From the NCBI GenBank assembly GCA_902799385.1, contig CADCAK010000003.1, positions 27,888 to 91,887 on the forward strand: DNA of 64,000 bases, read 5' to 3'. The notes under the pieces were generated by a model. That model searched no databases, was not told the DNA's origin, and saw only the letters and a program-made list of their open reading frames with translations. Shown in pieces: positions 1 to 64,000 of the stretch (positions within the stretch are counted from its first letter, which is position 1; each line of letters starts with the position of its first letter). A program made the translations under genes and the position numbers. The DNA is from an uncultured bacterium. Its GTDB lineage: Bacteria; Verrucomicrobiota; Kiritimatiellia; RFP12; UBA1067.

Positions 1-527
1 TCATCCGCACGGTCAAGGGCCGCACGATCATGGTACAGCACGATGTGACGAGCGCGAGGCCCTACAGCCGCATCAACCTCCTCTCCGGCACGATGGGCTG
101 CCTGAACGACTATCCGTTCCGCATCGCGCTCGCCGCCAAGCCGGGCGACGGCGCGCACGGCTGGATGGACGCCGAGCAGACCGCGAAGCTGCGCGAGGAA
201 TGCAAGCATCCGCTTTGGAAGGTTGCGGGTGCCCTTGCCCAGAAGATGGGCGGGCACGGCGGCATGGACTTCCTCATGGACCTCAGGCTGTGCTACTGCC
301 TGCAGAACGGGCTTCCCCTCGACATGGACGTCTACGACCTCGCGTCGTCGTGCGCCGTCTGCGAGCTTTCCGAGCGCTCCGCCCTTAACCGTGGCAATTC
401 CGTCGACGTGCCGGACTTCACGCGCGGCGGCTGGAAGACGGCGAAGCCCCTCGGCATCGAGTCCGTGGACCTCGGCAAGCTCGGCATCTTCGACGTCAAG
501 AAGGACGACGCGCAGCTGAATGTCTGA
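1..527 (+). CDS. Gfo/Idh/MocA-fold oxidoreductase / GH109-like enzyme, C-terminal part (5' end outside window)
   Basis: The frame is open from the window edge to TGA 525-527. The tail HGGMDFLMDLRLCYCLQNGLPLDMDVYD resembles the C-terminal domain of GH109-type NAD-dependent enzymes. Confidence 0.55.
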   Translation, partial: IRTVKGRTIMVQHDVTSARPYSRINLLSGTMGCLNDYPFRIALAAKPGDGAHGWMDAEQTAKLREECKHPLWKVAGALAQKMGGHGGMDFLMDLRLCYCLQNGLPLDMDVYDLASSCAVCELSERSALNRGNSVDVPDFTRGGWKTAKPLGIESVDLGKLGIFDVKKDDAQLNV

Positions 528-1029
528 CAGGCTCGCGAAGATACTCTCGCACGACTGCGGGCCGTTCGCGCAGTTCGTCAAGTACGGTGCCGTCGGCGTC
601 ATGGCCACCTGCGTCCAGATCGCCGTGTTCTACGTGCTTGCCGCCACATGCCTCAAGTGCCTCAAGCCGGACGACTGGGCGGTCGTCTGGCTGGGGCTTC
701 CGTCCGCTAAGTTCGACGGCAGCGAGGCGTGGTTCGCCTCGCGGTGGTTCCTCGCCGATGTCGCGACGTCCGTCGGCTTCGTCTTCGCGAACGTGTTCTG
801 CTGGCTAATGAACCGCGCGTTCGTTTTCAGGCCGGGGCGGTTCCGCTGGTACGTCGAGTTCGGCATGTTCTTCGGCGCGTCCGCAGGGGCGACGGCGCTG
901 GCCCTCCTTGTGCAGAGCGTCCTCATGAGCGTGTTCGGTATGATGACGTCACTCGCCTTCTTCATCGAGATCGTCGTCTCGTTTCTTGTGAACTTTTTTG
1001 CCCGCAAGTTCTTTATCTTCAGGGGATGA
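520..1029 (+). CDS. GtrA-family membrane protein
   Basis: 169 aa with four hydrophobic helices. NRAFVFRPG and the C-terminal FLVNFFARKFFIF are typical GtrA-like signatures. ATG 520 overlaps the upstream stop. Confidence 0.75.
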   Translation: MSDRLAKILSHDCGPFAQFVKYGAVGVMATCVQIAVFYVLAATCLKCLKPDDWAVVWLGLPSAKFDGSEAWFASRWFLADVATSVGFVFANVFCWLMNRAFVFRPGRFRWYVEFGMFFGASAGATALALLVQSVLMSVFGMMTSLAFFIEIVVSFLVNFFARKFFIFRG

Positions 1030-1031
1030 TG

Positions 1032-1040
1032 TGGTATAAT
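1032..1040 (+). promoter_or_regulatory. extended -10 promoter element TGGTATAAT
   Basis: Exact TGGTATAAT lies 13 nt upstream of the secretin ATG at 1054. The same 9-mer recurs upstream of other operon heads in this window. Confidence 0.5.
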
Positions 1041-1053
1041 CTACGTCCGTAAA

Positions 1054-2694
1054 ATGAAAAGTACCGTTCTTTCGCCGTTGCTTGCGCCGCTCGTTTTCGC
1101 TGCGGCCGCCGTGCGTTGTGCCGTGGCGGCGTCGGATAGCGCCTCCGGTGCGGTCGCCGCCGACCCCGAGGACCCCGTGGTCGCCGAGCTCGTCGCCTCG
1201 CCCGACGTTGACGAGGTTTCGCTCTCAAACGCCGTCGTCGTCGCGGCGGCAGCCGCCCGCGCCGCCGAGGAGGTGCGCGTCGCCGCAGCGGCCGAGGCGC
1301 GCGCAGAGGCCGTCCGCGAGAGGGCCGTCGCAGAGGCGAAGTCCGAGGCCATGCTCGCTCGCCGCCGCATATCGACGCGCACGTTCCGCCTCGCCCACGC
1401 CTCAGCCGAGGACGTCGCCGAGAAGCTCAACGCCACATGGTCCGGCGACTTCGGCGTGGTGTGGAAGATCAACCGCATGGCAATCGCGTTCCCCGAGGCG
1501 AACTACGTGATGGTGACGGCTCCCGAGCTCATACTTGATGCATGCGAGCGGGTGATCCGCGAGATTGACGTCGAGCCGAAGCAGGTCTACATAGAGGCGC
1601 GGTTCGTGGAGCTTTCCAACAACGTATTCCACGACATCGGCATCGACTGGTCGATGCTCGACGGCATGAAGGGCACCGTGTCGCTCGGCGGCGGCATACA
1701 GAAGAACCGGCTCGGCAAGGGCGTGCAGGACTACACGCGCACCCTGAAGGACGGCACTGCGTCGTATACGCTTTCGGGCTCGTCGCTTAACGGCGGCGCC
1801 GACGGCGACCTCTCCTATTTCAACGGAACCCTCGACTTCTCCCAGATGTACGTTGTCCTTTCCGCCCTTGAGGGCAGTCAGGACGCACGCATCTTCTCGA
1901 ACCCGAAGATCATCGTCTCTTCCGGGAAGAAGGCCACTGTCGACATGACGACGAAGTACCCGAACGTAAAGATCGCAGCGAAGCGCACGACGACCTCGGG
2001 CAGCGACTCGCTCGACCTCGACATGCAGATGTCCGCAATCCCCGGCGAGGACAAGTTCATGTTCGCGAAGGAGGCGTTCTTCAGCTGGGGCATATCGCTT
2101 GACGTGACGCCGAGGATCGGCACCAACGGCCTAATCAGCGTCTCAATCGTCCCGACTATCTCGTCGCAGAACGGGTGGGTCGAGTCGGGCACCGAGTCCG
2201 ACGCCGACAACGGCACGATTTCCGCCCGCTTCCCGGTCATCGAGGTCCAGCGCCTCGTCACCGAGTTCGCCATGGCGAGCGGCACGACGGCGGTGATCGG
2301 CGGGCTCTCCCGTACCGTCGAGGAGCAGGTGGACAACGGCATTCCGCTTCTCCGCGACATACCGTGGCTCGGGCCGCGCCTCTTCGGCTCGTCCGCCCGC
2401 AAGAAGCAGCAGAAGGAGATCATCGTGTTCGTCACCGTCGGGCTCGTCGATCCAAACAATGCCCACAAGGACGCCGGGCTTCCCAAGAACGCCGTCCTCG
2501 GCCGCCAGTACACGAAGGGCCAGAAGCTCGAGCCCGGCGACCGCCCCGAGAAGAACCTCGAGGGCATAGGCTCGCTCGACCTGCGCTCGCTTGAGGAGCA
2601 GGCGAAGGACCCGCTGCCGCCTCCGCGCCCCGATACGTCTTCATGGATTCCGTTCATCAAGGATCCCAACTACAAAAAGGAAAACACACAATGA
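1054..2694 (+). CDS. secretin (type II/III secretion / pilus secretin family) with Ala/Glu-rich N-terminal region
   Basis: A signal peptide is present. There is one secretin-N-like module ending in VYIEARFVELS. The C-terminal secretin core includes NPKIIVSSGKKATV and GIPLLRDIPWLGPLF-type motifs. Confidence 0.85.
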   Translation: MKSTVLSPLLAPLVFAAAAVRCAVAASDSASGAVAADPEDPVVAELVASPDVDEVSLSNAVVVAAAAARAAEEVRVAAAAEARAEAVRERAVAEAKSEAMLARRRISTRTFRLAHASAEDVAEKLNATWSGDFGVVWKINRMAIAFPEANYVMVTAPELILDACERVIREIDVEPKQVYIEARFVELSNNVFHDIGIDWSMLDGMKGTVSLGGGIQKNRLGKGVQDYTRTLKDGTASYTLSGSSLNGGADGDLSYFNGTLDFSQMYVVLSALEGSQDARIFSNPKIIVSSGKKATVDMTTKYPNVKIAAKRTTTSGSDSLDLDMQMSAIPGEDKFMFAKEAFFSWGISLDVTPRIGTNGLISVSIVPTISSQNGWVESGTESDADNGTISARFPVIEVQRLVTEFAMASGTTAVIGGLSRTVEEQVDNGIPLLRDIPWLGPRLFGSSARKKQQKEIIVFVTVGLVDPNNAHKDAGLPKNAVLGRQYTKGQKLEPGDRPEKNLEGIGSLDLRSLEEQAKDPLPPPRPDTSSWIPFIKDPNYKKENTQ

Positions 2695-3629
2695 AGAAAC
2701 TGATGCTCGCTGTCGCGGCGGTCGCCGCCGCATCCGCATTCGCCGACAGGATAGTCATGAAGTCCGGGTCGGTTCTCACTGGTTCCGGCGCGGTCGTCGC
2801 TGGCGACAAGGTGAAGTTCACGTCTGACGACCTCGGCGCGGTCGAGTTGCCGTCCGACAAGGTCGCTTTCGTCGAGACTGCCGGCGAGAAGCAGGTCGAA
2901 GTGGCCGCGCTCCCGCCCGAGGAGAAGCCGCCGGAGACATGGCACGGCTCGATCAACGTCGCCTTCGAGAGCGCCCGCGGCAACACGTACAAGAACAACG
3001 CGTCTATCATCGCCAACCTCAATCGCCGCTGGGACGACGACCGCGTGAACTTCGACTTCGGCTACTACTACAGCGAGACTGGTACCTCCAAGCACAACCG
3101 CGAGAAGTCTACCGACCGCTGGGAACTTGAGGGTCAGCACGACCACTTCTGGAGCAAGGCGTTCTACACCTACGAGAACGGCCGCTACGAGAAGGACGAC
3201 ATAGCCGGGCTAGACTTCCGCCTGAGGCTTGGCGGCGGTCTCGGCTACCAGTGGTTCGAGAAGTCCGATCTCTGGTCGATCGGCACGGTTAGCTTCAACC
3301 AGGAGCTCGGCGCCGCGTGGGTTCGCGTGGACTACGCCGACAAGGACCCTGACGCGGAGAAGAGCTATGCGACGCTTCGCTACGCGCACCACTTCAAGTA
3401 CTTCCCGAAGTGGAACCCCGAGGTCGAGGCCTTCCACAACCTCGAGTTCCTCCCGCAGGTCGACGACTTCGACAACCACCTCATCAAGGCAGATGTCGGC
3501 TTCACGACGAAGATCATCATGGACTTCGACCTCCTTGCGAAGATCGAGTGGGACTACAACTCCATGCCTTCCGTCGGCCGCAAGTCGAGCGACTTCCGCT
3601 ACATCGTCGGCCTCGGCTACAAGTGGTAA
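2691..3629 (+). CDS. DUF481-family outer-membrane beta-barrel protein
   Basis: ATG 2691 overlaps the secretin stop (ATGA). Signal peptide MKKLMLAVAAVAAASAFA is present. The repeated Y/W/F-rich beta pattern (NFDFGYYYSE, RLGGGLGYQW, VGLGYKW) resembles YdiY/DUF481. Confidence 0.7.
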   Translation: MKKLMLAVAAVAAASAFADRIVMKSGSVLTGSGAVVAGDKVKFTSDDLGAVELPSDKVAFVETAGEKQVEVAALPPEEKPPETWHGSINVAFESARGNTYKNNASIIANLNRRWDDDRVNFDFGYYYSETGTSKHNREKSTDRWELEGQHDHFWSKAFYTYENGRYEKDDIAGLDFRLRLGGGLGYQWFEKSDLWSIGTVSFNQELGAAWVRVDYADKDPDAEKSYATLRYAHHFKYFPKWNPEVEAFHNLEFLPQVDDFDNHLIKADVGFTTKIIMDFDLLAKIEWDYNSMPSVGRKSSDFRYIVGLGYKW

Positions 3630-3696
3630 TACGGGTGCTTGGTGCCTGGTGCTTTCGCGGCGTTGCCGCTTGTGCCAGGTGCCAGAATGACTTTAG

Positions 3697-5088
3697 ATGA
3701 GGATCGCGATTGCCTATCCGCCGCTGAAGAGCGAGAAGGGCGTCGCGCTCCTCACTCAGAACCGCCAATTCCAGTGGTTCTCCCGGCCGACTTACATCTT
3801 CCCCGTCGTCCCCGCGACGGCGGCGACGATGTTGAAGAAGGCCGGGCACGAGGTTCTCTTCCTCGATGGAATCGCCTCGGAGCTTTCGCCCGAGGCGTTT
3901 GACGCTCGGCTTTCGGAGTTCCGCCCCGACGTCGTCGTCCTTGAGACGAAGACGCCGGTCGTCAAGCGCCACTGGAAGTGGATAGAGGAACATTCGTCGG
4001 ACGTCAAGTTCGTTTTAGTCGGCGACCATGTCACGGCGCTTCCTGAGGAGTCGATCGAGAAGCCTGGCGTCTGGGCGGTGATTCCCGGCGGAGACTGGGA
4101 TTTCGGGCTTCTCGACTTTGTCGCCGTCGGCTGCCCCAAGGGCGTCCAGCCATTTGCCCTAAAGGACTCAATCGCCGACGCCCCCTGGATAGACCGCGAT
4201 CTGGTCCATTGGGAGCTTTACGCTGTGAAGAACGGCAACTTCCGCCGCACGCCCGGCACCTACATCATGTCGGGCCGCGATTGCTGGCATGGCAAGTGCA
4301 CCTTCTGCAGTTGGACCACGCTCTACCCTCGCTACCGCGTCCGCAAGGTAAGGGACGTCGTCGACGAAATCGAGTTTCTCGTCTCTAAGTACGGCGTAAA
4401 GGAGATCATGGACGACTCGGGTTCCTTCCCGGTCGGGCAGTGGCTCACTGACTTCTGCAACGAGATGATTTCGCGCGGGCTCAATAAGAAGGTTCGCATC
4501 GACTGCAACATGCGCTTCGGGCGGCTCACATCGGCCGACTACCGGCTCATGCGAAAGGCCGGTTTCCAGTTTGTTCTCTTCGGCGTCGAGTCCGCGAATC
4601 AGGAGACGCTCGACCGCTTCTGCAAGGCGCTAAAGGTAGAGGACGTCGAGAAGGGCGCGAAGTGGGCGACCGAGGCGGGGCTCGATGTCCATGTCACCTT
4701 TATGTTCGGACACGCCTGGGAAGGCCCGAAGGAAATAGCCAATACCGTTGCTCTCGCGCGGCGGCTTCTCGCGAAGGGCTGGGCGAAGACATTGCAGTGC
4801 ACGCTTACGATTCCCTATCCCGGCACGCCGCTTTTCAAGGAGCTCAAGGCCACGGGCGGGCTCGCTACGCTCGACTGGGACGAATACGACATGCGCCGCG
4901 CGATAACGAAGACACCGCTCGTCTCGGAGGACGAGATCAAGTGCGCGATCCGCAAGGTCTACCGCGGCTTCCTCCAGCCCGCCGCGCTCTGGCATCTCTT
5001 CCGCCGCAACCTTTTCAACTTCGCTTTCTACTATCGCGGCCTCCGCTATCTCATCGGACATCTTCTCGACTTCAAGGGGAGCAAATGA
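3697..5088 (+). CDS. B12-binding-domain radical SAM protein
   Basis: An N-terminal cobalamin-binding-like Rossmann segment is followed by the CWHGKCTFCSW radical-SAM cysteine cluster. Length is 463 aa. Confidence 0.8.
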   Translation: MRIAIAYPPLKSEKGVALLTQNRQFQWFSRPTYIFPVVPATAATMLKKAGHEVLFLDGIASELSPEAFDARLSEFRPDVVVLETKTPVVKRHWKWIEEHSSDVKFVLVGDHVTALPEESIEKPGVWAVIPGGDWDFGLLDFVAVGCPKGVQPFALKDSIADAPWIDRDLVHWELYAVKNGNFRRTPGTYIMSGRDCWHGKCTFCSWTTLYPRYRVRKVRDVVDEIEFLVSKYGVKEIMDDSGSFPVGQWLTDFCNEMISRGLNKKVRIDCNMRFGRLTSADYRLMRKAGFQFVLFGVESANQETLDRFCKALKVEDVEKGAKWATEAGLDVHVTFMFGHAWEGPKEIANTVALARRLLAKGWAKTLQCTLTIPYPGTPLFKELKATGGLATLDWDEYDMRRAITKTPLVSEDEIKCAIRKVYRGFLQPAALWHLFRRNLFNFAFYYRGLRYLIGHLLDFKGSK

Positions 5089-6122
5089 ACACTTCTACTT
5101 TCAAGGCAGTCATTCTGGCAGGCGGATCGGGCGAGCGGTTCTGGCCGCTTTCTACTCCGGAGCGTCCAAAGCAGTTCCTGCGCGTCTTTGGCGGCGCGAG
5201 CTTGATTCGTCAGGCGGTAACGCGCCTCGACGGCCTCGTCTCGCCAAAGGATGTCTTCGTCGTTACGGCGAAAAACCTCGTCGCGGCGACGCGGAAGGAG
5301 CTCCCCGAAATCCCCAAGTGCAACATCTTGGGCGAGCCGATGCGCCGCGACACTGGCGCCGCTGTCGCGCTCGGCGTTGGGCTTGCGGCGAGCGACGCTG
5401 ACCCTGTTATCGGCTTTTTCTCGAGCGACCAGATGGTGGCGAACCCCAAGGCATTTCGCAAGGTTGTCTCGAAAGCCGTTGCCATCGCCCGCCGCAAGCA
5501 GGTCATCGTCACTCTCGGCATCAAGCCGACCTACCCCGCGACTTGCTTCGGCTACATTTCGCCAAAGACGCGCACCTTCGTCGAGAAGCCCGATGCGAAG
5601 ACGGCGAAGAAATACGTCAAGGCCGGCTATCTCTGGAATGCCGGAATGTTCATCGCCCGTGCCTCGACCTTCCGCGGCGCATTTGCCGCGCACGCGCCGG
5701 AGCTCGAGTGCTTGACCCGATTCGAGACGGACGGGACGAACAGGACAGACGGGACCCGCTCACGCTCCAAGGCGATTGCAGGCGGCGGTCTGGCCAAGCT
5801 TTATTCCGCTCTTCCAAAGATCAGCTTCGACTATGCCGTGATGGAGAAGTCGAAGAACGTCGAGGTCGTTCCCGGTGACTTTGGCTGGGACGACGTCGGC
5901 AGTTTCGCCGCGTTTGACAAGTACTTCCCTCACGACTCGCGCGGCAACGTCCGCGAAGGGCCGTGCACGGTCGTTGAGGCAGACGGCAACATCTGCGTCG
6001 CACGCAGCGCGCGCATCTCGCTTCTCGGCGTTAAGAACCTCGTCGTCGTCACGACGCCCGATTCCGTCCTTGTCGCCGACAAGTCGCGTCTCACCGAGAT
6101 GAAGCGCCTCTTCAGCCGGTAG
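5085..6122 (+). CDS. mannose-1-phosphate guanylyltransferase-like sugar nucleotidyltransferase
   Basis: The internal ATG at 5085 overlaps the upstream stop (ATGA). The N-terminus KAVILAGGSGERFWPLSTPERPKQFL is the classic NTP-transferase motif. The upstream 141 codons of the track ORF are an Arg/Pro-rich artefact. Confidence 0.8.
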   Translation: MNTSTFKAVILAGGSGERFWPLSTPERPKQFLRVFGGASLIRQAVTRLDGLVSPKDVFVVTAKNLVAATRKELPEIPKCNILGEPMRRDTGAAVALGVGLAASDADPVIGFFSSDQMVANPKAFRKVVSKAVAIARRKQVIVTLGIKPTYPATCFGYISPKTRTFVEKPDAKTAKKYVKAGYLWNAGMFIARASTFRGAFAAHAPELECLTRFETDGTNRTDGTRSRSKAIAGGGLAKLYSALPKISFDYAVMEKSKNVEVVPGDFGWDDVGSFAAFDKYFPHDSRGNVREGPCTVVEADGNICVARSARISLLGVKNLVVVTTPDSVLVADKSRLTEMKRLFSR

Positions 6123-6138
6123 CGCCACGCCGCCACTA

Positions 6139-6168
6139 TTGATTTTGCGATTCAACTTATGCTATAAT
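6139..6168 (+). promoter_or_regulatory. sigma70-like promoter TTGATT-18-TATAAT
   Basis: TTGATT at 6139-6144 and TATAAT at 6163-6168 lie in the only sizeable intergenic gap upstream of the kinase/ESCRT-like gene run. Confidence 0.5.
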
Positions 6169-6591
6169 TTCACCGCTCCCTACGGGAGCGACTGATCTTT
6201 GACATTGATCCCCGTGAGGCTGGTTGCATTGCCTCGCGTGGGGATCTACGGCCTGAGATTCGAATGAATCAACGGCAAAACCTCATGGTGCGGCAGAGAG
6301 CAAATCTGACGCGCCGAGGAGTCGCGGAAACGCATCCGACGCCCGCGGCACGTACGCAACAGCGTATTGAAGCTTTGACGAAAACCGCTAATTTTCACGA
6401 TGAGGCTTGATACGGTGGTGCGTCCGTGTGGTAATCACGCGGCGTACTTTCCTATTCGTGTTTCATCAGGGCTCTTAGCGGTGCCTCGTCAAGACATGAG
6501 TTTTGAGGGTTCGCCGCTTTTCTTTTGCCTCTTCGGCGGCGGTCTCTCCTACATGACGAAGAGGCTCGAAACAGAGGGAGTGGTTGCCGGT

Positions 6592-8592
6592 ATGGGATTG
6601 TTTTCTGACAAGTGCGAGGCTATTGTCGATGTCGCGACCGGAAGGGCTCTTTCCGGCGAAGATCTGAAGACGGCCGAGAAATTGCTTTCGGCGGTTGATC
6701 ATGACGGACGCGTCGCCCGGCTTTCGGGCGCCTCGGTGGTCAATGTCCTCGCTGAAAAGGGATGGGGCTTCTGCGGCAACAAGGTGCCGAAAAGAGCCCA
6801 TGTGTGCTCGAAATGCGGCACCCGCGCACCGGGCGGATGGATCAAATGCCCCGAGTGCGACAACTGGGTCGGCAACGAGTCTCATTTCTGCCCTCACTGC
6901 AACCACCGCATGCACCCAGAGGAGCGGATCGACCTCGCCGGCGGTGTTTGGGATCGCGAGCCGGGGCTTTTCGCGCAGAGATTTGAATGCGGGGATCTTT
7001 CACACCTGTCGCGGAGCGGGCTGTATGTCCAGGAGGGCTCCCGCGCGATATTGATGGACGGCGGCCGCGAGGTCAAGACGCTCGGCCCCGGACGCCACAC
7101 GCCGGAAAGCCTCGCCAGAAGCGTCAACTGGTTCGGCAATCCTCCGCCTCGCTCCGTGGTGATGGTCGATTCCGGCGACAACATCCTGAGGCTCGACTTT
7201 GGGTCTGCTAAAGACGTCCAGCAGCCTGTTGACGAGGAGCAGTCTTCGCTGCGCTCTGCGGAGGAGAAGCCACTTCGCGTCGTCGCCGAGGCTACGCTCA
7301 GGTTCGATCCTTCCGGCGCGGATGATTTCCTTGCGAACCTCATGAAGGATTCGCGCAAGATACCGTTCGGTGATATTGCGCAATTGATGTATGAAGAGGC
7401 ACTGCCGGCTGTCAAGACGCTGTGTGCGCAGACGACAATCGAAGATCTCGTCAAAGACCCGGAACGGCGCGAGCGCTTCGAGGACGCTATCGATAAGGCG
7501 GTGCGTCCGCTTCTCAAGCGCAACGGCATAGAGCTCGTGCGCATCGGCGCGGTTGACGTCATATCCGCCGACTATGAAGATTTGCGCCGGAAGTACGGCG
7601 AATTCGACCGTAAGCGCAGGGATGTCGAGTTCGACAGGAAAATGCTCGACGTCCTGGCGCAGGAGGACGTCCAGAAGCGCGAGGACTTTGCCGCACGCGA
7701 CGAGAGGGCGCAGGAAAGCGAACGCGCGAGAAGGAAGCGCTGGCAGGAGACGCAGGAATACATTGCACAGCTTGCGGCGGACAAGCAGATTGGCGAGATA
7801 GAACGTGACAACGCCGTTGAAATCGCAAAAAGAGTCGCGAAAGGCGAACTCGACAGAAAAGACGCCGAACTTGAACGCGCTTTGCGCATAGAGCAGTATG
7901 CGCGCGGGCTCGAGGATCAGGCCCACACGCTCAAACTCGACCTGAACCTCAAGAACTACAACCGTGAACAGCTGCTTGCGGATGCCGCGAACAAGGCGAA
8001 ACTGGCGGAGATCGCGCGCGAGGAGCGCGTCAAGGAGGCGAAGACCGACACGCTCGTCATGGGCGAAAAGGTCGATGAAGCCAAGTACGAGGCCGAGATC
8101 AAGCGCATCAAGTCGGACGCCCAGAAATACGAGGACATGAACGACCTCGACGTTCTTGAGCGCAAGTTTAAGATCGACAATTCCAGTCTCGGAGAGAGGG
8201 CTAAAATCCTCGCCGGCAAGTCTCCTCTCGAAATGATGGCGCTTGCGAAGACGGATGCCGAACGTCAGGGCTATCTGACTCTCGCGCTCAACGCGCAGAA
8301 GGCCGAGGCCGAGAAAGATGTCATTGGCGTTAAGAAGGATATGTCCCCCGAGCAGCTTCTTGCGCTTGCCGCGCAGCAGAATCCGACCGCCGCGCAGGCA
8401 CTCGCGGCGATGGCCGCCGCAGGCAACAACGCCGCCGAGCGCGTGGTCAAGGAGCTGAAGGAACAGCTTGACAAGCGCGAGACGCATGACAATGCCCTCA
8501 TGGAGCAGGTCGTGAAGATCGTCACGGAATCCGTGAAGCATCAATCGACCGTCGTCCAGGCGCCTCCGGCTAACCAGGTGTTCCAGAAGTGA
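6592..8592 (+). CDS. double zinc-ribbon + SPFH (band 7)/flotillin-like protein with long coiled-coil tail
   Basis: CSKCG..CPECD..CPHCN Zn-ribbons are followed by an SPFH-like core (GLYVQEGSRAILMDGGREVKTLGPGRH) and about 330 aa of E/K/A-rich coiled coil with flotillin-like EA repeats. The start is uncertain. MGLFSDK at 6592 is preferred, with in-frame ATGs also at 6400, 6496 and 6553. Confidence 0.7.
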   Translation: MGLFSDKCEAIVDVATGRALSGEDLKTAEKLLSAVDHDGRVARLSGASVVNVLAEKGWGFCGNKVPKRAHVCSKCGTRAPGGWIKCPECDNWVGNESHFCPHCNHRMHPEERIDLAGGVWDREPGLFAQRFECGDLSHLSRSGLYVQEGSRAILMDGGREVKTLGPGRHTPESLARSVNWFGNPPPRSVVMVDSGDNILRLDFGSAKDVQQPVDEEQSSLRSAEEKPLRVVAEATLRFDPSGADDFLANLMKDSRKIPFGDIAQLMYEEALPAVKTLCAQTTIEDLVKDPERRERFEDAIDKAVRPLLKRNGIELVRIGAVDVISADYEDLRRKYGEFDRKRRDVEFDRKMLDVLAQEDVQKREDFAARDERAQESERARRKRWQETQEYIAQLAADKQIGEIERDNAVEIAKRVAKGELDRKDAELERALRIEQYARGLEDQAHTLKLDLNLKNYNREQLLADAANKAKLAEIAREERVKEAKTDTLVMGEKVDEAKYEAEIKRIKSDAQKYEDMNDLDVLERKFKIDNSSLGERAKILAGKSPLEMMALAKTDAERQGYLTLALNAQKAEAEKDVIGVKKDMSPEQLLALAAQQNPTAAQALAAMAAAGNNAAERVVKELKEQLDKRETHDNALMEQVVKIVTESVKHQSTVVQAPPANQVFQK

Positions 8593-9878
8593 GCGAGACT
8601 GACGGCAGATGTCCGGCATGCCGAATGCCTGTCGGAGCGGATGACAGGTTCTGCGGGGTCTGTGGCGCTGCGCTCGACGTGGCTCCTGTTCCCTCCAGAC
8701 CGTCCTGCGGCGCCGTTGTGAAGCCGATGTTAGGCTTTGCCGTCAGATGCTGTTCGCCGCGCGCGATGCGCGTCGGGTTCCGGTCGTCGTTCTGCTTCCG
8801 GATGGAATCGTCGCGCGACGATCTGGTTGCGGCGACGATATCGCTCAAAAACGGCGACACGGTTCTCGACTCCAAGTCCGTGTCCGTGCCATGCGGAGAA
8901 TGCCGCATGGCAGTGACGCCGTCGGCGCCGGGGAGCATTTTCCTCGACATGGAACTTCGCATAGACTACATTTCGCATGGCGGAACTGAGATATACAGGT
9001 CCGACATTCACGCAAATGTCGAGTCAAGGGTTGAGGCTCCGCAGTCGGTAACTATCGCGCCGAACATCTCGCTCGACGGTTCCGTCGTGCGGCTGCTTGA
9101 CGGCAGCAACGTATTTTCCGTGTCGGGGCTGCCCTCGTCTGGACACGGCAGAGGAGAGGATCTGACGCGCTACGAGTGCGACCTGTCGAATCCCAGATAT
9201 CTGGACCTCTCGCTCGCGAAGTCGCCAGAGACCGTGACTCTGGCATCCGAGACGGCGGAGATTATGCTCGTTCACGGAGATTCCGCCGCTGTCGGGCGCG
9301 CGTCGTCGTCGGACTTCCAGATTCCGGTGTTCGATGAAAGCGGAAAGCGCGATGACTTTCTTTCCAAGCATGTATCCGGCACTCATTTCCATTTGGGGCT
9401 TCACGATGGGCGATGCTTTGTCTCCGACGGATGCGAAGGGCATCCGTCAACAAACGGAACGTCGGTTGACGGAGTCAGAATTCACCACGGAGGATCCGTC
9501 GCGATTGCGACAGGACGGAGCCATCACGTCGCAGCAATGTTCGCGGCATCGGGTGACAGGGAGCTTGTGCCGATGAGCGTGGACGTGTCCGGCGATCGAT
9601 GGACGCGAAAACCGTCGGGACTATTTCTGCGGCGCGAGGACGGCGTTGTGTCTGCCATGGCTGTGGTGTGGAGTGTCGCCGGCGTTGAACTTTCCGATGA
9701 CGTTTCCGTAGGCTGGGATGGTGCGAGGTTCTGCATCGCACACGGCGGAAAGAGACGTCCGCTGGCGATAGGCGACGAGATCACAGTCGGCGGAGTCGCA
9801 TATCGCGTCATGCCGCGCCATCAGAGATTCCCGAAAAAAACGGATTCCGAACAAAAAACAGAAAGGAGCAACAGATGA
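8589..9878 (+). CDS. zinc-ribbon + FHA-domain protein
   Basis: GTG 8589 overlaps the upstream TGA. The N-terminus is CPACR..FCGVCG. The C-terminal half has an FHA-like pattern (VGRASSSDFQIP...VSGTHFHL...STNGTSVDGVRI). Confidence 0.7.
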   Translation: MSETDGRCPACRMPVGADDRFCGVCGAALDVAPVPSRPSCGAVVKPMLGFAVRCCSPRAMRVGFRSSFCFRMESSRDDLVAATISLKNGDTVLDSKSVSVPCGECRMAVTPSAPGSIFLDMELRIDYISHGGTEIYRSDIHANVESRVEAPQSVTIAPNISLDGSVVRLLDGSNVFSVSGLPSSGHGRGEDLTRYECDLSNPRYLDLSLAKSPETVTLASETAEIMLVHGDSAAVGRASSSDFQIPVFDESGKRDDFLSKHVSGTHFHLGLHDGRCFVSDGCEGHPSTNGTSVDGVRIHHGGSVAIATGRSHHVAAMFAASGDRELVPMSVDVSGDRWTRKPSGLFLRREDGVVSAMAVVWSVAGVELSDDVSVGWDGARFCIAHGGKRRPLAIGDEITVGGVAYRVMPRHQRFPKKTDSEQKTERSNR

Positions 9879-10354
9879 TGAAACTGACAGGAAAGATGCT
9901 CTGCATCGCCGGGCTTGCGGCGGCTGTCGCAGGTTGTGCCACGCCGCCCCGGCACACGGTTTGCAGTGTGGAGGCGACGGCGGCATCACAAAGTGCATCG
10001 GGTCTGTCCGACGCTGTGGCGACCGGGGTGCGCGGCGATCTTGAGCGGCTTGGCTACCATGTGTTCACGGAAAAGTGCGGCAGGTGCGGCAACGCCGTGT
10101 CCGTGAACATCGCCATCGACAGGAAGGAAGCCGCTCGCCTTGATGTATGGGTGGCATACGATGCCACGGCCAGCGTAAAGGCCGTCGTCGGCAGGGACGG
10201 ACGGATACTCGGCGAGAAGACTTTCTCCGCAAAAGGCGTGCGCGGCAGGACGGAGAAGGAGGCAGAAGCCGGAATCCGCAAATCGCTTGTGGAACAGATA
10301 AACGCATGGCTGCCGTCGGTTCTTCCGCCGGTCGTCATCACCTCGGACATCTAA
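9875..10354 (+). CDS. lipoprotein, single copy of a domain shared with the next two genes
   Basis: Lipobox AVAGC is present and the ATG overlaps the upstream stop. The LGYHV...LGEKTFSAKGVRGRTEKEA...WL segment parallels the C-terminal domain of the 10374-11549 product. Confidence 0.6.
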   Translation: MMKLTGKMLCIAGLAAAVAGCATPPRHTVCSVEATAASQSASGLSDAVATGVRGDLERLGYHVFTEKCGRCGNAVSVNIAIDRKEAARLDVWVAYDATASVKAVVGRDGRILGEKTFSAKGVRGRTEKEAEAGIRKSLVEQINAWLPSVLPPVVITSDI

Positions 10355-10373
10355 CCAGAAAGGGAAAGATCCA

Positions 10374-11549
10374 ATGAAAACCATCATCGCATCGACGCTT
10401 GCCTCTGCCGCATTGATTGCGTGCGCGGAGCCGTTCGGGGCAGCTGAAAAGGCCGTGCTTCGCGACGTCGCAAAACAGGCCGAAGCCAAGTTGAAAGAGG
10501 CCGCGGCGTTCGAAGGGAAGGCCGTGACACTGCTGCCTGTCCATGGCGACGAAGACGGCTACATGGAAAGGCTCTTGATCGGAGCCGTCGTATTGTCCGG
10601 TCGAACGGGCGTGATATCAAACGACGAGAAGAACGACGAGCGCTTCAAGCGCATACTCGCCGACATCAAATGGGACGCTGTGCAGCGTCGTCTTTCCTCG
10701 ATCGATCCCGCCACGATAGACGAGCTTGGCAGACTGAAGTCCACGCAGATACTCATGGAGGCACGTCTCGACCTGACGCGTGCGACGACGAATGAATACG
10801 GAGAGGCTACGGGCGCGTCGGCGGAACTGAATCTGCTCGCGTACGCAGTCGAGACTAAACAGTACGTTTGGAATGCCAACATTGTGAAGGAGCCGGAGGC
10901 CCCGCCACCTCCGCCGCAGCTGCCGAAGCAGATCGCTTCTACAGCCGTATCGCCGCTTCACGTGGCCGTAGAGGCGAAGGCCGGAAAGAACGCGGAACGT
11001 GTGTCGGGGTTCGTGGAGACCTCGGTACGAGGCATGCTTGCGCAGCTGGGATATGTTGTCGATGGCAACCGCAAGCCGGATGTAATCGTGTCGCTAGAGA
11101 CATCCCGCGAGACGTTCGACCATACGGGCGGATGGTTCGTCTATGACGGGACTCTGAAGGTCAAGGCGAATGTCGTAGGCGCGGAAGCGAAACTTCTGGG
11201 CGAGACCTCCATCGCCGGTCGCGGCGCGAGAGGCCTCGGCGAGATTCAGGCAGACCGGAATCTCGCGGACGCTCTTGGAGAGCAGGCGGCGGGCTGGCTC
11301 AAGCGCACACTCAAATCCGACGCAGTCGGCTTCGAGGCTCTTCTGTTCTCGGTGTACACGCTCGATGCCGCAGACGCCGAGAAGATTCGCACCGCCGCAG
11401 CCGCGATGGACGGAACGCGCGTCGCGACAACAGAGTCCACAGACGAGGCCAACGGATGGACTACTTTCAGGGTCGTTTACGAGAAGGCGAAATTCCCCGG
11501 CGGGTTCGCCGCCATGCTTTTCGCCGCGAATCCGGAACTCTTGAAGTAA
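10374..11549 (+). CDS. secreted/lipoprotein with TolB-N/LpoB/FlgO-like N-terminal module
   Basis: A signal peptide with LIAC is present. KAVTLLPVHGDEDGYMERLLIGAV...LGRLKSTQILMEARL matches the logic of small periplasmic alpha/beta lipoprotein domains. It is a paralogue of the next gene. Confidence 0.55.
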   Translation: MKTIIASTLASAALIACAEPFGAAEKAVLRDVAKQAEAKLKEAAAFEGKAVTLLPVHGDEDGYMERLLIGAVVLSGRTGVISNDEKNDERFKRILADIKWDAVQRRLSSIDPATIDELGRLKSTQILMEARLDLTRATTNEYGEATGASAELNLLAYAVETKQYVWNANIVKEPEAPPPPPQLPKQIASTAVSPLHVAVEAKAGKNAERVSGFVETSVRGMLAQLGYVVDGNRKPDVIVSLETSRETFDHTGGWFVYDGTLKVKANVVGAEAKLLGETSIAGRGARGLGEIQADRNLADALGEQAAGWLKRTLKSDAVGFEALLFSVYTLDAADAEKIRTAAAAMDGTRVATTESTDEANGWTTFRVVYEKAKFPGGFAAMLFAANPELLK

Positions 11550-11559
11550 GGAGCAGACA

Positions 11560-12675
11560 ATGAATACAGCAAAAAAGATCATAGCATCCCTTGCATGCGC
11601 GGCGTCGTTTCTTGCCGCGACGGCGGAAGTCGATGAAGACGCGCGCGCCGCGTTCATCGATGCGGCGAAGGAGGCGGAAACCGGCCTTCGCGCTGCGCCG
11701 ATTCCGGCCGGTTCCGCCGTGGCGCTGCTTCCGGTCGCGGGGACGCTTGGCGAGGACTGGATGGCCGGTCTTCTCCAGAACGCCGTCACCGCCGCCGGAA
11801 AAACCTGCGTCGTCGCGAAGCACGATCCCGCGTTCGCCGCAATTCTCGCGGAAATCGAATGGGATGCGCGCAAGTCCGACATTCTCGACCCGAAGACCAT
11901 CGACAGGTTTGGGGCTCTCAAGTCGGCTCAGATTCTTCTCGCGGCGAATGTCACCGTCGCCCAGAAGACGGCAAAGGACGACGATGTGCGCTGCGTGTTC
12001 GTTGAAGTCGAGCTTCACGCCGTCGAGATCTCGACGAAGAAGCATCTCTGGGGCGGAATGTTCGCGAAGAGACGATACATCCCCGGAAACGGAGCGGAAT
12101 CGGTTGATGTCAGCGAGATTCCGCTCAAGCTCCGCGAAGCCATGCAGGAGAACCTCCGCTCCCGGATTGCGGAGTCGATCACGGCGTCCGCGAAACTCGG
12201 TGCGGTCAAGACGGTCGCCATTCTCCCGATATCCGCCGACACGCGCGCGTACATCGGCGATCTGACAAGGGATGCGGTCTCTCGCACGAGACTGACCCCG
12301 AAGAATCTGGACATCCTGACTCTTGCCGAAGCAAGGCACGCCATGCGGGACTCCGAGGCGTCCGATGCGATAATGTACGGCTCGCTGCGGGATCTCTCGG
12401 TTTCAAGAAACGATGAAGATCCCGTTTCCGAAGTCCGGTCGTACAACTGCGAAGTGCAACTTTGCATCGAAAACGCCAAGACGCGCGAACAGCTGTGGAG
12501 CGAAACGTTTCTGGTATCCGAGAAGGAGGTCAAAGACGGCTGGTGGTATGCGCTGACGCGCTACTTCCCGTCCCTGAAGAGCAGGCCGTGGCTGCTCGTG
12601 CTGGTTCCTCTTCTCGGACTGGTATTCCTGATCGTGCTGTGCAAGGTTCTGCGCGCCATGACGCGCGTGAGATAG
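11560..12675 (+). CDS. secreted paralogue of 10374-11549 with C-terminal TM anchor
   Basis: The first ~130 aa show the same motif order as the previous gene (AVALLPVAGTLGEDWMAGLL...FGALKSAQILLAANV). The terminal hydrophobic helix is LLVLVPLLGLVFLIVL. Confidence 0.55.
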   Translation: MNTAKKIIASLACAASFLAATAEVDEDARAAFIDAAKEAETGLRAAPIPAGSAVALLPVAGTLGEDWMAGLLQNAVTAAGKTCVVAKHDPAFAAILAEIEWDARKSDILDPKTIDRFGALKSAQILLAANVTVAQKTAKDDDVRCVFVEVELHAVEISTKKHLWGGMFAKRRYIPGNGAESVDVSEIPLKLREAMQENLRSRIAESITASAKLGAVKTVAILPISADTRAYIGDLTRDAVSRTRLTPKNLDILTLAEARHAMRDSEASDAIMYGSLRDLSVSRNDEDPVSEVRSYNCEVQLCIENAKTREQLWSETFLVSEKEVKDGWWYALTRYFPSLKSRPWLLVLVPLLGLVFLIVLCKVLRAMTRVR

Positions 12676-12678
12676 CGC

Positions 12679-13539
12679 ATGGACAGCGTGTCTATGGTGT
12701 GCGCAGTCTGCGGGCAGACATTGCCAAACAGGTACGCCGTGGCTGGACGGTGCGAATCGCCCGGCTGCGGCGCGGTTTTCTGCGCACTCCATTGGCATGG
12801 CGGCAACAGGCTGTGTCCGGCGCACGGATGGTGCGCCGGCGAGCCGAAAGGCAGAGAAACGGAGGCTGAAAGAAAAATGAACGATGGATCGCTTGCGCCG
12901 CGTGAGGCGTCGAAGATGAATGAAGGACTCGGTGCGTCTGCCGAGAAAGGCGGCTGGTTCAAGTCGCTTATGGATGGAGCCCAGACGCTTGGCAAGGCAT
13001 CGGTGGCGCTTGTGAACAGGCTGCGCGGCATACGCGACCCCGAGGCTGCCATAGCCGAGCTTGACGGACAGCTCGCCGCCACGCGCGCGAAACGCGAGCC
13101 GCTTTCCGCCAGATACGAGGAGCTGTATTCGCGCATTGCCGAACGCAAGAAACTGTGGCAGTCCGCCGCGCCGACACGAAAGAAGATGCTTGAGATGGAG
13201 CTGAAGACGCTCCTTGCCGAGTACAAGAGCGTCGAAGGACAACTTTCGACACTCTTCGAGCACGAGCGGCTTATCGTCACCGTGCGCGGGCGCACTCTCG
13301 AGCTTGCGGCGCAGGGTCTGTCCCTGCCTAAGGTCGAGAACGTGGACCGCCTGACGGACGACATAGAGAACGCCGTGGACGAGACGGAAGACCTTTCCGA
13401 CGCCGTCGCGGATCTCGAAAAGGCCGGCGTCCGCCGCGAAAGGACATCCGTCAATCTCGAAGACGCGCTTGCGGAGTTCGGAGACCCGGAGACGGAGGCC
13501 GCGCCGCAGAAGGAGTCTCCAGGCGTGGAGACGGAATAA
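12679..13539 (+). CDS. Cys-rich zinc-binding head + Snf7/ESCRT-III-like helical protein
   Basis: The N-terminus is CAVCG..C..C..C..H.H..C..H. The C-terminal ~170 aa have a heptad pattern and motifs (KKMLEMELKTLLAEYKSVEGQLSTLFEHERLI ... VENVDRLTDDIENAVDETEDLSDAVADL) that parallel Snf7/CHMP4 helices 2-5, followed by an acidic tail. Confidence 0.55.
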   Translation: MDSVSMVCAVCGQTLPNRYAVAGRCESPGCGAVFCALHWHGGNRLCPAHGWCAGEPKGRETEAERKMNDGSLAPREASKMNEGLGASAEKGGWFKSLMDGAQTLGKASVALVNRLRGIRDPEAAIAELDGQLAATRAKREPLSARYEELYSRIAERKKLWQSAAPTRKKMLEMELKTLLAEYKSVEGQLSTLFEHERLIVTVRGRTLELAAQGLSLPKVENVDRLTDDIENAVDETEDLSDAVADLEKAGVRRERTSVNLEDALAEFGDPETEAAPQKESPGVETE

Positions 13540-13555
13540 TCAAGGAACTGTTGAC

Positions 13556-14620
13556 ATGAAATATTCATACGATGGTTCGTCGCTCAAGACGGAAAAGACG
13601 AAGTTGACACCGCCAACAAGGTCTTCAGGACAGCCCGTGCCGGTTGTTAAAAGGAGGAAGACGCCTTTGTTCGTAACGTTAATTCTGTTTTTTGCAGGAG
13701 TCGGCATAACAAGCATGTTTCTGGATGTATGGGATCGGGTGACATCGTCCGAAGGCGCGGGGATCGCCCCTGCCGCAGAGCAGGGGAATCCCTGCGGCGG
13801 AACTGCGGAGGCGAGGCATAAACCCGAACGCAGCCCGTCCATCAAGGTCGAAGACGTGCGGGACTATCTTACGCCGTCGAAGGCGGAGATGGAGCAGTTA
13901 TACGCGTACGTCGTCAAGTCGCCTGTGGTCGCGGGCAACATCCAGTACCGCGACATGATGGACGGCATGCCGCTCGACTACATTGCGACGAACGACACTG
14001 TCAATGCGTTCGCAGGGCGGCGCGACAGCATCGGAACGAACGGCGCGGTCCGCATCGGACTCAAGATGACGGTGTTCGGCGGCATGGCAAGATACGCCAG
14101 ACTCGTGGGACTCGCAGCCGCGCAGGAAAACACCGGGCGCGAACCGGCCTTGAAGCGGCTCGTCGAGACCATGCCACGCAGCATATATTCGCGCTGCTCC
14201 GAGGAGGAGGCGATAAAAGCGATCGAACGCAATTCCCTCGTGCAGGCGCTCGCCGATCCGGCGGCGAGGCAGAAAGCCGTGTCCTATTCGTCGGGCATGC
14301 TCATAAGCGTGCTTGCACACGAGACGGGACACCTCGTGCTGGGACATCTCCTCTCCAACGGCTCCGCGAAACCCAATCTCGAGATTTCGCGCAACCACGA
14401 GAGGGAGGCCGATTCCTTCGCGTCTTCCGTGATAAGCGCGAGCCCGTTCGGGGAATACATCTTCGCGGGGACGCTTTTCCTGCACTACGCGCTGGCGATG
14501 CAGAACGACGGAGATTCGGACGCCGGGAGCAACCATCTGCTCTCCAGGGAGCGTTTCGAGAACTTTGTCCGCGCCAACCGCGACAAGGCCGCCGCCATGG
14601 GGATAAGCCTGGAGAAGTAG
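13556..14620 (+). CDS. membrane-anchored HExxH zinc metallopeptidase (M48 / M78 ImmA-IrrE-like)
   Basis: ATG 13556 follows the upstream stop. One TM helix is present (LFVTLILFFAGVGITSMFL). The HETGHLVLGH motif is followed about 22 aa later by EREADSFA. It is a paralogue of 24799-25737. Confidence 0.65.
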   Translation: MKYSYDGSSLKTEKTKLTPPTRSSGQPVPVVKRRKTPLFVTLILFFAGVGITSMFLDVWDRVTSSEGAGIAPAAEQGNPCGGTAEARHKPERSPSIKVEDVRDYLTPSKAEMEQLYAYVVKSPVVAGNIQYRDMMDGMPLDYIATNDTVNAFAGRRDSIGTNGAVRIGLKMTVFGGMARYARLVGLAAAQENTGREPALKRLVETMPRSIYSRCSEEEAIKAIERNSLVQALADPAARQKAVSYSSGMLISVLAHETGHLVLGHLLSNGSAKPNLEISRNHEREADSFASSVISASPFGEYIFAGTLFLHYALAMQNDGDSDAGSNHLLSRERFENFVRANRDKAAAMGISLEK

Positions 14621-14623
14621 GAC

Positions 14624-17047
14624 ATGTATTCTCCTGCCGACATCGATAAGACGATACCGGGAAGCGCCAGTGAAACCGCGGCGCTCGGACGCATCGACAA
14701 GTACGAGCTGGTGCGCGAGCTCGGCGAGGGCGGATTCGGCGCGGTGTATCTCGCGAGAGACACGGTCGCCGGAATCGATGTCGCCATAAAGGGGCTGCCG
14801 CCGGAGGTAAAGCACAACGAAAGCGAACTTGAGTCGATCCGCGCCAACTTCGCGCTCGTTTCGCGGCTCCGCCATCCGAACATCGTCGGCCTTCGCGACC
14901 TCCACCGGGCGGAGCGCGTAAGCTACGCCTCCAAGGAGGTCGAAGAAAAGCTCCGCGTCTTTGAGCGGGATACGATGGTCGTGATGGACTATGCGCCGGG
15001 CGCGACGCTCGCGAAGTGGCGCAGGCAGTTCCCCGATGCCAAGGTTCCGCTCGACAAGGCGATTGAAATCGCGCGGCAGATCGCGTCCGCTCTCGACGCC
15101 GCCCACGCGCAGAAGATTCTGCACCGCGACGTCAAGCCGGAGAACGTGATGGTGGAGACGCGGGAGGACGGCGCATTGGTCGCACGCGTTCTCGACTTCG
15201 GCCTCGCGGCGGAAATCCGCTCGTCGATGGGCCGCGTTTCGCGCAAGATTCTCGACACCTCCGGGACACGCCCATACATGGCGCCCGAGCAGTGGCTTGG
15301 CGAGGAGCAGAAAGCGGCGACCGACCAGTACGCGCTTGCGGTGCTGTTCTACGAACTCGTCACCGGCAAGACGCCGTTCTCGTCCGTTTTCGACTGCGGC
15401 GACACGGCGGTCATGCGCCTTGCAGTGACGACAGACGCGCCGAAGATTCCGGCATCGCTGCCGAAGGCGGTGCGCCGCGCACTGGATACGGCGCTCGCGA
15501 AGACGCCGGACGAGCGTTTCACGACCTGCGGCGATTTCGTGGCGGCTCTGGAGGGGAAAAGAGTCTCACGCAGAGGCGCAGAGACGCAGAGGAAGAGTGG
15601 TGCAGTCAAGATGCTTGGGCTCCTTGCGCTGCTGGCAGTACTCGCCGTCGGCGTCTGGCGGTTTGTCGGGCGGGAAACGACATCCGTCGCGCCGTCGCCC
15701 GCGTCTGCCGAACTCACGCCGCCCGTTGCATCCGGCGACATCAGCAATGTTCCTCCAAGTTCCGATCCGTCGCCCGTCACTGTCGTTGATCCCCCCAAGC
15801 CTGTCGTCGTTGTGCCTCCGGCAGATGACGGCGCGGAGTCTGCGCAAAAGCGTGACGCCGAGTTCGTTCTCCTGAAGACTCGCATCAACATCAAGAAGTC
15901 CGACGCAAAACGCAAGATGGAGGCCGTCGCGGAGTTCCGCGCCGACCCGGAAGGCCTTGTGGAGCGTATCGCCTCCGCAGACAGTCAGTGGAATACCATT
16001 TCCGCGCTATCCGTTCCGGGCACTCTCGAAGAGGCGCAGGCGGCGTTCGACATGGCCGACAAGGCTGAATCGCAGATCGCCCTCGCCCTTGACTGGCTGC
16101 AGAAGAACAAGACGGGGCGAGACGCGGCAAAGTCCGCCAGGGCGGAGATCGCCGCGTTGCTGAAAGGCGATGCCGTGACCTTCAAGGCCGAGAAGTACGC
16201 TTCGTCCGCGTATCGGGACGGAAAGCGTCTGCGCGACGAAGGTGAAGCCGCTTTTGGCAAGGGAGACTTCGCCGGGGCTCGCCGGCTCATGAAGCTGGCT
16301 CATGCGAAGTTCGTCGATGCGGCAAAGGACGCCAAGGCATTTTTCGTAAAGACGACGCTTGGATCGGCACGGGAGTATTTCAGCGCCAGTCAATGGCAGT
16401 CTTGCATCGCAGAATGCGACACACTGCTCGGTTGGGATGCGGCAAATGTTGAGGCTAGAAGGCTCAAGGCTCAGGCTGAAGAGTGCAAAGAGGCGGCTCG
16501 AAAAGAGGCCGAACGCAAAGCGAAGGAGGATGCTGCCAAGATAGAGGAGGAAAGCAAGGCAAAAGAAGAGTTAGCGCACAAGGAGGCCGCAGAAGCGGCG
16601 CAGATCGCGGCGGGGAGGAAAAACGCAGCGGAGAAACCCGCAACGGAACGAATGGCAAATACGGAGTCTGGTAGTAAGGTGGAAGAGGGAGTTGCTCTGC
16701 ATAATCGCAGATTTTCATGTGAGATTGAGAGTGGCCTAATCGAGAGGAAGAATAGTTCTAACGCAATATGTTACTATGGAAACGTGAAAGTCAGATGCAG
16801 TTGTTTTTTGTCTGATTCCGAATTTGCAATGGCGATGCGCGATGGAAACGACGAGATTGCGTCGATACTTCTTTGTGGCGATGTCAGGATAAATGGCGAC
16901 GTCATGTCAGCAACTGCGGAGTCCGCAAGATTCGATGTGTCGTTGCGCAAATTGACGCTACTCGGGAAAAGCGCGTCAGAGCCTGCGCGTCTGCATTCCG
17001 GTGATGTAGCTAAGAAAGGTGAGAGGATCGTGTATGAATTCAAGTAG
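14624..17047 (+). CDS. Hanks-type Ser/Thr protein kinase, single TM, large extracytoplasmic region (K1)
   Basis: Kinase motifs GEGGFGAVY, VAIK, HRDVKPEN, DFGLA and YMAPE are present. The TM helix is LGLLALLAVLAVGVW. It is followed by about 450 aa of coiled-coil/helical and beta-rich sequence. Confidence 0.9.
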   Translation: MYSPADIDKTIPGSASETAALGRIDKYELVRELGEGGFGAVYLARDTVAGIDVAIKGLPPEVKHNESELESIRANFALVSRLRHPNIVGLRDLHRAERVSYASKEVEEKLRVFERDTMVVMDYAPGATLAKWRRQFPDAKVPLDKAIEIARQIASALDAAHAQKILHRDVKPENVMVETREDGALVARVLDFGLAAEIRSSMGRVSRKILDTSGTRPYMAPEQWLGEEQKAATDQYALAVLFYELVTGKTPFSSVFDCGDTAVMRLAVTTDAPKIPASLPKAVRRALDTALAKTPDERFTTCGDFVAALEGKRVSRRGAETQRKSGAVKMLGLLALLAVLAVGVWRFVGRETTSVAPSPASAELTPPVASGDISNVPPSSDPSPVTVVDPPKPVVVVPPADDGAESAQKRDAEFVLLKTRINIKKSDAKRKMEAVAEFRADPEGLVERIASADSQWNTISALSVPGTLEEAQAAFDMADKAESQIALALDWLQKNKTGRDAAKSARAEIAALLKGDAVTFKAEKYASSAYRDGKRLRDEGEAAFGKGDFAGARRLMKLAHAKFVDAAKDAKAFFVKTTLGSAREYFSASQWQSCIAECDTLLGWDAANVEARRLKAQAEECKEAARKEAERKAKEDAAKIEEESKAKEELAHKEAAEAAQIAAGRKNAAEKPATERMANTESGSKVEEGVALHNRRFSCEIESGLIERKNSSNAICYYGNVKVRCSCFLSDSEFAMAMRDGNDEIASILLCGDVRINGDVMSATAESARFDVSLRKLTLLGKSASEPARLHSGDVAKKGERIVYEFK

Positions 17048-17543
17048 AATTGTCGCTGTGTTGAAGTTTGTGTTCTTTGTGTCTGTGATTGCTGCTTTGT
17101 CGTGCGGTTGCGCAACTATAGTGAGCAAGTCGCATTATGCCGTGAATGTACAAAGCTCTGTCGAGGGCGCTAAATGCGTCATCAGAGAAAATGGACGTGA
17201 GTTGGCAACAGTAACAACTCCGGCGATGATCGATCTGTCGGCTTCATCCGGGTATTTTAATCCTGCTGAATACATGTTTGAGTTTTCAAAGGATGGATAC
17301 GAATCGGTGAACATGAACATATCGGCATCGGTTGACATGTGGTATATCGGCAACATTGTATTCGGTGGGCTTATTGGGTTTTTGATTGTTGATCCTGCCA
17401 CTGGTGCCATGTGGAAATTCGACACGACACGCCCGGTGTATGCCAATATGGAAAGGAAGCGGACTCCTGTAGATCTTCAAATAGAAAAACTGAAGAAACG
17501 TGGTCTCCTTACCGCGGAAGAGTCGAAGGCACTTATCGAGTAG
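17034..17543 (+). CDS. lipoprotein (PEGA-like beta domain plus GGLIGFLIVDPATGAMW segment)
   Basis: A signal peptide with LSCGC is present. The gene is lower in GC than its surroundings and overlaps the K1 stop. An alternative start exists at 17019. Confidence 0.55.
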   Translation: MNSSRIVAVLKFVFFVSVIAALSCGCATIVSKSHYAVNVQSSVEGAKCVIRENGRELATVTTPAMIDLSASSGYFNPAEYMFEFSKDGYESVNMNISASVDMWYIGNIVFGGLIGFLIVDPATGAMWKFDTTRPVYANMERKRTPVDLQIEKLKKRGLLTAEESKALIE

Positions 17544-17566
17544 CGGAAAATACGGAGGAAGATGCA

Positions 17567-18961
17567 ATGCCGTTGTTCATGAGCGAGAGCGAAAGACGCC
17601 GCGACGCGCGGCGGAGGCGGCGCAGGATGCTGCGCGAGGTTCAGAACGCGGTCGATGCCGCGCGGATGAAGCGCGACGAGATGCTGAAGCGCCGAGCGGA
17701 CGACTGGAACGCCGCGCGCGTGTCGCTCGCGAAGGGCGACGAGGCGGACGCAAGACGGCGGCTCGAGTCCGTGCGCACCTGCGACGCCGCGCTGGCGCGT
17801 CTCGACGCCCGTCTTGCCCGCTTCGAGGCGATGGAGCGCGAAATGGAGTGCGCCGACGCGGACGCCACGTTCGACGAATCTTCTGCCGCATTCTCGCGCT
17901 TCGTCAAGGAGCCTGAGTCTGAGCATGAGGCCGAGCCTGTTTCTTTGCCATCGATAGACGAGATGATGGAAAAACTCGCAGGAGAACCGCTTGTTGAAAC
18001 TGTCGGCGGAAAGGACCGTCCGAAGCAGCCACCTGTCGCGCCGCCGGTTAGCGCCGACGGCGATGTGGAGACGGCGGCGTCGAAGTGGACTGCCACGAAG
18101 CCCGACAATATCCGCCTTGACGATGTAATCGGTCTTGACGACGCCAAGGCGGTCGTGCGCGACGCTCTTGTGAACCCGGTGAACCATCCCGATGTTTACA
18201 AGACGCTGAAGGTCGCTCCCGGGACCGGACTTCTCCTGTACGGGCCGCCGGGAACAGGCAAGACGCTTTTCGCCAAGGCCGTCGCGAACGAGATGGACAT
18301 GCCTTTTATGGAGGTCCGCTGTGACAAGTTGAAGAGCAAGTATGTCGGAGACACGGAGAAAAATGTCGCGGAGATGTTTCGCGCGGCGCGCGCATTGAAG
18401 AGATGCGTTCTCTTTCTCGATGAATGCAACGCGATTCTGTCGCGTCGCGGCGACCAGAAGGTGTGCATGGTGGAGCAATTTCTCGTCGAGTTAGACGGAT
18501 TCGCCGCGTCGGACGCGCAGCTCTTCGTCCTTATGGCGACGAATCTTCCGTGGACGCTCGACGGCGCGATCACGCGTTCGGGACGCTTGAGCGAGGCGGT
18601 ATATGTCGGGCTCCCCGACGAGGCGACGCGGCGCAAGCTGTTCGACATTGCTTTCAAAGATGTTCCGCTCGCTTCGGACGTCGATCTTGACGCGCTTGCG
18701 GCGGCGACGGAAGGTTTCAGCGGCGCGGACATCGCGGCCAAGGGCGGGCTCTGCCACAAGGCGAAGACATACGCCGCCCGTCGGTGGATCGCGCGTCGCG
18801 AGGCGGGGAACGCGGCTGGCGGCGGCACTTCCGAAAGCGCAGTGGAGTGCGTGACGGGCGAAGATGTCAAGAAGGCGCTTGCGGAGGTTGTGCCGATTTC
18901 TAAGTCCGCTCCCGATGTCGTGGAACGGAACAAGAACTATTCCATGAAAAAGGAGGGCTGA
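17567..18961 (+). CDS. AAA+ ATPase (classic AAA clade, Vps4/katanin-like features) with helical N-terminal domain
   Basis: GGAGGAAG lies upstream of ATG 17567. Motifs present are Walker A GPPGTGKT, Walker B VLFLDECN, and ATNLPWTLDGAI...RSGRL. The N-terminal ~100 aa are an Arg/Ala/Glu-rich helical region. Confidence 0.85.
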   Translation: MPLFMSESERRRDARRRRRRMLREVQNAVDAARMKRDEMLKRRADDWNAARVSLAKGDEADARRRLESVRTCDAALARLDARLARFEAMEREMECADADATFDESSAAFSRFVKEPESEHEAEPVSLPSIDEMMEKLAGEPLVETVGGKDRPKQPPVAPPVSADGDVETAASKWTATKPDNIRLDDVIGLDDAKAVVRDALVNPVNHPDVYKTLKVAPGTGLLLYGPPGTGKTLFAKAVANEMDMPFMEVRCDKLKSKYVGDTEKNVAEMFRAARALKRCVLFLDECNAILSRRGDQKVCMVEQFLVELDGFAASDAQLFVLMATNLPWTLDGAITRSGRLSEAVYVGLPDEATRRKLFDIAFKDVPLASDVDLDALAAATEGFSGADIAAKGGLCHKAKTYAARRWIARREAGNAAGGGTSESAVECVTGEDVKKALAEVVPISKSAPDVVERNKNYSMKKEG

Positions 18962-18963
18962 AT

Positions 18964-19551
18964 ATGGACTGGAAATTGGACGACAGCAGCGTGGGACGGG
19001 AATTGAAGACCGGCGCGGGCCCGGGCAGACGAGAGCGCTCGCTTGCGAATGACGTTGCATACGACGTGCAGCGCGTCCTTTACCGCAAATGGCTCATAGC
19101 GATTATAGAATTCGCATTGAAGGCTTTGCTTGTCTTCATCTGCGGATGGCTCATCTGGCGCGGCGCGGCGAGTCTGTTCAGCCATGCGCCAACGCAGACC
19201 GCTCAGGCTGTGGAGGCTGCGGCATCAACGTCGGCCTCGGTTGCACCCGCCCCTGCGGAGGAGACGGGCGCCGTCGTCAATATATCCCTTGTCTGCATAC
19301 TTGCGATACTGATGCTGCCGGTTGTGACGATCTCGTTCATACGTACGATGGTGTCCAAGCGGTCGAACGGTGTCAATGCGTTCACTCTCGGCATCTATAC
19401 GGCAATCGACTTCATACTCTCGTATTTTGTCGTTGGTCCGAAGTTCGACTCAACGGTGAAGGCTGTCGCTTTCATCGGGATGGGCATCTTCTCGCTGATG
19501 TACAATTTCATGGTCATGAACTATGCTCTGAAACTTGAGGACGGACGTTAA
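18964..19551 (+). CDS. polytopic membrane protein (about 4 TM)
   Basis: It starts 3 nt after the AAA stop. It has four long hydrophobic segments. No family was recognised. Confidence 0.55.
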   Translation: MDWKLDDSSVGRELKTGAGPGRRERSLANDVAYDVQRVLYRKWLIAIIEFALKALLVFICGWLIWRGAASLFSHAPTQTAQAVEAAASTSASVAPAPAEETGAVVNISLVCILAILMLPVVTISFIRTMVSKRSNGVNAFTLGIYTAIDFILSYFVVGPKFDSTVKAVAFIGMGIFSLMYNFMVMNYALKLEDGR

Positions 19552-19554
19552 GCA

Positions 19555-20943
19555 ATGTCATTTCTTTCCGATATAGACAAGACGATATCCGGGGACACGG
19601 CTGGAACGATCCTATCCGGCCGCTATCGCATTGTTCGCCAGCTCGGAACTGGCGGGATGGGGGAGGTGTGGCTTGTCGAGGACACGCAGCTTGACGACAA
19701 GCCGTTCGCGATCAAGATGCTGCCATCGATTCTCATCTCCAACAAGCGAGCGTATCGCCAGCTTAAGGACGAGGCGCTTGTGGCGATGAAGCTTGTTCAT
19801 CCAAACATCGTCACGCTCCGTGCGTTCGAGGAGAACAACGGCAATCCGTTCCTCGTGATGGACTATATCGACGGCGAGACGCTGGACGACTACCTGGCCG
19901 ACAAGGGTAAACGCTCGGAGGATGAGACCGTTCGCATTCTCAGGCCCATCGCCGCCGCGCTTGACTATGCTCACTCGAAAGGCATCGTCCATCGCGACGT
20001 GAAGCCCGGTAACGTGATGATCGCAAAGGACGGCACGCCCTATATCCTCGATTTCGGCATTGCCCGACAGTTAAACGAAGCGAATTGCGCTATGGAGTCC
20101 ATGCCTTCCGGTACACGGAAATATATGTCGCCGGAGCAGTTGCAGGGGCACCCCCCGGCGCCATCGCAGGATGTGTACTCGTTCGCGGCAATGTTGCGGG
20201 AGTGCATGAATGGCGATGTGCCAGCAGGGGTAATGGCTGGTCTCGCTAAGAAACCAGAAGACAGACCGAAGACTTGTGTTGAGGTGCTGGATGGGGTTGA
20301 CTCACGCAGAGACGCCGATCGGCAGAGTCCTCGGAGCGGCAGTTGGAAAGCACCTATCGTCGCCGCATTGCTAATCGCGCTTGCTGGAGGCGTGTGGTTG
20401 TGGCATCGTGGGCGAGGAGAACCGAGCAAGGCCGAAGTTGTGTATGGGACAAACCCAGTAGATATCTCGACCAATGTCACGCAGGAGATTCGAACTCCGG
20501 GTGCAGAAACAAATTTTACATCAGATATACCACCAATCCAGGTAGACATTCCTCAGCCTTCAACCAATCCGCAGCCAGTCACCGTCGAACAGCCGAAGTC
20601 TGCGGCTCCGGTTCCTGAGACGGATAATCCGGCGAAGCCGCCGCCCGAGAAAGAAAAAGAGGTAATGCCTCCACCCTCCAAGGCGGACAAGGCTATGCGC
20701 AAGGCAGACGAGGCAAAAAAACTTGCGCTGGAGGTTATGAGTAAAGTCGAGGAAACAGAAGGATTTCCTTTCAGCGATGAAAGCCGTCTTGCCGATGCAT
20801 GGTTCGCGGCCACGAGCAGAAAGGCAGCGGCTGACAGCGAATATGAGCTGGGCGAGTATTCCAAAGCGGCTGCCGGCTATCGCAATGCCGAAAATCAATT
20901 CGCCAAAATTCTTGAGAAAATCAAAGAAGGAGAGTCCAAATGA
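19555..20943 (+). CDS. Hanks-type Ser/Thr protein kinase, single TM (K2), shortened C-lobe
   Basis: Motifs GTGGMGEVW, AIKML, HRDVKPGN and DFGIA are present. The kinase domain is about 75 percent identical to K3/K4 but about 29 aa shorter after SPEQ. The TM helix is IVAALLIALAGGVWLW. Confidence 0.9.
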   Translation: MSFLSDIDKTISGDTAGTILSGRYRIVRQLGTGGMGEVWLVEDTQLDDKPFAIKMLPSILISNKRAYRQLKDEALVAMKLVHPNIVTLRAFEENNGNPFLVMDYIDGETLDDYLADKGKRSEDETVRILRPIAAALDYAHSKGIVHRDVKPGNVMIAKDGTPYILDFGIARQLNEANCAMESMPSGTRKYMSPEQLQGHPPAPSQDVYSFAAMLRECMNGDVPAGVMAGLAKKPEDRPKTCVEVLDGVDSRRDADRQSPRSGSWKAPIVAALLIALAGGVWLWHRGRGEPSKAEVVYGTNPVDISTNVTQEIRTPGAETNFTSDIPPIQVDIPQPSTNPQPVTVEQPKSAAPVPETDNPAKPPPEKEKEVMPPPSKADKAMRKADEAKKLALEVMSKVEETEGFPFSDESRLADAWFAATSRKAAADSEYELGEYSKAAAGYRNAENQFAKILEKIKEGESK

Positions 20944-21860
20944 ATAGTCGTCTAACATCAGGCTTGTTCATTATAGCTTCCGTCTTCCTTGCGGGATGTT
21001 TTTCGTATGTTCCGCCGGATCCACCGCCGAACTGGACGGCGTTGCTTGTGGAACGCGTACCGCAGCTCGGCGACGATTTTCTCCGCTCAACGGCGATGAC
21101 GGAGGCCAAAAAGCCTGTACTTCTGGTGTTGGGCGAGATGCCAGATTCCACTCGCCATCGTGTCGAGGCGACGTTGCTTCTGAACAAGATGAAAGCATAT
21201 CTCGTTAAAAACTCTGGCGGTCAGATTCATGTGTTCGATACGTCGGCAGACGTGGAAAGCTACCGCCGCAAGCGGATGAAAGAGACTATGCATCAGAGAT
21301 TCAAGGGTGACATAGCGTTGCTCGCTTCGAGAGTAGATGCCAAGTACAGCCGCCGCAATGTCAAGATTGCTGTCAGAGAGGTGGCAAACCAACGGAACGT
21401 TGGGGATGTTTGTGCCGACGGCTTCATTTCTCTTCTTCGCGACAAACTCGTTTCGGACGGGATGGGGAATATTACGTTTCTTGACTGGGATAAACGCAGC
21501 GAAGCGGATTACATACTCGGAGGCGAGTTCTCGAAGACGGGCCTTTCGGGCGGCGGATCGCCGTCGGGAGAGGACAGCCGCGACGAGCAGCGTCTGCGCG
21601 TGACGTTCACCGACGCCGAGACTGGCGATGTGGATTTCGAGAGCAGCGTGATTGCGACCTCCCGCGACTTTGCCCCGTCCATCTGGGCTACGTACATTCT
21701 TTCGGGAAGATTGGAAGAAATATCGAAAGACCACTATTCCTCAACGGACGATTACGTGCGGATAGAATTCACTGTCGTGGATCCGGATTCGACTCTTGTC
21801 CGGTGGACGGGTTCGTCCGAGATCGCGATAACGACAAACAAGTCGGTGCTGTATTATTGA
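20940..21860 (+). CDS. LpoB-like (COG3417-type) lipoprotein
   Basis: The ATG overlaps the K2 stop and lipobox FLAGC is present. PVLLVLGEMPDSTRHRVEATLLLNKMKAYLVKNSGGQIHVFD and the terminal VDPDSTLVRW parallel LpoB-family motifs. It is a paralogue of 28697-29821. Confidence 0.55.
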   Translation: MNSRLTSGLFIIASVFLAGCFSYVPPDPPPNWTALLVERVPQLGDDFLRSTAMTEAKKPVLLVLGEMPDSTRHRVEATLLLNKMKAYLVKNSGGQIHVFDTSADVESYRRKRMKETMHQRFKGDIALLASRVDAKYSRRNVKIAVREVANQRNVGDVCADGFISLLRDKLVSDGMGNITFLDWDKRSEADYILGGEFSKTGLSGGGSPSGEDSRDEQRLRVTFTDAETGDVDFESSVIATSRDFAPSIWATYILSGRLEEISKDHYSSTDDYVRIEFTVVDPDSTLVRWTGSSEIAITTNKSVLYY

Positions 21861-21870
21861 GGCATAGACA

Positions 21871-23331
21871 ATGCGAAGTTTTTTGAAGTCCAGAAGTGCT
21901 GCCGTTCTGCCGCTTATGCTGCTCGCGGCCGGATGCACGTCGAGCAGAATCGATTACGACCCGTACGGCGAATCTGAGATTCCGCCCTGGGATAGGAAAC
22001 CTATCTTGGAGAAGACGGTTGCGGACTTCGCTGCCGGAGGGGATTATGACAACGCGGAAAAACTTGCCAGAGCAAGTCTTTTCGGCGGGACGCATCCGGG
22101 CCGGTATGAAATGGTCCTCATGGGTGCCGGTGCGTCCGATGATGTTCACGCCGCCGAGATTGCGCCGTCGCCACCGCAAGACGAGACTATGCACCTTCTG
22201 AATCTCGCGTCCGTACTTCTGTTGGAGGGGAAGAAGGACGAAGCGCACAAAACGTTCGACCGCGCGGCGCAAAAGATAGAAGAGCAGTTCGACCCGGATT
22301 CACAGGCATTGAAGCTGACGCACGGAGAGTCGGAAAAGTTTTTCAAGGGCGACGGATACGAACGTGCTACGATGTACGCGTTTCTCGCCATGTCTTTTCT
22401 CGAGCGCGGAGAGTATCAGGATGCCATAAAGATGGCACGGCGCGGAATCGCCGCCGATAGCGATGCCGAGAAGGGCGAATATCGTGCGGACTATGCGCTT
22501 TTGCCGTACATAGGTTATCTGGCCGCCGCCAAGTCCGGACGTGATCATGAGGCAAGAGGCTTCGATGAAATGGTTCTTTCGATATGCGGGTTCCGGCCCT
22601 CCGGACGTCTTCTGCCCGATGCGCTCGTCGTGGTGTGGACAGGCGGCGGAACGTCACGTGAAACGGGCGGCGAATTCGACGAGATACGTTACGTCAGAAA
22701 GGGGTGGTTGCCCGGTGCCGTCGATGCCGCAGAGGTGGAATCGGGCGGAGAGACGCACGTGTCGCTTCCCCGGCTTGCCGACTTGAATTACCAGGCGGCG
22801 ACGCGTGGCGGACGCATCATGGACAACGTTCTTGAGAGCAAGGCCAAGGTGAAGCGAGGTTTCGCCGCGTCAGGGAACTTTCTGCTTGCATTCGGCGCCG
22901 CGTGTTTCCAAGGCGCGTATGCGTCTGGAAATGGTTGCGTTGCAATTCCTTTGTGCGCAGTGGGCGGGCTGAGCGTCGGTCTCGGCTTTCCGACGCATTT
23001 GGTTGGCATGATGATAAACGCCGAAGCCGATCCGCGTTCATGGACGGTCCTGCCAGGGCGCATGCTTGTCGTGCCGGTGTCTGGAGTTTCAGGGGCGGCT
23101 TGTCTACACGGTTATCGCGGCCGGGATGAGGTTCTCAGGACGAATCTTTCTGCGGATTTATCGAAGTCTGGGAATGAAATCAAGGTGATTCATTGCTCCT
23201 TGCTGCCCATGGCAAGCAGAATCCATGCCTATGAGCGGCAGACGTTTATTGAGCCGGCGGAACGAATCCGCGCGGCCGTCAGAGGTGGATGGGACAAAGC
23301 CGAAATAACAGAAGGAGTGAAAGAAAAATGA
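21871..23331 (+). CDS. large lipoprotein, COG3014-like (paralogue of 30327-31721)
   Basis: Lipobox LLAAGC is present. A long shared block matches the paralogue (KFFKGDGYERATMYAFLAMSFLERGEYQDA ... versus KVYKGDAHERATLYAFLALSFMEQGEWDDA). The C-terminal half is glycine-rich and hydrophobic. Confidence 0.55.
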   Translation: MRSFLKSRSAAVLPLMLLAAGCTSSRIDYDPYGESEIPPWDRKPILEKTVADFAAGGDYDNAEKLARASLFGGTHPGRYEMVLMGAGASDDVHAAEIAPSPPQDETMHLLNLASVLLLEGKKDEAHKTFDRAAQKIEEQFDPDSQALKLTHGESEKFFKGDGYERATMYAFLAMSFLERGEYQDAIKMARRGIAADSDAEKGEYRADYALLPYIGYLAAAKSGRDHEARGFDEMVLSICGFRPSGRLLPDALVVVWTGGGTSRETGGEFDEIRYVRKGWLPGAVDAAEVESGGETHVSLPRLADLNYQAATRGGRIMDNVLESKAKVKRGFAASGNFLLAFGAACFQGAYASGNGCVAIPLCAVGGLSVGLGFPTHLVGMMINAEADPRSWTVLPGRMLVVPVSGVSGAACLHGYRGRDEVLRTNLSADLSKSGNEIKVIHCSLLPMASRIHAYERQTFIEPAERIRAAVRGGWDKAEITEGVKEK

Positions 23332-24194
23332 AAACATTGGATTTCTTTTCTGTTCCGTCGATTCTTGTCATGGCTGTTTGCTCGGGGTGCGTGAATGGCG
23401 GGCATGTCATAGTTACGGGAGATAGCGAAGAATCGCTGGCAGGTTTTGTTTCGGGCGGGGGCGTTGAAACAATTCGTGCAAGCGGATCCTCCGTCCTGAT
23501 TGGAGGACAGGATATGTCGTCGAATGTCGGAGTGGATACGGTTGTTCCGGGCGGCTCGACCGTGAAGGTCGGTGGTCGCGCCGTGCCAGTTCCGCAAGAT
23601 GCGCCTGGAGTTCCGTCGGGGCCGTCTTCGGTGAAGGTGGGAGGAACAATGATCGTGCCGGCTGTCGTGCCCGTCGTGGAGCGTGTTTCAGGGACGTCAC
23701 GTGTCGTGATAGACGACGATTCTGCGGAAAAAGCGATTCACGGCGGAGGTCTGGAAGTGTGTCCAGGCATGTCTGTTGCAGTTGTCCCTCCGCCAGATGC
23801 GGGGACAGACGAATATCGCACCGCGAAGAAAAAGGCGTATATCGAGATTCTGCGGCAGTTGAAGAGCCGCGGGTGTCGTCTTGCGGCAAGAGACGTGTCA
23901 TCGGCGAGATTCCCAGGGGACATTGACAGACTTGAGGAATGCGTCATGGCGAACGGGTACGACATAGGCTACAGCATGGCCCTGGCGGAAAATGCCGTCG
24001 AAGCGTCACATGCAGAACTTGTCGTAGAAGTTCTTGATTGTCAGATCGACATGGTGAGCGACAAATGCAAGGTGGTGGTGAGGGTGCGCGCTCCGCTTGA
24101 GTACGGCGAGCGTATGCAGGCTCGTTCGTTCAGGAGCAAAGAGCCGGACGTGGACATGTCTCGCGCCGTCTCAAGCTTGTTCGCGGAAAAATGA
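23328..24194 (+). CDS. secreted/lipoprotein, unknown family
   Basis: The ATG overlaps the upstream stop (ATGA). A signal peptide ending CSGC is present. GC is lower than in neighbouring genes. Confidence 0.5.
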   Translation: MKTLDFFSVPSILVMAVCSGCVNGGHVIVTGDSEESLAGFVSGGGVETIRASGSSVLIGGQDMSSNVGVDTVVPGGSTVKVGGRAVPVPQDAPGVPSGPSSVKVGGTMIVPAVVPVVERVSGTSRVVIDDDSAEKAIHGGGLEVCPGMSVAVVPPPDAGTDEYRTAKKKAYIEILRQLKSRGCRLAARDVSSARFPGDIDRLEECVMANGYDIGYSMALAENAVEASHAELVVEVLDCQIDMVSDKCKVVVRVRAPLEYGERMQARSFRSKEPDVDMSRAVSSLFAEK

Positions 24195-24254
24195 TTTTGC
24201 CGTGCGCGGGTGCGTATGGCAATATAAAAACAAAACAACAAAGGAAAACAAAAA

Positions 24255-24695
24255 ATGAAGAAACTGATAATGGGAATTGGCCTTGTGGCGCTTGCCGCTG
24301 GATGCCAGTCGGTGTACAAGAACGATGGCGGAGATGCCAATCTTCGCCCAGAGATCGTCCGCGACGTTGCATACGAGAAGTATGATATCAAGTCAACGCC
24401 AGTTGAGTCGATTGACAATCGGATTGGACTTTTTGGAATTCTGATTCTCGGCGGAATCGCAAATCACTATGCTGACAATGCGCCTGCCGGCTATTTCGAC
24501 GAGAAAGTTGTCGCGCTCGCCAAGAATGGCGCGTATGCGGCGGCATGCGAAGCGGCGAAATGTGATACGCTTGTCGGTACAAGATATACGATCGACTACC
24601 ACAACTACTGGCTTTGGGAGGAGGCGACTGTCAAGGTTGTCGGCTATCCGGCGAAGTTGACCGGAGTCGAGTTCCGCAAGGCGAAGATCGATTGA
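24255..24695 (+). CDS. small lipoprotein (TRL-like)
   Basis: AAGGAAAA lies upstream and lipobox LAAGC is present. The C-terminal pattern AAACEAAKCDTLVGTRYTIDY...TVKVVGYPAK resembles TRL-family lipoproteins. Confidence 0.5.
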   Translation: MKKLIMGIGLVALAAGCQSVYKNDGGDANLRPEIVRDVAYEKYDIKSTPVESIDNRIGLFGILILGGIANHYADNAPAGYFDEKVVALAKNGAYAAACEAAKCDTLVGTRYTIDYHNYWLWEEATVKVVGYPAKLTGVEFRKAKID

Positions 24696-24738
24696 GGCTT
24701 GCCTATGCTGTGGGCATAAGCATGTTCACTTTGCCCAA

Positions 24739-24789
24739 GGTGTCCGCCCTTCGTCGAGGTAGTGATTCCCCTCGGCGGAGGCGGACACC
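24739..24789 (+). other. intergenic GC-rich stem-loop
   Basis: GGTGTCCGCC (24739-24748) pairs perfectly with GGCGGACACC (24780-24789), with an inner CGTCGAGG/CCTCGGCG stem. No U-run follows. Confidence 0.45.
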
Positions 24790-24798
24790 AAGGGCGTT

Positions 24799-25737
24799 AT
24801 GAAGATTAAAAAAGAGAGTGCTATGGGTGGAAATGACGAATTGAACGCGCGGATAAAGTCGCGCATGGATGCGATGAACAAGCGGATTGCCGACCGCATG
24901 GCTGCGCTGGATGCAAGGCTGGGCGGAACTGTAGCGGTTGTGAAGGAGTTTCCGGATGGGTCTCTTGAATCCTGGCTTCAGCCCGACTTTGATGACATCA
25001 AGATGCTATTTGACTACATACGCGGGTCTAATATTGTTCGGGACAATCCTGTGTATAGTGCCGCGCTTGATAAAGTGGACCTATTGTTTCTGACCGATCC
25101 GGCGAATCCTGAATCAAACAAGGTAAATGCAGGGGCGTATCGTGGAGGGAGGAAAATTACGCTGTATGCAGGTTTTGTGCGGCTGGCGAGAATCGCCGGT
25201 TCGGCACTCGCCGCCGACCTCGGCGGTGGCGCCGTTTTCAAGCGTCTTTTGGACGTTGTATTTGAAAATCCAGCCTGGGCGGATTCCATTACAATGGATG
25301 AGGCAACGGATCTTTTTATCGCACTGGGGCTGCGTCATGATGCGATCATTGTCGACGAGGCCATGCGCCATGAGGCTGTTGACCGATCTTCCGCTGCGAT
25401 TCTTGCCACTCTTGCACACGAAGCAGGGCATATCGCACTTGGTCATGTCAACGCGAATGTCGATTACTATAAGGTGAATCTTGAAGTCGCCAGAAATCAG
25501 GAGCGTCAGGCGGATTCATTCATGTCGTCCGTAATTGCGACAGTCCCATTCGGCGAACACATGTTTGAGGCCGAAATGTTCAACGACTTTCTTAATGCTG
25601 TGGCTGAGAAAAGTCGAAAGGAAAAGTCAGATAGGGGTCACACTCATCCACTTTCTGTTGAGCGTTACAACAATCTTCTGAAAGATCATCCCGACCTTGC
25701 AGAAAAGTATGGATTTTTGCAACTTGAGTCAGCGTGA
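24799..25737 (+). CDS. HExxH zinc metallopeptidase (M48 / M78-like), soluble paralogue of 13556-14620
   Basis: HEAGHIALGH is followed by ERQADSFMSSVIATVPFGEH, collinear with HETGHLVLGH...EREADSFASSVISASPFGEY in the paralogue. Confidence 0.65.
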   Translation: MKIKKESAMGGNDELNARIKSRMDAMNKRIADRMAALDARLGGTVAVVKEFPDGSLESWLQPDFDDIKMLFDYIRGSNIVRDNPVYSAALDKVDLLFLTDPANPESNKVNAGAYRGGRKITLYAGFVRLARIAGSALAADLGGGAVFKRLLDVVFENPAWADSITMDEATDLFIALGLRHDAIIVDEAMRHEAVDRSSAAILATLAHEAGHIALGHVNANVDYYKVNLEVARNQERQADSFMSSVIATVPFGEHMFEAEMFNDFLNAVAEKSRKEKSDRGHTHPLSVERYNNLLKDHPDLAEKYGFLQLESA

Positions 25738-25827
25738 CGAGCTGACGTGCATCACTAAGCCATGACCTGCGATGGCCTTGGAGAAACATTAATCATTCGT
25801 AAAGGCAAGGCAATTGGAGAACCCACA

Positions 25828-26322
25828 ATGGACGAGGTTGAACAGAATACCACAGAAAATGCTGCTGAACCACAAGCGAAACAGAGTCAAGGTGTTGAAC
25901 TGTTCTTGATAAAAACGCTTATAAAGATTGCATGTTTTTTTGTCATTATACTTGGCGTAATCTGGTGGTATACAGGTGATAATCTTATAACAAATCCACC
26001 CATAACCATTGCAGCGAGGTGCGGCATTCTCAGCGATTGTGTGTTGCAGGTCATCAACGATTCCTCATCCCGAACGCTTGAAGTTAGTGTCCTGTTTCGA
26101 AATGGCGACAAAAAGTCCTCCTTAAGGGGACAGACGCTAACACCTGGAGAAAAGGCGGAATTTGGCATGCTAGAAATGATTGATTGGCGACCAAAGAAGG
26201 GCGATGAGGTGTTGGTGCGCGTTGCTGGATATGCGAGAGGCGCACGTGTCAAGTTTCTTGAGAACGAAACTTTCACAGTCACTTTTGAGTATATGAACTA
26301 TTTCATATTTAATGATCCATGA
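25828..26322 (+). CDS. small single-TM protein, markedly low GC
   Basis: TM helix IACFFVIILGVIWWY is followed by a beta-rich domain. The start is ambiguous between 25762 and 25828. The stop overlaps the K3 ATG. Confidence 0.45.
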   Translation: MDEVEQNTTENAAEPQAKQSQGVELFLIKTLIKIACFFVIILGVIWWYTGDNLITNPPITIAARCGILSDCVLQVINDSSSRTLEVSVLFRNGDKKSSLRGQTLTPGEKAEFGMLEMIDWRPKKGDEVLVRVAGYARGARVKFLENETFTVTFEYMNYFIFNDP

Positions 26323-28700
26323 CCTACGACACCATAGACAACGATGTGACGATGGCCGGGGGCGCGGAGGGCGCGCTCCTCGCGAATCGCTATCGCATCG
26401 TCCGCCAGCTTGGACAGGGCGGGAGGGGGTCGGTGTGGCTCGCCGAGGACACGCAACTCGACAACAAGCAGTTTGCCATCAAGATGCTGCCGAGCATCTT
26501 GGTGAGCAACAAGCGCGCGTATCGCCAGCTCAAGGACGAAGCGCTTGTCGCGATGCAGCTTGTGCATCCCAACATAGTGCAGATACGCGCGTTCGAGGAG
26601 AACAACGGCAATCCGTTCCTTGTGATGGACTACATCGAGGGGCAGACGCTTGACGACTTTTTGGCAGAGAAGGGCAAGCTGAGCGAAGACGAAACTGCAA
26701 GGCTGCTGAAGCCCATCGCTGCCGCGTTGGATTATGCCCATGACAAGGGAATAGTCCATAGGGATGTGAAGCCTGGCAACGTGATGGTTGGCAAGGATGG
26801 CACGCCGTTCATTCTTGATTTTGGCATCGCCCGCGAGATCCAGGAGACAATGACGCGAGTGACGGGCAAGCTCTCCAGTGGTACACTGCTCTATATGTCG
26901 CCGGAGCAACTGAATGGTGACAAGCCTGCTCCTGCGCAAGACATTTACTCTCTTGCGGCAATGGCCTACGAATGTCTTAAAGGCGAGCCGCCGTTTGCCC
27001 GTGGTGCAATTGAAGACCAGATAAAGAACAAGAAGCCGCCGCCGCTCGCAGGGGTGAACGCTCATCTCGCCAATTTCTACGCATCCGTCATGGCCGGTCT
27101 TGCGAAGCGACCGGAGGACCGACCGTCTACCTGTGTGGCAGTGCTAGCTGCGAATGTCGTTCGCGGAGGTGCAGATGTGCGGAGTCCGGTTGCGCATAGG
27201 ACTGTAAATGCGTGGAAGGCTGTCGGAGTTTTCGGGCTTCTCGTTGCACTCGGCGCGGGCGGTTACTACGGATGGACGAAGCACGACGAAGGCGTCAAGA
27301 AGCCGGATTCCGAGTTGCTTCGCGCGAAGAAGGAACGCATTGCGCAGATAAAGGTTGAGAAAGAAGCTGTCGAGGCAGAGATGTGCAGTGCCGAGAACGA
27401 GAGGGCGAAGGAGGGGGAAGAGCTTGCAGAGGAGCGTGCAAAAGACGCCACGGAGAAGAGCAAGCCGGGGCAGGCGGCAGAAGGCGGAGAACCTTCTCGG
27501 TCTGAGCAAGAGTTGCGGACGGCGGCGTCGCCAATGCCTGAGCCGCCGAAACAGGATGAAGAGCCGAAACAAGAGATAATACAAAAGCGCGCTCCTGACG
27601 CAGAGGCGAAGCCCGAGCCGCTGCCGGTAATGGCGACGACGAATGTCCTGTCGGCAGGCTCCAAGCCAAGAATAGAGACTGTTTCCGCCATGAATCTGGA
27701 GTCGATAGATACGCGTCTATTCAAGGGCGGGGAATGTTATCGTGTGGAATTAGCAGGAAATGTTGCATTTGACATGGTGTGGTGTCCCTCGGGGACGTTC
27801 GTGATGGGAAGCCCTGCGAGCGAATGTGACCGGAGGGAAAACGAGTCGCAGTACAGAGTTTCAATAGACCAGGGTTTCTGGATTGGGCGTTATGAGGTTT
27901 CTCAAGGATTGTGGTTGCACGTCATGGGCGAGAACCCGTCGCGCATGCGGAGCCCAGAAAATGCCTTCGATCTTCCGGTGGATACTGTGTCGCGCGACAG
28001 CGCTATTGCGTTCCTCAGTCGGCTGAACGCAGAGGCGGGAACAAGCCATTTCCGTTTGCCGACAGAGGCCGAATGGGAATACGCCTGCAGGGCGGGTACA
28101 TCAAGTGCATATTGCTTCGGTGACGTTGCCACGTCTGCGGACATGCAGGTCAAGGGGTCGCGGCTTGACGGCGGACAGGTTCGCTCGGGAACCTATAGGG
28201 CGAATGCATGGGGAATTTGCGACATGCACGGAAATCTTGCGGAATGGTGCGAAGACCGGTACGTGCCGGAATATGGTTCGAAATCCGGATGGCGCAACCT
28301 GGGGTATGTGCTGCGTGGTGGAAGTTGGCAAGGGCGCGTGTCGGACGCGCGATCTGCCGTGCGCTACAACCAAAAAGGGAACAAGCGGTCTGCCGCATTT
28401 GGTTTACGTCTGTGTTTTTCGTCGAAGCACGCAGACAGGACAGGCGACGACTGGAGTGTCGCCGAGACCACGCGGGAAGCGCTCAATGCGTTTGCGGCGG
28501 GCAACTGGTCATTGGGTTTCTCGCTTTCGGAACGGGCGGACAAGGATAATCCAGACATTCAGCGTTGGCTAGGAAAGTGCTACGATCCTCTCGTGGACAC
28601 GCCTGGATTCCGCATCTCTAAGGACTTGTTTCGGGCAAACGACCACTACAGGCGAGCCGAGGAGCTTTCAACCCAAAAGAAAGGAAGCAAAGAAAAATGA
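26319..28700 (+). CDS. Ser/Thr protein kinase fused to an extracytoplasmic FGE-sulfatase-type domain (K3)
   Basis: A kinase domain and a TM helix (VGVFGLLVALGAGGYYGW) are present. The C-terminal domain has RLPTEAEWEYACRAGT, HGNLAEWCEDRY and VLRGGSW motifs of the formylglycine-generating-enzyme fold. Confidence 0.9.
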   Translation: MTYDTIDNDVTMAGGAEGALLANRYRIVRQLGQGGRGSVWLAEDTQLDNKQFAIKMLPSILVSNKRAYRQLKDEALVAMQLVHPNIVQIRAFEENNGNPFLVMDYIEGQTLDDFLAEKGKLSEDETARLLKPIAAALDYAHDKGIVHRDVKPGNVMVGKDGTPFILDFGIAREIQETMTRVTGKLSSGTLLYMSPEQLNGDKPAPAQDIYSLAAMAYECLKGEPPFARGAIEDQIKNKKPPPLAGVNAHLANFYASVMAGLAKRPEDRPSTCVAVLAANVVRGGADVRSPVAHRTVNAWKAVGVFGLLVALGAGGYYGWTKHDEGVKKPDSELLRAKKERIAQIKVEKEAVEAEMCSAENERAKEGEELAEERAKDATEKSKPGQAAEGGEPSRSEQELRTAASPMPEPPKQDEEPKQEIIQKRAPDAEAKPEPLPVMATTNVLSAGSKPRIETVSAMNLESIDTRLFKGGECYRVELAGNVAFDMVWCPSGTFVMGSPASECDRRENESQYRVSIDQGFWIGRYEVSQGLWLHVMGENPSRMRSPENAFDLPVDTVSRDSAIAFLSRLNAEAGTSHFRLPTEAEWEYACRAGTSSAYCFGDVATSADMQVKGSRLDGGQVRSGTYRANAWGICDMHGNLAEWCEDRYVPEYGSKSGWRNLGYVLRGGSWQGRVSDARSAVRYNQKGNKRSAAFGLRLCFSSKHADRTGDDWSVAETTREALNAFAAGNWSLGFSLSERADKDNPDIQRWLGKCYDPLVDTPGFRISKDLFRANDHYRRAEELSTQKKGSKEK

Positions 28701-29821
28701 ACACGACAAAACTTAAATACCTGGCCGCGGGCGCCGTTCTGGTGGCCGGCTGCGTGAGCAGCGACGTGAGCAGCGGACGGCGTGTGGATCTAGACGACGA
28801 GACCGTCGACGGCGGCATCTCGTCATCGGATATACGAACTGTCGCCTCGAAGATGGGGCCGGCGATTCTTTCGGTCCCAGAAGTCGCCGACGGACAGCCG
28901 CCGGTACGCATAAAGATCGCGGATGTGAAGAACTCGTCGCGCTTTTTCATAGACGCCGACATCTTCGCCAAGAACCTGCGAGTCGAGCTTAACCGCTACG
29001 GGAACGGCCAGGTGAGGTTTCTCGACAAGAACGCGAACACGCAGACGGCGCGGGCCAGTGTGCTAAAGGACAAACAGGAAGAAGACCTTCGCCGCGACAT
29101 TCGGGAACTCGGACGAGAAATGGGGGGGATCGCGCTTTTCCAGAATGCCGCCAATCCTGTCAAGATCGCCGTCATCCCGGTTCTGAACGCAAACCTCGTC
29201 AACATGAATGCCGACAGTTTCACTGCGATGCTTAGAAGCGAGATTCTGAATGCGTCAGGCGGGAAAGTACAGTTCCTCATGCCTGGACACACTGAAGGGG
29301 CGGACTATTGGCTTACAGGGCAGTTCTATCCTGAAAGCCTTAAGAAAGAAGGCATAATCAACCTTGCGGAATACATAGATGTCGTGGACGAAAGAATCAA
29401 GGCCGGCAAGTCGCTCTACCTTGATCCTCCGTCCACTACGACTGTGACGCCTAGTTCGGTTGTCATGACGACTGAGCCTACAATGCGCGAAAGTGCTCTT
29501 GTGGATATGCTTCGTTCGCCTGCGATGCAGGCCAATCCTAATGTCAACAAGCGGTTGAACGTAATGATCGTGAAGCCCGACGACAAATTGTGCGTTTATG
29601 AAAAGACGGCGCTTCTTGACCGTCGTATCAGCGATAATTCAGGCAAGGCCGCTCTGATTCTTTCCTGCGAGATATCTGGGTTGAGCCAGGCTCTAAACGG
29701 CACTAAGTCCGACTATCTCATGATCACCATGCAGCTCGTCGATCCGGAATCGAACGAGGTTGTCTGGGAAGACGCATACGAGGTCAAGCGCGTCTCGCGC
29801 GCCGGCATTGTGTATAGGTAA
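28697..29821 (+). CDS. LpoB-like (COG3417-type) lipoprotein
   Basis: The ATG overlaps the K3 stop and lipobox LVAGC is present. GISSSDIRTVASKM...VRIKIADVKNSSRFFIDADIFAKNLRVELNRYG and the terminal MQLVDPESNEVVWE are present. Confidence 0.65.
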   Translation: MNTTKLKYLAAGAVLVAGCVSSDVSSGRRVDLDDETVDGGISSSDIRTVASKMGPAILSVPEVADGQPPVRIKIADVKNSSRFFIDADIFAKNLRVELNRYGNGQVRFLDKNANTQTARASVLKDKQEEDLRRDIRELGREMGGIALFQNAANPVKIAVIPVLNANLVNMNADSFTAMLRSEILNASGGKVQFLMPGHTEGADYWLTGQFYPESLKKEGIINLAEYIDVVDERIKAGKSLYLDPPSTTTVTPSSVVMTTEPTMRESALVDMLRSPAMQANPNVNKRLNVMIVKPDDKLCVYEKTALLDRRISDNSGKAALILSCEISGLSQALNGTKSDYLMITMQLVDPESNEVVWEDAYEVKRVSRAGIVYR

Positions 29822-29844
29822 TGTTTAAAAGAAAGGATAACGAC

Positions 29845-30324
29845 ATGAACCGTATTGCATTTTTTGGCTTTATTGCCGGGATTTCTCTGCTTGCCGCGGC
29901 CGGTTGCTATTCCGTGAAGGCAGTCGACAGGGTCTCCGGCGAGGATCTTATTACTGAAGGCAGCGTCGTCTTTGCACGTGCAGGGCAGTACACGCTCTGG
30001 TTTGGATCGCATTCGCCACGCGAATATTTTGAGGTTGTGTACGAGCGGTTTTCGCATAATGACGCAGGAATGCCTGTCGTTGAAATAGGCATAAGATACC
30101 GTGGTGGAGTGTCTTGGACGGACTGGTACCGCAATGTGCCGCAGACGGTTACACTCGGGGCTAAGTGCAACTTCTATGACACCCCGTCCGCGCAGGCGGG
30201 TGGCCCTGTCATCTATTCAACCAATCGGGAGAGGCTCGTATTCCAGAGAGGCAACACCTACGCTTACAAGGCAGTATGTCCCGTCCGCTCGGCAAAAGGC
30301 TATCAGCTCGTTCTGGGAGAGTGA
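29845..30324 (+). CDS. small lipoprotein, YcfL/DUF1425-like
   Basis: Lipobox AAAGC is present. Its size and beta-rich pattern fit, and its position between an LpoB-like and a COG3014-like gene matches the known three-lipoprotein arrangement. An alternative start exists at 29821. Confidence 0.4.
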   Translation: MNRIAFFGFIAGISLLAAAGCYSVKAVDRVSGEDLITEGSVVFARAGQYTLWFGSHSPREYFEVVYERFSHNDAGMPVVEIGIRYRGGVSWTDWYRNVPQTVTLGAKCNFYDTPSAQAGGPVIYSTNRERLVFQRGNTYAYKAVCPVRSAKGYQLVLGE

Positions 30325-30326
30325 GG

Positions 30327-31721
30327 ATGACACGCATGTCCTTTTTGCGCATTGGCTTTGCCATGCAATTGGCCGCTGCATGTGGATGCGCGACTTACAC
30401 TAGTCCGTTCGTCCACAAGACAGAGGATGAGCTAGACGCGATGGAGTGTCTTGACGAGGCGGCTGCGAGGTGCTTTGCGGCTGGTAATTATGCTGCCGCA
30501 GACAGTACGCTTCTCTCTCTGACGTCTGAGCCGACGGTGAGCCGCCCGCTCTACGAACTCGAGCGCGTGAACGTGCTCTTGCATCAGGAACGGCGGAAGG
30601 AGGCTCACGAGCTGATGATGAAGGTCTGCAGAGACTTTGATCTTCTGTTCGACGAGCGTTCGGAGAAAGAGGCGGTTTCGCTTTGGCACGGCGAGAACGA
30701 GAAGGTGTACAAGGGCGACGCCCACGAACGCGCGACCTTGTACGCCTTTCTCGCGCTCTCGTTCATGGAACAGGGCGAGTGGGACGATGCCGAGCGAAGT
30801 GTTAAGAACGGGCTTCTGGCCGATTCCGCAAACACCAAGGAGGCAAAATACAATTCCGACTACGCGCTTCTCCAGTATCTTGGATACGTGGCTTGCATGA
30901 AGTCTGGCCGCGCCTCTGCCGCCGAAGGATACATGCGCGAAATGGGCACTACGCTTGGCGTCGACAGCGCGACACTTGACGTTTTGTCGAAGTCGCCGCT
31001 GCCAAATGCGTTTGCGGTCGTGTGGGCGGGTACACCGCCAACGTACGCGCGCGGCGGGGAATATAGCCATATCCGACATGTAATTCCTGGTACGAAAAGC
31101 CCATTTTCATATTTGTCTGCCGATGCTGGCGACGGTGTTGAGATCCTCGTGCCGACGGGGCTTGCCGACATTAACTTCCAGGCGACAACGCGTGGCGGGC
31201 GCGAAATGGATACCGTGCTGAACAACAAGGCCGCAGTGAAAACGGGCATGTCCGCATCTGGAAACATACTGTTGATTGCCGGATACGCCTGTTTCGCCTC
31301 AATGGGTAGTGACGCCAAGGCCGACATAGTGCTTGGCTGCGTTGGCGGAGGCTGCATGTTGCTTGGCTGCACCTTCCATATCGTCGGCGCTTGCATCAAC
31401 TCGACGGCGGATATACGCTGCTGGAAGAACCTGCCGGGTGAACTGTTGGTCGTGCCGATGGTCCTGCCTGAGGGCGAGCGAACAGTTGCCGTCAGGGGGT
31501 ATATGCAGCGCGACAACGTTGTACGCACGGAGAAAAGTGTGACGGTCGGGCCTAATGCAGTGGCGACAGCGCATTTGTCGCTCATGCCTTATTCTACAAT
31601 TGTATCGCCGTCAACTGAAATTATCAAAAGGGGCGTTGCCGTTTCCGCGGGCGCATTGGCCCCAGTTTCAAGTTCGCTGCCCGCAGAGATAACACCAATT
31701 GAAGAGGGAGATCAGAAATGA
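30327..31721 (+). CDS. large lipoprotein, COG3014-like (paralogue of 21871-23331)
   Basis: ATG 30327 follows the upstream stop. A signal peptide with AAACGC is present. See the shared blocks with 21871-23331. Confidence 0.55.
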   Translation: MTRMSFLRIGFAMQLAAACGCATYTSPFVHKTEDELDAMECLDEAAARCFAAGNYAAADSTLLSLTSEPTVSRPLYELERVNVLLHQERRKEAHELMMKVCRDFDLLFDERSEKEAVSLWHGENEKVYKGDAHERATLYAFLALSFMEQGEWDDAERSVKNGLLADSANTKEAKYNSDYALLQYLGYVACMKSGRASAAEGYMREMGTTLGVDSATLDVLSKSPLPNAFAVVWAGTPPTYARGGEYSHIRHVIPGTKSPFSYLSADAGDGVEILVPTGLADINFQATTRGGREMDTVLNNKAAVKTGMSASGNILLIAGYACFASMGSDAKADIVLGCVGGGCMLLGCTFHIVGACINSTADIRCWKNLPGELLVVPMVLPEGERTVAVRGYMQRDNVVRTEKSVTVGPNAVATAHLSLMPYSTIVSPSTEIIKRGVAVSAGALAPVSSSLPAEITPIEEGDQK

Positions 31722-32299
31722 AGGTCTTTGTCGTTCCGCTTCTTGCAGCCTTGGCCGTCATTGGCGTCGGTTGCGCCGCCAATCGTCCGCAACAGACATC
31801 GGTTCCACCCCCTCCGCCGGAACCGCCGCTGTCCGAGATTCCAGCATATCCCGAATTGCAGAAGTCGTACGACGTGTCTGCCAAGGTATGCGTGTACCCA
31901 ACGCTTTGGATAGCGAAGCCGATTGCCGACGGCTTGGTCAACGCGGGATACACAGTGCTCCCCCTGATCCCGCCCCTGGCGGATGTCAAGGTCGAGAATC
32001 CGGATTTTATAGTCGAACCATTGTCGTTTAAGCATACGACAGAGTTGCGTAATGACGAGCTGTGGCTCTTTACGCGCATCACATTGCAAGTTCGCCGACC
32101 CTTGCGCGTAGTAGCTGCGGAGACGCAAATTGGACCGCAGGCGCAGCCGCGCATTTTTCAGGTATATGCGAAAAGAAGCCTCGGCAATGTGTCAACGGCT
32201 TCCGAGTCGGAGTATCGCGCCAATGTCGAAGATGCAGTCGGCAATCTTTTGAGGGTTGCGCCGTTTCGCGATTCGCTTGTGCCTTGCCGGGGTGGCTGA
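31718..32299 (+). CDS. secreted/lipoprotein, unknown family
   Basis: The ATG overlaps the upstream stop. The signal peptide ends in IGVGC. Confidence 0.5.
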   Translation: MKVFVVPLLAALAVIGVGCAANRPQQTSVPPPPPEPPLSEIPAYPELQKSYDVSAKVCVYPTLWIAKPIADGLVNAGYTVLPLIPPLADVKVENPDFIVEPLSFKHTTELRNDELWLFTRITLQVRRPLRVVAAETQIGPQAQPRIFQVYAKRSLGNVSTASESEYRANVEDAVGNLLRVAPFRDSLVPCRGG

Positions 32300-32356
32300 G
32301 GCGCTTGTGGCGGTTTGGCAGTAAGCCCATAGGCGCAACAGTGGTAATTGCGATTT

Positions 32357-34972
32357 ATGACCTTAAACACCATAAGCAATGATGTTACGCTAACAGGAGG
32401 AAACGGAACGCTCCTCGCGAACCGCTATCGCATCGTACGCCAGCTCGGTCAGGGCGGGATGGGCTCGGTCTGGCTTGCGGAGGATATGCAGCTTGACAAC
32501 AAACTGTTCGCCGTGAAAATGCTACCGAGCATTCTTGTGAGCAACAAGCGCGCGTATAACCAGCTGAAGAGCGAGGCGCTTGTTGCTATGAAGCTCACGC
32601 ATCCGAACATCGTGACGCTTCGCGCCTTCGAGGAGAACAACGGCAATCCGTTCCTCGTGATGGACTACATAGACGGCGAGACGCTGGATGACCACCTGGC
32701 GGAGAAGGGCAAGCTCTCGGAGAATGAGGTGGTAAGAATTCTGAAACCCATCGCCGCGGCGCTTGACTATGCGCACGGCGAGGGCGTGGTACATCGCGAT
32801 GTCAAGCCCGAGAACATCATGATTCGCAAGGACGGTACGCCCTACATCCTCGACTTCGGCATCGCCCGCGAGATACAGGAGACGATGACGCGCGTCACTG
32901 GCAAGCTATCGAGCGGCACGCTTCTCTACATGTCGCCGGAGCAGTTGCATGGCGCGCCGCCGAAGAAGGAGCAGGACATCTATTCCTTCGCGGCGATGGC
33001 GTATGAGTGCATCAAAGGCGAACCGCCGTTCGTGCGTGGTGCGATAGAGGACCAGATAAAGAACAAGCCGCCGGAACCGCTGGTAGGGCGCGATGACCCC
33101 ATCGCGCCGCTCGCCATCGGCATAATGGCGGGCCTTGCGAAGAAGCCAGAGGACAGACCGAAGACTTGTGCGGCGGTGCTGGAGGGGAAGGTTTTTAGCC
33201 GTGTAGAACGTGTAGAGCGTGTAGATGGGAATGCCTCGCGCAGAGGCGCGGAGACGCAGAGGAAGAGCGGCGGGGGCAAGGTGCTGGCAGTTCTGGCGCT
33301 TGCTGCGGCCGTTGGTATCGGTGGAGTGCTTTATCATCAGAACCAGCCACGTCATCGCGCCGAACAGGTAAAACATGAAGCGGAGTCTGCAAAAGAGTCT
33401 GCGGGGAAGGCTGGACGCTCTGTGGTACAGACGGGAGAGTCGACAGATAGACCGCAACCAACCCGAAAGGATGTGGATGCGATCTACGTCGAGGCGCGTG
33501 TGCAGATGGGCGCGTGCGGACGGTTGGATCCATCCGATGGCTTCAAGTCCAGGATTGAAGACTGCCAGAAGTCGTTTGACCGCGCAGAGGCGCAACATGA
33601 CATTGGCAATTGGGCGGAGGCGGCTTTGGCCTTCACGAATGTCGTAGATGAATGCAAGGCTCTCATTGAGAAAGGCAAAGCGCGCGACACGGCAAAGTCT
33701 GCCGCCGAAATTCTTGCCGAGGCAATCAAGGCTGCCCAGTCTGCCGGAGCGAAGGAATATGCGCTCGTCAGGTTCAGTTCTGCGACCGACCTGGCGAAGC
33801 GCGGTCGGGGCGAATTCGACGCCTTCAAGTTTGCTGATGCGGCTGCGACCTACGCAACCGCCAAGAGCCAGTTCGATCTTGCAGCACATGAGGCTGGGCA
33901 GGCGAAGCAGGAGGAAGCTCGGAAGAAGCGCGAAGCCGAGGAGGCTGCGCAGCGGGCGGAAGCGGAACGCCGCGAACGCGAAGCTCGCGAGGCTGCCGAG
34001 CGGGAACGCCGGGCGAAGTGGCAGCAGGAAGGCTCGGCGTTTACGATAAACGATCCGTACGGATTGAATCTGACGATGAGGTGGTGTCCGGCGGGAACGT
34101 TCACCATGGGCAGCCCGACTATGGAGGAGGGGCGGTACGACAACGAGCGGCAGCATCAGGTTTCGCTCACAAAGGGCTTCTGGCTGGGCGAGACCGAGGT
34201 GACGCAAGGGCAGTGGAAGAAGTTGATGGACGGAGAGACGGTTGTCGATCTGGCGCGGAAGGGACTTCAAGATGATACCGAGTACATGATCGCCGGCAAG
34301 AAGCAGACGCTGCGGGAGTTTTGGGGGATGTCCCGCGACGGCAACCCTATGAACCGATGCGGAGACCTGAAGGACAACGTCCCAGTTTACCATGTCAGTT
34401 GGAACGAGGCGACCGAGTTCTGCCGCAGGCTGACGCAGCGGGAGCGGGCCAAGGGTCTCATTCCCGACGGCTACGAATACCGTTTACCGACGGAGGCCGA
34501 ATGGGAATACGCCTGCCGGGCAGGGACTACGGCTGCTCTGCCGAATGGCCGCGACATCAGGATTCTTGGTGCAAACAATGCGCCCGCACTTGACGACATC
34601 TCATGGTACGCCGGCAATTCAAGCGAGGGATTCGACGGACGCGGGTTGGATACGTCAGGATGGCCGGAGAAACAGTACCCCGGAGGCCGTGCATGCGCTC
34701 GCGATGTCAAGGGGAAGCAGGCTAACAGGTGGGGGCTGTACGACATGATTGGTAATGTGTGGGAATGGTGCAATGACTGGTATGGTGATTATCCTTATGG
34801 TTCGGTTACTGACCCGACTGGTTCGTCTGCCGGAGGTGCGTGTCGCGTCGATCGCGGCGGGGGCTGGGGCAGCGGCGCCCGCCGCTGCCGCTCCGCGTCC
34901 CGCGTCGGGGGCGAGCCGGGCTGCCGCGGCGGCGACCTGGGCTTCCGCGTCGCTCTCGCTCCCAGTCACTGA
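32357..34972 (+). CDS. Ser/Thr protein kinase fused to coiled-coil and FGE-sulfatase-type domains (K4)
   Basis: ATG 32357 was chosen by alignment with the K3 N-terminus (MTLNTISNDVTLTGG versus MTYDTIDNDVTMAGG). Kinase motifs, a TM helix and an E/R/A coiled coil are present. FGE-type motifs are RLPTEAEWEYACRAGT and GNVWEWCNDWY. Confidence 0.9.
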   Translation: MTLNTISNDVTLTGGNGTLLANRYRIVRQLGQGGMGSVWLAEDMQLDNKLFAVKMLPSILVSNKRAYNQLKSEALVAMKLTHPNIVTLRAFEENNGNPFLVMDYIDGETLDDHLAEKGKLSENEVVRILKPIAAALDYAHGEGVVHRDVKPENIMIRKDGTPYILDFGIAREIQETMTRVTGKLSSGTLLYMSPEQLHGAPPKKEQDIYSFAAMAYECIKGEPPFVRGAIEDQIKNKPPEPLVGRDDPIAPLAIGIMAGLAKKPEDRPKTCAAVLEGKVFSRVERVERVDGNASRRGAETQRKSGGGKVLAVLALAAAVGIGGVLYHQNQPRHRAEQVKHEAESAKESAGKAGRSVVQTGESTDRPQPTRKDVDAIYVEARVQMGACGRLDPSDGFKSRIEDCQKSFDRAEAQHDIGNWAEAALAFTNVVDECKALIEKGKARDTAKSAAEILAEAIKAAQSAGAKEYALVRFSSATDLAKRGRGEFDAFKFADAAATYATAKSQFDLAAHEAGQAKQEEARKKREAEEAAQRAEAERREREAREAAERERRAKWQQEGSAFTINDPYGLNLTMRWCPAGTFTMGSPTMEEGRYDNERQHQVSLTKGFWLGETEVTQGQWKKLMDGETVVDLARKGLQDDTEYMIAGKKQTLREFWGMSRDGNPMNRCGDLKDNVPVYHVSWNEATEFCRRLTQRERAKGLIPDGYEYRLPTEAEWEYACRAGTTAALPNGRDIRILGANNAPALDDISWYAGNSSEGFDGRGLDTSGWPEKQYPGGRACARDVKGKQANRWGLYDMIGNVWEWCNDWYGDYPYGSVTDPTGSSAGGACRVDRGGGWGSGARRCRSASRVGGEPGCRGGDLGFRVALAPSH
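33200..33226 (+). repeat. 3 x 9-bp in-frame tandem repeat CGTGTAGAN
   Basis: cgtgtagaa cgtgtagag cgtgtagat encodes RVE-RVE-RVD in the K4 juxtamembrane linker. Confidence 0.85.
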
Positions 34973-35133
34973 ACGGAGGTTCGTCTTGTCCTTGAGCACA
35001 GAGAGCGGAGCGACAGCGTGAGCAGTATAGCGCGGTGCACGTCGTGTTGATTCCCCGCTGGACAGCGGGGGTGAGAATATGATAGAATTACTTCCGTAAC
35101 GGTTGTTACGGTAATGGGCGTTGCGGTTGGTGT

Positions 35134-36456
35134 ATGAAATTCTACGACAGAAAGAATGAACTGGAGACCTTGCGGCGGATTCGGGGCGAGTCCCTGGAGT
35201 CGGCGCGCTTCACCGTCATGACAGGCAGACGGCGAGTCGGCAAGACCGAGCTGCTGAAGCATGCCTTTGGGCGGACTGGATACCTCTACTTCTTTGTCGC
35301 AAGGCGAAGCGAGGCGGAACTTTGTGAGAACTTCGTGCGCGAAATCGAGGAGAAGCTGGGCGTCCCCATCCCCGGTGCATTTTCCAGGGTTTCCGATGTC
35401 GTGTCTTTCGTCATGCGCCTGGCAAAGGATCGTCCTATCACTCTTGTCATCGACGAATTTCAGGAGCTGAGCCGCGTGGACCCCGGCGCGTACAGCTCCA
35501 TTCAGCGGGACTGGGACATGTTGAAGGGCGACATGAAGCTCAATCTTGTCGTCAGCGGAAGCGTCAACCGCCTGATGAACAAAATCTTTCGCGATGAACA
35601 CGAGCCTCTCTACGGACGGCAGACTGATTTCCTGAAGATTTCTCCGTTCACCACGGATGTTCTGAAGGAAATTCTGCGTAGCCACGACCGGTCGGCGGAC
35701 AGCGAGGCGCTTCTTGCCCTATACTCCATTACGGGAGGTGTCGCGAAATATGTAGAACTCCTGATGGATGGAGGTGCGTTTGACAGGGATTCCATGCTGG
35801 ATGTCGTGTTTCGTGAGGAGTCCACCTTTTTGGAGGAGGGACGAATCTGTCTGAGCGATGAATTCGGCAAGGACTACGGAACCTACTTTACAATTCTCTC
35901 GGCAATAGCGTCGGGGAAAACGGCGCGGGCGGAAATAGAAAGCGCCATCGGCGGAGGAGAGTCAGGTGGATATCTCCGCAACCTTTCGGACCAGTACGGA
36001 CTTCTTGCGCGCAACCATCCGCTGTTCGCGAAGCCGCTTGCAAAGAATGTGCGCTACCGTCTGAACGACAACTTCTTCCTTTTCTGGTTCCGTTTCATCG
36101 CCCGCTACAGCTACATGCTTGAGATAGGATCGCACAACAGGCTCAAGGAACTGGTCAAGCGCGACTGGAACGTCTTTTCCGGCCAGATGCTCGAGCGCTA
36201 TTTCCGTCAGAAATTCGCCGAGCAGAGGAAGTGGACGCGTATCGGGTCCTGGTGGGATAGAAAAGGCGAGTGCGAAATAGACCTCGTGGCGGAAGACGAG
36301 ATATCGCGCAAAGCGATCTTTGCTGAAGTGAAGCGCGACGGCGGACGCATTTCCATGAACACCCTGCGAGAAAAGGCGTCGGCCTTCATGCGCGCCACAG
36401 GGCAGTTTAAAGACTATGCGATTACCTTCAAATCCTTGTCACTTGAAGATATGTAA
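35134..36456 (+). CDS. AAA-type ATP-binding protein (archaeal-ATPase/DUF234-like)
   Basis: FYDRKNELETL, Walker A GRRRVGKT and Walker B LVIDEFQEL are present. The C-terminal part is typical of this widespread orphan ATPase family. Confidence 0.8.
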   Translation: MKFYDRKNELETLRRIRGESLESARFTVMTGRRRVGKTELLKHAFGRTGYLYFFVARRSEAELCENFVREIEEKLGVPIPGAFSRVSDVVSFVMRLAKDRPITLVIDEFQELSRVDPGAYSSIQRDWDMLKGDMKLNLVVSGSVNRLMNKIFRDEHEPLYGRQTDFLKISPFTTDVLKEILRSHDRSADSEALLALYSITGGVAKYVELLMDGGAFDRDSMLDVVFREESTFLEEGRICLSDEFGKDYGTYFTILSAIASGKTARAEIESAIGGGESGGYLRNLSDQYGLLARNHPLFAKPLAKNVRYRLNDNFFLFWFRFIARYSYMLEIGSHNRLKELVKRDWNVFSGQMLERYFRQKFAEQRKWTRIGSWWDRKGECEIDLVAEDEISRKAIFAEVKRDGGRISMNTLREKASAFMRATGQFKDYAITFKSLSLEDM

Positions 36457-36459
36457 AAT

Positions 36460-37263
36460 ATGGCCCGCAACACGATAAACAACGGCGTGACAATGACGGG
36501 TGGCGCAGAAGGTGCGCCTCGCGCGAGGCGCTACCGCGTCGTGATCGCCTACGACGGTACGGCGTATTCCGGCTGGCAGTACCAGGAAAACGCCGTCGGC
36601 ATCCAGCAGGTCGTCGAGGAGGCGCTTGCGTATCTTGACGGTGCGCCTGTTAGGGTGTTCGGCTCGTCGCGCACGGATGCAGGCGTCCATGCGAAGGGCT
36701 TTGTCGCCCACTTTCACCTGACGAAGCCGATCCCCGCGAAGAACCTCGTGCGGGCGATGAACGCACGGCTTCCCGACGCAATCCGCGTCCTTAAGGCGTC
36801 GTATGCGAAGGAGGATTTCGACGCTCGCCTCTCCGCGAAGGGGAAGGAGTACCGCTACCAGCTCTACCAGGCGGACATCCTTCCGCCGCACCTCGCGCCA
36901 TACTGGACTTTCTGCCACCGTCCGCTCGACCTCGCCGCGATGAAGAAGGCCGCGTCCTACTTTGTCGGAAAGCACGATTTCGTCTCCTTCGCGGCGAACC
37001 CCGACCGTGTCCTTGAGACGACGGTCCGCAGCGTCTTTTCCTTCGAGGTGAAGAAGGCGGGGCCTCGCTACACCTTCATCGTGCGCGGCGACGGCTTTCT
37101 CTACAAGCAGGTGCGCTCCATGGTGGGCTTTCTCCTCTCGGTCGGCAAGGGAAACGAGCGCCCCGAGGCGGTCCAGGAGCTTCTTGAGGCCGCCACTCCG
37201 CGCACCGCCCGCGTTGAGACGGCTCCCGCACGCGGCCTTTTCCTCTGGAAGGTATTTTACTGA
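36460..37263 (+). CDS. truA: tRNA pseudouridine(38-40) synthase TruA
   Basis: YRVVIAYDGTAYSGWQYQ and GSSRTDAGVHA (catalytic Asp) are present. The first ~28 codons resemble the kinase N-termini (see findings), so the true start may be internal, for example ATG 36493. Confidence 0.85.
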   Translation: MARNTINNGVTMTGGAEGAPRARRYRVVIAYDGTAYSGWQYQENAVGIQQVVEEALAYLDGAPVRVFGSSRTDAGVHAKGFVAHFHLTKPIPAKNLVRAMNARLPDAIRVLKASYAKEDFDARLSAKGKEYRYQLYQADILPPHLAPYWTFCHRPLDLAAMKKAASYFVGKHDFVSFAANPDRVLETTVRSVFSFEVKKAGPRYTFIVRGDGFLYKQVRSMVGFLLSVGKGNERPEAVQELLEAATPRTARVETAPARGLFLWKVFY

Positions 37264-37297
37264 TTGCGACAAACGCTTGTCGGGCGGAACGTTTTTT

Positions 37298-37306
37298 TGG
37301 TACAAT
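37298..37306 (+). promoter_or_regulatory. extended -10-like element TGGTACAAT
   Basis: It is a one-mismatch copy of the recurrent TGGTATAAT, located 61 nt upstream of the GH16 ATG. Confidence 0.4.
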
Positions 37307-37367
37307 GCGCTCGGAGGTTGAAAATGTCTTTCGACTTCACGACACGACACTTCACACAAGGTATTAC

Positions 37368-38222
37368 ATGAAAAAGGCGCTATCCGCAATCTTGGCTATA
37401 GAGTGCGCCTTTGCTTGCCTAGCGGCGAAAACCGAAACCGGGAAGCCCGCAGTGGACAAGTCTGGCGGCGCGCCTGTCGTCTGGAAGCTGAAGTACACCG
37501 AAGACTTCAAGGGCAATAAGCTCAACGAAAAGCTATGGTCGCGCATTGGCCCCGGCTCGGTCGACTGGAACAGGAACATGTCCCTAAGGCCCGATCTCGT
37601 TTCCGTCAAGAACGGGCAGCTCCATGCCTACGGAGTGAAGAACGACGACCTCGTCGCCGACAAGCGCAGCGTCCTGACGGGCGGAGTCTCTACGAAGGGC
37701 CGCCTTGCCGTGAAGTACGGCAAGGTGGAGGTAAAGTGCAAGCTTGAGGGGCAGAAGGGGGCTTGGCCGGCGATTTGGATGATGCCTGAGCCTCCGGCCC
37801 CCATATGGCCGGATTGTGGCGAGATAGATATTGTGGAGCGGTTGAACTTCGACGATTTCGTCTATCAAACCGTCCATTCCAAATGGACCGCAATGCACGG
37901 CAACAATCCGCCGAACGGAGGCAAGGGCGCCATCAAGCCGAACGACTGGAACATCTATGCAATCGAGTGGACTCCGGAACAGATAGTCTGGAAGGTCAAT
38001 GGCAGGGAAACCCACAAATACCCAAGAGTCGGGAACGACCCTGTGCGCTTTCCGTGGACGGTTCCGTTCTACTTGAAGATCGACATGCAGCTGGGCGGCA
38101 AGTGGGTCGGCGCGGTGGACGAAAAGACGCTACCCACGGCAATGCATGTCGACTGGGTGAAGTTCTACTCCGGCTCGCGCGGCGGAAAGACCTTCACCGA
38201 GTTCCTCAAGCCGGGAAAGTAG
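37368..38222 (+). CDS. GH16-family glycoside hydrolase (beta-glucanase-like), secreted
   Basis: A signal peptide is present. GAWPAIWMMPE and the catalytic GEIDIVE motif are present. Confidence 0.8.
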   Translation: MKKALSAILAIECAFACLAAKTETGKPAVDKSGGAPVVWKLKYTEDFKGNKLNEKLWSRIGPGSVDWNRNMSLRPDLVSVKNGQLHAYGVKNDDLVADKRSVLTGGVSTKGRLAVKYGKVEVKCKLEGQKGAWPAIWMMPEPPAPIWPDCGEIDIVERLNFDDFVYQTVHSKWTAMHGNNPPNGGKGAIKPNDWNIYAIEWTPEQIVWKVNGRETHKYPRVGNDPVRFPWTVPFYLKIDMQLGGKWVGAVDEKTLPTAMHVDWVKFYSGSRGGKTFTEFLKPGK

Positions 38223-38404
38223 TGTTGCGGCCGGGGTTGCCACAAGAATTTCCTGCTTGCGGTTTGCGCAAATATATGTTACCATATTGTCCGAAACTTG
38301 GGGAGTATGCACTAAGCTCGACAGCAAATACGAAAAACTACACATATTAACCATTTCTTATAATAACTTATTTAACCTTATAACAACCAAAAGGAAAAAA
38401 GAAG

Positions 38405-41302
38405 ATGAGAATCCCAATGAATAAAATCGCACAGGGCGCAAAGCGCCTGATGGCACTTGCGCTTGGCCTCGGCCTCGCGTCCACAGGCTGGGCGGACTAC
38501 AAGCCCTCCATCAACATCAACTTCACTATCGGTGATGGTTACGGTCTCACAACTGACGCCGATGTCGGTCTTGCCGGCTATGAAGTTCCGGGAACATCAT
38601 GGAACAATTTTGTGGTCAATAATGCCACATTCAGCACGGTCAATGCCATCGATTCCACAGGTGCAGCTTCCGCTATGTCAGGCGTGAGTGTTACGGTTTC
38701 GGGTACACGTGGTTCTTGGTCCTGTTCTGGCCTCACGGCGGCGAGTAATCCTCTCCATGGCTATATCGATGAAGAGGCCGGCAATCCTGCCCCCACGGTC
38801 ACAGTTGCTGGTATTCCTTATTACAAGTATCGCGTCATCGTTTACCATTCGACTGATACGGCAAACGTTCCGTTTGGCTACGACACCATCAACGGCACGA
38901 ACTACACATATGTGAACGGCGGCTTGACGGAAGGCACGACGGCTTGGGGTGCTTCAGGTGCGGCCAACAGTGCCAACGCGATTTCGGAAGGTGGCAATGT
39001 TCTCGTGACGGGTGAACTCTCTGGTTCGACTCTTACGGTTGTTGGTCACCGTGCAGGCGGGGCTTCTAATGCGAGAGGTTGCATTGCGGCTATTCAGATC
39101 ATTGAGATCAAGCCGGATGCAGGAGAGAACGATCTCATCATTGAGGTCTCCGGCGACACGACCTACACGGTCAGCGAGGCAAAGGAGCCGGGTACGGTTT
39201 ACATAGTCGGCGTTGGCACACTCACGCTCGACGGTTCTGCCAAGATTAACGCCACTACCATCGATGTCAGCTCCGGCGTTGAGCTGAACGTCAACGCCGA
39301 ACGCCTCGATGCAATCACTTACACCGGTGCCGGTACGGTTGTGTATGACGGCACGAAACCTGTCACAGGAAAGGGCTGGACGGATGCCGAGAACTGGTCT
39401 GGCACGGTTTGGGTCAAGAACATTCCGACCTCCAGCGACGAGAGAAAGGCTTGGGATCTGGCGCTCTATGGCAACGCCAATTCCACACTTCGCTTCACCG
39501 GCGTGAACCTCTTCTTCAAGAGCGGCACGGATAATGTGTTCCCAGGCACGGTCGATATTGACGGTGTTGGTATGAACGTATGTGACGGCTACGGTGGGTC
39601 AATTGCGACATTCACGCGTCTCACGGGAAGTGGCACGCTCTCCACGAATGGTGGTTCTTCGAATGGAAATGGTCTCACCATTAATGACGCATCGGCATTC
39701 ACGGGAACGATTACTCTCACAAAGTACAAGGTGATCATCGGCACTGCAACCAGCACGTCTGCAAGCGGCGTTCTCCAGATAGAGGCTGGCAAGTCGATAA
39801 CGGTCGCGGATGCAACTGCCCCTGGTGGTTTCGTCGTGAACGGCACGCTCGTTGTCAATGGCACGTTGGAGTCTTCCGCTTCTGCGGCCGTAACTGGTTC
39901 CGGCACAGTCGTGTTCGGCGGCGTTCCTTCGCCGGTCGATGGCGAGAATGAGACGAAGTGGTGGAAGAATGATGCTTGGACGGGCACTGTTGAAATCAAA
40001 GATGCTGATGACATTTCTGGTACCAGTTACGCTTTCAGCGACTACGGCAATGTCGGCTCGACCGTCAAACTGACGGATTGCACCGGATGGCTTACGGCAA
40101 ACTACACCTGTGTCCCTGCCTTGGAGATTGGGGGTACGTTCTCTTGGACGGATGGTTGGTCCGGCCTCAATAATACATTTAAAGTTGGCACGCTCAAGGG
40201 CAGTGGCACGATTTCAATCCCGAATCAAGGCGCGTCAACGGCCATCTGGCAGATAACCAATGACTGGTCGGGCTTTACCGGTGCTGTTGTCGGAAACAAT
40301 GATGCAGGCAAGCGAGTGTTGGTCTTCGGTTCCACTCTGCCTGCCTCGGTAGAGGCCGGTGAGATTTACATCTCCGAAGGTGCTACGCTGGATCTTGACA
40401 ACTCTTCCTCCTCATGGTGGGGTGTTGGCATGAAGTTTGTCGTTGACGGCACGGTCAAGGCGACGAATCGTAGCAAGTGGGGTGGCGGCACTGCCATGAC
40501 GATTGGTGATACAGGCGTGTTGGAGATAACACGTTCGGATAGTGCCTCTAGCGATGATGGCGGAACTGATTACAGCAATGTGACTGGTACTGGCACGATT
40601 AAGTTCGCTGGTGAAGGCTTTACTGTGATTTCCCAGAGCATACCGACATCTCTTACATTTGCGGCCGAAAAGGCTAGTGGTTCCGTAGTGCCCATTGCTG
40701 GTGCTACGGTTGGTAGTCTCACTGGCAGCAAGGGCTTCCGTTCTGACTGGGGCAACAATGGAGACGGCGGTCGTTACCTGACAATCAAGCAGTCCAAGGA
40801 TACCACTTGGGATGGCTCTATTAATCAGGCGGGCGCACATAGGTTAACCGGTGTCGTTGTTGATCCGAATAGTACTACAGGCACTCTCACGATGACTGCG
40901 ACCCAGACAGCGTCTTCGACACTTGCTGTCAATGGTTCCGTCAACCTCACGGGTACTTGGGTTGGCGCTGTGACGGTCGTGGGTACGTTTGGCGGTACGG
41001 GAACGGTCACGGGCGACCTCACGCTCTCTGATGGCGCGACGTTGAAGGTGGGCGACATTTCCGATCCGCTCGCTGTGTCTGGAAATCTCACTGCGTCGTC
41101 TGGCACTGTTGAAATCCGTCTGCCCGAAGGTACAGCCATAGGCTCTGGCGTAGAAATTGCTTCCGTCAGTGGAGGTATTACCACCGGCGCGACGTTTGAG
41201 GTTTACGTTGGAGATGGGAGTGTCCCTGTGAAAGCTAAGGTCAGCGCAAAGAACGGCAAGCTGAGAGTGCTGCCTCGGCCGTTTGCGCTCAAGCTTAGGT
41301 AG
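38405..41302 (+). CDS. large secreted beta-helix surface protein (autotransporter-associated beta-strand-repeat type)
   Basis: A signal peptide is present. The 965-aa protein is Gly/Thr/Ser/Val-rich with repeated GxGTLTL/GSGT motifs. It is lower in GC than flanking DNA and preceded by a long AT-rich upstream gap. Confidence 0.65.
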   Translation: MRIPMNKIAQGAKRLMALALGLGLASTGWADYKPSININFTIGDGYGLTTDADVGLAGYEVPGTSWNNFVVNNATFSTVNAIDSTGAASAMSGVSVTVSGTRGSWSCSGLTAASNPLHGYIDEEAGNPAPTVTVAGIPYYKYRVIVYHSTDTANVPFGYDTINGTNYTYVNGGLTEGTTAWGASGAANSANAISEGGNVLVTGELSGSTLTVVGHRAGGASNARGCIAAIQIIEIKPDAGENDLIIEVSGDTTYTVSEAKEPGTVYIVGVGTLTLDGSAKINATTIDVSSGVELNVNAERLDAITYTGAGTVVYDGTKPVTGKGWTDAENWSGTVWVKNIPTSSDERKAWDLALYGNANSTLRFTGVNLFFKSGTDNVFPGTVDIDGVGMNVCDGYGGSIATFTRLTGSGTLSTNGGSSNGNGLTINDASAFTGTITLTKYKVIIGTATSTSASGVLQIEAGKSITVADATAPGGFVVNGTLVVNGTLESSASAAVTGSGTVVFGGVPSPVDGENETKWWKNDAWTGTVEIKDADDISGTSYAFSDYGNVGSTVKLTDCTGWLTANYTCVPALEIGGTFSWTDGWSGLNNTFKVGTLKGSGTISIPNQGASTAIWQITNDWSGFTGAVVGNNDAGKRVLVFGSTLPASVEAGEIYISEGATLDLDNSSSSWWGVGMKFVVDGTVKATNRSKWGGGTAMTIGDTGVLEITRSDSASSDDGGTDYSNVTGTGTIKFAGEGFTVISQSIPTSLTFAAEKASGSVVPIAGATVGSLTGSKGFRSDWGNNGDGGRYLTIKQSKDTTWDGSINQAGAHRLTGVVVDPNSTTGTLTMTATQTASSTLAVNGSVNLTGTWVGAVTVVGTFGGTGTVTGDLTLSDGATLKVGDISDPLAVSGNLTASSGTVEIRLPEGTAIGSGVEIASVSGGITTGATFEVYVGDGSVPVKAKVSAKNGKLRVLPRPFALKLR

Positions 41303-41323
41303 TCGAACGGCGAGACAAAAGAA

Positions 41324-41351
41324 GGCCAGCAGTCAAATGCTGGCCTTTTTT
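41324..41351 (+). terminator. rho-independent terminator
   Basis: GGCCAGCA-gtcaaa-TGCTGGCC is followed by TTTTTT. Confidence 0.85.
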
Positions 41352-41380
41352 GTTGCCTTCGGGGAATCTCATTTTCGCCC

Positions 41381-41409
41381 TTGCCATTTTCTTCTTTTTT
41401 ATCTATAAT
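41381..41409 (+). promoter_or_regulatory. sigma70 promoter TTGCCA-17-TATAAT giving a leaderless rnfE mRNA
   Basis: The hexamers are near-consensus. The TATAAT ends 8 nt before ATG 41418 and there is no SD. Confidence 0.6.
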
Positions 41410-41417
41410 ATACCCGT

Positions 41418-42122
41418 ATGAAAACTTGGCTATCTTTCTGGTACGGGATTTTCAAGAACAATCCCATATTCAGGCTCGTGCTCGGGCTTTGTCCGACGCT
41501 TGCCGTTACCACGAGCCTTGAGAACGCGCTTGGCATGGGCCTCGCGGCAACGTTCGTGCTCGTCTGTTCCAACGGCCTCGTCTCGGCGCTGAGGCGCGTG
41601 ATACCGTCCGCAGTGCACATCCCGTGCTACATCGTCATCATCGCGACGTTCGTCACGGCCATCGACCTTTTGATGCAGGCGTACCTGCCCGACCTCTCCG
41701 CCTCGCTCGGCATATTCATTCCCCTTATCGTCGTCAACTGCATCATCCTCGGACGCGCCGAGGCGTTCGCCTCGAAGAACGGCATCGTTGATTCGCTCGC
41801 GGACGGCCTCGGGAGCGGCATCGGCTTCACGCTCTCCCTCGCGTTCGTCGCCGCCGTCCGCGAGATCGTCGGCGCCGGCACTCTGACCGTCTGGGGCGAC
41901 ATCGCCGTCAAGGGCATCAACCCCGGTCCCGTCACTCTCGCCATCCTTCCTGCGGGCGGCTTCATCACGCTCGGGCTTCTTCTCGCGCTGATCAACCGCA
42001 TCGGCGAGTGGAACGCGCGGCGGCACGGCGCGCCTGCGCCGCTTCCCGTGAACCTCGACTGCCGCCACTGCACGATGTGCGGCCGCGGCAAGGACGGCAA
42101 CGCCGAAGGAGGCAGGCAATGA
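41418..42122 (+). CDS. rnfE: RnfE/RsxE (NqrD-type) membrane subunit with Cys-containing C-terminal extension
   Basis: NPIFRLVLGLCPTLAVTTSLENALGMGLA and IFIPLIVVNCIILGRAEAFASKN are hallmark RnfE/NqrD motifs. There is an extra ~35-aa tail containing CRHCTMCG. Confidence 0.8.
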   Translation: MKTWLSFWYGIFKNNPIFRLVLGLCPTLAVTTSLENALGMGLAATFVLVCSNGLVSALRRVIPSAVHIPCYIVIIATFVTAIDLLMQAYLPDLSASLGIFIPLIVVNCIILGRAEAFASKNGIVDSLADGLGSGIGFTLSLAFVAAVREIVGAGTLTVWGDIAVKGINPGPVTLAILPAGGFITLGLLLALINRIGEWNARRHGAPAPLPVNLDCRHCTMCGRGKDGNAEGGRQ

Positions 42123-42562
42123 AGTGCCCCAAGTGCGGCGTCGACGACGACAAGGTGCTCGACTCGCGCGGCGCGCGCGACGGCGCGGCCATACGCCGCC
42201 GCCGCGAGTGTCTGAAGTGCGGCTACAGGTTCACGACCTACGAGGAGATCGACCGCGACGAGGTGCTCGTTATAAAGCGCGACGGCACGCGCCAGACGTT
42301 CGACCGCTCGAAGGTGGACAAGGCCATCAGGATCGCGTGCGGCAAGCGCCCCGTCAGCGACGAGCAGATACGCACGATGATCGACCATGTCGTCGCCAAC
42401 CTCGAGGGCGACGAGGTGTCGGCCGACAAGATCGCCGAGCTCGTGATGCACGAGCTCCACAAGGTGGACGAGGTCGCGTACATACGCTTTGCCAGTGTCT
42501 ACCGCCAGTTCAAGGACGTGGCGCAGTTCCTGTCCGCAATAACGGAGATCGTGAAAAAGTGA
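42119..42562 (+). CDS. nrdR: transcriptional repressor NrdR
   Basis: The MKCPKCG...CLKCGYRFTTYE zinc ribbon is followed by an ATP-cone. The ATG overlaps the rnfE stop. Confidence 0.9.
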   Translation: MKCPKCGVDDDKVLDSRGARDGAAIRRRRECLKCGYRFTTYEEIDRDEVLVIKRDGTRQTFDRSKVDKAIRIACGKRPVSDEQIRTMIDHVVANLEGDEVSADKIAELVMHELHKVDEVAYIRFASVYRQFKDVAQFLSAITEIVKK

Positions 42563-43629
42563 ACGCCGAAAGCCATAGACCGCCGGTGCGCGTGGCCCTC
42601 ATGGGGCTCGGCCGCGCAATGTTCGAGGACCACTATCCGGTCTTCAAGGCGCATCCTGCGCTGTTCAAGGTAGTCGCCGCGTGCGATCTGATGAAGGAAC
42701 GCCGCGACATCGTGGCGAAGGACTTCCCCGACTGCAAGATGTTCAGGAGGTTCGCTGACATGCTCGACGAGCGCGACATAGACGTCGTCGACATCGCGAC
42801 TTGCTCGGCCGATCACGTCGGCCACGCTCTCATGTCGCTGGAGCGCGGCTTCTGGACGCTCCTCGAGACTCCGCTCGCGCTCACGTTCGACGACGCGCAG
42901 GTCCTGCGTGGCGCCGCGCAGAAGTCCAAGAACAGGCTGCTCGTGTTCCAGCGCGGGCTTTTCGCGCCGGACTTTCTGCTTGCCAAGATGGCGATCGCCG
43001 ACGCCCGGCTCGGCGACGTGTACCAGGTGTGCATCAGGCGCGAAGACTTCATCCGCCGCGACGACTGGCAGACTGTGAAGCGCCTTGGCGGCGGCGCCGC
43101 GTACTATGCGATGCCCGACCTCATACTCCAGGCGCTCAGGCTCCTGCCGCTGCCCCCGATACAGATGTGGAGCGACCTGAAGCGCATCGCGTCGCTTGGC
43201 GACGCCGAGGACTTTGCGCATGTCAACCTCAGGACTCGCGGGGCGATATCGGCCGACATCGAGTTCAACGGCGGCGTCCTCGCGGACGACAGGGTGCCTT
43301 CGTTCGTGATACGCGGTTCACGCGGCACGTTCAAGGTCGGCCCGGGCGAGACGGAGGGGACGCTCACGGTCATCGACCCCGACTTCTCGTTCCCGAGGCG
43401 CCGCTCATCAGTCAGGACGCCCGAGCTCCTCGACATGCACGAGGACGTGCCGGTCAGGAAGATCCCGCTTGCGCTCCCCAAGGGGACGTTGCACGGGCAG
43501 AGCGCGTTCTGGCGGCACGTCTACGACACCGTGCGCACCGCAGCCGCGTTCCCTATAGGGCTTGAGGAGGCCATCGAGGCCGTCAAGTTCGCCCACCTCA
43601 TGAAGATGACAAGCCCATTCGGGAAGTGA
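42559..43629 (+). CDS. Gfo/Idh/MocA-family oxidoreductase (cytoplasmic)
   Basis: GTG 42559 overlaps the nrdR stop. VRVALMGLGRAMF is a Rossmann start. The upstream 145 codons of the track ORF are an Arg-rich artefact. Confidence 0.75.
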   Translation: MNAESHRPPVRVALMGLGRAMFEDHYPVFKAHPALFKVVAACDLMKERRDIVAKDFPDCKMFRRFADMLDERDIDVVDIATCSADHVGHALMSLERGFWTLLETPLALTFDDAQVLRGAAQKSKNRLLVFQRGLFAPDFLLAKMAIADARLGDVYQVCIRREDFIRRDDWQTVKRLGGGAAYYAMPDLILQALRLLPLPPIQMWSDLKRIASLGDAEDFAHVNLRTRGAISADIEFNGGVLADDRVPSFVIRGSRGTFKVGPGETEGTLTVIDPDFSFPRRRSSVRTPELLDMHEDVPVRKIPLALPKGTLHGQSAFWRHVYDTVRTAAAFPIGLEEAIEAVKFAHLMKMTSPFGK

Positions 43630-43635
43630 CACGCC

Positions 43636-43998
43636 ATGACGCAGAGCCTTGAAGACTACCTTGAGACGATATTCGTCCTAATCGGCGAGGGCAGGCCAGC
43701 CCAGGTGCGTGATGTGGCGCGTCTCCTCGATGTCAAGATGCCGTCCGTGGTGAAGGCAATACACGAGCTGAAGAAACTCGGCCTCGTGACGCAGGAGCCG
43801 TATTCGCCCATTAACTTGACGCCGAAGGGCGAGAGGGTCGCGACAATGGTCTTGAACAGGCACAAGCTGCTGAGGTCGTTTCTCGTCAAGCTTGGCGTAA
43901 GCCGACGCATAGCCGACAGGGACGCATGCCTGATGGAGCACATACTTTCGGCCGAGACGCTTGACAGGATCCGGGAATATACAGAGAAAAACAAATGA
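43636..43998 (+). CDS. DtxR/MntR-family metal-dependent transcriptional regulator (short form)
   Basis: LEDYLETIFVL...VRDVARLLDVKMPSVVKAIHELKKLGLV is a winged-helix segment. NRHKLLRSFL is also present. Confidence 0.8.
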   Translation: MTQSLEDYLETIFVLIGEGRPAQVRDVARLLDVKMPSVVKAIHELKKLGLVTQEPYSPINLTPKGERVATMVLNRHKLLRSFLVKLGVSRRIADRDACLMEHILSAETLDRIREYTEKNK

Positions 43999-44819
43999 AA
44001 AGTCAGATAAACATAATGAGGCAGCTGCAGGAGCTCGTCCTTACGCGGGACGAGCACCATCAGACGGGGGATGGCAGCCACCTTGATTCCCTTAACGATT
44101 CCATAGACGAGCTTCAGAAGAAGCTCGATCCGCAGAGCGCGGGCCTTTACTCGCGGCTCTACAAGAAAAGCCACATCGTCCTTGCCGCCATGTCCAACGG
44201 CTGCTGCAGCGTGTGCGGGATGCAGGTCCCCATCGCGCAGTCCCAGCAGGTCCGCCTCGGGCAGCATCTCGTGGCCTGTTCGAGCTGCGGGCGGATCCTC
44301 TTCGCGGACGACGCCGACGCCGCGCGCAACGTGGCCGAGAAGGGCGACCGCGACGAGGCCAAGACCGGCATATCCAGGTTTTCGGCAGAGGAGCTGATGC
44401 TCGTGGACCTCGGCGCGGCGTCCCGCGAAGACGCGATAGCCGCGCTTGCGAAGGCCATGGAGGACAACCACTTCATATCGAACGCCGACAGCCTTGTCGC
44501 GGCCGCCATGAACCGTGAGGCCGTGCTTTCGACCGCGATGGACGACGTCGCGTTTCCTCACGTCAGGGGCGTCGAGGGTGGCGGCCTCACTCTCGCGATG
44601 GGCGTTTCGAAGGAAGGCATCGACTGGGCCGGGGAGACGGTGCACCTCGTGTTTCTCTCCGCGATTCCCGTGGCGGTGAGCGCGTTCTACCTGAGGCTCA
44701 TGTCCGGTATCGCGCAGGCATTTTCCAAGAAGGACGTGCGCGCTGCCGCAGTGGCCTCCAAGGACGCGGCATCGCTCTGGAAGACGCTCGTCAAGGCGAC
44801 GCGCCACACGGTAAAGTGA
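43995..44819 (+). CDS. C4 zinc-ribbon (DUF164-like) fused to PTS EIIA(Ntr/Fru)-type domain
   Basis: An N-terminal coiled coil is followed by CCSVCG...CSSCGRILF. The C-terminal EIIA-2-like domain includes STAMDDVAFPHVRG, with His in the usual position. Confidence 0.7.
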   Translation: MKSQINIMRQLQELVLTRDEHHQTGDGSHLDSLNDSIDELQKKLDPQSAGLYSRLYKKSHIVLAAMSNGCCSVCGMQVPIAQSQQVRLGQHLVACSSCGRILFADDADAARNVAEKGDRDEAKTGISRFSAEELMLVDLGAASREDAIAALAKAMEDNHFISNADSLVAAAMNREAVLSTAMDDVAFPHVRGVEGGGLTLAMGVSKEGIDWAGETVHLVFLSAIPVAVSAFYLRLMSGIAQAFSKKDVRAAAVASKDAASLWKTLVKATRHTVK

Positions 44820-45823
44820 CTTCCCGCGTCTTCATATCGGCGATTGCGGCGTTCGTCGCCGCAGCCGCCTGCGCCGCCCCGGCGAGGAAGCCTGTCTCGG
44901 CGCCGCGCCGCGCCGCCGCCGTGCCGGTTCAGACCGCGCACCGCCGCTCGCCGTATGTCGGGGCCGTCTGCGCCGATGCCTCGACTGGGCGCATTCTCTC
45001 CACCGAGAACGCCGACGCCGAGGCGTACCCCGCGAGCGTGACGAAGCTCATGACGATGTTTCTCGTCCTTGAGGACGTGCATGCGGGGAAGTACGGCCTT
45101 GACTCCCGTGCCGTGGCGACGCCGGACGTCAATAGGTGCGAGGCGAGCTGGATCGGCATCAAGGCCGGCGAGTCCATGACGGTGCGCGACCTGTGCCTCG
45201 CGCTGATGGTCGAGAGCGCGAACGACGCGGCGATAGTCCTCGCCGTCAACTCTGCGGGGTCGTTCGACGGCTTCGTCGCGAGGATGAACGCCCGCGCGGC
45301 CGAGCTTGGCATGGCGCGGACGCGCTACTACAACCCGAACGGGCTTCCGCCCAATTCGTCGAGGCGCTATCCGTGGAAGTCGTTCAACGTCTCGACGGCG
45401 AGCGACCAGCTGAAGCTCGCGCTTGCGCTTCTGAGGTTCCCCGAGACGCTTGAGTTCACTTCAGTGAAGACGTGCGACCTCGTGAAGACCCCGGGCGGGT
45501 ACCGCGTGTCGGTGACGCGCCGGGTCAACGAGCCACCGAGCAAGACCGGGCTCCTGCCCGGGGAGAGCGTCGTCAAGAACCTCTGCAACCACAACAACGT
45601 GATGGTGAAAGACAGGCAGAAGATCTTCAATCCGGACGGGCGCGAGGCCGTGGACGGCCTCAAGACCGGCTACATCGACGCCGGCGGCTCGTCGGTTGTC
45701 ATAACCGGGACGCGTGGCGGCAAGCGCGCCGTCGCGGTCGTCCTCGGGTCGTCATCCTCCAGGGAACGCGACGAACACGCCGCGAGGCTTGTCTCCGACG
45801 CGCTCGGGGCCCTCGCCTGGTAA
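44816..45823 (+). CDS. D-alanyl-D-alanine carboxypeptidase (S11 family PBP)
   Basis: GTG overlaps the upstream stop and a signal peptide is present. The three motifs are SVTK, SAND and KTG. Confidence 0.8.
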
Positions 45824-45860
45824 TAACGGACAATGCCAAAAAGGCGCAAACGACAAGAAT

Positions 45861-46850
45861 ATGAAAAAGGCACTGGTAACTGGCGGGGCGGGATTCCTCG
45901 GAAGCCATGTCTGCAAGCGGCTGCTTGCGGACGGCTACGAGGTGACTGCGCTGGACAACCTCTTCACTGGGACGAAGGAGAACATCTACGAGCTTCTCGA
46001 CGACAAGCGCTTCTCGTTCGTCCTGCACGACGTGACGCAGCCTTTCTGGGGGCAGTTCGACGAGATATACAACCTCGCCTGCCCCGCCTCGCCGATACAC
46101 TACCAGAAGAACCCCGTCGAGACGACGAAGAGCTCGGTACTCGGCACCATGAACATGCTCGAGCTCGCGCTCAAGACGAAGGCGCGCATGCTCCACACCT
46201 CTACGAGCGAGATATACGGCGATCCGCTCGTGCATCCGCAGGTCGAGGAATACTGGGGCAACGTCAACACGATAGGCCTAAGGAGTTGCTACGACGAGGG
46301 CAAGCGCGTCGCTGAGACGCTGTGCGCCGACTACCGCCGCCAGTACGGCGTGGACGTGCGCATGGTGCGCATCTTCAATACCTACGGGCCGAAGATGCAC
46401 CCTAACGACGGGCGCGTCATATCCAACTTCATCATGCAGGCGCTCGCTAACCGCGACATCACGCTCTTCGGCGACGGCAGGCAGACGCGCTCGTTCCAGT
46501 ACTGCGACGACCTCGTCGAGGCGTTTCGCCGCTACATGGAGCTCTCGCCCAAGAAGATCACCGCGTTCTTCGGCGGCAGGAAGGTGAAGGGGCGCGTCAC
46601 GCCCGCAGTGCCGGTGATCAACACAGGCAACCCCGGGGAGTACACGATTCGCGAGCTCGCGGAGGAGACGCTTAGGCAGTTGCCCGAGTCGAAGTCGAAG
46701 ATTGTCTTCAAGCCGCTCCCCGAGGACGACCCGAAGCGCCGCAAGCCCGACATCGCGCTCGCAAAGGCGCTGCTCGGCTGGGAGCCCAAGGTCCCCCTCA
46801 GGGAAGGGCTTGCGAGGACGATAGTGTATTTCAAGGGCAGGCACGCCTAA
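45861..46850 (+). CDS. uxs: UDP-glucuronate decarboxylase (UDP-xylose synthase)
   Basis: [19 protein letters not shown] and YDEGKR are SDR motifs typical of UXS. Confidence 0.9.
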
Positions 46851-46867
46851 CGCCATGCCGAGGCATA

Positions 46868-46897
46868 TTGCAAGTTTGGCAATGTATGTGGTATAAT
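46868..46897 (+). promoter_or_regulatory. promoter TTGCAA-18-(TGG)TATAAT
   Basis: An exact TGGTATAAT at 46889-46897 lies 74 nt upstream of the Tat-oxidoreductase operon. Confidence 0.5.
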
Positions 46898-46971
46898 ACC
46901 GTGAAAATGCCAAAGGCACGATGCAAGTTTCAGTTCAAAAGTCAAACAAATCAAAATAAAGGAAAAACACG

Positions 46972-48531
46972 ATGATCAGTTCCAGCAGAAGAGGGTTTCT
47001 CCGCGGTCTTGCGGGGGTTTCGTTGTTCAGCGCGGGCGGGTGCTTCACGCCGTCCCCCCGCAAGCCCGGCCAGAAGGTCCGCCTCGCGGCGGTCGGCATC
47101 ATGGGTAAGGGCTACAGCGACTGGACGCCCATGCTCAAGACCGGCCTCGTTGAAATGGTCGCGTTCTGCGACGCCGACGCGACGATGCTTGAGAAGGCGC
47201 TCCGGAAGGCGAAGAAGGATTTCCCCGGACTGGACCTCTCGAAGGTTCCTTTCTACACCGACTACCGCAAGCTCCTCGATGACGCCGACAAGCTCGGCAT
47301 CGACGCGATGACGATTTCGACGCCCGACCACGTCCACGCGCCCGTCGCCATCCAGGCGATGAAGAAGGGCATCCACGTCTACGTCCAGAAGCCCCTCGTC
47401 CGCACCCTCTGGGAGCTCGAGTACTTCGAGAAGACCGCCCGCGAGAACGGCGTCGTCGTCCAGATGGGCAACCAGGGCTCGTCGCTCGACTCGATGCGCC
47501 GCTGCACCGAGGTCCTCCAGAGCGGCATCCTCGGCGAGGTAAAGGAAGTCCACGTCTGGACGAACCGTCCCGTGTGGCCGCAGGGCAAGGGCGTCGCCGA
47601 CTGGGTCAAGGGCCATCCGCAGGGCGATCCCGTCCGCAAGGGGCTCGACTGGAACGCATGGCTCGCGACGGCTGCGGACCGTCCGTTCCTCGACCAGTAT
47701 CCGAAGGACGCCGACGTGTACGATCCGTGGAACCTCGGCAAGAACGTCTACCACACCTTCACGTGGCGCGGCTTCTTCGACTTCGGCGCGGGCGCGTTCG
47801 GCGACATGGCGTGCCACACGATGAACCTCGCGTTCCGCGGCCTTGAGCTCGGCGGCGTCTCCGACGCGATTTGCACGAAGGTCGTCTCCCAGAACGACGT
47901 CGCCTATCCCCTCAGGTCGATCGTCAAGCTCACGTACAAGGAGCGCGACTCGAAGGTGCGCCCCGGCGCCAGGCTCCCCGCCGTCACGCTCTACTGGTAC
48001 GACGGCGACGAGAAGCCGTCGGCCGAGCTCATGCCCAAGTGGGCGGCGAAGCATGAGGGCAAGGTGCCCAACACCGGTTGCCTCATGATCGGCACCAAGG
48101 GACAGGTCCTCATGCAGGATGACTACGGCGCGAAGTGCGCCATCGCGCTTGAGGCCGACAAGGAGTTCAAGGACGTGTTCAAGCACGAGGCCGCCAAGGC
48201 TGTCGCCCGCTCGATCCCGTATTGCAACGACAAGCCGTCTTCCGCTGGCGACGGCAAGTCGACCGTCGAGATGACGGGCTTCGCCGAGGGCCACTACGGT
48301 GAGTTCGTCCGCGCGATCTTCGGCGTCGGGCCCTACTACGAGCAGACGCATTCCCGCTGCTTCTCCGACATCGAGTACTGCATTCCGCAGATGGAGGGAA
48401 TCCTCGTCGGCTGCGTCGCGCAGCGCCTGCCGAACCAGAAGCTTAACTGGTGCTCCAAGACGCAGAAGTTCGATGTCGCGGCCGCGAACGCGTTCGTGAA
48501 GCCGTACATCCGCGAGGGATGGAAGTTCTAA
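46972..48531 (+). CDS. Tat-exported Gfo/Idh/MocA-family oxidoreductase
   Basis: The twin-arginine leader is SSRRGFLRGLAG. A Rossmann VRLAAVGIMGKG segment and a large C-terminal domain are present. Confidence 0.8.
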   Translation: MISSSRRGFLRGLAGVSLFSAGGCFTPSPRKPGQKVRLAAVGIMGKGYSDWTPMLKTGLVEMVAFCDADATMLEKALRKAKKDFPGLDLSKVPFYTDYRKLLDDADKLGIDAMTISTPDHVHAPVAIQAMKKGIHVYVQKPLVRTLWELEYFEKTARENGVVVQMGNQGSSLDSMRRCTEVLQSGILGEVKEVHVWTNRPVWPQGKGVADWVKGHPQGDPVRKGLDWNAWLATAADRPFLDQYPKDADVYDPWNLGKNVYHTFTWRGFFDFGAGAFGDMACHTMNLAFRGLELGGVSDAICTKVVSQNDVAYPLRSIVKLTYKERDSKVRPGARLPAVTLYWYDGDEKPSAELMPKWAAKHEGKVPNTGCLMIGTKGQVLMQDDYGAKCAIALEADKEFKDVFKHEAAKAVARSIPYCNDKPSSAGDGKSTVEMTGFAEGHYGEFVRAIFGVGPYYEQTHSRCFSDIEYCIPQMEGILVGCVAQRLPNQKLNWCSKTQKFDVAAANAFVKPYIREGWKF

Positions 48532-48552
48532 TCAAGATTGGAAGGTTCACAC

Positions 48553-49797
48553 ATGAATCGTCGTGAATTCTTCAAGGGGGCCGCGGCGCTTGCTGCGGTC
48601 GCCCCTGTCGTCTCTAAGGAGGCGTTCGCCCATGCCGCGAAGCCGAAGCCGGGCAACAACCCGATCTGGCTCATGACGTCGGCGTTTCCCGGCGACGACT
48701 TCGACGGTGTCGTAAGGCGCGCCCTCGAAGTCGGCGCCCAGGGCCTGGAGCTATGCGTCTTCCGCCGCGACTCCGACCGCACTGACCACGTCGCCACGCA
48801 CCTCGACTACAAGAACTTCACGCCCGAAAAGGCGAAGTACGTCGTCGACACGTGCAACCGCACGGGGCTCCGCATCTCCGTTGGCTCCTACGACAACCTC
48901 ATCGGGGGCGACTTCCAGGAGGCGAACCAGAACCATATCCTCGGCCTCGTGCGCATCGCGGCGATGCTCGGCGGCGACGCCAACGACGTCGTCTGCGGCA
49001 CCTTCGTCGGCTACGACCAGAAGCTCGGCGCGGAGGACCGCGGCTTCGAGAAGAACCTCGAGAAGTTCAAGAAGGTCTTCACGCCCATCCTGAAGTACGC
49101 AAAGGACCTCGGCGTCACGCTGTGCGTCGAGAACTGCCCGATGGAGGGCTGGGTCCCCGCGTCGTCGCCCGTCTGCTACTGCAACTTGCCCGGCTGCCTC
49201 GCGGCCCGTAAGCTCATGTACGCGATACTCGACGATAGCTCGAATCTCCAGGAGACGTACGACCCCTCGCACGACATCTGGCAGCACATCGACCCATCCG
49301 ACGTCATAAGCGCCATGGACTTCTCGAAGCTCCGCCGCATCCATATCAAGGGCACCAGGAACTTCCCGAACGACGAGGAGGCCGTGAACTGGGGCCGTCT
49401 CTTCCCGCGCCAGCGCGTCAGCGACGCACTTGCGGCGAAGGCGGGCCTTCCCGCGCTTCCGCCGGACGAGAAGGGCGGCAACTGGGACCGCATGAACTAC
49501 GAGCCGCGCCTGCCGGGCTTCGGCGGCAGCGACTCCTGCGACTGGACCAAGTTCCTCGAGACGCTCATGGCGAAGGGCTTCAAGTACCCGTTCGTCATCG
49601 AGAACGAGGGCTGCAACAGTTCGCACACTGGCAACATGGGCGCCACGATGCAGGGCTTCAAGGCGACGATCCTAAACACGGCTCCCGTCGTGTGGCCTCT
49701 CGGCCCGAACGGATACGCGTTTGACAAGTCCGCGCTCAAGCCCATGAAGCTCGGCAACACCAACATCAGACAAGTCACAATAAAGGATCTTACATGA
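48553..49797 (+). CDS. Tat-signal sugar phosphate isomerase/epimerase (xylose-isomerase-like TIM barrel)
   Basis: MNRREFFKGAAALA is a Tat leader. TIM-barrel pattern with LCVENCP is present. Confidence 0.7.
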   Translation: MNRREFFKGAAALAAVAPVVSKEAFAHAAKPKPGNNPIWLMTSAFPGDDFDGVVRRALEVGAQGLELCVFRRDSDRTDHVATHLDYKNFTPEKAKYVVDTCNRTGLRISVGSYDNLIGGDFQEANQNHILGLVRIAAMLGGDANDVVCGTFVGYDQKLGAEDRGFEKNLEKFKKVFTPILKYAKDLGVTLCVENCPMEGWVPASSPVCYCNLPGCLAARKLMYAILDDSSNLQETYDPSHDIWQHIDPSDVISAMDFSKLRRIHIKGTRNFPNDEEAVNWGRLFPRQRVSDALAAKAGLPALPPDEKGGNWDRMNYEPRLPGFGGSDSCDWTKFLETLMAKGFKYPFVIENEGCNSSHTGNMGATMQGFKATILNTAPVVWPLGPNGYAFDKSALKPMKLGNTNIRQVTIKDLT

Positions 49798-50804
49798 TGA
49801 ACATCTCGCGCAGAAACTTCCTCGGCGGAATTACCGCCGCTTCCGCGTTCGCGGCGGCTCCAGGCTGCTGCTCGCTCTGCAAGTCCTGCCGTCCCGGCAA
49901 GGTCGCGCTGCAGCTCTACTCGCTCAACAAGTGGATTCCCGCCCAGGACAAGGTCGGCAAGGTCGCCCTTGCGAAGGCGCTCAAGAAGATTGGCGAGATC
50001 GGCTTTGAGGGCGTCGAGTTCGCGGGCTACTACGGCGCAAACCCGGCAGAGCTCAAGGCAATGCTCGCCGATGCTGGACTCGCCCCGGTCGGCACGCACG
50101 TCTCGAACGACAAGTATGGCTTCGACACGAAGAAGTTCACGTACAACCCCGAAGTCCTCAAGAAGACGGCGGAGTTCGAGCTCGGCTACGGCAATACCCT
50201 CGTCATCTGCCCCGGCGGCGGCAACTTCCCGCCCGGATGCACCTGGTCCACGGGTCGGGGCGGCGAGCCCTGCAAGCCCTCGCAGGAGATCGATGACTTC
50301 ACGAAGAGGCTCGTCGAGCTCTACAACAAGGCTGCGGTCGACGCGACAAGGCTCGGCATCAAGATTGGCCTCCACAACCACACGTGGGAGCATGCGATCT
50401 TCATGCAGGACGGCACCTCGTTCTGGGACTACTTCTTCACAAACACCGACAAGGCAGTCTGCATGGAGCAGGACGTAGGCTGGACTACCTGCGCCGGCGA
50501 CACAATCCCCGGCGTCAACCCGATGGTCCAGTACAAGAAGTACCCCCACCGCTCGCCTACGCTCCACGCGAAGGAGAACGGGATGGGCAAGGGCGTCAAG
50601 AAGTTCGACGCTATCCTCGGCCAGCCCGGGTGCGACGCGAACGGCAAGAGGTGCGCCACGCCTGTTGATTGGGACGCGCTCTTCCCCGTCACCGACGCCG
50701 ACGGCGTCGAGTGGTATGTCGTAGAGTGCGAGCGTCACTTCGACGACATCAACGGTGCGGTCATCCCGTCGTTCAACTTCCTCAAGTCCAAGGGCCGCGT
50801 CTGA
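49794..50804 (+). CDS. Tat-signal sugar phosphate isomerase/epimerase (xylose-isomerase-like TIM barrel)
   Basis: SRRNFLGG is a Tat leader. VALQLYSL and GFEGVEFAGY are typical of the family. The ATG overlaps the upstream stop. Confidence 0.75.
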   Translation: MMNISRRNFLGGITAASAFAAAPGCCSLCKSCRPGKVALQLYSLNKWIPAQDKVGKVALAKALKKIGEIGFEGVEFAGYYGANPAELKAMLADAGLAPVGTHVSNDKYGFDTKKFTYNPEVLKKTAEFELGYGNTLVICPGGGNFPPGCTWSTGRGGEPCKPSQEIDDFTKRLVELYNKAAVDATRLGIKIGLHNHTWEHAIFMQDGTSFWDYFFTNTDKAVCMEQDVGWTTCAGDTIPGVNPMVQYKKYPHRSPTLHAKENGMGKGVKKFDAILGQPGCDANGKRCATPVDWDALFPVTDADGVEWYVVECERHFDDINGAVIPSFNFLKSKGRV

Positions 50805-50830
50805 CGGCGGCCATGCATGTGCATGGGGGA

Positions 50831-50860
50831 AAGGGCGCGGCAGGTTTGCCGCGCCCTTTT
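50831..50860 (+). terminator. rho-independent terminator
   Basis: AAGGGCGCGGC-aggttt-GCCGCGCCCTT runs into TTTT. Confidence 0.85.
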
Positions 50861-50863
50861 CAG

Positions 50864-51031
50864 TCAGTCATCTGAATTCCCGTAGCCTTTTGCGCGGAAG
50901 GCGCGGTCGCTTGACGGCGCGTGGCCGTAGTAGTCGGTGTAGATGCGTGTGAAGTAGCTTTGCGTCGAGAAGTCGGTCCTTACGGCAAGGGAACGTTCCT
51001 CGTGAAGTCGGATCGAACCCCAGAATACTTT
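50864..51031 (-). pseudogene. AraC-family HTH C-terminal remnant
   Basis: The minus-strand translation ...DFSTQSYFTRIYTDYYGHAPSSDRAFR matches the end of the second AraC helix-turn-helix. No sensor domain or credible N-terminus is present. Confidence 0.45.
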
Positions 51032-51039
51032 ATTTGCCC

Positions 51040-51180
51040 CGTGACGGTGGAAAGTTTGCCGGTGTGACGCTTTCGCTTGCCGAAGGTACGCCGTATTGGG
51101 TAAAGGACGTTTCAATCAACGAGGACAACGAAATTGTCCTCGACGTCAAGCCAATGGGCACGACGGTTTTCCTCAGGTAA
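51040..51180 (+). pseudogene. C-terminal remnant of a surface-protein paralogue
   Basis: The frame is open without a start codon: ...GKFAGVTLSLAEGTPYWVKDVSINEDNEIVLDVKPMGTTVFLR*. Its tail architecture resembles the end of 38405-41302 (...AKNGKLRVLPRPFALKLR*). Confidence 0.35.
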
Positions 51181-51314
51181 GCTACATACATACGCTCATT
51201 TTGCGGGGGCTTCTCTTGATTTTTCGGGGGAGCCCCCGGGCATTTTTGAAAACTCCCCGAAATTGCGGGAAAACCCCCTTAACTATCAGTTAAAAACCCC
51301 TGGATTTCGGGCTA

Positions 51315-51420
51315 AAAGACATAGTAGTCTTTGGTGTAAAGACATAGAGGTCTTTGGGTTAAAGAGGTCTATACCTTTACCCCCCCAAGACCTATACCTC
51401 TTTAACCTAAGGAGGTCTAT
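51315..51420 (+). repeat. cluster of short iteron-like direct repeats
   Basis: AAAGACATAGTAGTCTTTGG (51315-51334) and AAAGACATAGAGGTCTTTGG (51338-51357) are 18/20 identical. They are followed by AGAGGTCTATACCTTT, GACCTATACCTCTTT and GGAGGTCTATATCTTTT. Confidence 0.6.
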
Positions 51421-51599
51421 ATCTTTTGGTCCATTGTCCGGGGGTTTTTCTCTCACCCTCCAAAGCCTTTCAAAAATCGTCCAGGGGTATGCCAAATTGT
51501 CCCGAGATTTGGGCCCCGCGAAACCCTTGTAATCCGGCCGCTTCTGCGTCTCTCGATGGCGCTGGCCTTGCCTTCGCGTTCTCCCATGAAAATTCGCTA

Positions 51600-51629
51600 T
51601 TGACTTCGCACCGAAAAGTTTGGTATACT
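51600..51629 (+). promoter_or_regulatory. promoter TTGACT-18-(TGG)TATACT for tRNA-Val
   Basis: The hexamers are near-consensus. The -10 ends 13 nt before the mature tRNA 5' end. Confidence 0.55.
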
Positions 51630-51642
51630 ATCCCGCGTTTTA

Positions 51643-51719
51643 GGGCTATTAGCTCAGTTGGTTAGAGCGCTTCCTTGACATGGAAGAGGTCAGTGGTTCG
51701 AATCCACTATAGCCCACCA
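51643..51719 (+). tRNA. tRNA-Val(GAC): tRNA-Val (anticodon GAC), CCA encoded
   Basis: A full cloverleaf was folded by hand. The acceptor is GGGCTAT/ATAGCCC, the D arm GCTC/GAGC, the anticodon stem CTTCC/GGAAG with loop TTGACAT, the T arm AGTGG-TTCGAAT-CCACT, and the discriminator A is followed by CCA. Confidence 0.95.
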
Positions 51720-51762
51720 TCTCCCCGCCCTCACAGTTGCCTGCATCTTGCGTTGCCAATTA

Positions 51763-51771
51763 TGGTATAAT
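51763..51771 (+). promoter_or_regulatory. extended -10 element TGGTATAAT
   Basis: An exact 9-mer lies 46 nt upstream of the HydG-like ATG, with GGAGGA in between. Confidence 0.5.
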
Positions 51772-51817
51772 ATACCGCCAACGCACCAAGCAGGGCGTTG
51801 GAGGAAAATTCCAGAAC

Positions 51818-53353
51818 ATGGCAGACGTTTCAAAGATAAGGAAGTTCAAGGACGCGGCTGACTACACGCGTAACTTCATCGTGCAGGAAGAGATCGACAA
51901 GTATCTTCCCGGCGGTAGGCATTTCATCGACGACGCGCAGATCTGCCGCTGCATCTCGGATATCGCCGAGAAGCCCGCGGACCCCGTGCGCGTCAGGGAA
52001 ATAATCGCGAAGAGTGAGTCGACTTGCGAGACTCTGCTCCACGAAGAGACGGCGGTGCTCATGTCCGCCGTCCACGACCCGCAGCTCTTCGCTGAGATGA
52101 GCGCGGCTGCCGACCGCATAAAGAAGAAAGTCTACGACAACCGCATCGTCGTCTTCGCGCCGCTCTACGTCGCCAACGCCTGCGTAAACGGCTGCCGCTA
52201 TTGCGGCTTCCGCGAGGGCAACGCCGAGCAGAAGCGCCGCGTCCTCACGATGGACGAGCTCAAGGAGGAAATCGACGTCCTCGCTGGGCGCATCGGCCAC
52301 AAGCGTCTCATCGCCGTCTACGGCGAGCATCCCACGACTTCGACCGAATACATCGCCGAGACGATCGAGACTTGCTACAACCGCCAGGTCAAGGCGCCGA
52401 AGACCGGCGCGCCTGTCGGCATCCGCCGCGTCAACGTCAACGCCGCGCCGCTTCCCGTCGAGGACTTGCGCGTCCTCAAGTCTGTCGGCATCGGCACGTT
52501 CCAGGTCTTCCAGGAGACTTACAATAGGAAGCTCTACGAGTCAATGCATCCGGCATGGAGCGTGAAGGGCAACTACGACTGGCGCACGACGTGCTTCCAC
52601 CGCTGCATGGAGGCGGGCGTCGACGACGTCGGGCTTGGCGTCCTCTACGGTCTCTGCGATTGGCGCTACGAACTTCTCGCGACCGTCATGCACGCGCGCG
52701 ATCTCGAGCGCTGGTTTAACATCGGCCCGCACACGCTCTCTTTCCCGCGCCTCGAACCCGCGAGCGGCACGAAGGTTCCCGAGGAGAGCCCGTGGCTTAT
52801 CGACGACGACACGTTTGCGAAGATCATCGTCCTCGCGCGCCTTTCCGTTCCCTACACCGGGATCATAATCACGGCGCGCGAGAGCCCCGCGAGCCGCAAC
52901 CGCGTCCTCGGCTACGGCATGACGCAGCTCGACTGCTCCAGCAACATCGCGATTAAGGGCTACAGCGACTTCGAGAACGAAGCGCACCAAGAGAAGGACC
53001 GCCAGCAGTTCATGCTCGGCGACACGCGCTCCCTCGACGAGATGGTTCGCTACCTCGCCTCGCGCGGCACAATCACGAGCTTCTGCACGGCGGGCTACCG
53101 CTGCGGGCGGACGGGCGGCTGCATCATGGACGCGCTCAAGACCGGGCGCGAGGGGAAGTTCTGCAAGATCAATGCGGTGCTCACTTTCCGCGAGTGGCTC
53201 GACGACTTCGCCTCGGACGAGACGCGCAAGATAGGCGACGCGCTTATCGAGAAGGAGCTCGCCGGAATCAAGGAGTGGGTGCCGAAGTTCTACCCTTCGG
53301 TGATGAAGCAGTACGAGGCCACCTGCCGCGGCGAGCGCGATTTGTTCTTCTAA
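51818..53353 (+). CDS. hydG: radical SAM enzyme of the HydG/ThiH (tyrosine lyase) family
   Basis: FAPLYVANACVNGCRYCGF is the CX3CX2C motif. The C-terminal ITSFCTAGYRCGRTGGCIMD...C motif is like the HydG auxiliary-cluster region. The start was chosen at ATG 51818 after GGAGGA. Confidence 0.7.
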   Translation: MADVSKIRKFKDAADYTRNFIVQEEIDKYLPGGRHFIDDAQICRCISDIAEKPADPVRVREIIAKSESTCETLLHEETAVLMSAVHDPQLFAEMSAAADRIKKKVYDNRIVVFAPLYVANACVNGCRYCGFREGNAEQKRRVLTMDELKEEIDVLAGRIGHKRLIAVYGEHPTTSTEYIAETIETCYNRQVKAPKTGAPVGIRRVNVNAAPLPVEDLRVLKSVGIGTFQVFQETYNRKLYESMHPAWSVKGNYDWRTTCFHRCMEAGVDDVGLGVLYGLCDWRYELLATVMHARDLERWFNIGPHTLSFPRLEPASGTKVPEESPWLIDDDTFAKIIVLARLSVPYTGIIITARESPASRNRVLGYGMTQLDCSSNIAIKGYSDFENEAHQEKDRQQFMLGDTRSLDEMVRYLASRGTITSFCTAGYRCGRTGGCIMDALKTGREGKFCKINAVLTFREWLDDFASDETRKIGDALIEKELAGIKEWVPKFYPSVMKQYEATCRGERDLFF

Positions 53354-53376
53354 GGGCAGTATTCCGCCGTTATTTT

Positions 53377-53385
53377 TGGTATAAT
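53377..53385 (+). promoter_or_regulatory. extended -10 element TGGTATAAT giving a leaderless ntpD mRNA
   Basis: The 9-mer ends 7 nt before ATG 53393 and there is no SD. Confidence 0.55.
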
Positions 53386-53392
53386 ATCGCCA

Positions 53393-54001
53393 ATGGCCAA
53401 AGTCAAGCTAACGAAAACGGAACTCAAGGCGCAGACGGACGCTCTCAAGCGTTTCCAGCGCTTTCTGCCTATGCTTCAGCTAAAGAAGCAGCAGCTGCAG
53501 AGCGAGATTGCCGGCATCATGGCCAAGGCCGAGGCCGTGAGCGCCAGGGAACGCGCCGTCCGCGAGGGCTTGAACAAGTGGGTCGGCCTCATTGCGACCG
53601 ATGAAGGGCTGCTTCCGGGGCTCGTCAGCGTGAAGAGCATAAAAAGGGGCGAGTCCAACATAGCTGGCGTCGCGATACCGACGTTTGAGTCAATAGAGAC
53701 CGACGTGAAGGAGATCGACGCATGGGCGACACCCGCGTGGGTCGACGATGCGGTCGAGGTCACGACGCAGATACTCTCCCTCCAGTGCGAACGCCAAGTA
53801 TACGAGGAGCAGCGGCGGCTCGTCACCGAGGAGCTTCGCCAGACTTCCCAGCGCGTAAACCTTTTCGAGAAGGTCAAGATTCCACAGTGCAAGGAGGCGA
53901 TTCGCGTCATCAAGATCGCCCTTGGCGACGAGCAGACTGCCGCCGTCACGCGCGGCAAGATCGCGAAGTCACGCGCTCCCGAAAGCGAGGTGGCGGCATG
54001 A
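53393..54001 (+). CDS. ntpD: V-type ATP synthase subunit D
   Basis: The 202-aa product begins KLTKTELKAQTDALKRFQRFLPMLQLKKQQL, which is a typical subunit-D coiled coil. Confidence 0.85.
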   Translation: MAKVKLTKTELKAQTDALKRFQRFLPMLQLKKQQLQSEIAGIMAKAEAVSARERAVREGLNKWVGLIATDEGLLPGLVSVKSIKRGESNIAGVAIPTFESIETDVKEIDAWATPAWVDDAVEVTTQILSLQCERQVYEEQRRLVTEELRQTSQRVNLFEKVKIPQCKEAIRVIKIALGDEQTAAVTRGKIAKSRAPESEVAA

Positions 54002-55659
54002 TAGTAAAGATGCTCCATCTCGACCTCGTGTGCCTCGCCGCTGGGAAGGACGAGACGCTTGCTCGGCTTCGCGACCTCGGCGCTGTCCATCTCGACCTTT
54101 CGTCCGCGCAGGGTGCCGCCGTGGCGGCGGCGAAGGGCGCGTCCGCAGACGCCGAGAAGGCCGTCCGCCTGATTCTCAAGTCGCGCGGCAAGGAGAAGGA
54201 CATAAACATCCACGAGCGTTCAGTGGCGGAAATCCTCGCCATCGACGCCGATCGCGAGACGCTGAAGGGCGCGAAGGACGAGCTTGAGCGGATGATACGT
54301 TCGTACGAGCCCTACGGCGACTTCGACCCCGAGCTTGCGGAGCGATTGCTGAAGGATGTAGATGGACTGCGCGACGTGGTGTCGCTTCCGGAGAAACTAC
54401 CGCCCATGCGCCTTTCGAAGATGCGTGAGAAGCTTGACCGCATCGAGAATCGCATTACCATAGACATCGCGAAGATTGCTGGCAGCGATGAGAGCGCAAT
54501 TTTGAAGCAGTATCCCGCACTTGCCGACAAGATCGCGTTCGAGTCGGCGAAGGAGCTCGTGGGCGAGCAGGGCGAGTTGGCGTTCGTCTCTGGCTGGGTC
54601 CCAGTCACGCGCAGCGATACGTTTCTGGCCGCCGTACGCGAGAATGGCTGGGGGGCGCTTCTGCGCGAGCCCGTCGACGGCGAGATCCCTCCGACGCTCA
54701 TCGAGCCGCCGAAGCTCTTCCGTCCGGTGACGGCTCTCTTCTCGGGGCTTGGCATTGCGCCTGCCTACACGGAGTCTGACGTGTCGGTTCCGTTCTTCTG
54801 CTATTTCACAATCTTCTTTGCGATGCTCGTAGGCGACGGCGGCTATGGCGCCCTGATACTCGCGCTCACGATCTTCGGGTGGTTCAAGACGCGCAATCAG
54901 CGGACGCTTGTCGCAAAGAGCTGGCTGACGCTCCTGACCGTATTCTCGTCTGCGACGGTTCTCTGGGGGCTTCTCTCGAACACCTGGTTCGGTGCGGGGA
55001 TTCCGTGGTGCGCCGACTGGCCGACAGTGAAGTGGCTCGCAGATCCAAGCTACAAGAACATGATGCTTCTTTGTTTCACAATCGGCGTCTCCCACCTGAT
55101 GATCGCGCGAATCTGGACTGGAATTACGATCATCAACGACCGCCGCTGCCTCGCGCAGTTTGGCTGGGCAGGAGTCGTCCTCTTCATGTATCTCGTCACG
55201 AACTCCATCGTCGGCATATTCTCCGGAATCCCGATGTGGGCGTTCTGGATGTTTGGCGTCTCCCTTGTCCTCGTCTTCGGCTTCACGCTGAAGGGCGACG
55301 AGCTCAAGACTCGCGGCGTAGAGCTCGGCATGCTGCCGCTCAACATCATGAGCACGCTTGGCGACGTAATCTCGTATGTCCGCCTTTTCGCCGTTGGGCT
55401 TGCCTCCGTCAAGGTCGCCGAGAATTTCAACGACATGGCGCTTTCGATCTTCAACTGCACCGACATGGTCTGGCTAAAGCCGGTTACGGCGATCGGCATG
55501 ATCCTCGTGCTCCTCATCGGCCACGGGCTCAACTTCGCCATGGCGGGGCTCTCGATTCTCGTCCACGCGGTGCGACTCAACACCCTCGAGTTCTCCAACC
55601 ACAAGGGCGTGACTTGGGCTGGCTATGCGTTCAGTCCGTTCCGCAAAACCTCCACTTAA
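53998..55659 (+). CDS. ntpI: V-type ATP synthase subunit I
   Basis: The ATG overlaps the ntpD stop. A soluble N-terminal half is followed by a multi-TM C-terminal half containing VSYVRLFAVGLAS (the conserved Arg helix). Confidence 0.85.
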   Translation: MIVKMLHLDLVCLAAGKDETLARLRDLGAVHLDLSSAQGAAVAAAKGASADAEKAVRLILKSRGKEKDINIHERSVAEILAIDADRETLKGAKDELERMIRSYEPYGDFDPELAERLLKDVDGLRDVVSLPEKLPPMRLSKMREKLDRIENRITIDIAKIAGSDESAILKQYPALADKIAFESAKELVGEQGELAFVSGWVPVTRSDTFLAAVRENGWGALLREPVDGEIPPTLIEPPKLFRPVTALFSGLGIAPAYTESDVSVPFFCYFTIFFAMLVGDGGYGALILALTIFGWFKTRNQRTLVAKSWLTLLTVFSSATVLWGLLSNTWFGAGIPWCADWPTVKWLADPSYKNMMLLCFTIGVSHLMIARIWTGITIINDRRCLAQFGWAGVVLFMYLVTNSIVGIFSGIPMWAFWMFGVSLVLVFGFTLKGDELKTRGVELGMLPLNIMSTLGDVISYVRLFAVGLASVKVAENFNDMALSIFNCTDMVWLKPVTAIGMILVLLIGHGLNFAMAGLSILVHAVRLNTLEFSNHKGVTWAGYAFSPFRKTST

Positions 55660-55705
55660 CCACCAAACTATCCAACCACTTAAACAACACAGAAGGGAAA
55701 ACACA

Positions 55706-56158
55706 ATGAACGAAGCAGCATTGGTCATCGCAGGCGCAGTCGCCTGCTTGGGAATGAGCGCCGCAGGCTCGGCGTTCGGCACCGGTTTCGCCGCGTCCGC
55801 AGCGGTCGGCGCATGGAAGAAGTGCTATGCAGCCGGCAAGCCCGCGCCGTTCATTCTGCTTGGCCTCGTCGGCGCGCCCATCACGCAGACCCTGTACGGG
55901 ATGATTCTCATGTTCATCATGTTCATGAAGCGCGACATTGCCGGCGCCGGCGTTCCCTGCATTATCCTCGGCATCTTCGCCGGGCTTGGCATTGGACTTT
56001 CCGCGCTCTTTCAGGGTCGTGCCGCCGCCGCCGCCTGCGACGCGCAGGGCGAGACGGGCCAGGGCCTCACGAACTACTTCGGCGCGCTCGGTATCGTTGA
56101 GACGGTCGCCATTTTCACGATGGTCTTTGCGATCATCGCGATCATGTTCATCAAGTAA
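55706..56158 (+). CDS. ntpK: V-type ATP synthase subunit K (proteolipid)
   Basis: The 150-aa product has four Gly/Ala-rich helices. AAGGGAAAA lies upstream. Confidence 0.85.
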   Translation: MNEAALVIAGAVACLGMSAAGSAFGTGFAASAAVGAWKKCYAAGKPAPFILLGLVGAPITQTLYGMILMFIMFMKRDIAGAGVPCIILGIFAGLGIGLSALFQGRAAAAACDAQGETGQGLTNYFGALGIVETVAIFTMVFAIIAIMFIK

Positions 56159-57826
56159 ATGCGGCTCCGGCCGAAACACGCCTGGCTCCTCGCCTTCGTC
56201 GCCATTTTCGCGGCGTTGGCGGGGTTCGTTTTCTGGGGGACGTGGAGCCCCGAGATGGCGCCGGTCATGCCGGACTGCCCGACGTCTTACTCCACATACT
56301 GGTTCCGCGACTGGCTGCGCGGCTGGCTTGAGACCGGAAAGTTCGCGCCGGCCGAGGCGATTAACTGGATAGGGAGCCCCTATCTCTGGACGGAGTTCCA
56401 GTACGCGTTCGCCGCGTTTATGGCGGCGCTTGGAATGGTGTATTTCCTTCGTGGGAGAGGACTTCCCCGCGTCGCGGCTTACGGCGCGGGGCTTTTGCTT
56501 GCGTTCTCGGGTTATTGGTTTACGCTCTTTTCCGCCGGACACCTCGGCTGGTTCCAGTGGATGACCTACGGCGTATTCGTCTTCGGACTTATCGACCGCG
56601 CGCTTGAGAAGGGCAAGCCGCGCCACTGGCTTCTGCTCGGCGCATGCCTTGCATGGGGTTCGATGCACCAGCCCGACTTGTGGTTGCTCTTTTCGGGTTT
56701 CTCTGCGGCGTATTTTGTGTTTCGGCTGGCAGTCGTTCTGCATGACACGGCGCGCGACGCGCGACGCGCGACGCTTTTTAGATGGGTGAAGGGCGCGGCG
56801 ATGGCGCTCGCCGCGCTTCTCGCAATCGGCGGCGCGAGCTTCAGAAGCGCGTTCGTGAACGATCTCGCAGGACGCGACAAGCAGATAGAGGAAGGTCAGA
56901 CCCTCGGCGCAAACGCCGCGAAAGACGACGCCGAGAAGCGCTGGATATTCGTCACTAACTGGTCGATGCCGCCTGAAGCGACAAAGGAGTTCTGGCACGC
57001 CGGAGTCGAAGGCGACACGAGCTGCCCGTTTACGCTTGCGATAGGGCAGAAGCGCGGCAATGGAATTCGTCAGTATGTAACTACCGCCAGCACTCGCTCT
57101 ATGTCGGGTGGGTAACGTGCTTTCTTGCGGTTCTTGGACTTCTCTCGGCGCTGCTGCCCTGGTTGCGAGACGCTGGACACGAGACTCGCGCGACAGGCGA
57201 TGGCCGACAGTCGACAATGGACAGCCCGTCTAACACTAATAATTCGGCAATCATCTTTTTCGCCGTTTCGGCCGTTGTTTTCTGGTTGTTCTCGATGGGG
57301 CGCTACTGCGAGCCTGTCTACCGTCTTGTCTATGCGCTGCCCTTCGGCGACTACTTGAGAGCGCCGGTCAAGTGGCATCACCTCACCGAGTTCTGCCTTT
57401 GCGTCCTAGCGGGGTATGGGCTTGCCATGCTGCGCTTCCGTTTTGTGCCGTCTGCCCTGCGCAAAGCATCGCCAGATTCTTCGCCTGCTGCCAATCGTGC
57501 GGCGCTCATCGCTACAAGTCTGGTCGCCATGTGGGTTGTTATCGGGTTGACTCATCTTGTTCCGAATGCCCGCCTCTACTGCGCGCCGCATAGGGCCGAC
57601 GCGGACATGCAGTTTGTCGACGGACGCATGTTGCAGGATCCGCGCGGCGTAGCGCAGCTCAACCAGATGCGCGCGCGTGTTCTCGGCACCTATCAGGGCG
57701 AAGAAGAAGCCGAAGGACGAGTCCGCGTCTGAGCTGCCGAGCCCGCAGCCGATAACTCTTGCGCTCGGAATCCTCTCGCTCGTCGGTACTCTTGCCGTCG
57801 GTGCATACGGAATTAAGAAGTCATGA
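56159..57826 (+). pseudogene. polytopic membrane protein gene interrupted by two apparent frameshifts
   Basis: Three consecutive coding-looking segments lie in frames 2, 1 and 2: 56159-57115, about 57076-57732, and about 57680-57826. The segments overlap at the junctions near 57075 and 57700. The last segment ends in a TM anchor, LALGILSLVGTLAVGAYG. Confidence 0.45.
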
Positions 57827-58068
57827 ATACGGCAGAGGCGTTTTCAGATCCAATGCGGCGCGAGGAATTCTTCGCTCTTGCCGCGCAAATATTCGGCGTT
57901 GACCGCGCGTCTATAGACGGTGCAACCGCCTACGAGTCGATCACTGGCTGGGACAGCGTGAATCACCTTCGTCTCGTGATGGAAACGGAACGCGCGTTTG
58001 GCGTGAAGTATCCGTTTGAGAGAATTCCGTCGCTAATGACGCTCAACGATTTTCTATCAGTAGAATAG
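57823..58068 (+). CDS. acyl/peptidyl carrier protein-like
   Basis: The 81-aa product has a four-helix pattern with GWDSVNHLRL, where Ser sits in the phosphopantetheine-attachment position. Confidence 0.6.
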   Translation: MNTAEAFSDPMRREEFFALAAQIFGVDRASIDGATAYESITGWDSVNHLRLVMETERAFGVKYPFERIPSLMTLNDFLSVE

Positions 58069-58120
58069 CATCTGTTGGCGGAGGAGCCTTCGGCCACCAC
58101 CGCGATTTTAAAATTCGCGC

Positions 58121-58150
58121 TTGCGCGAATTGAGCCATATTTGGTATAAT
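58121..58150 (+). promoter_or_regulatory. promoter TTGCGC-18-(TGG)TATAAT for the ribosomal-protein cluster
   Basis: An exact TGGTATAAT is present at 58142-58150. Confidence 0.5.
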
Positions 58151-58263
58151 TTGCGCCGTTTTGCCGCGGAGGGTAGCGACGAGTGTCGCGAGAGTATGCG
58201 GTCAGATTACCAGAAAAGGCATAAGATGGATCAGATAAGGATCAAGGCGGAATTCCCGGTTCG

Positions 58264-58851
58264 GTGATGAAGATGAAGAAGGGCGGCACCGAGCTGATCA
58301 AGCTCCCTGCGCACGACTTCATGATGGCGACGCGCGGCCACGCGAGCAAGCAGCTCCTGGTCACGCTCGATCTCGACGGCAGGGAAGTTCCCGCGCTCAT
58401 GCGCGAAATGCAGAACGACGTCCTTGCCGGAACCCCGATACACGTAGACTTCAGCGAAGTGTCGCTGACCGAGAAGGTTCGCGTCACCGTCCCGCTGTAC
58501 CTCGTGGGCGAACCTGTTGGCGTGAAGCTCGGCGGCGGCGTCCTCGAACAGACGCTCCGCACCGTCGACGTCGACTGCCTGCCGACCGACATCGCGGAGA
58601 AGTTCGAGATTGACGTCTCGGAGCTCGGCCTCGACCAGACGCTGTTCGTCCGCGACCTCAAGCTCGGCGACAAGCAGACCGTCGTAACGCGCGGCGAAGT
58701 TCCCGTGGCGGTCGTCAAGGCTCCCGATGACGTTCCTGCGTCCGGTGCCGCCGCCGCTGCGGCAGGCGCCCCCGCCGCAACACCTGAGGTCATCAAGAAG
58801 GGCAAGGAAGAAGAGGCCGCTGCGGCCGACAAGAAGGAGGAGAAGAAGTAA
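58264..58851 (+). CDS. rplY: ribosomal protein L25/Ctc (5' end unresolved)
   Basis: The central and C-terminal Ctc domains are clear (PIHVDFSEV, VPLYLVGEPVGVKLGGGVLEQ). The conserved G-IPG-V motif lies upstream of the first in-frame start, beyond which the frame is closed (see findings). Confidence 0.7.
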   Translation: MMKMKKGGTELIKLPAHDFMMATRGHASKQLLVTLDLDGREVPALMREMQNDVLAGTPIHVDFSEVSLTEKVRVTVPLYLVGEPVGVKLGGGVLEQTLRTVDVDCLPTDIAEKFEIDVSELGLDQTLFVRDLKLGDKQTVVTRGEVPVAVVKAPDDVPASGAAAAAAGAPAATPEVIKKGKEEEAAAADKKEEKK

Positions 58852-59144
58852 TGAAGAAGTACGATGCTCTCTACATCTTCGTCGGCAGTGCGTTCTCGCG
58901 GCCGCTGGGCAAGCGCGACAGCGGCGTATACGTCAAGGTTCGCATGGAGCTCGACCCCTCCAAGGTCGACGAGCTAGTCAACCGCTACCACCTCGTCGAA
59001 GAGGTGTTCCGCGTGCAGATCCTCGCCGTCGACGAGCGCCGCGAGGCGAAGATCGCCGCCGAGCGCGCGGCACGCGCCGAGCGCCAGGCCAAGAAGGATG
59101 CGGCAGCTGCTGTAGCTGCGGCGTCGGTCGTCGAGGAAGCGTAA
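58851..59144 (+). CDS. rpsF: ribosomal protein S6, unusually short core
   Basis: The N-terminus MKKYDALYIF and the block SRPLGKRDSGVYVKVRMELDPSKVDELVNRY..VFRVQIL match S6. It has the canonical position upstream of ssb-rpsR-rplI. Confidence 0.65.
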   Translation: MKKYDALYIFVGSAFSRPLGKRDSGVYVKVRMELDPSKVDELVNRYHLVEEVFRVQILAVDERREAKIAAERAARAERQAKKDAAAAVAAASVVEEA

Positions 59145-59162
59145 CCTTACAGGAGAACTGAG

Positions 59163-59594
59163 ATGGCCTCCTTCAACAAAGTGATTCTGATGGGCAACCT
59201 GACGCGCGACCCGGACGTCCGCGCGACTGGGGCGAGCGGTATGAAAGTCGCACGCCTCGGCCTCGCCGTCAACGAGCGCAGGAGGGACCGCAACGGGCAG
59301 ATGCAGGACTTCCCCGTGTTCGTCGATGTAGACGCATGGGACAAGCTTGCGGAGCTGTGCGGGCAGTTTCTCGTCAAGGGAAGCCCAGTCCTCGTCGAGG
59401 GCCGCCTTCAGATGGACACTTGGGAGAAGGACGGTGTCAGGCACCAGAAGCTCAAGGTCAGGGCCCTCGCGGTCAAGTTCCTTGGGCCAAGGGGAGAGGC
59501 GCGGCCCCAGCAGCCCGCCTCCGCGCAGAGGCCGGAACCGCCGATGCCCCAGTCAAACCCCCTGGAGTCCGATCCCGACGACATCCCGTTCTGA
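59163..59594 (+). CDS. ssb: single-stranded DNA-binding protein
   Basis: An OB fold (NKVILMGNLTRDPDVR) is followed by a Pro/Gln-rich linker and the acidic tip DPDDIPF. Confidence 0.9.
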   Translation: MASFNKVILMGNLTRDPDVRATGASGMKVARLGLAVNERRRDRNGQMQDFPVFVDVDAWDKLAELCGQFLVKGSPVLVEGRLQMDTWEKDGVRHQKLKVRALAVKFLGPRGEARPQQPASAQRPEPPMPQSNPLESDPDDIPF

Positions 59595-59619
59595 CAAAAT
59601 CTAAAAAGGAACCACTAAA

Positions 59620-59778
59620 ATGGCTTTCAAGAAATCAAACAGCTCGGCAGGCGAGGAATTCGCCGCCCGCAAGCGTCCCGCGCTCGGCCCGAACGACCAG
59701 ATCGACGTGAACGACATCGAGACGCTCAAGTACTACCAGGGCGTCAAGCGCGCCCGCAACATGGGCCTCATGGCCTAA
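59620..59778 (+). CDS. rpsR: ribosomal protein S18, unusually short (52 aa; below the ORF-track cutoff)
   Basis: AAAGGAA lies upstream of ATG 59620. IDVNDIETLKYY and the terminal VKRARNMGL match S18 blocks. The gene is syntenic between ssb and rplI. Confidence 0.6.
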   Translation: MAFKKSNSSAGEEFAARKRPALGPNDQIDVNDIETLKYYQGVKRARNMGLMA

Positions 59779-59797
59779 AGCGGAAGGAGACAATGCC

Positions 59798-60262
59798 ATG
59801 CATATCGAAGTGATGCTTATGGACAACGTGAAGAAGCTCGGCAAGGCCGGCGAGATTGTCAAGGTCGCCCCGGGCTACTTCCGCAACTATCTCGCCCCCA
59901 AGGGGCTTGCCTCCGTTGCGACCGAGGCCGCGAAGCGCCGTCTCAAGAAGCTTGAGGCCGAGCGCGCCGCCCGCGCCGCCGAGGAGAAGAAGGCCGCTCT
60001 CGCGGTCGCCAAGAAGCTCGAGGGCCTCGCCCTCACCGTTTCCGCCCACACGACGGACGGCAAGAAGCTCTACGGCGCTGTCAGCGTGACCGACCTCCTC
60101 GCGGCCATCGAGGCCCAGCGCGGAGTCAAGATCGAGCGCGGCCAGTTCTCGCTCGAGGAGTCCCTGCGCGAAGTCGGCGAATACGAGGCCAAGATCGATC
60201 TCGGCCACGGCGTTTTCGCCAAGTGCAAGATCACGATCCTGGACGAAGGCGAGGCCGCCTAA
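59798..60262 (+). CDS. rplI: ribosomal protein L9
   Basis: GGAAGGAGA lies upstream. VMLMDNVKKLGKAGEIVKVAPGYFRNYLAPKGLA is present. The gene is full length. Confidence 0.9.
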   Translation: MHIEVMLMDNVKKLGKAGEIVKVAPGYFRNYLAPKGLASVATEAAKRRLKKLEAERAARAAEEKKAALAVAKKLEGLALTVSAHTTDGKKLYGAVSVTDLLAAIEAQRGVKIERGQFSLEESLREVGEYEAKIDLGHGVFAKCKITILDEGEAA

Positions 60263-60284
60263 CTCCAAGGGCGAAGATCGCCCG

Positions 60285-60347
60285 AATCGCCGCCGCGAAG
60301 TGCGCCGTCCAAAGTACGGCCGCCGTCGCGGCGGCGATTGCCTTTTC
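60285..60347 (+). terminator. long-stem terminator-like hairpin
   Basis: AATCGCCGCCGCGA (60285-60298) pairs with TCGCGGCGGCGATT (60326-60339), followed by GCCTTTTCC. Confidence 0.65.
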
Positions 60348-60546
60348 CGTGCCATGGTCGTTACATTTCCTGTAATTCAATCGCGGCGTGGCGACAAAAT
60401 GTGTTGCGACGCTTTCCCCCCATGTTCACGCAGTTGCGTCTTCTCCCTTGAAATCCGGCCTCTTCCCTGGGTTGGCATGGCGCGTGCTAATTGTTCTGCG
60501 TCGGATGCGATGGACGCGTTCGACAAACCAAACAAGGAACAAGACA

Positions 60547-62649
60547 ATGACGGAAGAGACCAAGAGCGCGACGCACTTCGGCGAAGACGTGTTCGGCGAA
60601 GAGGCGATTCGGACATATTTGAGCAAGGACACGGCCAAGAAGCTCCAGGCGACGATCCAGGAAGGCAAGCCGCTCGATCCGTCGATTGCGGGCGAGGTAG
60701 CGCACGGCATCCGCCATTGGGCGATGGACAGGGGGGCTACGCACTATACGCACTGGTTCCTCCCGATGACTGGCTCTACCGCCGAGAAGCACGACTCGTT
60801 CCTTGAACTGAAGGATGGCGAGCCGATAATGCAGTTCAGCGGCAAGAACCTGATCGTCGGCGAGCCCGACGCATCGTCCTTCCCTTCTGGCGGCATCCGC
60901 TCCACCTTCGAGGCGCGCGGCTACACCGCGTGGGATCCGACGTCGCCGGCGTTCATCAAGCGCCACTCTAACGGCGCGACGCTTTGCATCCCGACCGCGT
61001 TCTGCGCATACACGGGCGAGTCGCTCGACAAGAAGACGCCGCTTCTCCGCTCGATGCAGGCGCTCGACAAGTCGCTGAAGCGCCTCATGAAGCTCTTCGG
61101 GCGCCCCGAGGGCCACGCCGCGTGCACGCTCGGTGCCGAGCAGGAATACTTCCTCATCGACAAGGAATACTGGAAGAAGCGTCCCGATCTCGTGCTTACG
61201 GGGCGCACGCTCTTCGGCGCTCCGTCGGCGAAGGGTCAGCAGCTCGAAGACCACTACTTCGGCACGATTCCAGACCGCGTCCTCTCGTTCATGAACGACG
61301 TCGAGCGCGAACTCTGGAAGCTCGGCATCCCTGCTAAGACGCGCCACAACGAAGTCGCGCCCGCGCAGTTCGAGCTCGCGCCGCAGTTCGAGGAACTGAA
61401 CCTCGCGAGCGACCACAACATGCTTGTGATGGACGCGCTCAGGAACGTCGCGGAGAAGCATGGCTTCAAGTGCCTTCTACACGAGAAGCCCTACGCGGGC
61501 ATAAACGGCTCTGGCAAGCACAACAACTGGTCCGTCGCCTACGGCGGCAGGAACCTCCTCGACCCCGGCACCGACCCGCACGAGAACGCAGTGTTCCTGA
61601 CGATGCTCTGCGCGGTGATCGAGGCGGTTGACAAGCACGCCGACCTGCTACGCGCTTCCGTCGCGGGCGCGGGCAACGACCACCGTCTCGGCGCGAACGA
61701 GGCGCCGCCTGCAGTTATCTCCATATACGTCGGCGACCAGCTTGCCGAAGTCCTCGACCGCATCGAGAATCCGAAGAGCGCTAGGCGCGAGGAGAAGGGC
61801 TCGCTGAAGATTGGCGTAGACACGCTCCCGGCAATCCCGAAGGACGCGACCGACCGCAACCGCACGTCGCCGTTCGCGTTCACCGGCAACAAGTTCGAGT
61901 TCCGCGCTCCCGGTTCGAGCGTGTGCTGCTCTGGTCCGATGACAGTCCTCAACACAATCGTTGCCGAGGCGGTTGATAGGATCGCAGGCGAGCTCGAGGC
62001 TGCGAAGGTCGCGGGCAAGGCAAAGCCCGGCGAGCATACGGCCGCGTTCCACATTGCGCTGCAGAAGATACTGCAGGCCACGCTCAAGGCGCACAAGCGC
62101 GTGGTGTTCAACGGCAACGGCTACGAGGCCGACTGGCCGAAGGAGGCCGAGAAGCGCGGACTTCCCAACGCGCCCGACACGCTCTCCGCGCTTGCGGCGC
62201 TCGGGAAGAAGGAGAACGTCGCTCTCTTCGAGAAGTACGGCGTGATGACGAAGCGTGAGCTTAAGAGCCGCCACGAGATCTTCCTCGAGGAATACGAGAA
62301 GAAGGTCCGCATCGAGGGCAACGCCGCCGTAGACATCGCAAAGACGATGATTCTCCCAGCCGTTCGCGCCGAGTATCTTGATGCGGCGAAGGCCTACAAC
62401 GAGACTGACTCGAGCAACGTCAAGGTCGCAATCGACATGCTCCGCGGGCAGATGGCGGAACTCGGCGGTGGCCTCGTCAGGATGAACGAGGCTATCACAC
62501 GGCTGCAGGACGCCCTGGACAACTACGACACCATGGACATCCTTGCGCGCATGGCCGAGCTCCGCAAGGTCGTTGATGCGCTAGAGACGGTCGTCTCGAA
62601 CGACAAGTGGCCGCTTCCTAAGTACCGCGAAATGCTGTTCCTTTACTAG
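60547..62649 (+). CDS. glnN: glutamine synthetase type III
   Basis: The product is about 700 aa. HYTHWFLPMTGSTAEKHDSFL, NEVAPAQFELAP and GSGKHNNWS are hallmarks of GSIII. The track ORF's 53-codon upstream extension was discarded. Confidence 0.9.
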   Translation: MTEETKSATHFGEDVFGEEAIRTYLSKDTAKKLQATIQEGKPLDPSIAGEVAHGIRHWAMDRGATHYTHWFLPMTGSTAEKHDSFLELKDGEPIMQFSGKNLIVGEPDASSFPSGGIRSTFEARGYTAWDPTSPAFIKRHSNGATLCIPTAFCAYTGESLDKKTPLLRSMQALDKSLKRLMKLFGRPEGHAACTLGAEQEYFLIDKEYWKKRPDLVLTGRTLFGAPSAKGQQLEDHYFGTIPDRVLSFMNDVERELWKLGIPAKTRHNEVAPAQFELAPQFEELNLASDHNMLVMDALRNVAEKHGFKCLLHEKPYAGINGSGKHNNWSVAYGGRNLLDPGTDPHENAVFLTMLCAVIEAVDKHADLLRASVAGAGNDHRLGANEAPPAVISIYVGDQLAEVLDRIENPKSARREEKGSLKIGVDTLPAIPKDATDRNRTSPFAFTGNKFEFRAPGSSVCCSGPMTVLNTIVAEAVDRIAGELEAAKVAGKAKPGEHTAAFHIALQKILQATLKAHKRVVFNGNGYEADWPKEAEKRGLPNAPDTLSALAALGKKENVALFEKYGVMTKRELKSRHEIFLEEYEKKVRIEGNAAVDIAKTMILPAVRAEYLDAAKAYNETDSSNVKVAIDMLRGQMAELGGGLVRMNEAITRLQDALDNYDTMDILARMAELRKVVDALETVVSNDKWPLPKYREMLFLY

Positions 62650-62693
62650 TTGGGTGGTTAGGTAGTTGAGTGGTTTGGTGGTGTCGAAAGAAA

Positions 62694-64000
62694 ATGACTG
62701 ATGAACTAAAGCACGAATGTGCCGTGGCGATGGTGGTCTTGAGAAAGTCCGCCATCGCCACAGGCGATTTCGGTGGAACAAAGCTATCGCTCCTTCTCGA
62801 GAAGCAGCACAATCGCGGGCAGGACGGCGCGGGAGCTGCAATACTCTCGGCTAATCCAGAACCGGGCGAGACGCCGTACTGGATTGCAAAGTCCGCATCC
62901 GCTACACCGCTCACGGATGTGTTAAAGGCTATCACAAAGCGCAATGTTTCTTTTAGCCACAAAGAACACAGAGAGCACAAAGAGCTATGTGAACTTTGTG
63001 ATCTTTGTGGCAAAAATCACGAGAGAATTTTTCTCGGTCATCTTCGCTACGCCACGTTCGGTAAAAACGACGTGGCGTATTGCCATCCGTTTGTACACGA
63101 AGCAAGCGAACTGAGCCACACGCTCCTTCTCGCTGGAAACTTTAACCTCACAAACGCCCACGAACTTTTCGACGACTACCGTCACCACGGTTCATTCCCG
63201 ACGAGCAAGTCGGACGGCTACCTCATCTGCGAAATGATCGCCAAAGGGCTGATGGGAGAAGGGCATCAGGGCGACAACCGCATTGTCTCAGCTATTGGTT
63301 CGGCTCTTGCAAACGCCGATGGCGCATGGACGCTCTGCGGCATGACTGCAGACGGATGGGCGGTTGCGACGCGCGACCCGCACGGCATCAGACCAGGCTG
63401 GCACTACATCGACGACGATGTCGTTGTCGTCGCTTCTGAGCGCGCCGCCATACAGGCGGCATTCGATGTGCCGCCCGAAGCGGTGAAGGAGCTTCCGCCT
63501 GGCGAAGCTCTCGTCGTCTCGCCGGAAGGCAAGGTCGAGTTTTGCGAATTGGACAAGCGACCAGTGGCTGGCGACAGCGTAACCACCCAACCACCCAACC
63601 ATCCAACCACCAAACCGATCCCTCGCCCCTGCTCCTTCGAGCGCATCTACTTCTCCCGCGCGAATGACGCCGATATCCACCGCGAGCGCAAGGCGCTCGG
63701 CGCGGCGCTTGTGCCGCGGATCCTCGAGGCCGCCAATGCGCCGATGGACCGCATTTTCTTCAGCTACATTCCCAACTCGGCCAGAATAGCTTTTCATGGT
63801 CTGTTGGAGGAACTGTTTAGGAGATGCTTTTTAACGCAGAGGCGCGTAACCGCCGCGGAAGCGGGGCTCGCGTTTTGTAGCGAGCCAAGCCGAGCGAAGC
63901 GAGTGCCGAGAGGCGCAGAGTGCGCAGAGAGCGTTTTGTCACTGGGGCGTTGCCCCAGACCCCAAGAATCCTGTACTTCTTGTCAATCCTGTCCAAAAAC
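62694..64000 (+). CDS. purF: amidophosphoribosyltransferase-like class II glutamine amidotransferase (3' end outside window; not in the ORF track because no stop is reached)
   Basis: The frame was checked codon by codon and is open to the window end. Supporting motifs are the propeptide plus HECAV nucleophile Cys, NRGQDGAG, GHLRYATFG, RDPHGIRPG, CSFERIYFSR and FSYIPNSA. Confidence 0.65.
   Translation, partial: MTDELKHECAVAMVVLRKSAIATGDFGGTKLSLLLEKQHNRGQDGAGAAILSANPEPGETPYWIAKSASATPLTDVLKAITKRNVSFSHKEHREHKELCELCDLCGKNHERIFLGHLRYATFGKNDVAYCHPFVHEASELSHTLLLAGNFNLTNAHELFDDYRHHGSFPTSKSDGYLICEMIAKGLMGEGHQGDNRIVSAIGSALANADGAWTLCGMTADGWAVATRDPHGIRPGWHYIDDDVVVVASERAAIQAAFDVPPEAVKELPPGEALVVSPEGKVEFCELDKRPVAGDSVTTQPPNHPTTKPIPRPCSFERIYFSRANDADIHRERKALGAALVPRILEAANAPMDRIFFSYIPNSARIAFHGLLEELFRRCFLTQRRVTAAEAGLAFCSEPSRAKRVPRGAECAESVLSLGRCPRPQESCTSCQSCPK
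62956..63011 (+). repeat. 56-nt imperfect palindromic low-GC element inserted in frame in the purF-like gene
   Basis: It has perfect 10-bp termini GCCACAAAGA...TCTTTGTGGC with partially complementary CACA(A/G)AG-type arms. It encodes HKEHREHKELCELCDLCG just before the conserved GHLRYAT block. Confidence 0.6.

Follow-up and report, generated by a model that had tools for sequence, protein, structure and literature searches.

We infer with moderate confidence that the gene at 12679-13539 of the analysed stretch (the window, 64,000 nucleotides from an uncultured bacterium; all features described here lie on its forward strand) encodes a divergent Snf7-branch paralogue of ESCRT-III, belonging to a bacterial ESCRT-III/AAA system. 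The strongest evidence for this reading is the gene context. The protein (the target) belongs to a conserved family with a defined domain anatomy and a sub-threshold, colinear similarity to Snf7, and its gene shows conserved linkage to genes for a Snf7-family protein and an AAA ATPase.

The gene family and the predicted anatomy of its product

The open reading frame runs from an ATG to a stop codon, encodes 286 amino acids and is a real gene; it starts 4 nt past the stop of the preceding gene, and the following gene begins 17 nt past its own stop. A preliminary description of the sequence had placed the frame exactly, and all four peptide stretches cited there (DPEAAIAELDGQL, KKMLEMELKTLLAEYKSVEGQLSTLFEHERLI, VENVDRLTDDIENAVDETEDLSDAVADL, and NLEDALAEFGDPETE) are found in the translation. 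One search returned 135 homologues at E<=1e-3 and a second returned 106 representatives within 1.84 billion proteins, giving a family of more than 200 proteins from Kiritimatiellae in which rumen and gut sources predominate. The relatives carry the name Kiritimatiellae, a part of the PVC superphylum, in agreement with the earlier suggestion of a PVC-like genome. According to the open reading frame listing, family searches, and AlphaFold2 models, the 12679-13539 product consists of a zinc head, a linker, and an ESCRT-III-like helical body.

The Cys/His head (residues 1-55, 12679-12843), a putative two-zinc finger, has the pattern CxxC-x13-C-x4-C-x4-C-x2-H-x7-C-x2-H, and its eight ligands (C8, C11, C25, C30, C35, H38, which may be H or C, C46, and H49) are conserved completely or almost completely in 40/40 head-bearing relatives; judged from the sequence, they suffice for two predicted zinc sites. 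A Cys/His head had been proposed earlier and is present, but the pattern given was wrong, as H40 is kept in only 23/40 relatives and C35 had been overlooked. The head is modelled by AlphaFold2 with a pLDDT of ~96. The class for comparison is that of the cross-brace or treble-clef two-zinc fingers (zf-CRD, PF17979; MYND-like), with the eight ligands conserved and the HMM match below its cut-off: zf-CRD matches are weak in 40/44 relatives (best E 1.2e-5), and the target itself scores E 0.048, with 14.4 bits against a cut-off of 26.3. Apparent zinc-less close relatives within Kiritimatiellae were start-codon miscalls in the cases checked, and for those cases the idea that the head is optional within Kiritimatiellae was rejected. 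The head is followed by a disordered linker (residues 56-90, 12844-12948) with pLDDT values of 40-46, which varies in both length and sequence in the family alignment.

AlphaFold2 places helices in the remainder of the target at residues 92-104, 106-115, 121-162, 165-212, 219-254, and 260-264. The first two are short and amphipathic, with hydrophobic moments of 0.42-0.45, and lie in a segment (residues 91-117, 12949-13029) with the conserved motif LGxGAxAL; this segment is the extreme N-terminus of the zinc-less relatives, is paired by hhalign with the N-terminus of Snf7, and is a candidate alpha0 membrane-binding element. The helical hairpin (residues 121-212, 13039-13314) consists of alpha1 (121-162) and alpha2/3 (165-212), helices of 42 and 48 residues with pLDDT values of 92-98, and has its tip at the conserved sequence KKKxYxxAPPARKK; it aligns colinearly with alpha1-alpha3 of Snf7 in hhalign. 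The AlphaFold model proposed in the preliminary description as a check has yielded a high-confidence hairpin (pLDDT >90). The acidic alpha4 (residues 219-254, 13333-13440) carries the motif V/IDxLTDDIEdAxxxaED, is a helix in the AlphaFold2 model, and is the best segment in comparison with alpha4 of Snf7/CHMP4. A short conserved helix with the motif (D/E)xxLAxF (residues 258-268, 13450-13482), in which L264 and F267 are invariant in the family alignment and the local pLDDT peaks at ~85, is a candidate alpha5 or MIM-like element. In the zinc-less relatives the chain starts with an amphipathic stretch, and its last segment is the MIM1-like sequence (D/E)xxLxxRLxxL. The modelled layout as a whole, with short N-terminal helices, a 42+48 hairpin, alpha4, and a short alpha5, agrees with Snf7 in helix lengths.

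The gene cassette, the Snf7-family protein, and the AAA ATPase

An SPFH/Band_7 gene (6400-8592) and an AAA ATPase gene (17567-18961) lie in the same orientation as the target gene and form a tightly packed cluster with it. Linkage to AAA and SPFH genes recurs in many genomes, which bears out the association with an AAA ATPase and a flotillin that had been described from the sequence. The SPFH/Band_7 gene is the first of the cassette, probably has its true start at 6592, and encodes a protein with a double zinc ribbon at its N-terminus and an extended coiled coil (Band_7 E 3e-8, DZR E 2e-6); it is syntenic at loci L001, L006-L008, and L010-L012. It is followed by a gene for a zinc-ribbon and FHA-domain protein (8589-9878; FHA E 2e-6, Zn_Ribbon_1 E 2e-4), also conserved in position, and by three paralogous genes spanning 9875-12675 (9875-10354, 10374-11549, and 11560-12675) for lipoproteins or secreted proteins, which were recognized by signal or lipobox-like N-termini, paralogy, and synteny and are weakly LpoB-like (E 0.007). 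Downstream of the target, the gene for an HExxH metallopeptidase resembling M48 and U49 (Lit) (13556-14620; Peptidase_M48 E 0.0016, and synteny) is the most constant neighbour, and its orthologues are recorded as Peptidase_U49. A Ser/Thr protein kinase gene (14624-17047; Pkinase E 4e-43) is the first of five in the cluster. The gene after the ATPase (18964-19551) encodes a polytopic membrane protein with 41% identity over 81 amino acids to L003:10954-11805 (E 5e-15), and the same arrangement recurs at that distant locus.

The N-terminal ~150 residues of the ATPase frame (17567-18016) are a diverged hairpin of the Snf7 family (alpha0-alpha3), joined in frame to the ATPase and recognized both by an HMM of the Kiritimatiellae Snf7 family (E 3e-40) and by BLASTP against the Snf7 protein of L001 (3e-11). 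The family itself reaches E 6e-6 against Pfam Snf7 and an hhalign probability of 94.5% against canonical ESCRT-III, and the exact fused protein occurs on at least five independent contigs. In the window, the system has its genuine Snf7 protein in the form of this fusion to the N-terminus of the ATPase; the preliminary description had overlooked it.

The remainder of the frame (18074-18961) is a classic-clade AAA+ module (AAA and AAA_lid_3) with Vps4/CdvC-like features, matching Pfam AAA at E 7e-36 and NCBIfam CdvC at E 6e-50, the latter among its top three NCBIfam matches and below the cut-off of the model. It has the pore loop SKYVGDTEK and the motif ATNLPW. Across the ATPases of these systems the pore loops read SKW(H/Y/S)GE(S/A)E, and ATNxPW and a C-terminal helix PSxTxxxLxxYExFxxxxG are found; all three motifs are as in yeast Vps4. 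Weak Vps4_C matches also occur. Stand-alone ATPases have a conserved N-domain that is missing from the window ATPase; compared with three Vps4 MIT sequences, it gave an hhalign probability of 0.5% with only a 10-residue YLDRAEKLK-like match, and an MIT identity for it is unsupported. It had been suggested that the acidic tail of the target meets the N-domain of the 17567-18961 ATPase, which does not fit here, as that N-domain is a Snf7-family hairpin and is not MIT-like.

Homologues of the target adjoin genes for a true Snf7-family protein and an AAA ATPase at L001/L002, L008, and L012. Two zinc-less relatives (P0343 and P0212, ~25% identity) lie on unrelated contigs in minimal triads, in the order target-like, Snf7-family, and AAA gene; the Snf7-family members of the triads match the family HMM at E 1e-59 to 1e-66, and the triads are without any SPFH or peptidase gene. 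Pairing of a target-type gene with the ATPase was found in the window, at L001/L002, L008, and L012, and at the distant triads L003/L004 and L005. The Snf7-family protein of Kiritimatiellae (~211 amino acids, for example L001:12331-12966) shares with the target its operons, a similar size of helical body, and an amphipathic N-terminal start, and the two are presumably partners in one polymer. It differs from the target in being a demonstrable Snf7 member with a MIM1-like C-terminus, and direct profile comparison of the two in hhalign detected no similarity (probability <3%).

At L007, L010, and L011 the SPFH, FHA, lipoprotein, target, and peptidase genes are kept with no Snf7 or AAA gene nearby, and the tightest partners of the target are therefore not of ESCRT type. 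Loci of this kind, together with the constancy of SPFH-DZR, FHA/zinc-ribbon, lipoprotein, and HExxH peptidase genes as neighbours, favour a less likely alternative, in which the target would be a non-homologous coiled-coil adaptor or scaffold modelled on SPFH-protease pairs such as HflKC-FtsH. Its zinc finger and hairpin would organise an SPFH/metallopeptidase envelope quality-control cassette, and its likeness to Snf7 would be convergent, helical, and compositional. Such an adaptor is harder to reconcile with the distant relatives that retain the triad and have no SPFH or peptidase gene, and with the ESCRT-III-like amphipathic start and MIM1-like end of the zinc-less relatives.

Similarity to ESCRT-III and competing explanations

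In scans against Pfam, NCBIfam, and PADLOC the target matched nothing significantly. The Pfam comparison called for in the preliminary description gave no significant match of the target to PF03357 (Snf7) or PF04012 (PspA/IM30), with none to PF03357 at E<=1. Snf7 matches among the relatives were at noise level, in 4/44 (best E 0.022) and 4/80 (best E 0.0055); the eight in all 124 relatives have E>=0.005 and are not commoner than those to the unrelated coiled-coil families FUSC, Syntaxin, and YtzH, and because the count is at noise level they were not used as support. Searches of PDB sequences with phmmer and with profiles found nothing beyond designed coiled coils, flagellin, and, at E 0.2-0.6, Snf7/CHMP4B; the matches to the Snf7 core 5fd7 (profile columns 30-157 with chain residues 5-138, E 0.58) and to CHMP4B 3um3 (E 0.2-0.6) are in the same register as the hhalign alignment. 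Foldseek searches of the PDB with full-length and helical-only AlphaFold2 models found generic helical hairpins only (E>=0.05), among which ESCRT-III and Vipp1 entries were scattered at E 0.4-1, and deleting the zinc head did not improve the outcome. The preliminary description had named generic coiled-coil matches as the result that would count against an ESCRT-III identity, and the Foldseek outcome comes close to it.

In profile-profile comparison the family profile aligned with six canonical ESCRT-III proteins over 151-153 colinear columns (hhalign P 2.4e-4 to 4.6e-4) with probabilities of 33-43%, and the zinc-less clade over 137-160 columns (P 4.5e-5 to 1e-3) with probabilities of 22-69%, all of them below 70% and below conventional thresholds in runs made without secondary-structure scoring or a large database. 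The match to Snf7/CHMP is near full-length and includes the basic patch at the hairpin tip and the alpha4 motif IDxLxDxIE; for the zinc-less clade it begins, in the best run, at the N-terminal motif. Both the order of the helices and the three motif matches proposed earlier (alpha1; the hairpin tip with alpha2; the acidic alpha4) are recovered by hhalign in the same register.

Reversed templates gave P 0.02-0.16. ESCRT-III templates permuted in blocks of 7, 14, or 28 columns, with composition and periodicity preserved, reached the real score in 0/360 cases for the main profile and 3/360 for the zinc-less clade. The accepted relationship of PspA to ESCRT-III gave, in the same set-up, a probability of 4.5%, lower than that of the target family. 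Part of the score derives from the acidic, compositionally biased helix, and the family profile scores 28-29 against its own reverse; the reference alignments were small (six ESCRT-III and three PspA sequences) and verified by Pfam only. A word-indexed search iterated from the zinc-less clade yielded only 10 close proteins, none annotated with Pfam Snf7. The earlier placement in the Snf7 branch is thus upheld in part: hhalign favours Snf7/CHMP over PspA and the similarity beats the permutations, but Pfam, PDB, and Foldseek gave no significant match. The target probably sides with Snf7/CHMP and not with PspA/Vipp1.

The target resembles Snf7/CHMP4-type ESCRT-III (PF03357; eukaryotes and Asgard/TACK archaea) in that its predicted alpha0, hairpin, acidic alpha4, and short alpha5 come in the same order with roughly the same lengths, and in that its gene adjoins a second ESCRT-III paralogue and a Vps4/CdvC-like ATPase. 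It differs in failing the Pfam model, in the two-zinc finger and disordered linker that precede alpha0, in a C-terminal (D/E)xxLAxF that is not a canonical MIM, in its bacterial (Kiritimatiellae) host, and in a cassette to which SPFH, FHA, lipoprotein, peptidase, and kinase genes are added. The noise-level Pfam matches of single sequences, the generic hairpins of Foldseek, and the nil profile similarity to the Snf7 of its own operon are all points for the coiled-coil adaptor, while the colinear, near end-to-end alignment that beats the permutation controls is a point against it.

That the cassette is an anti-phage or abortive-infection island, with the target as sensor or scaffold beside a Lit-like (U49) peptidase, Ser/Thr kinases, and an IetA/IteA-like AAA ATPase, is improbable. 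The neighbouring peptidase weakly matches Peptidase_U49/Lit and capP, the ATPase matches IetA/IteA models (E 1e-36), and the kinases match PD-T4-6 models, but these matches are generic and at the level of domains (AAA, Pkinase, and an HExxH stretch of ~40 residues), and the target, SPFH, FHA, lipoprotein, and Snf7 proteins match no PADLOC system beyond E 0.003. The cassette is also syntenic across divergent Kiritimatiellae, where it adjoins housekeeping genes, unlike a mobile defence island.

The relative of ESCRT-III usually met in bacteria is PspA, whose operons can include genes for Band-7 and zinc-ribbon proteins, as in ydjFGHI of B. subtilis (PMC11237479). The PspA-YdjG(ZnR)-YdjH-YdjI(SPFH) operon likewise links a bacterial helical hairpin of the PspA/Vipp1 (IM30) type to SPFH/Band-7 and zinc-ribbon modules (PMC11237479), whereas the target carries its zinc module on the same chain as the ESCRT-III-like body, and the target cassette has a Vps4-like ATPase, which PspA systems lack (PMC7619361). 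An ordinary PspA/Vipp1-family identity is nevertheless very improbable and at the level of sequence effectively refuted, the target and 124 relatives having no PF04012 match and hhalign against PspA/Vipp1 giving P 0.03-0.4, level with reversed controls. The hairpins of PspA are also longer than the 42- and 48-residue helices of the target.

Equally improbable is membership of the CT398/HP0958/MSMEG_4306 class of RpoN/flagellar-associated chaperones, which combine a coiled-coil hairpin with a zinc ribbon and supplied the top Foldseek matches in both searches (5y06, E 0.055-0.061, and also 4ilo and 3na7): matches at E 0.055-0.3, with rmsd ~30 Å and TM-scores of 0.16-0.43, are not significant and, because they are unchanged on removal of the zinc head, reflect the hairpin only; the zinc ribbon of the class is C-terminal, opposite to the N-terminal head of the target; and neither a Pfam match at E<=1, a significant profile match to the family, nor an RpoN or flagellar gene context was seen.

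A proposed bacterial ESCRT-III/AAA machine

If the target is a divergent ESCRT-III paralogue, a flexibly tethered two-zinc finger would have been added at its N-terminus. Its alpha0-like amphipathic helices (residues 91-117) may bind the cytoplasmic membrane, and the alpha1-alpha2/3 hairpin may polymerise, probably as a co-polymer with the genuine Snf7 paralogue of the system, much as A-type and B-type subunits pair in Asgard archaea and eukaryotes. Assembly control or subunit contacts could fall to the acidic alpha4 and the (D/E)xxLAxF helix, and the zinc head could serve as a recruitment or nucleation adaptor, with the SPFH scaffold, the zinc-ribbon/FHA protein, and the HExxH peptidase as candidate targets. 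The Vps4/CdvC-like AAA ATPase would remodel the polymer or take it apart; in this genome it carries a Snf7 hairpin in cis and, it is proposed, would therefore be incorporated straight into the polymer and not recruited via a separate N-domain. Given the lipoproteins, the FHA protein, and the five Ser/Thr kinases, the machine may be under phosphorylation control that responds to envelope signals, and the process served may be membrane repair or remodelling.

More broadly, and more tentatively, Kiritimatiellae and some other uncultured bacteria with the zinc-less triad may possess a complete ESCRT-III/Vps4-type machine distinct from PspA/Vipp1. It would comprise two ESCRT-III paralogues (a recognisable Snf7 and the ultra-divergent target, with a zinc-finger adaptor head gained in Kiritimatiellae), an AAA ATPase of the meiotic clade, and a membrane partner, and would be connected both to an SPFH scaffold and to signalling by Ser/Thr kinases and FHA, with the ATPase and Snf7 fused in this genome.

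According to recent reviews and surveys, bacteria possess relatives of ESCRT-III (PspA/Vipp1) yet lack a Vps4-like partner, and systems of ESCRT-III with Vps4 occur in archaea and in eukaryotes only (PMC7619361, PMC10936438); bacterial Snf7/PspA-AAA associations are mentioned only as occasional in one comparative-genomics paper (PMC11237479). Archaeal ESCRT variants with SPFH and zinc-ribbon proteins have been reported as 'Meth_adaptin' loci (Makarova et al. 2024, PMC10936438); these also have adaptin-like and ProX genes. The cassette pairs a demonstrable Snf7-family protein with a Vps4/CdvC-like ATPase, fused here, which is the pairing that the literature says bacteria lack. It adds a second ESCRT-III-like protein, which is far more divergent and has a zinc-finger head that is new, amid SPFH, FHA, kinase, and peptidase genes. 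Were the target not an ESCRT-III protein, it would still represent a conserved and uncharacterised protein that accompanies a Snf7/AAA module in bacteria. If it is an ESCRT-III paralogue, it would widen the sequence space of the superfamily, offer a bacterial case of a two-subunit ESCRT-III polymer with its ATPase, and supply a natural ESCRT-III-AAA fusion in which the engagement of the polymer by the ATPase could be studied; the finding would also bear on whether ESCRT-type machinery in PVC bacteria is an ancient inheritance or came by archaeal transfer.

Gene, family, and predicted structure of a protein with a putative zinc head

The target ORF (12679-13539, plus strand) begins with ATG, encodes 286 amino acids, and lies in a co-directional, tightly packed run of genes from ~6400 to 36456; its start is 4 nt past the stop of the upstream gene and the downstream gene begins 17 nt past its own stop. 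All of the peptides quoted in the preliminary description, which proposed a Snf7/ESCRT-III-like protein with a zinc-binding head, are found in this ORF. One search returned 135 relatives, and an exhaustive HMMER scan of 1.84 billion proteins gave 106 family representatives. The named relatives and genome matches are Kiritimatiellae MAGs from goat/sheep rumen and similar sources, in agreement with the earlier guess of a PVC genome. Several close relatives that seem headless are start-codon miscalls: the full ORF of related locus L012 (4091-4999) encodes the zinc head in frame ahead of the annotated start, and in L013 (1311-1973) the window's own gene is called as only 220 aa. Public gene calls use an internal ATG for many homologues, so that the resulting 220-245-aa proteins appear falsely “headless.”

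The head ligands C8, C11, C25, C30, C35, H38 (H or C), C46, and H49 (CxxC-x13-C-x4-C-x4-C-x2-H-x7-C-x2-H) are invariant in 40/40 head-bearing relatives and, judging from this pattern, would be enough for two predicted zinc sites. The Cys/His head first described is upheld with a corrected pattern: H40 is not conserved and C35 had been overlooked. In an AlphaFold2 model built on a 44-sequence alignment, the head (pLDDT ~96) is followed by a disordered linker (residues 56-90) and helices at 92-104, 106-115, 121-162, 165-212, and 219-254, the third and fourth forming a hairpin (pLDDT 92-98); a short helix at 260-264 has a local confidence peak, and modeling residues 88-286 alone leaves the layout unchanged. 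Conserved motifs mark each part of the body: the short helices share “LGxGAxAL,” the hairpin tip is spanned by “IAAKKKxYxxAPPARKKILExELK,” and the acidic helix carries “IDxLTDDIEDA...AED..DAV.DL”; in a further motif, “(D/E)xxLAxF,” L264 and F267 are invariant.

Similarity to ESCRT-III proteins

A Pfam scan of the target gave no significant match, and NCBIfam and PADLOC scans gave nothing meaningful. Among 124 relatives scanned singly, eight matched Pfam Snf7 (E 0.005-0.02); these matches are noise, with unrelated coiled-coil families equally frequent. A PDB profile search aligned the Snf7 core (5fd7/5fd9, E ~0.57) and CHMP4B (3um3, E 0.2-0.6) in colinear register, both below significance. Foldseek found no match under E 0.05 for either model; the lists consist of generic helical hairpins, among which entries for Asgard ESCRT-IIIB, Vipp1, and Snf7 are dispersed at E 0.4-1. 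Taken alone, this structural comparison would count against the ESCRT-III idea, since the preliminary description had itself named purely generic coiled-coil matches as refuting it.

Reference profiles for profile-profile comparison were made from six canonical ESCRT-III and three PspA/Vipp1 sequences, all strong family members by Pfam (E 1e-16 to 1e-72). Against ESCRT-III, the target family with its distant relatives reaches a probability of 33-43% (P 2.4e-4 to 4.6e-4, 151-153 colinear columns), and the zinc-less distant clade alone 22-69% (P 4.5e-5 to 1e-3), its best alignment running from an N-terminal “LSKFGDKFG,” opposite “WSSLFGWTS” of Snf7, to beyond alpha5. The alignment register reproduces the Snf7 correspondences first proposed for alpha1, the tip with alpha2, and alpha4. 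Compared with these few reference sequences, the operon's true Snf7 family scores 94.5%, and PspA, an accepted relative of ESCRT-III, no more than 4.5%. Reversed templates give P 0.02-0.16, and the real score is matched by none of 360 block-permuted ESCRT-III templates, which preserve local composition and periodicity, for the main profile and by 3/360 for the zinc-less clade. The acidic helix supplies part of the score, and aligning the family profile with its own reversed version yields a score of 28-29. The similarity appears to be real, Snf7-directed, and sub-threshold, which is suggestive, not proof. That the target is a PspA is unlikely, since the match to PspA stays at control level (P 0.03-0.4) and PspA_IM30 is absent among the Pfam families listed for the 124 relatives.

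Pairing with Snf7 and AAA ATPase genes

Genomic context is the strongest evidence for the ESCRT-III reading. In related loci L001 and L002, three genes come after the target homologue, encoding in order an M48/U49-like peptidase, a 211-aa protein, and an AAA ATPase; the 211-aa protein matches Pfam Snf7 at E 6e-6 (26.4 bits against a cut-off of 27.3), and its relatives are labeled “Snf7 family protein [Kiritimatiellae bacterium]” at NCBI. L008 and L012 repeat the target/Snf7/AAA adjacency. The headless distant relatives P0343 and P0212 (~25% identity) lie on unrelated contigs in minimal triads (L003/L004, 8001-11805; L005, 647-3696), ordered as the target-like gene, a Snf7-family gene (HMM E 1e-59 to 1e-66), and a Vps4-like AAA gene with lid and weak Vps4_C. 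Relatives of this type have the amphipathic segment as their extreme N-terminus and end in a MIM1-like “(D/E)xxLxxRLxxL.” Genes for a papain-like Peptidase_C1 and for vWA/TerF-like proteins border the L003 triad. In their pore loops the ATPases have “SKW(H/Y/S)GE(S/A)E”; they also share “ATNxPW” and, at the C-terminus, a helix reading “PSxTxxxLxxYExFxxxxG,” features like those of yeast Vps4. CdvC is among their best NCBIfam matches, under its cut-off.

In the window, the Snf7 part is borne by the ATPase itself (17567-18961), a point the preliminary description overlooked. Its N-terminal ~150 residues belong to the Kiritimatiellae Snf7 family (HMM E 3e-40, positions 4-121; BLASTP 3e-11 against the L001 protein, 12331-12966), and this diverged hairpin continues in frame into the AAA module, in place of the conserved three-helix ~70-aa N-domain of stand-alone ATPases, for which MIT identity could not be demonstrated. 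An identical 464-aa fusion protein is encoded on five or more independent contigs and is therefore not an assembly artefact; the window has no stand-alone Snf7 gene elsewhere. Binding of the target's tail to the N-domain of this ATPase, as first suggested, is untenable as stated because that domain is a Snf7 hairpin and not MIT-like, and co-assembly of the target with that hairpin is the more natural reading.

The surrounding cassette and a possible function

Upstream are genes for an SPFH/Band_7 protein (6400-8592) that combines a double zinc ribbon with a long coiled coil, for a zinc-ribbon/FHA protein (8589-9878), and for three lipoproteins (9875-12675) that are paralogous to one another and weakly LpoB-like. 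The SPFH gene probably starts at 6592, because orthologues align only from residue 65 (MGLFSDK...); it is preceded by a nucleotidyl transferase gene in the window and an HTH_17 gene in L001 and L012. Directly downstream of the target is an HExxH peptidase (13556-14620), which, with its orthologues, shows a weak resemblance to CapP and to Peptidase_U49, the Lit protease of phage exclusion; a phage-defence island is unlikely, as the check prompted by this resemblance gave generic domain matches alone. A second, M48/U49-like HExxH peptidase (24799-25737) is a paralogue of the first (33% identity). Between the first peptidase and the fusion comes a Ser/Thr kinase (14624-17047), the first of five in the cluster. 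The fusion is followed by a polytopic membrane protein (18964-19551), with a homologue also after the ATPase in L003, and by tandem paralogous modules (19555-23331, 26319-31721, and 32348-34972) of a Ser/Thr kinase, an LpoB-like lipoprotein, a small ORF, and a ~480-aa TPR-like protein; pairwise identity among the kinases is 58-78%, and two have C-terminal FGE-sulfatase domains. The run closes with a gene (35134-36456) for an “archaeal ATPase” with ATPase_2 and DUF234 domains. The pspA-ydjGHI operon of B. subtilis is a precedent for linkage of an ESCRT-III relative to SPFH and zinc-ribbon proteins, and occasional bacterial Snf7/PspA-AAA associations and transfer of Vps4-like ATPases to bacteria have been reported (PMC11237479).

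The exceptions to the pairing, L007, L010, and L011, have only the SPFH, FHA/zinc, lipoprotein, target, and peptidase genes. The main rival reading makes the target a non-homologous coiled-coil adaptor of this SPFH-peptidase envelope cassette; set against the Snf7-directed profile score and the conserved triads, we consider it the less likely reading. A CT398/HP0958-type protein is unlikely. On balance we lean toward the target being an ESCRT-III paralogue of the Snf7 branch that has diverged greatly and whose zinc-finger head would act as an adaptor. No published description of an ESCRT system in Kiritimatiellae was found in the literature searched. Machine annotation already names the Snf7 paralogue; the zinc-headed family and its zinc-less relatives appear to be undescribed so far, as do the conserved triad and the fusion of Snf7 to AAA. 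As such a paralogue, the target would attach to membrane via helices resembling alpha0 and polymerize through its hairpin, probably jointly with the recognizable Snf7 paralogue; the Vps4-like ATPase would remodel the polymer, and the SPFH scaffold, peptidase, and kinase/FHA signaling may provide localization and control.
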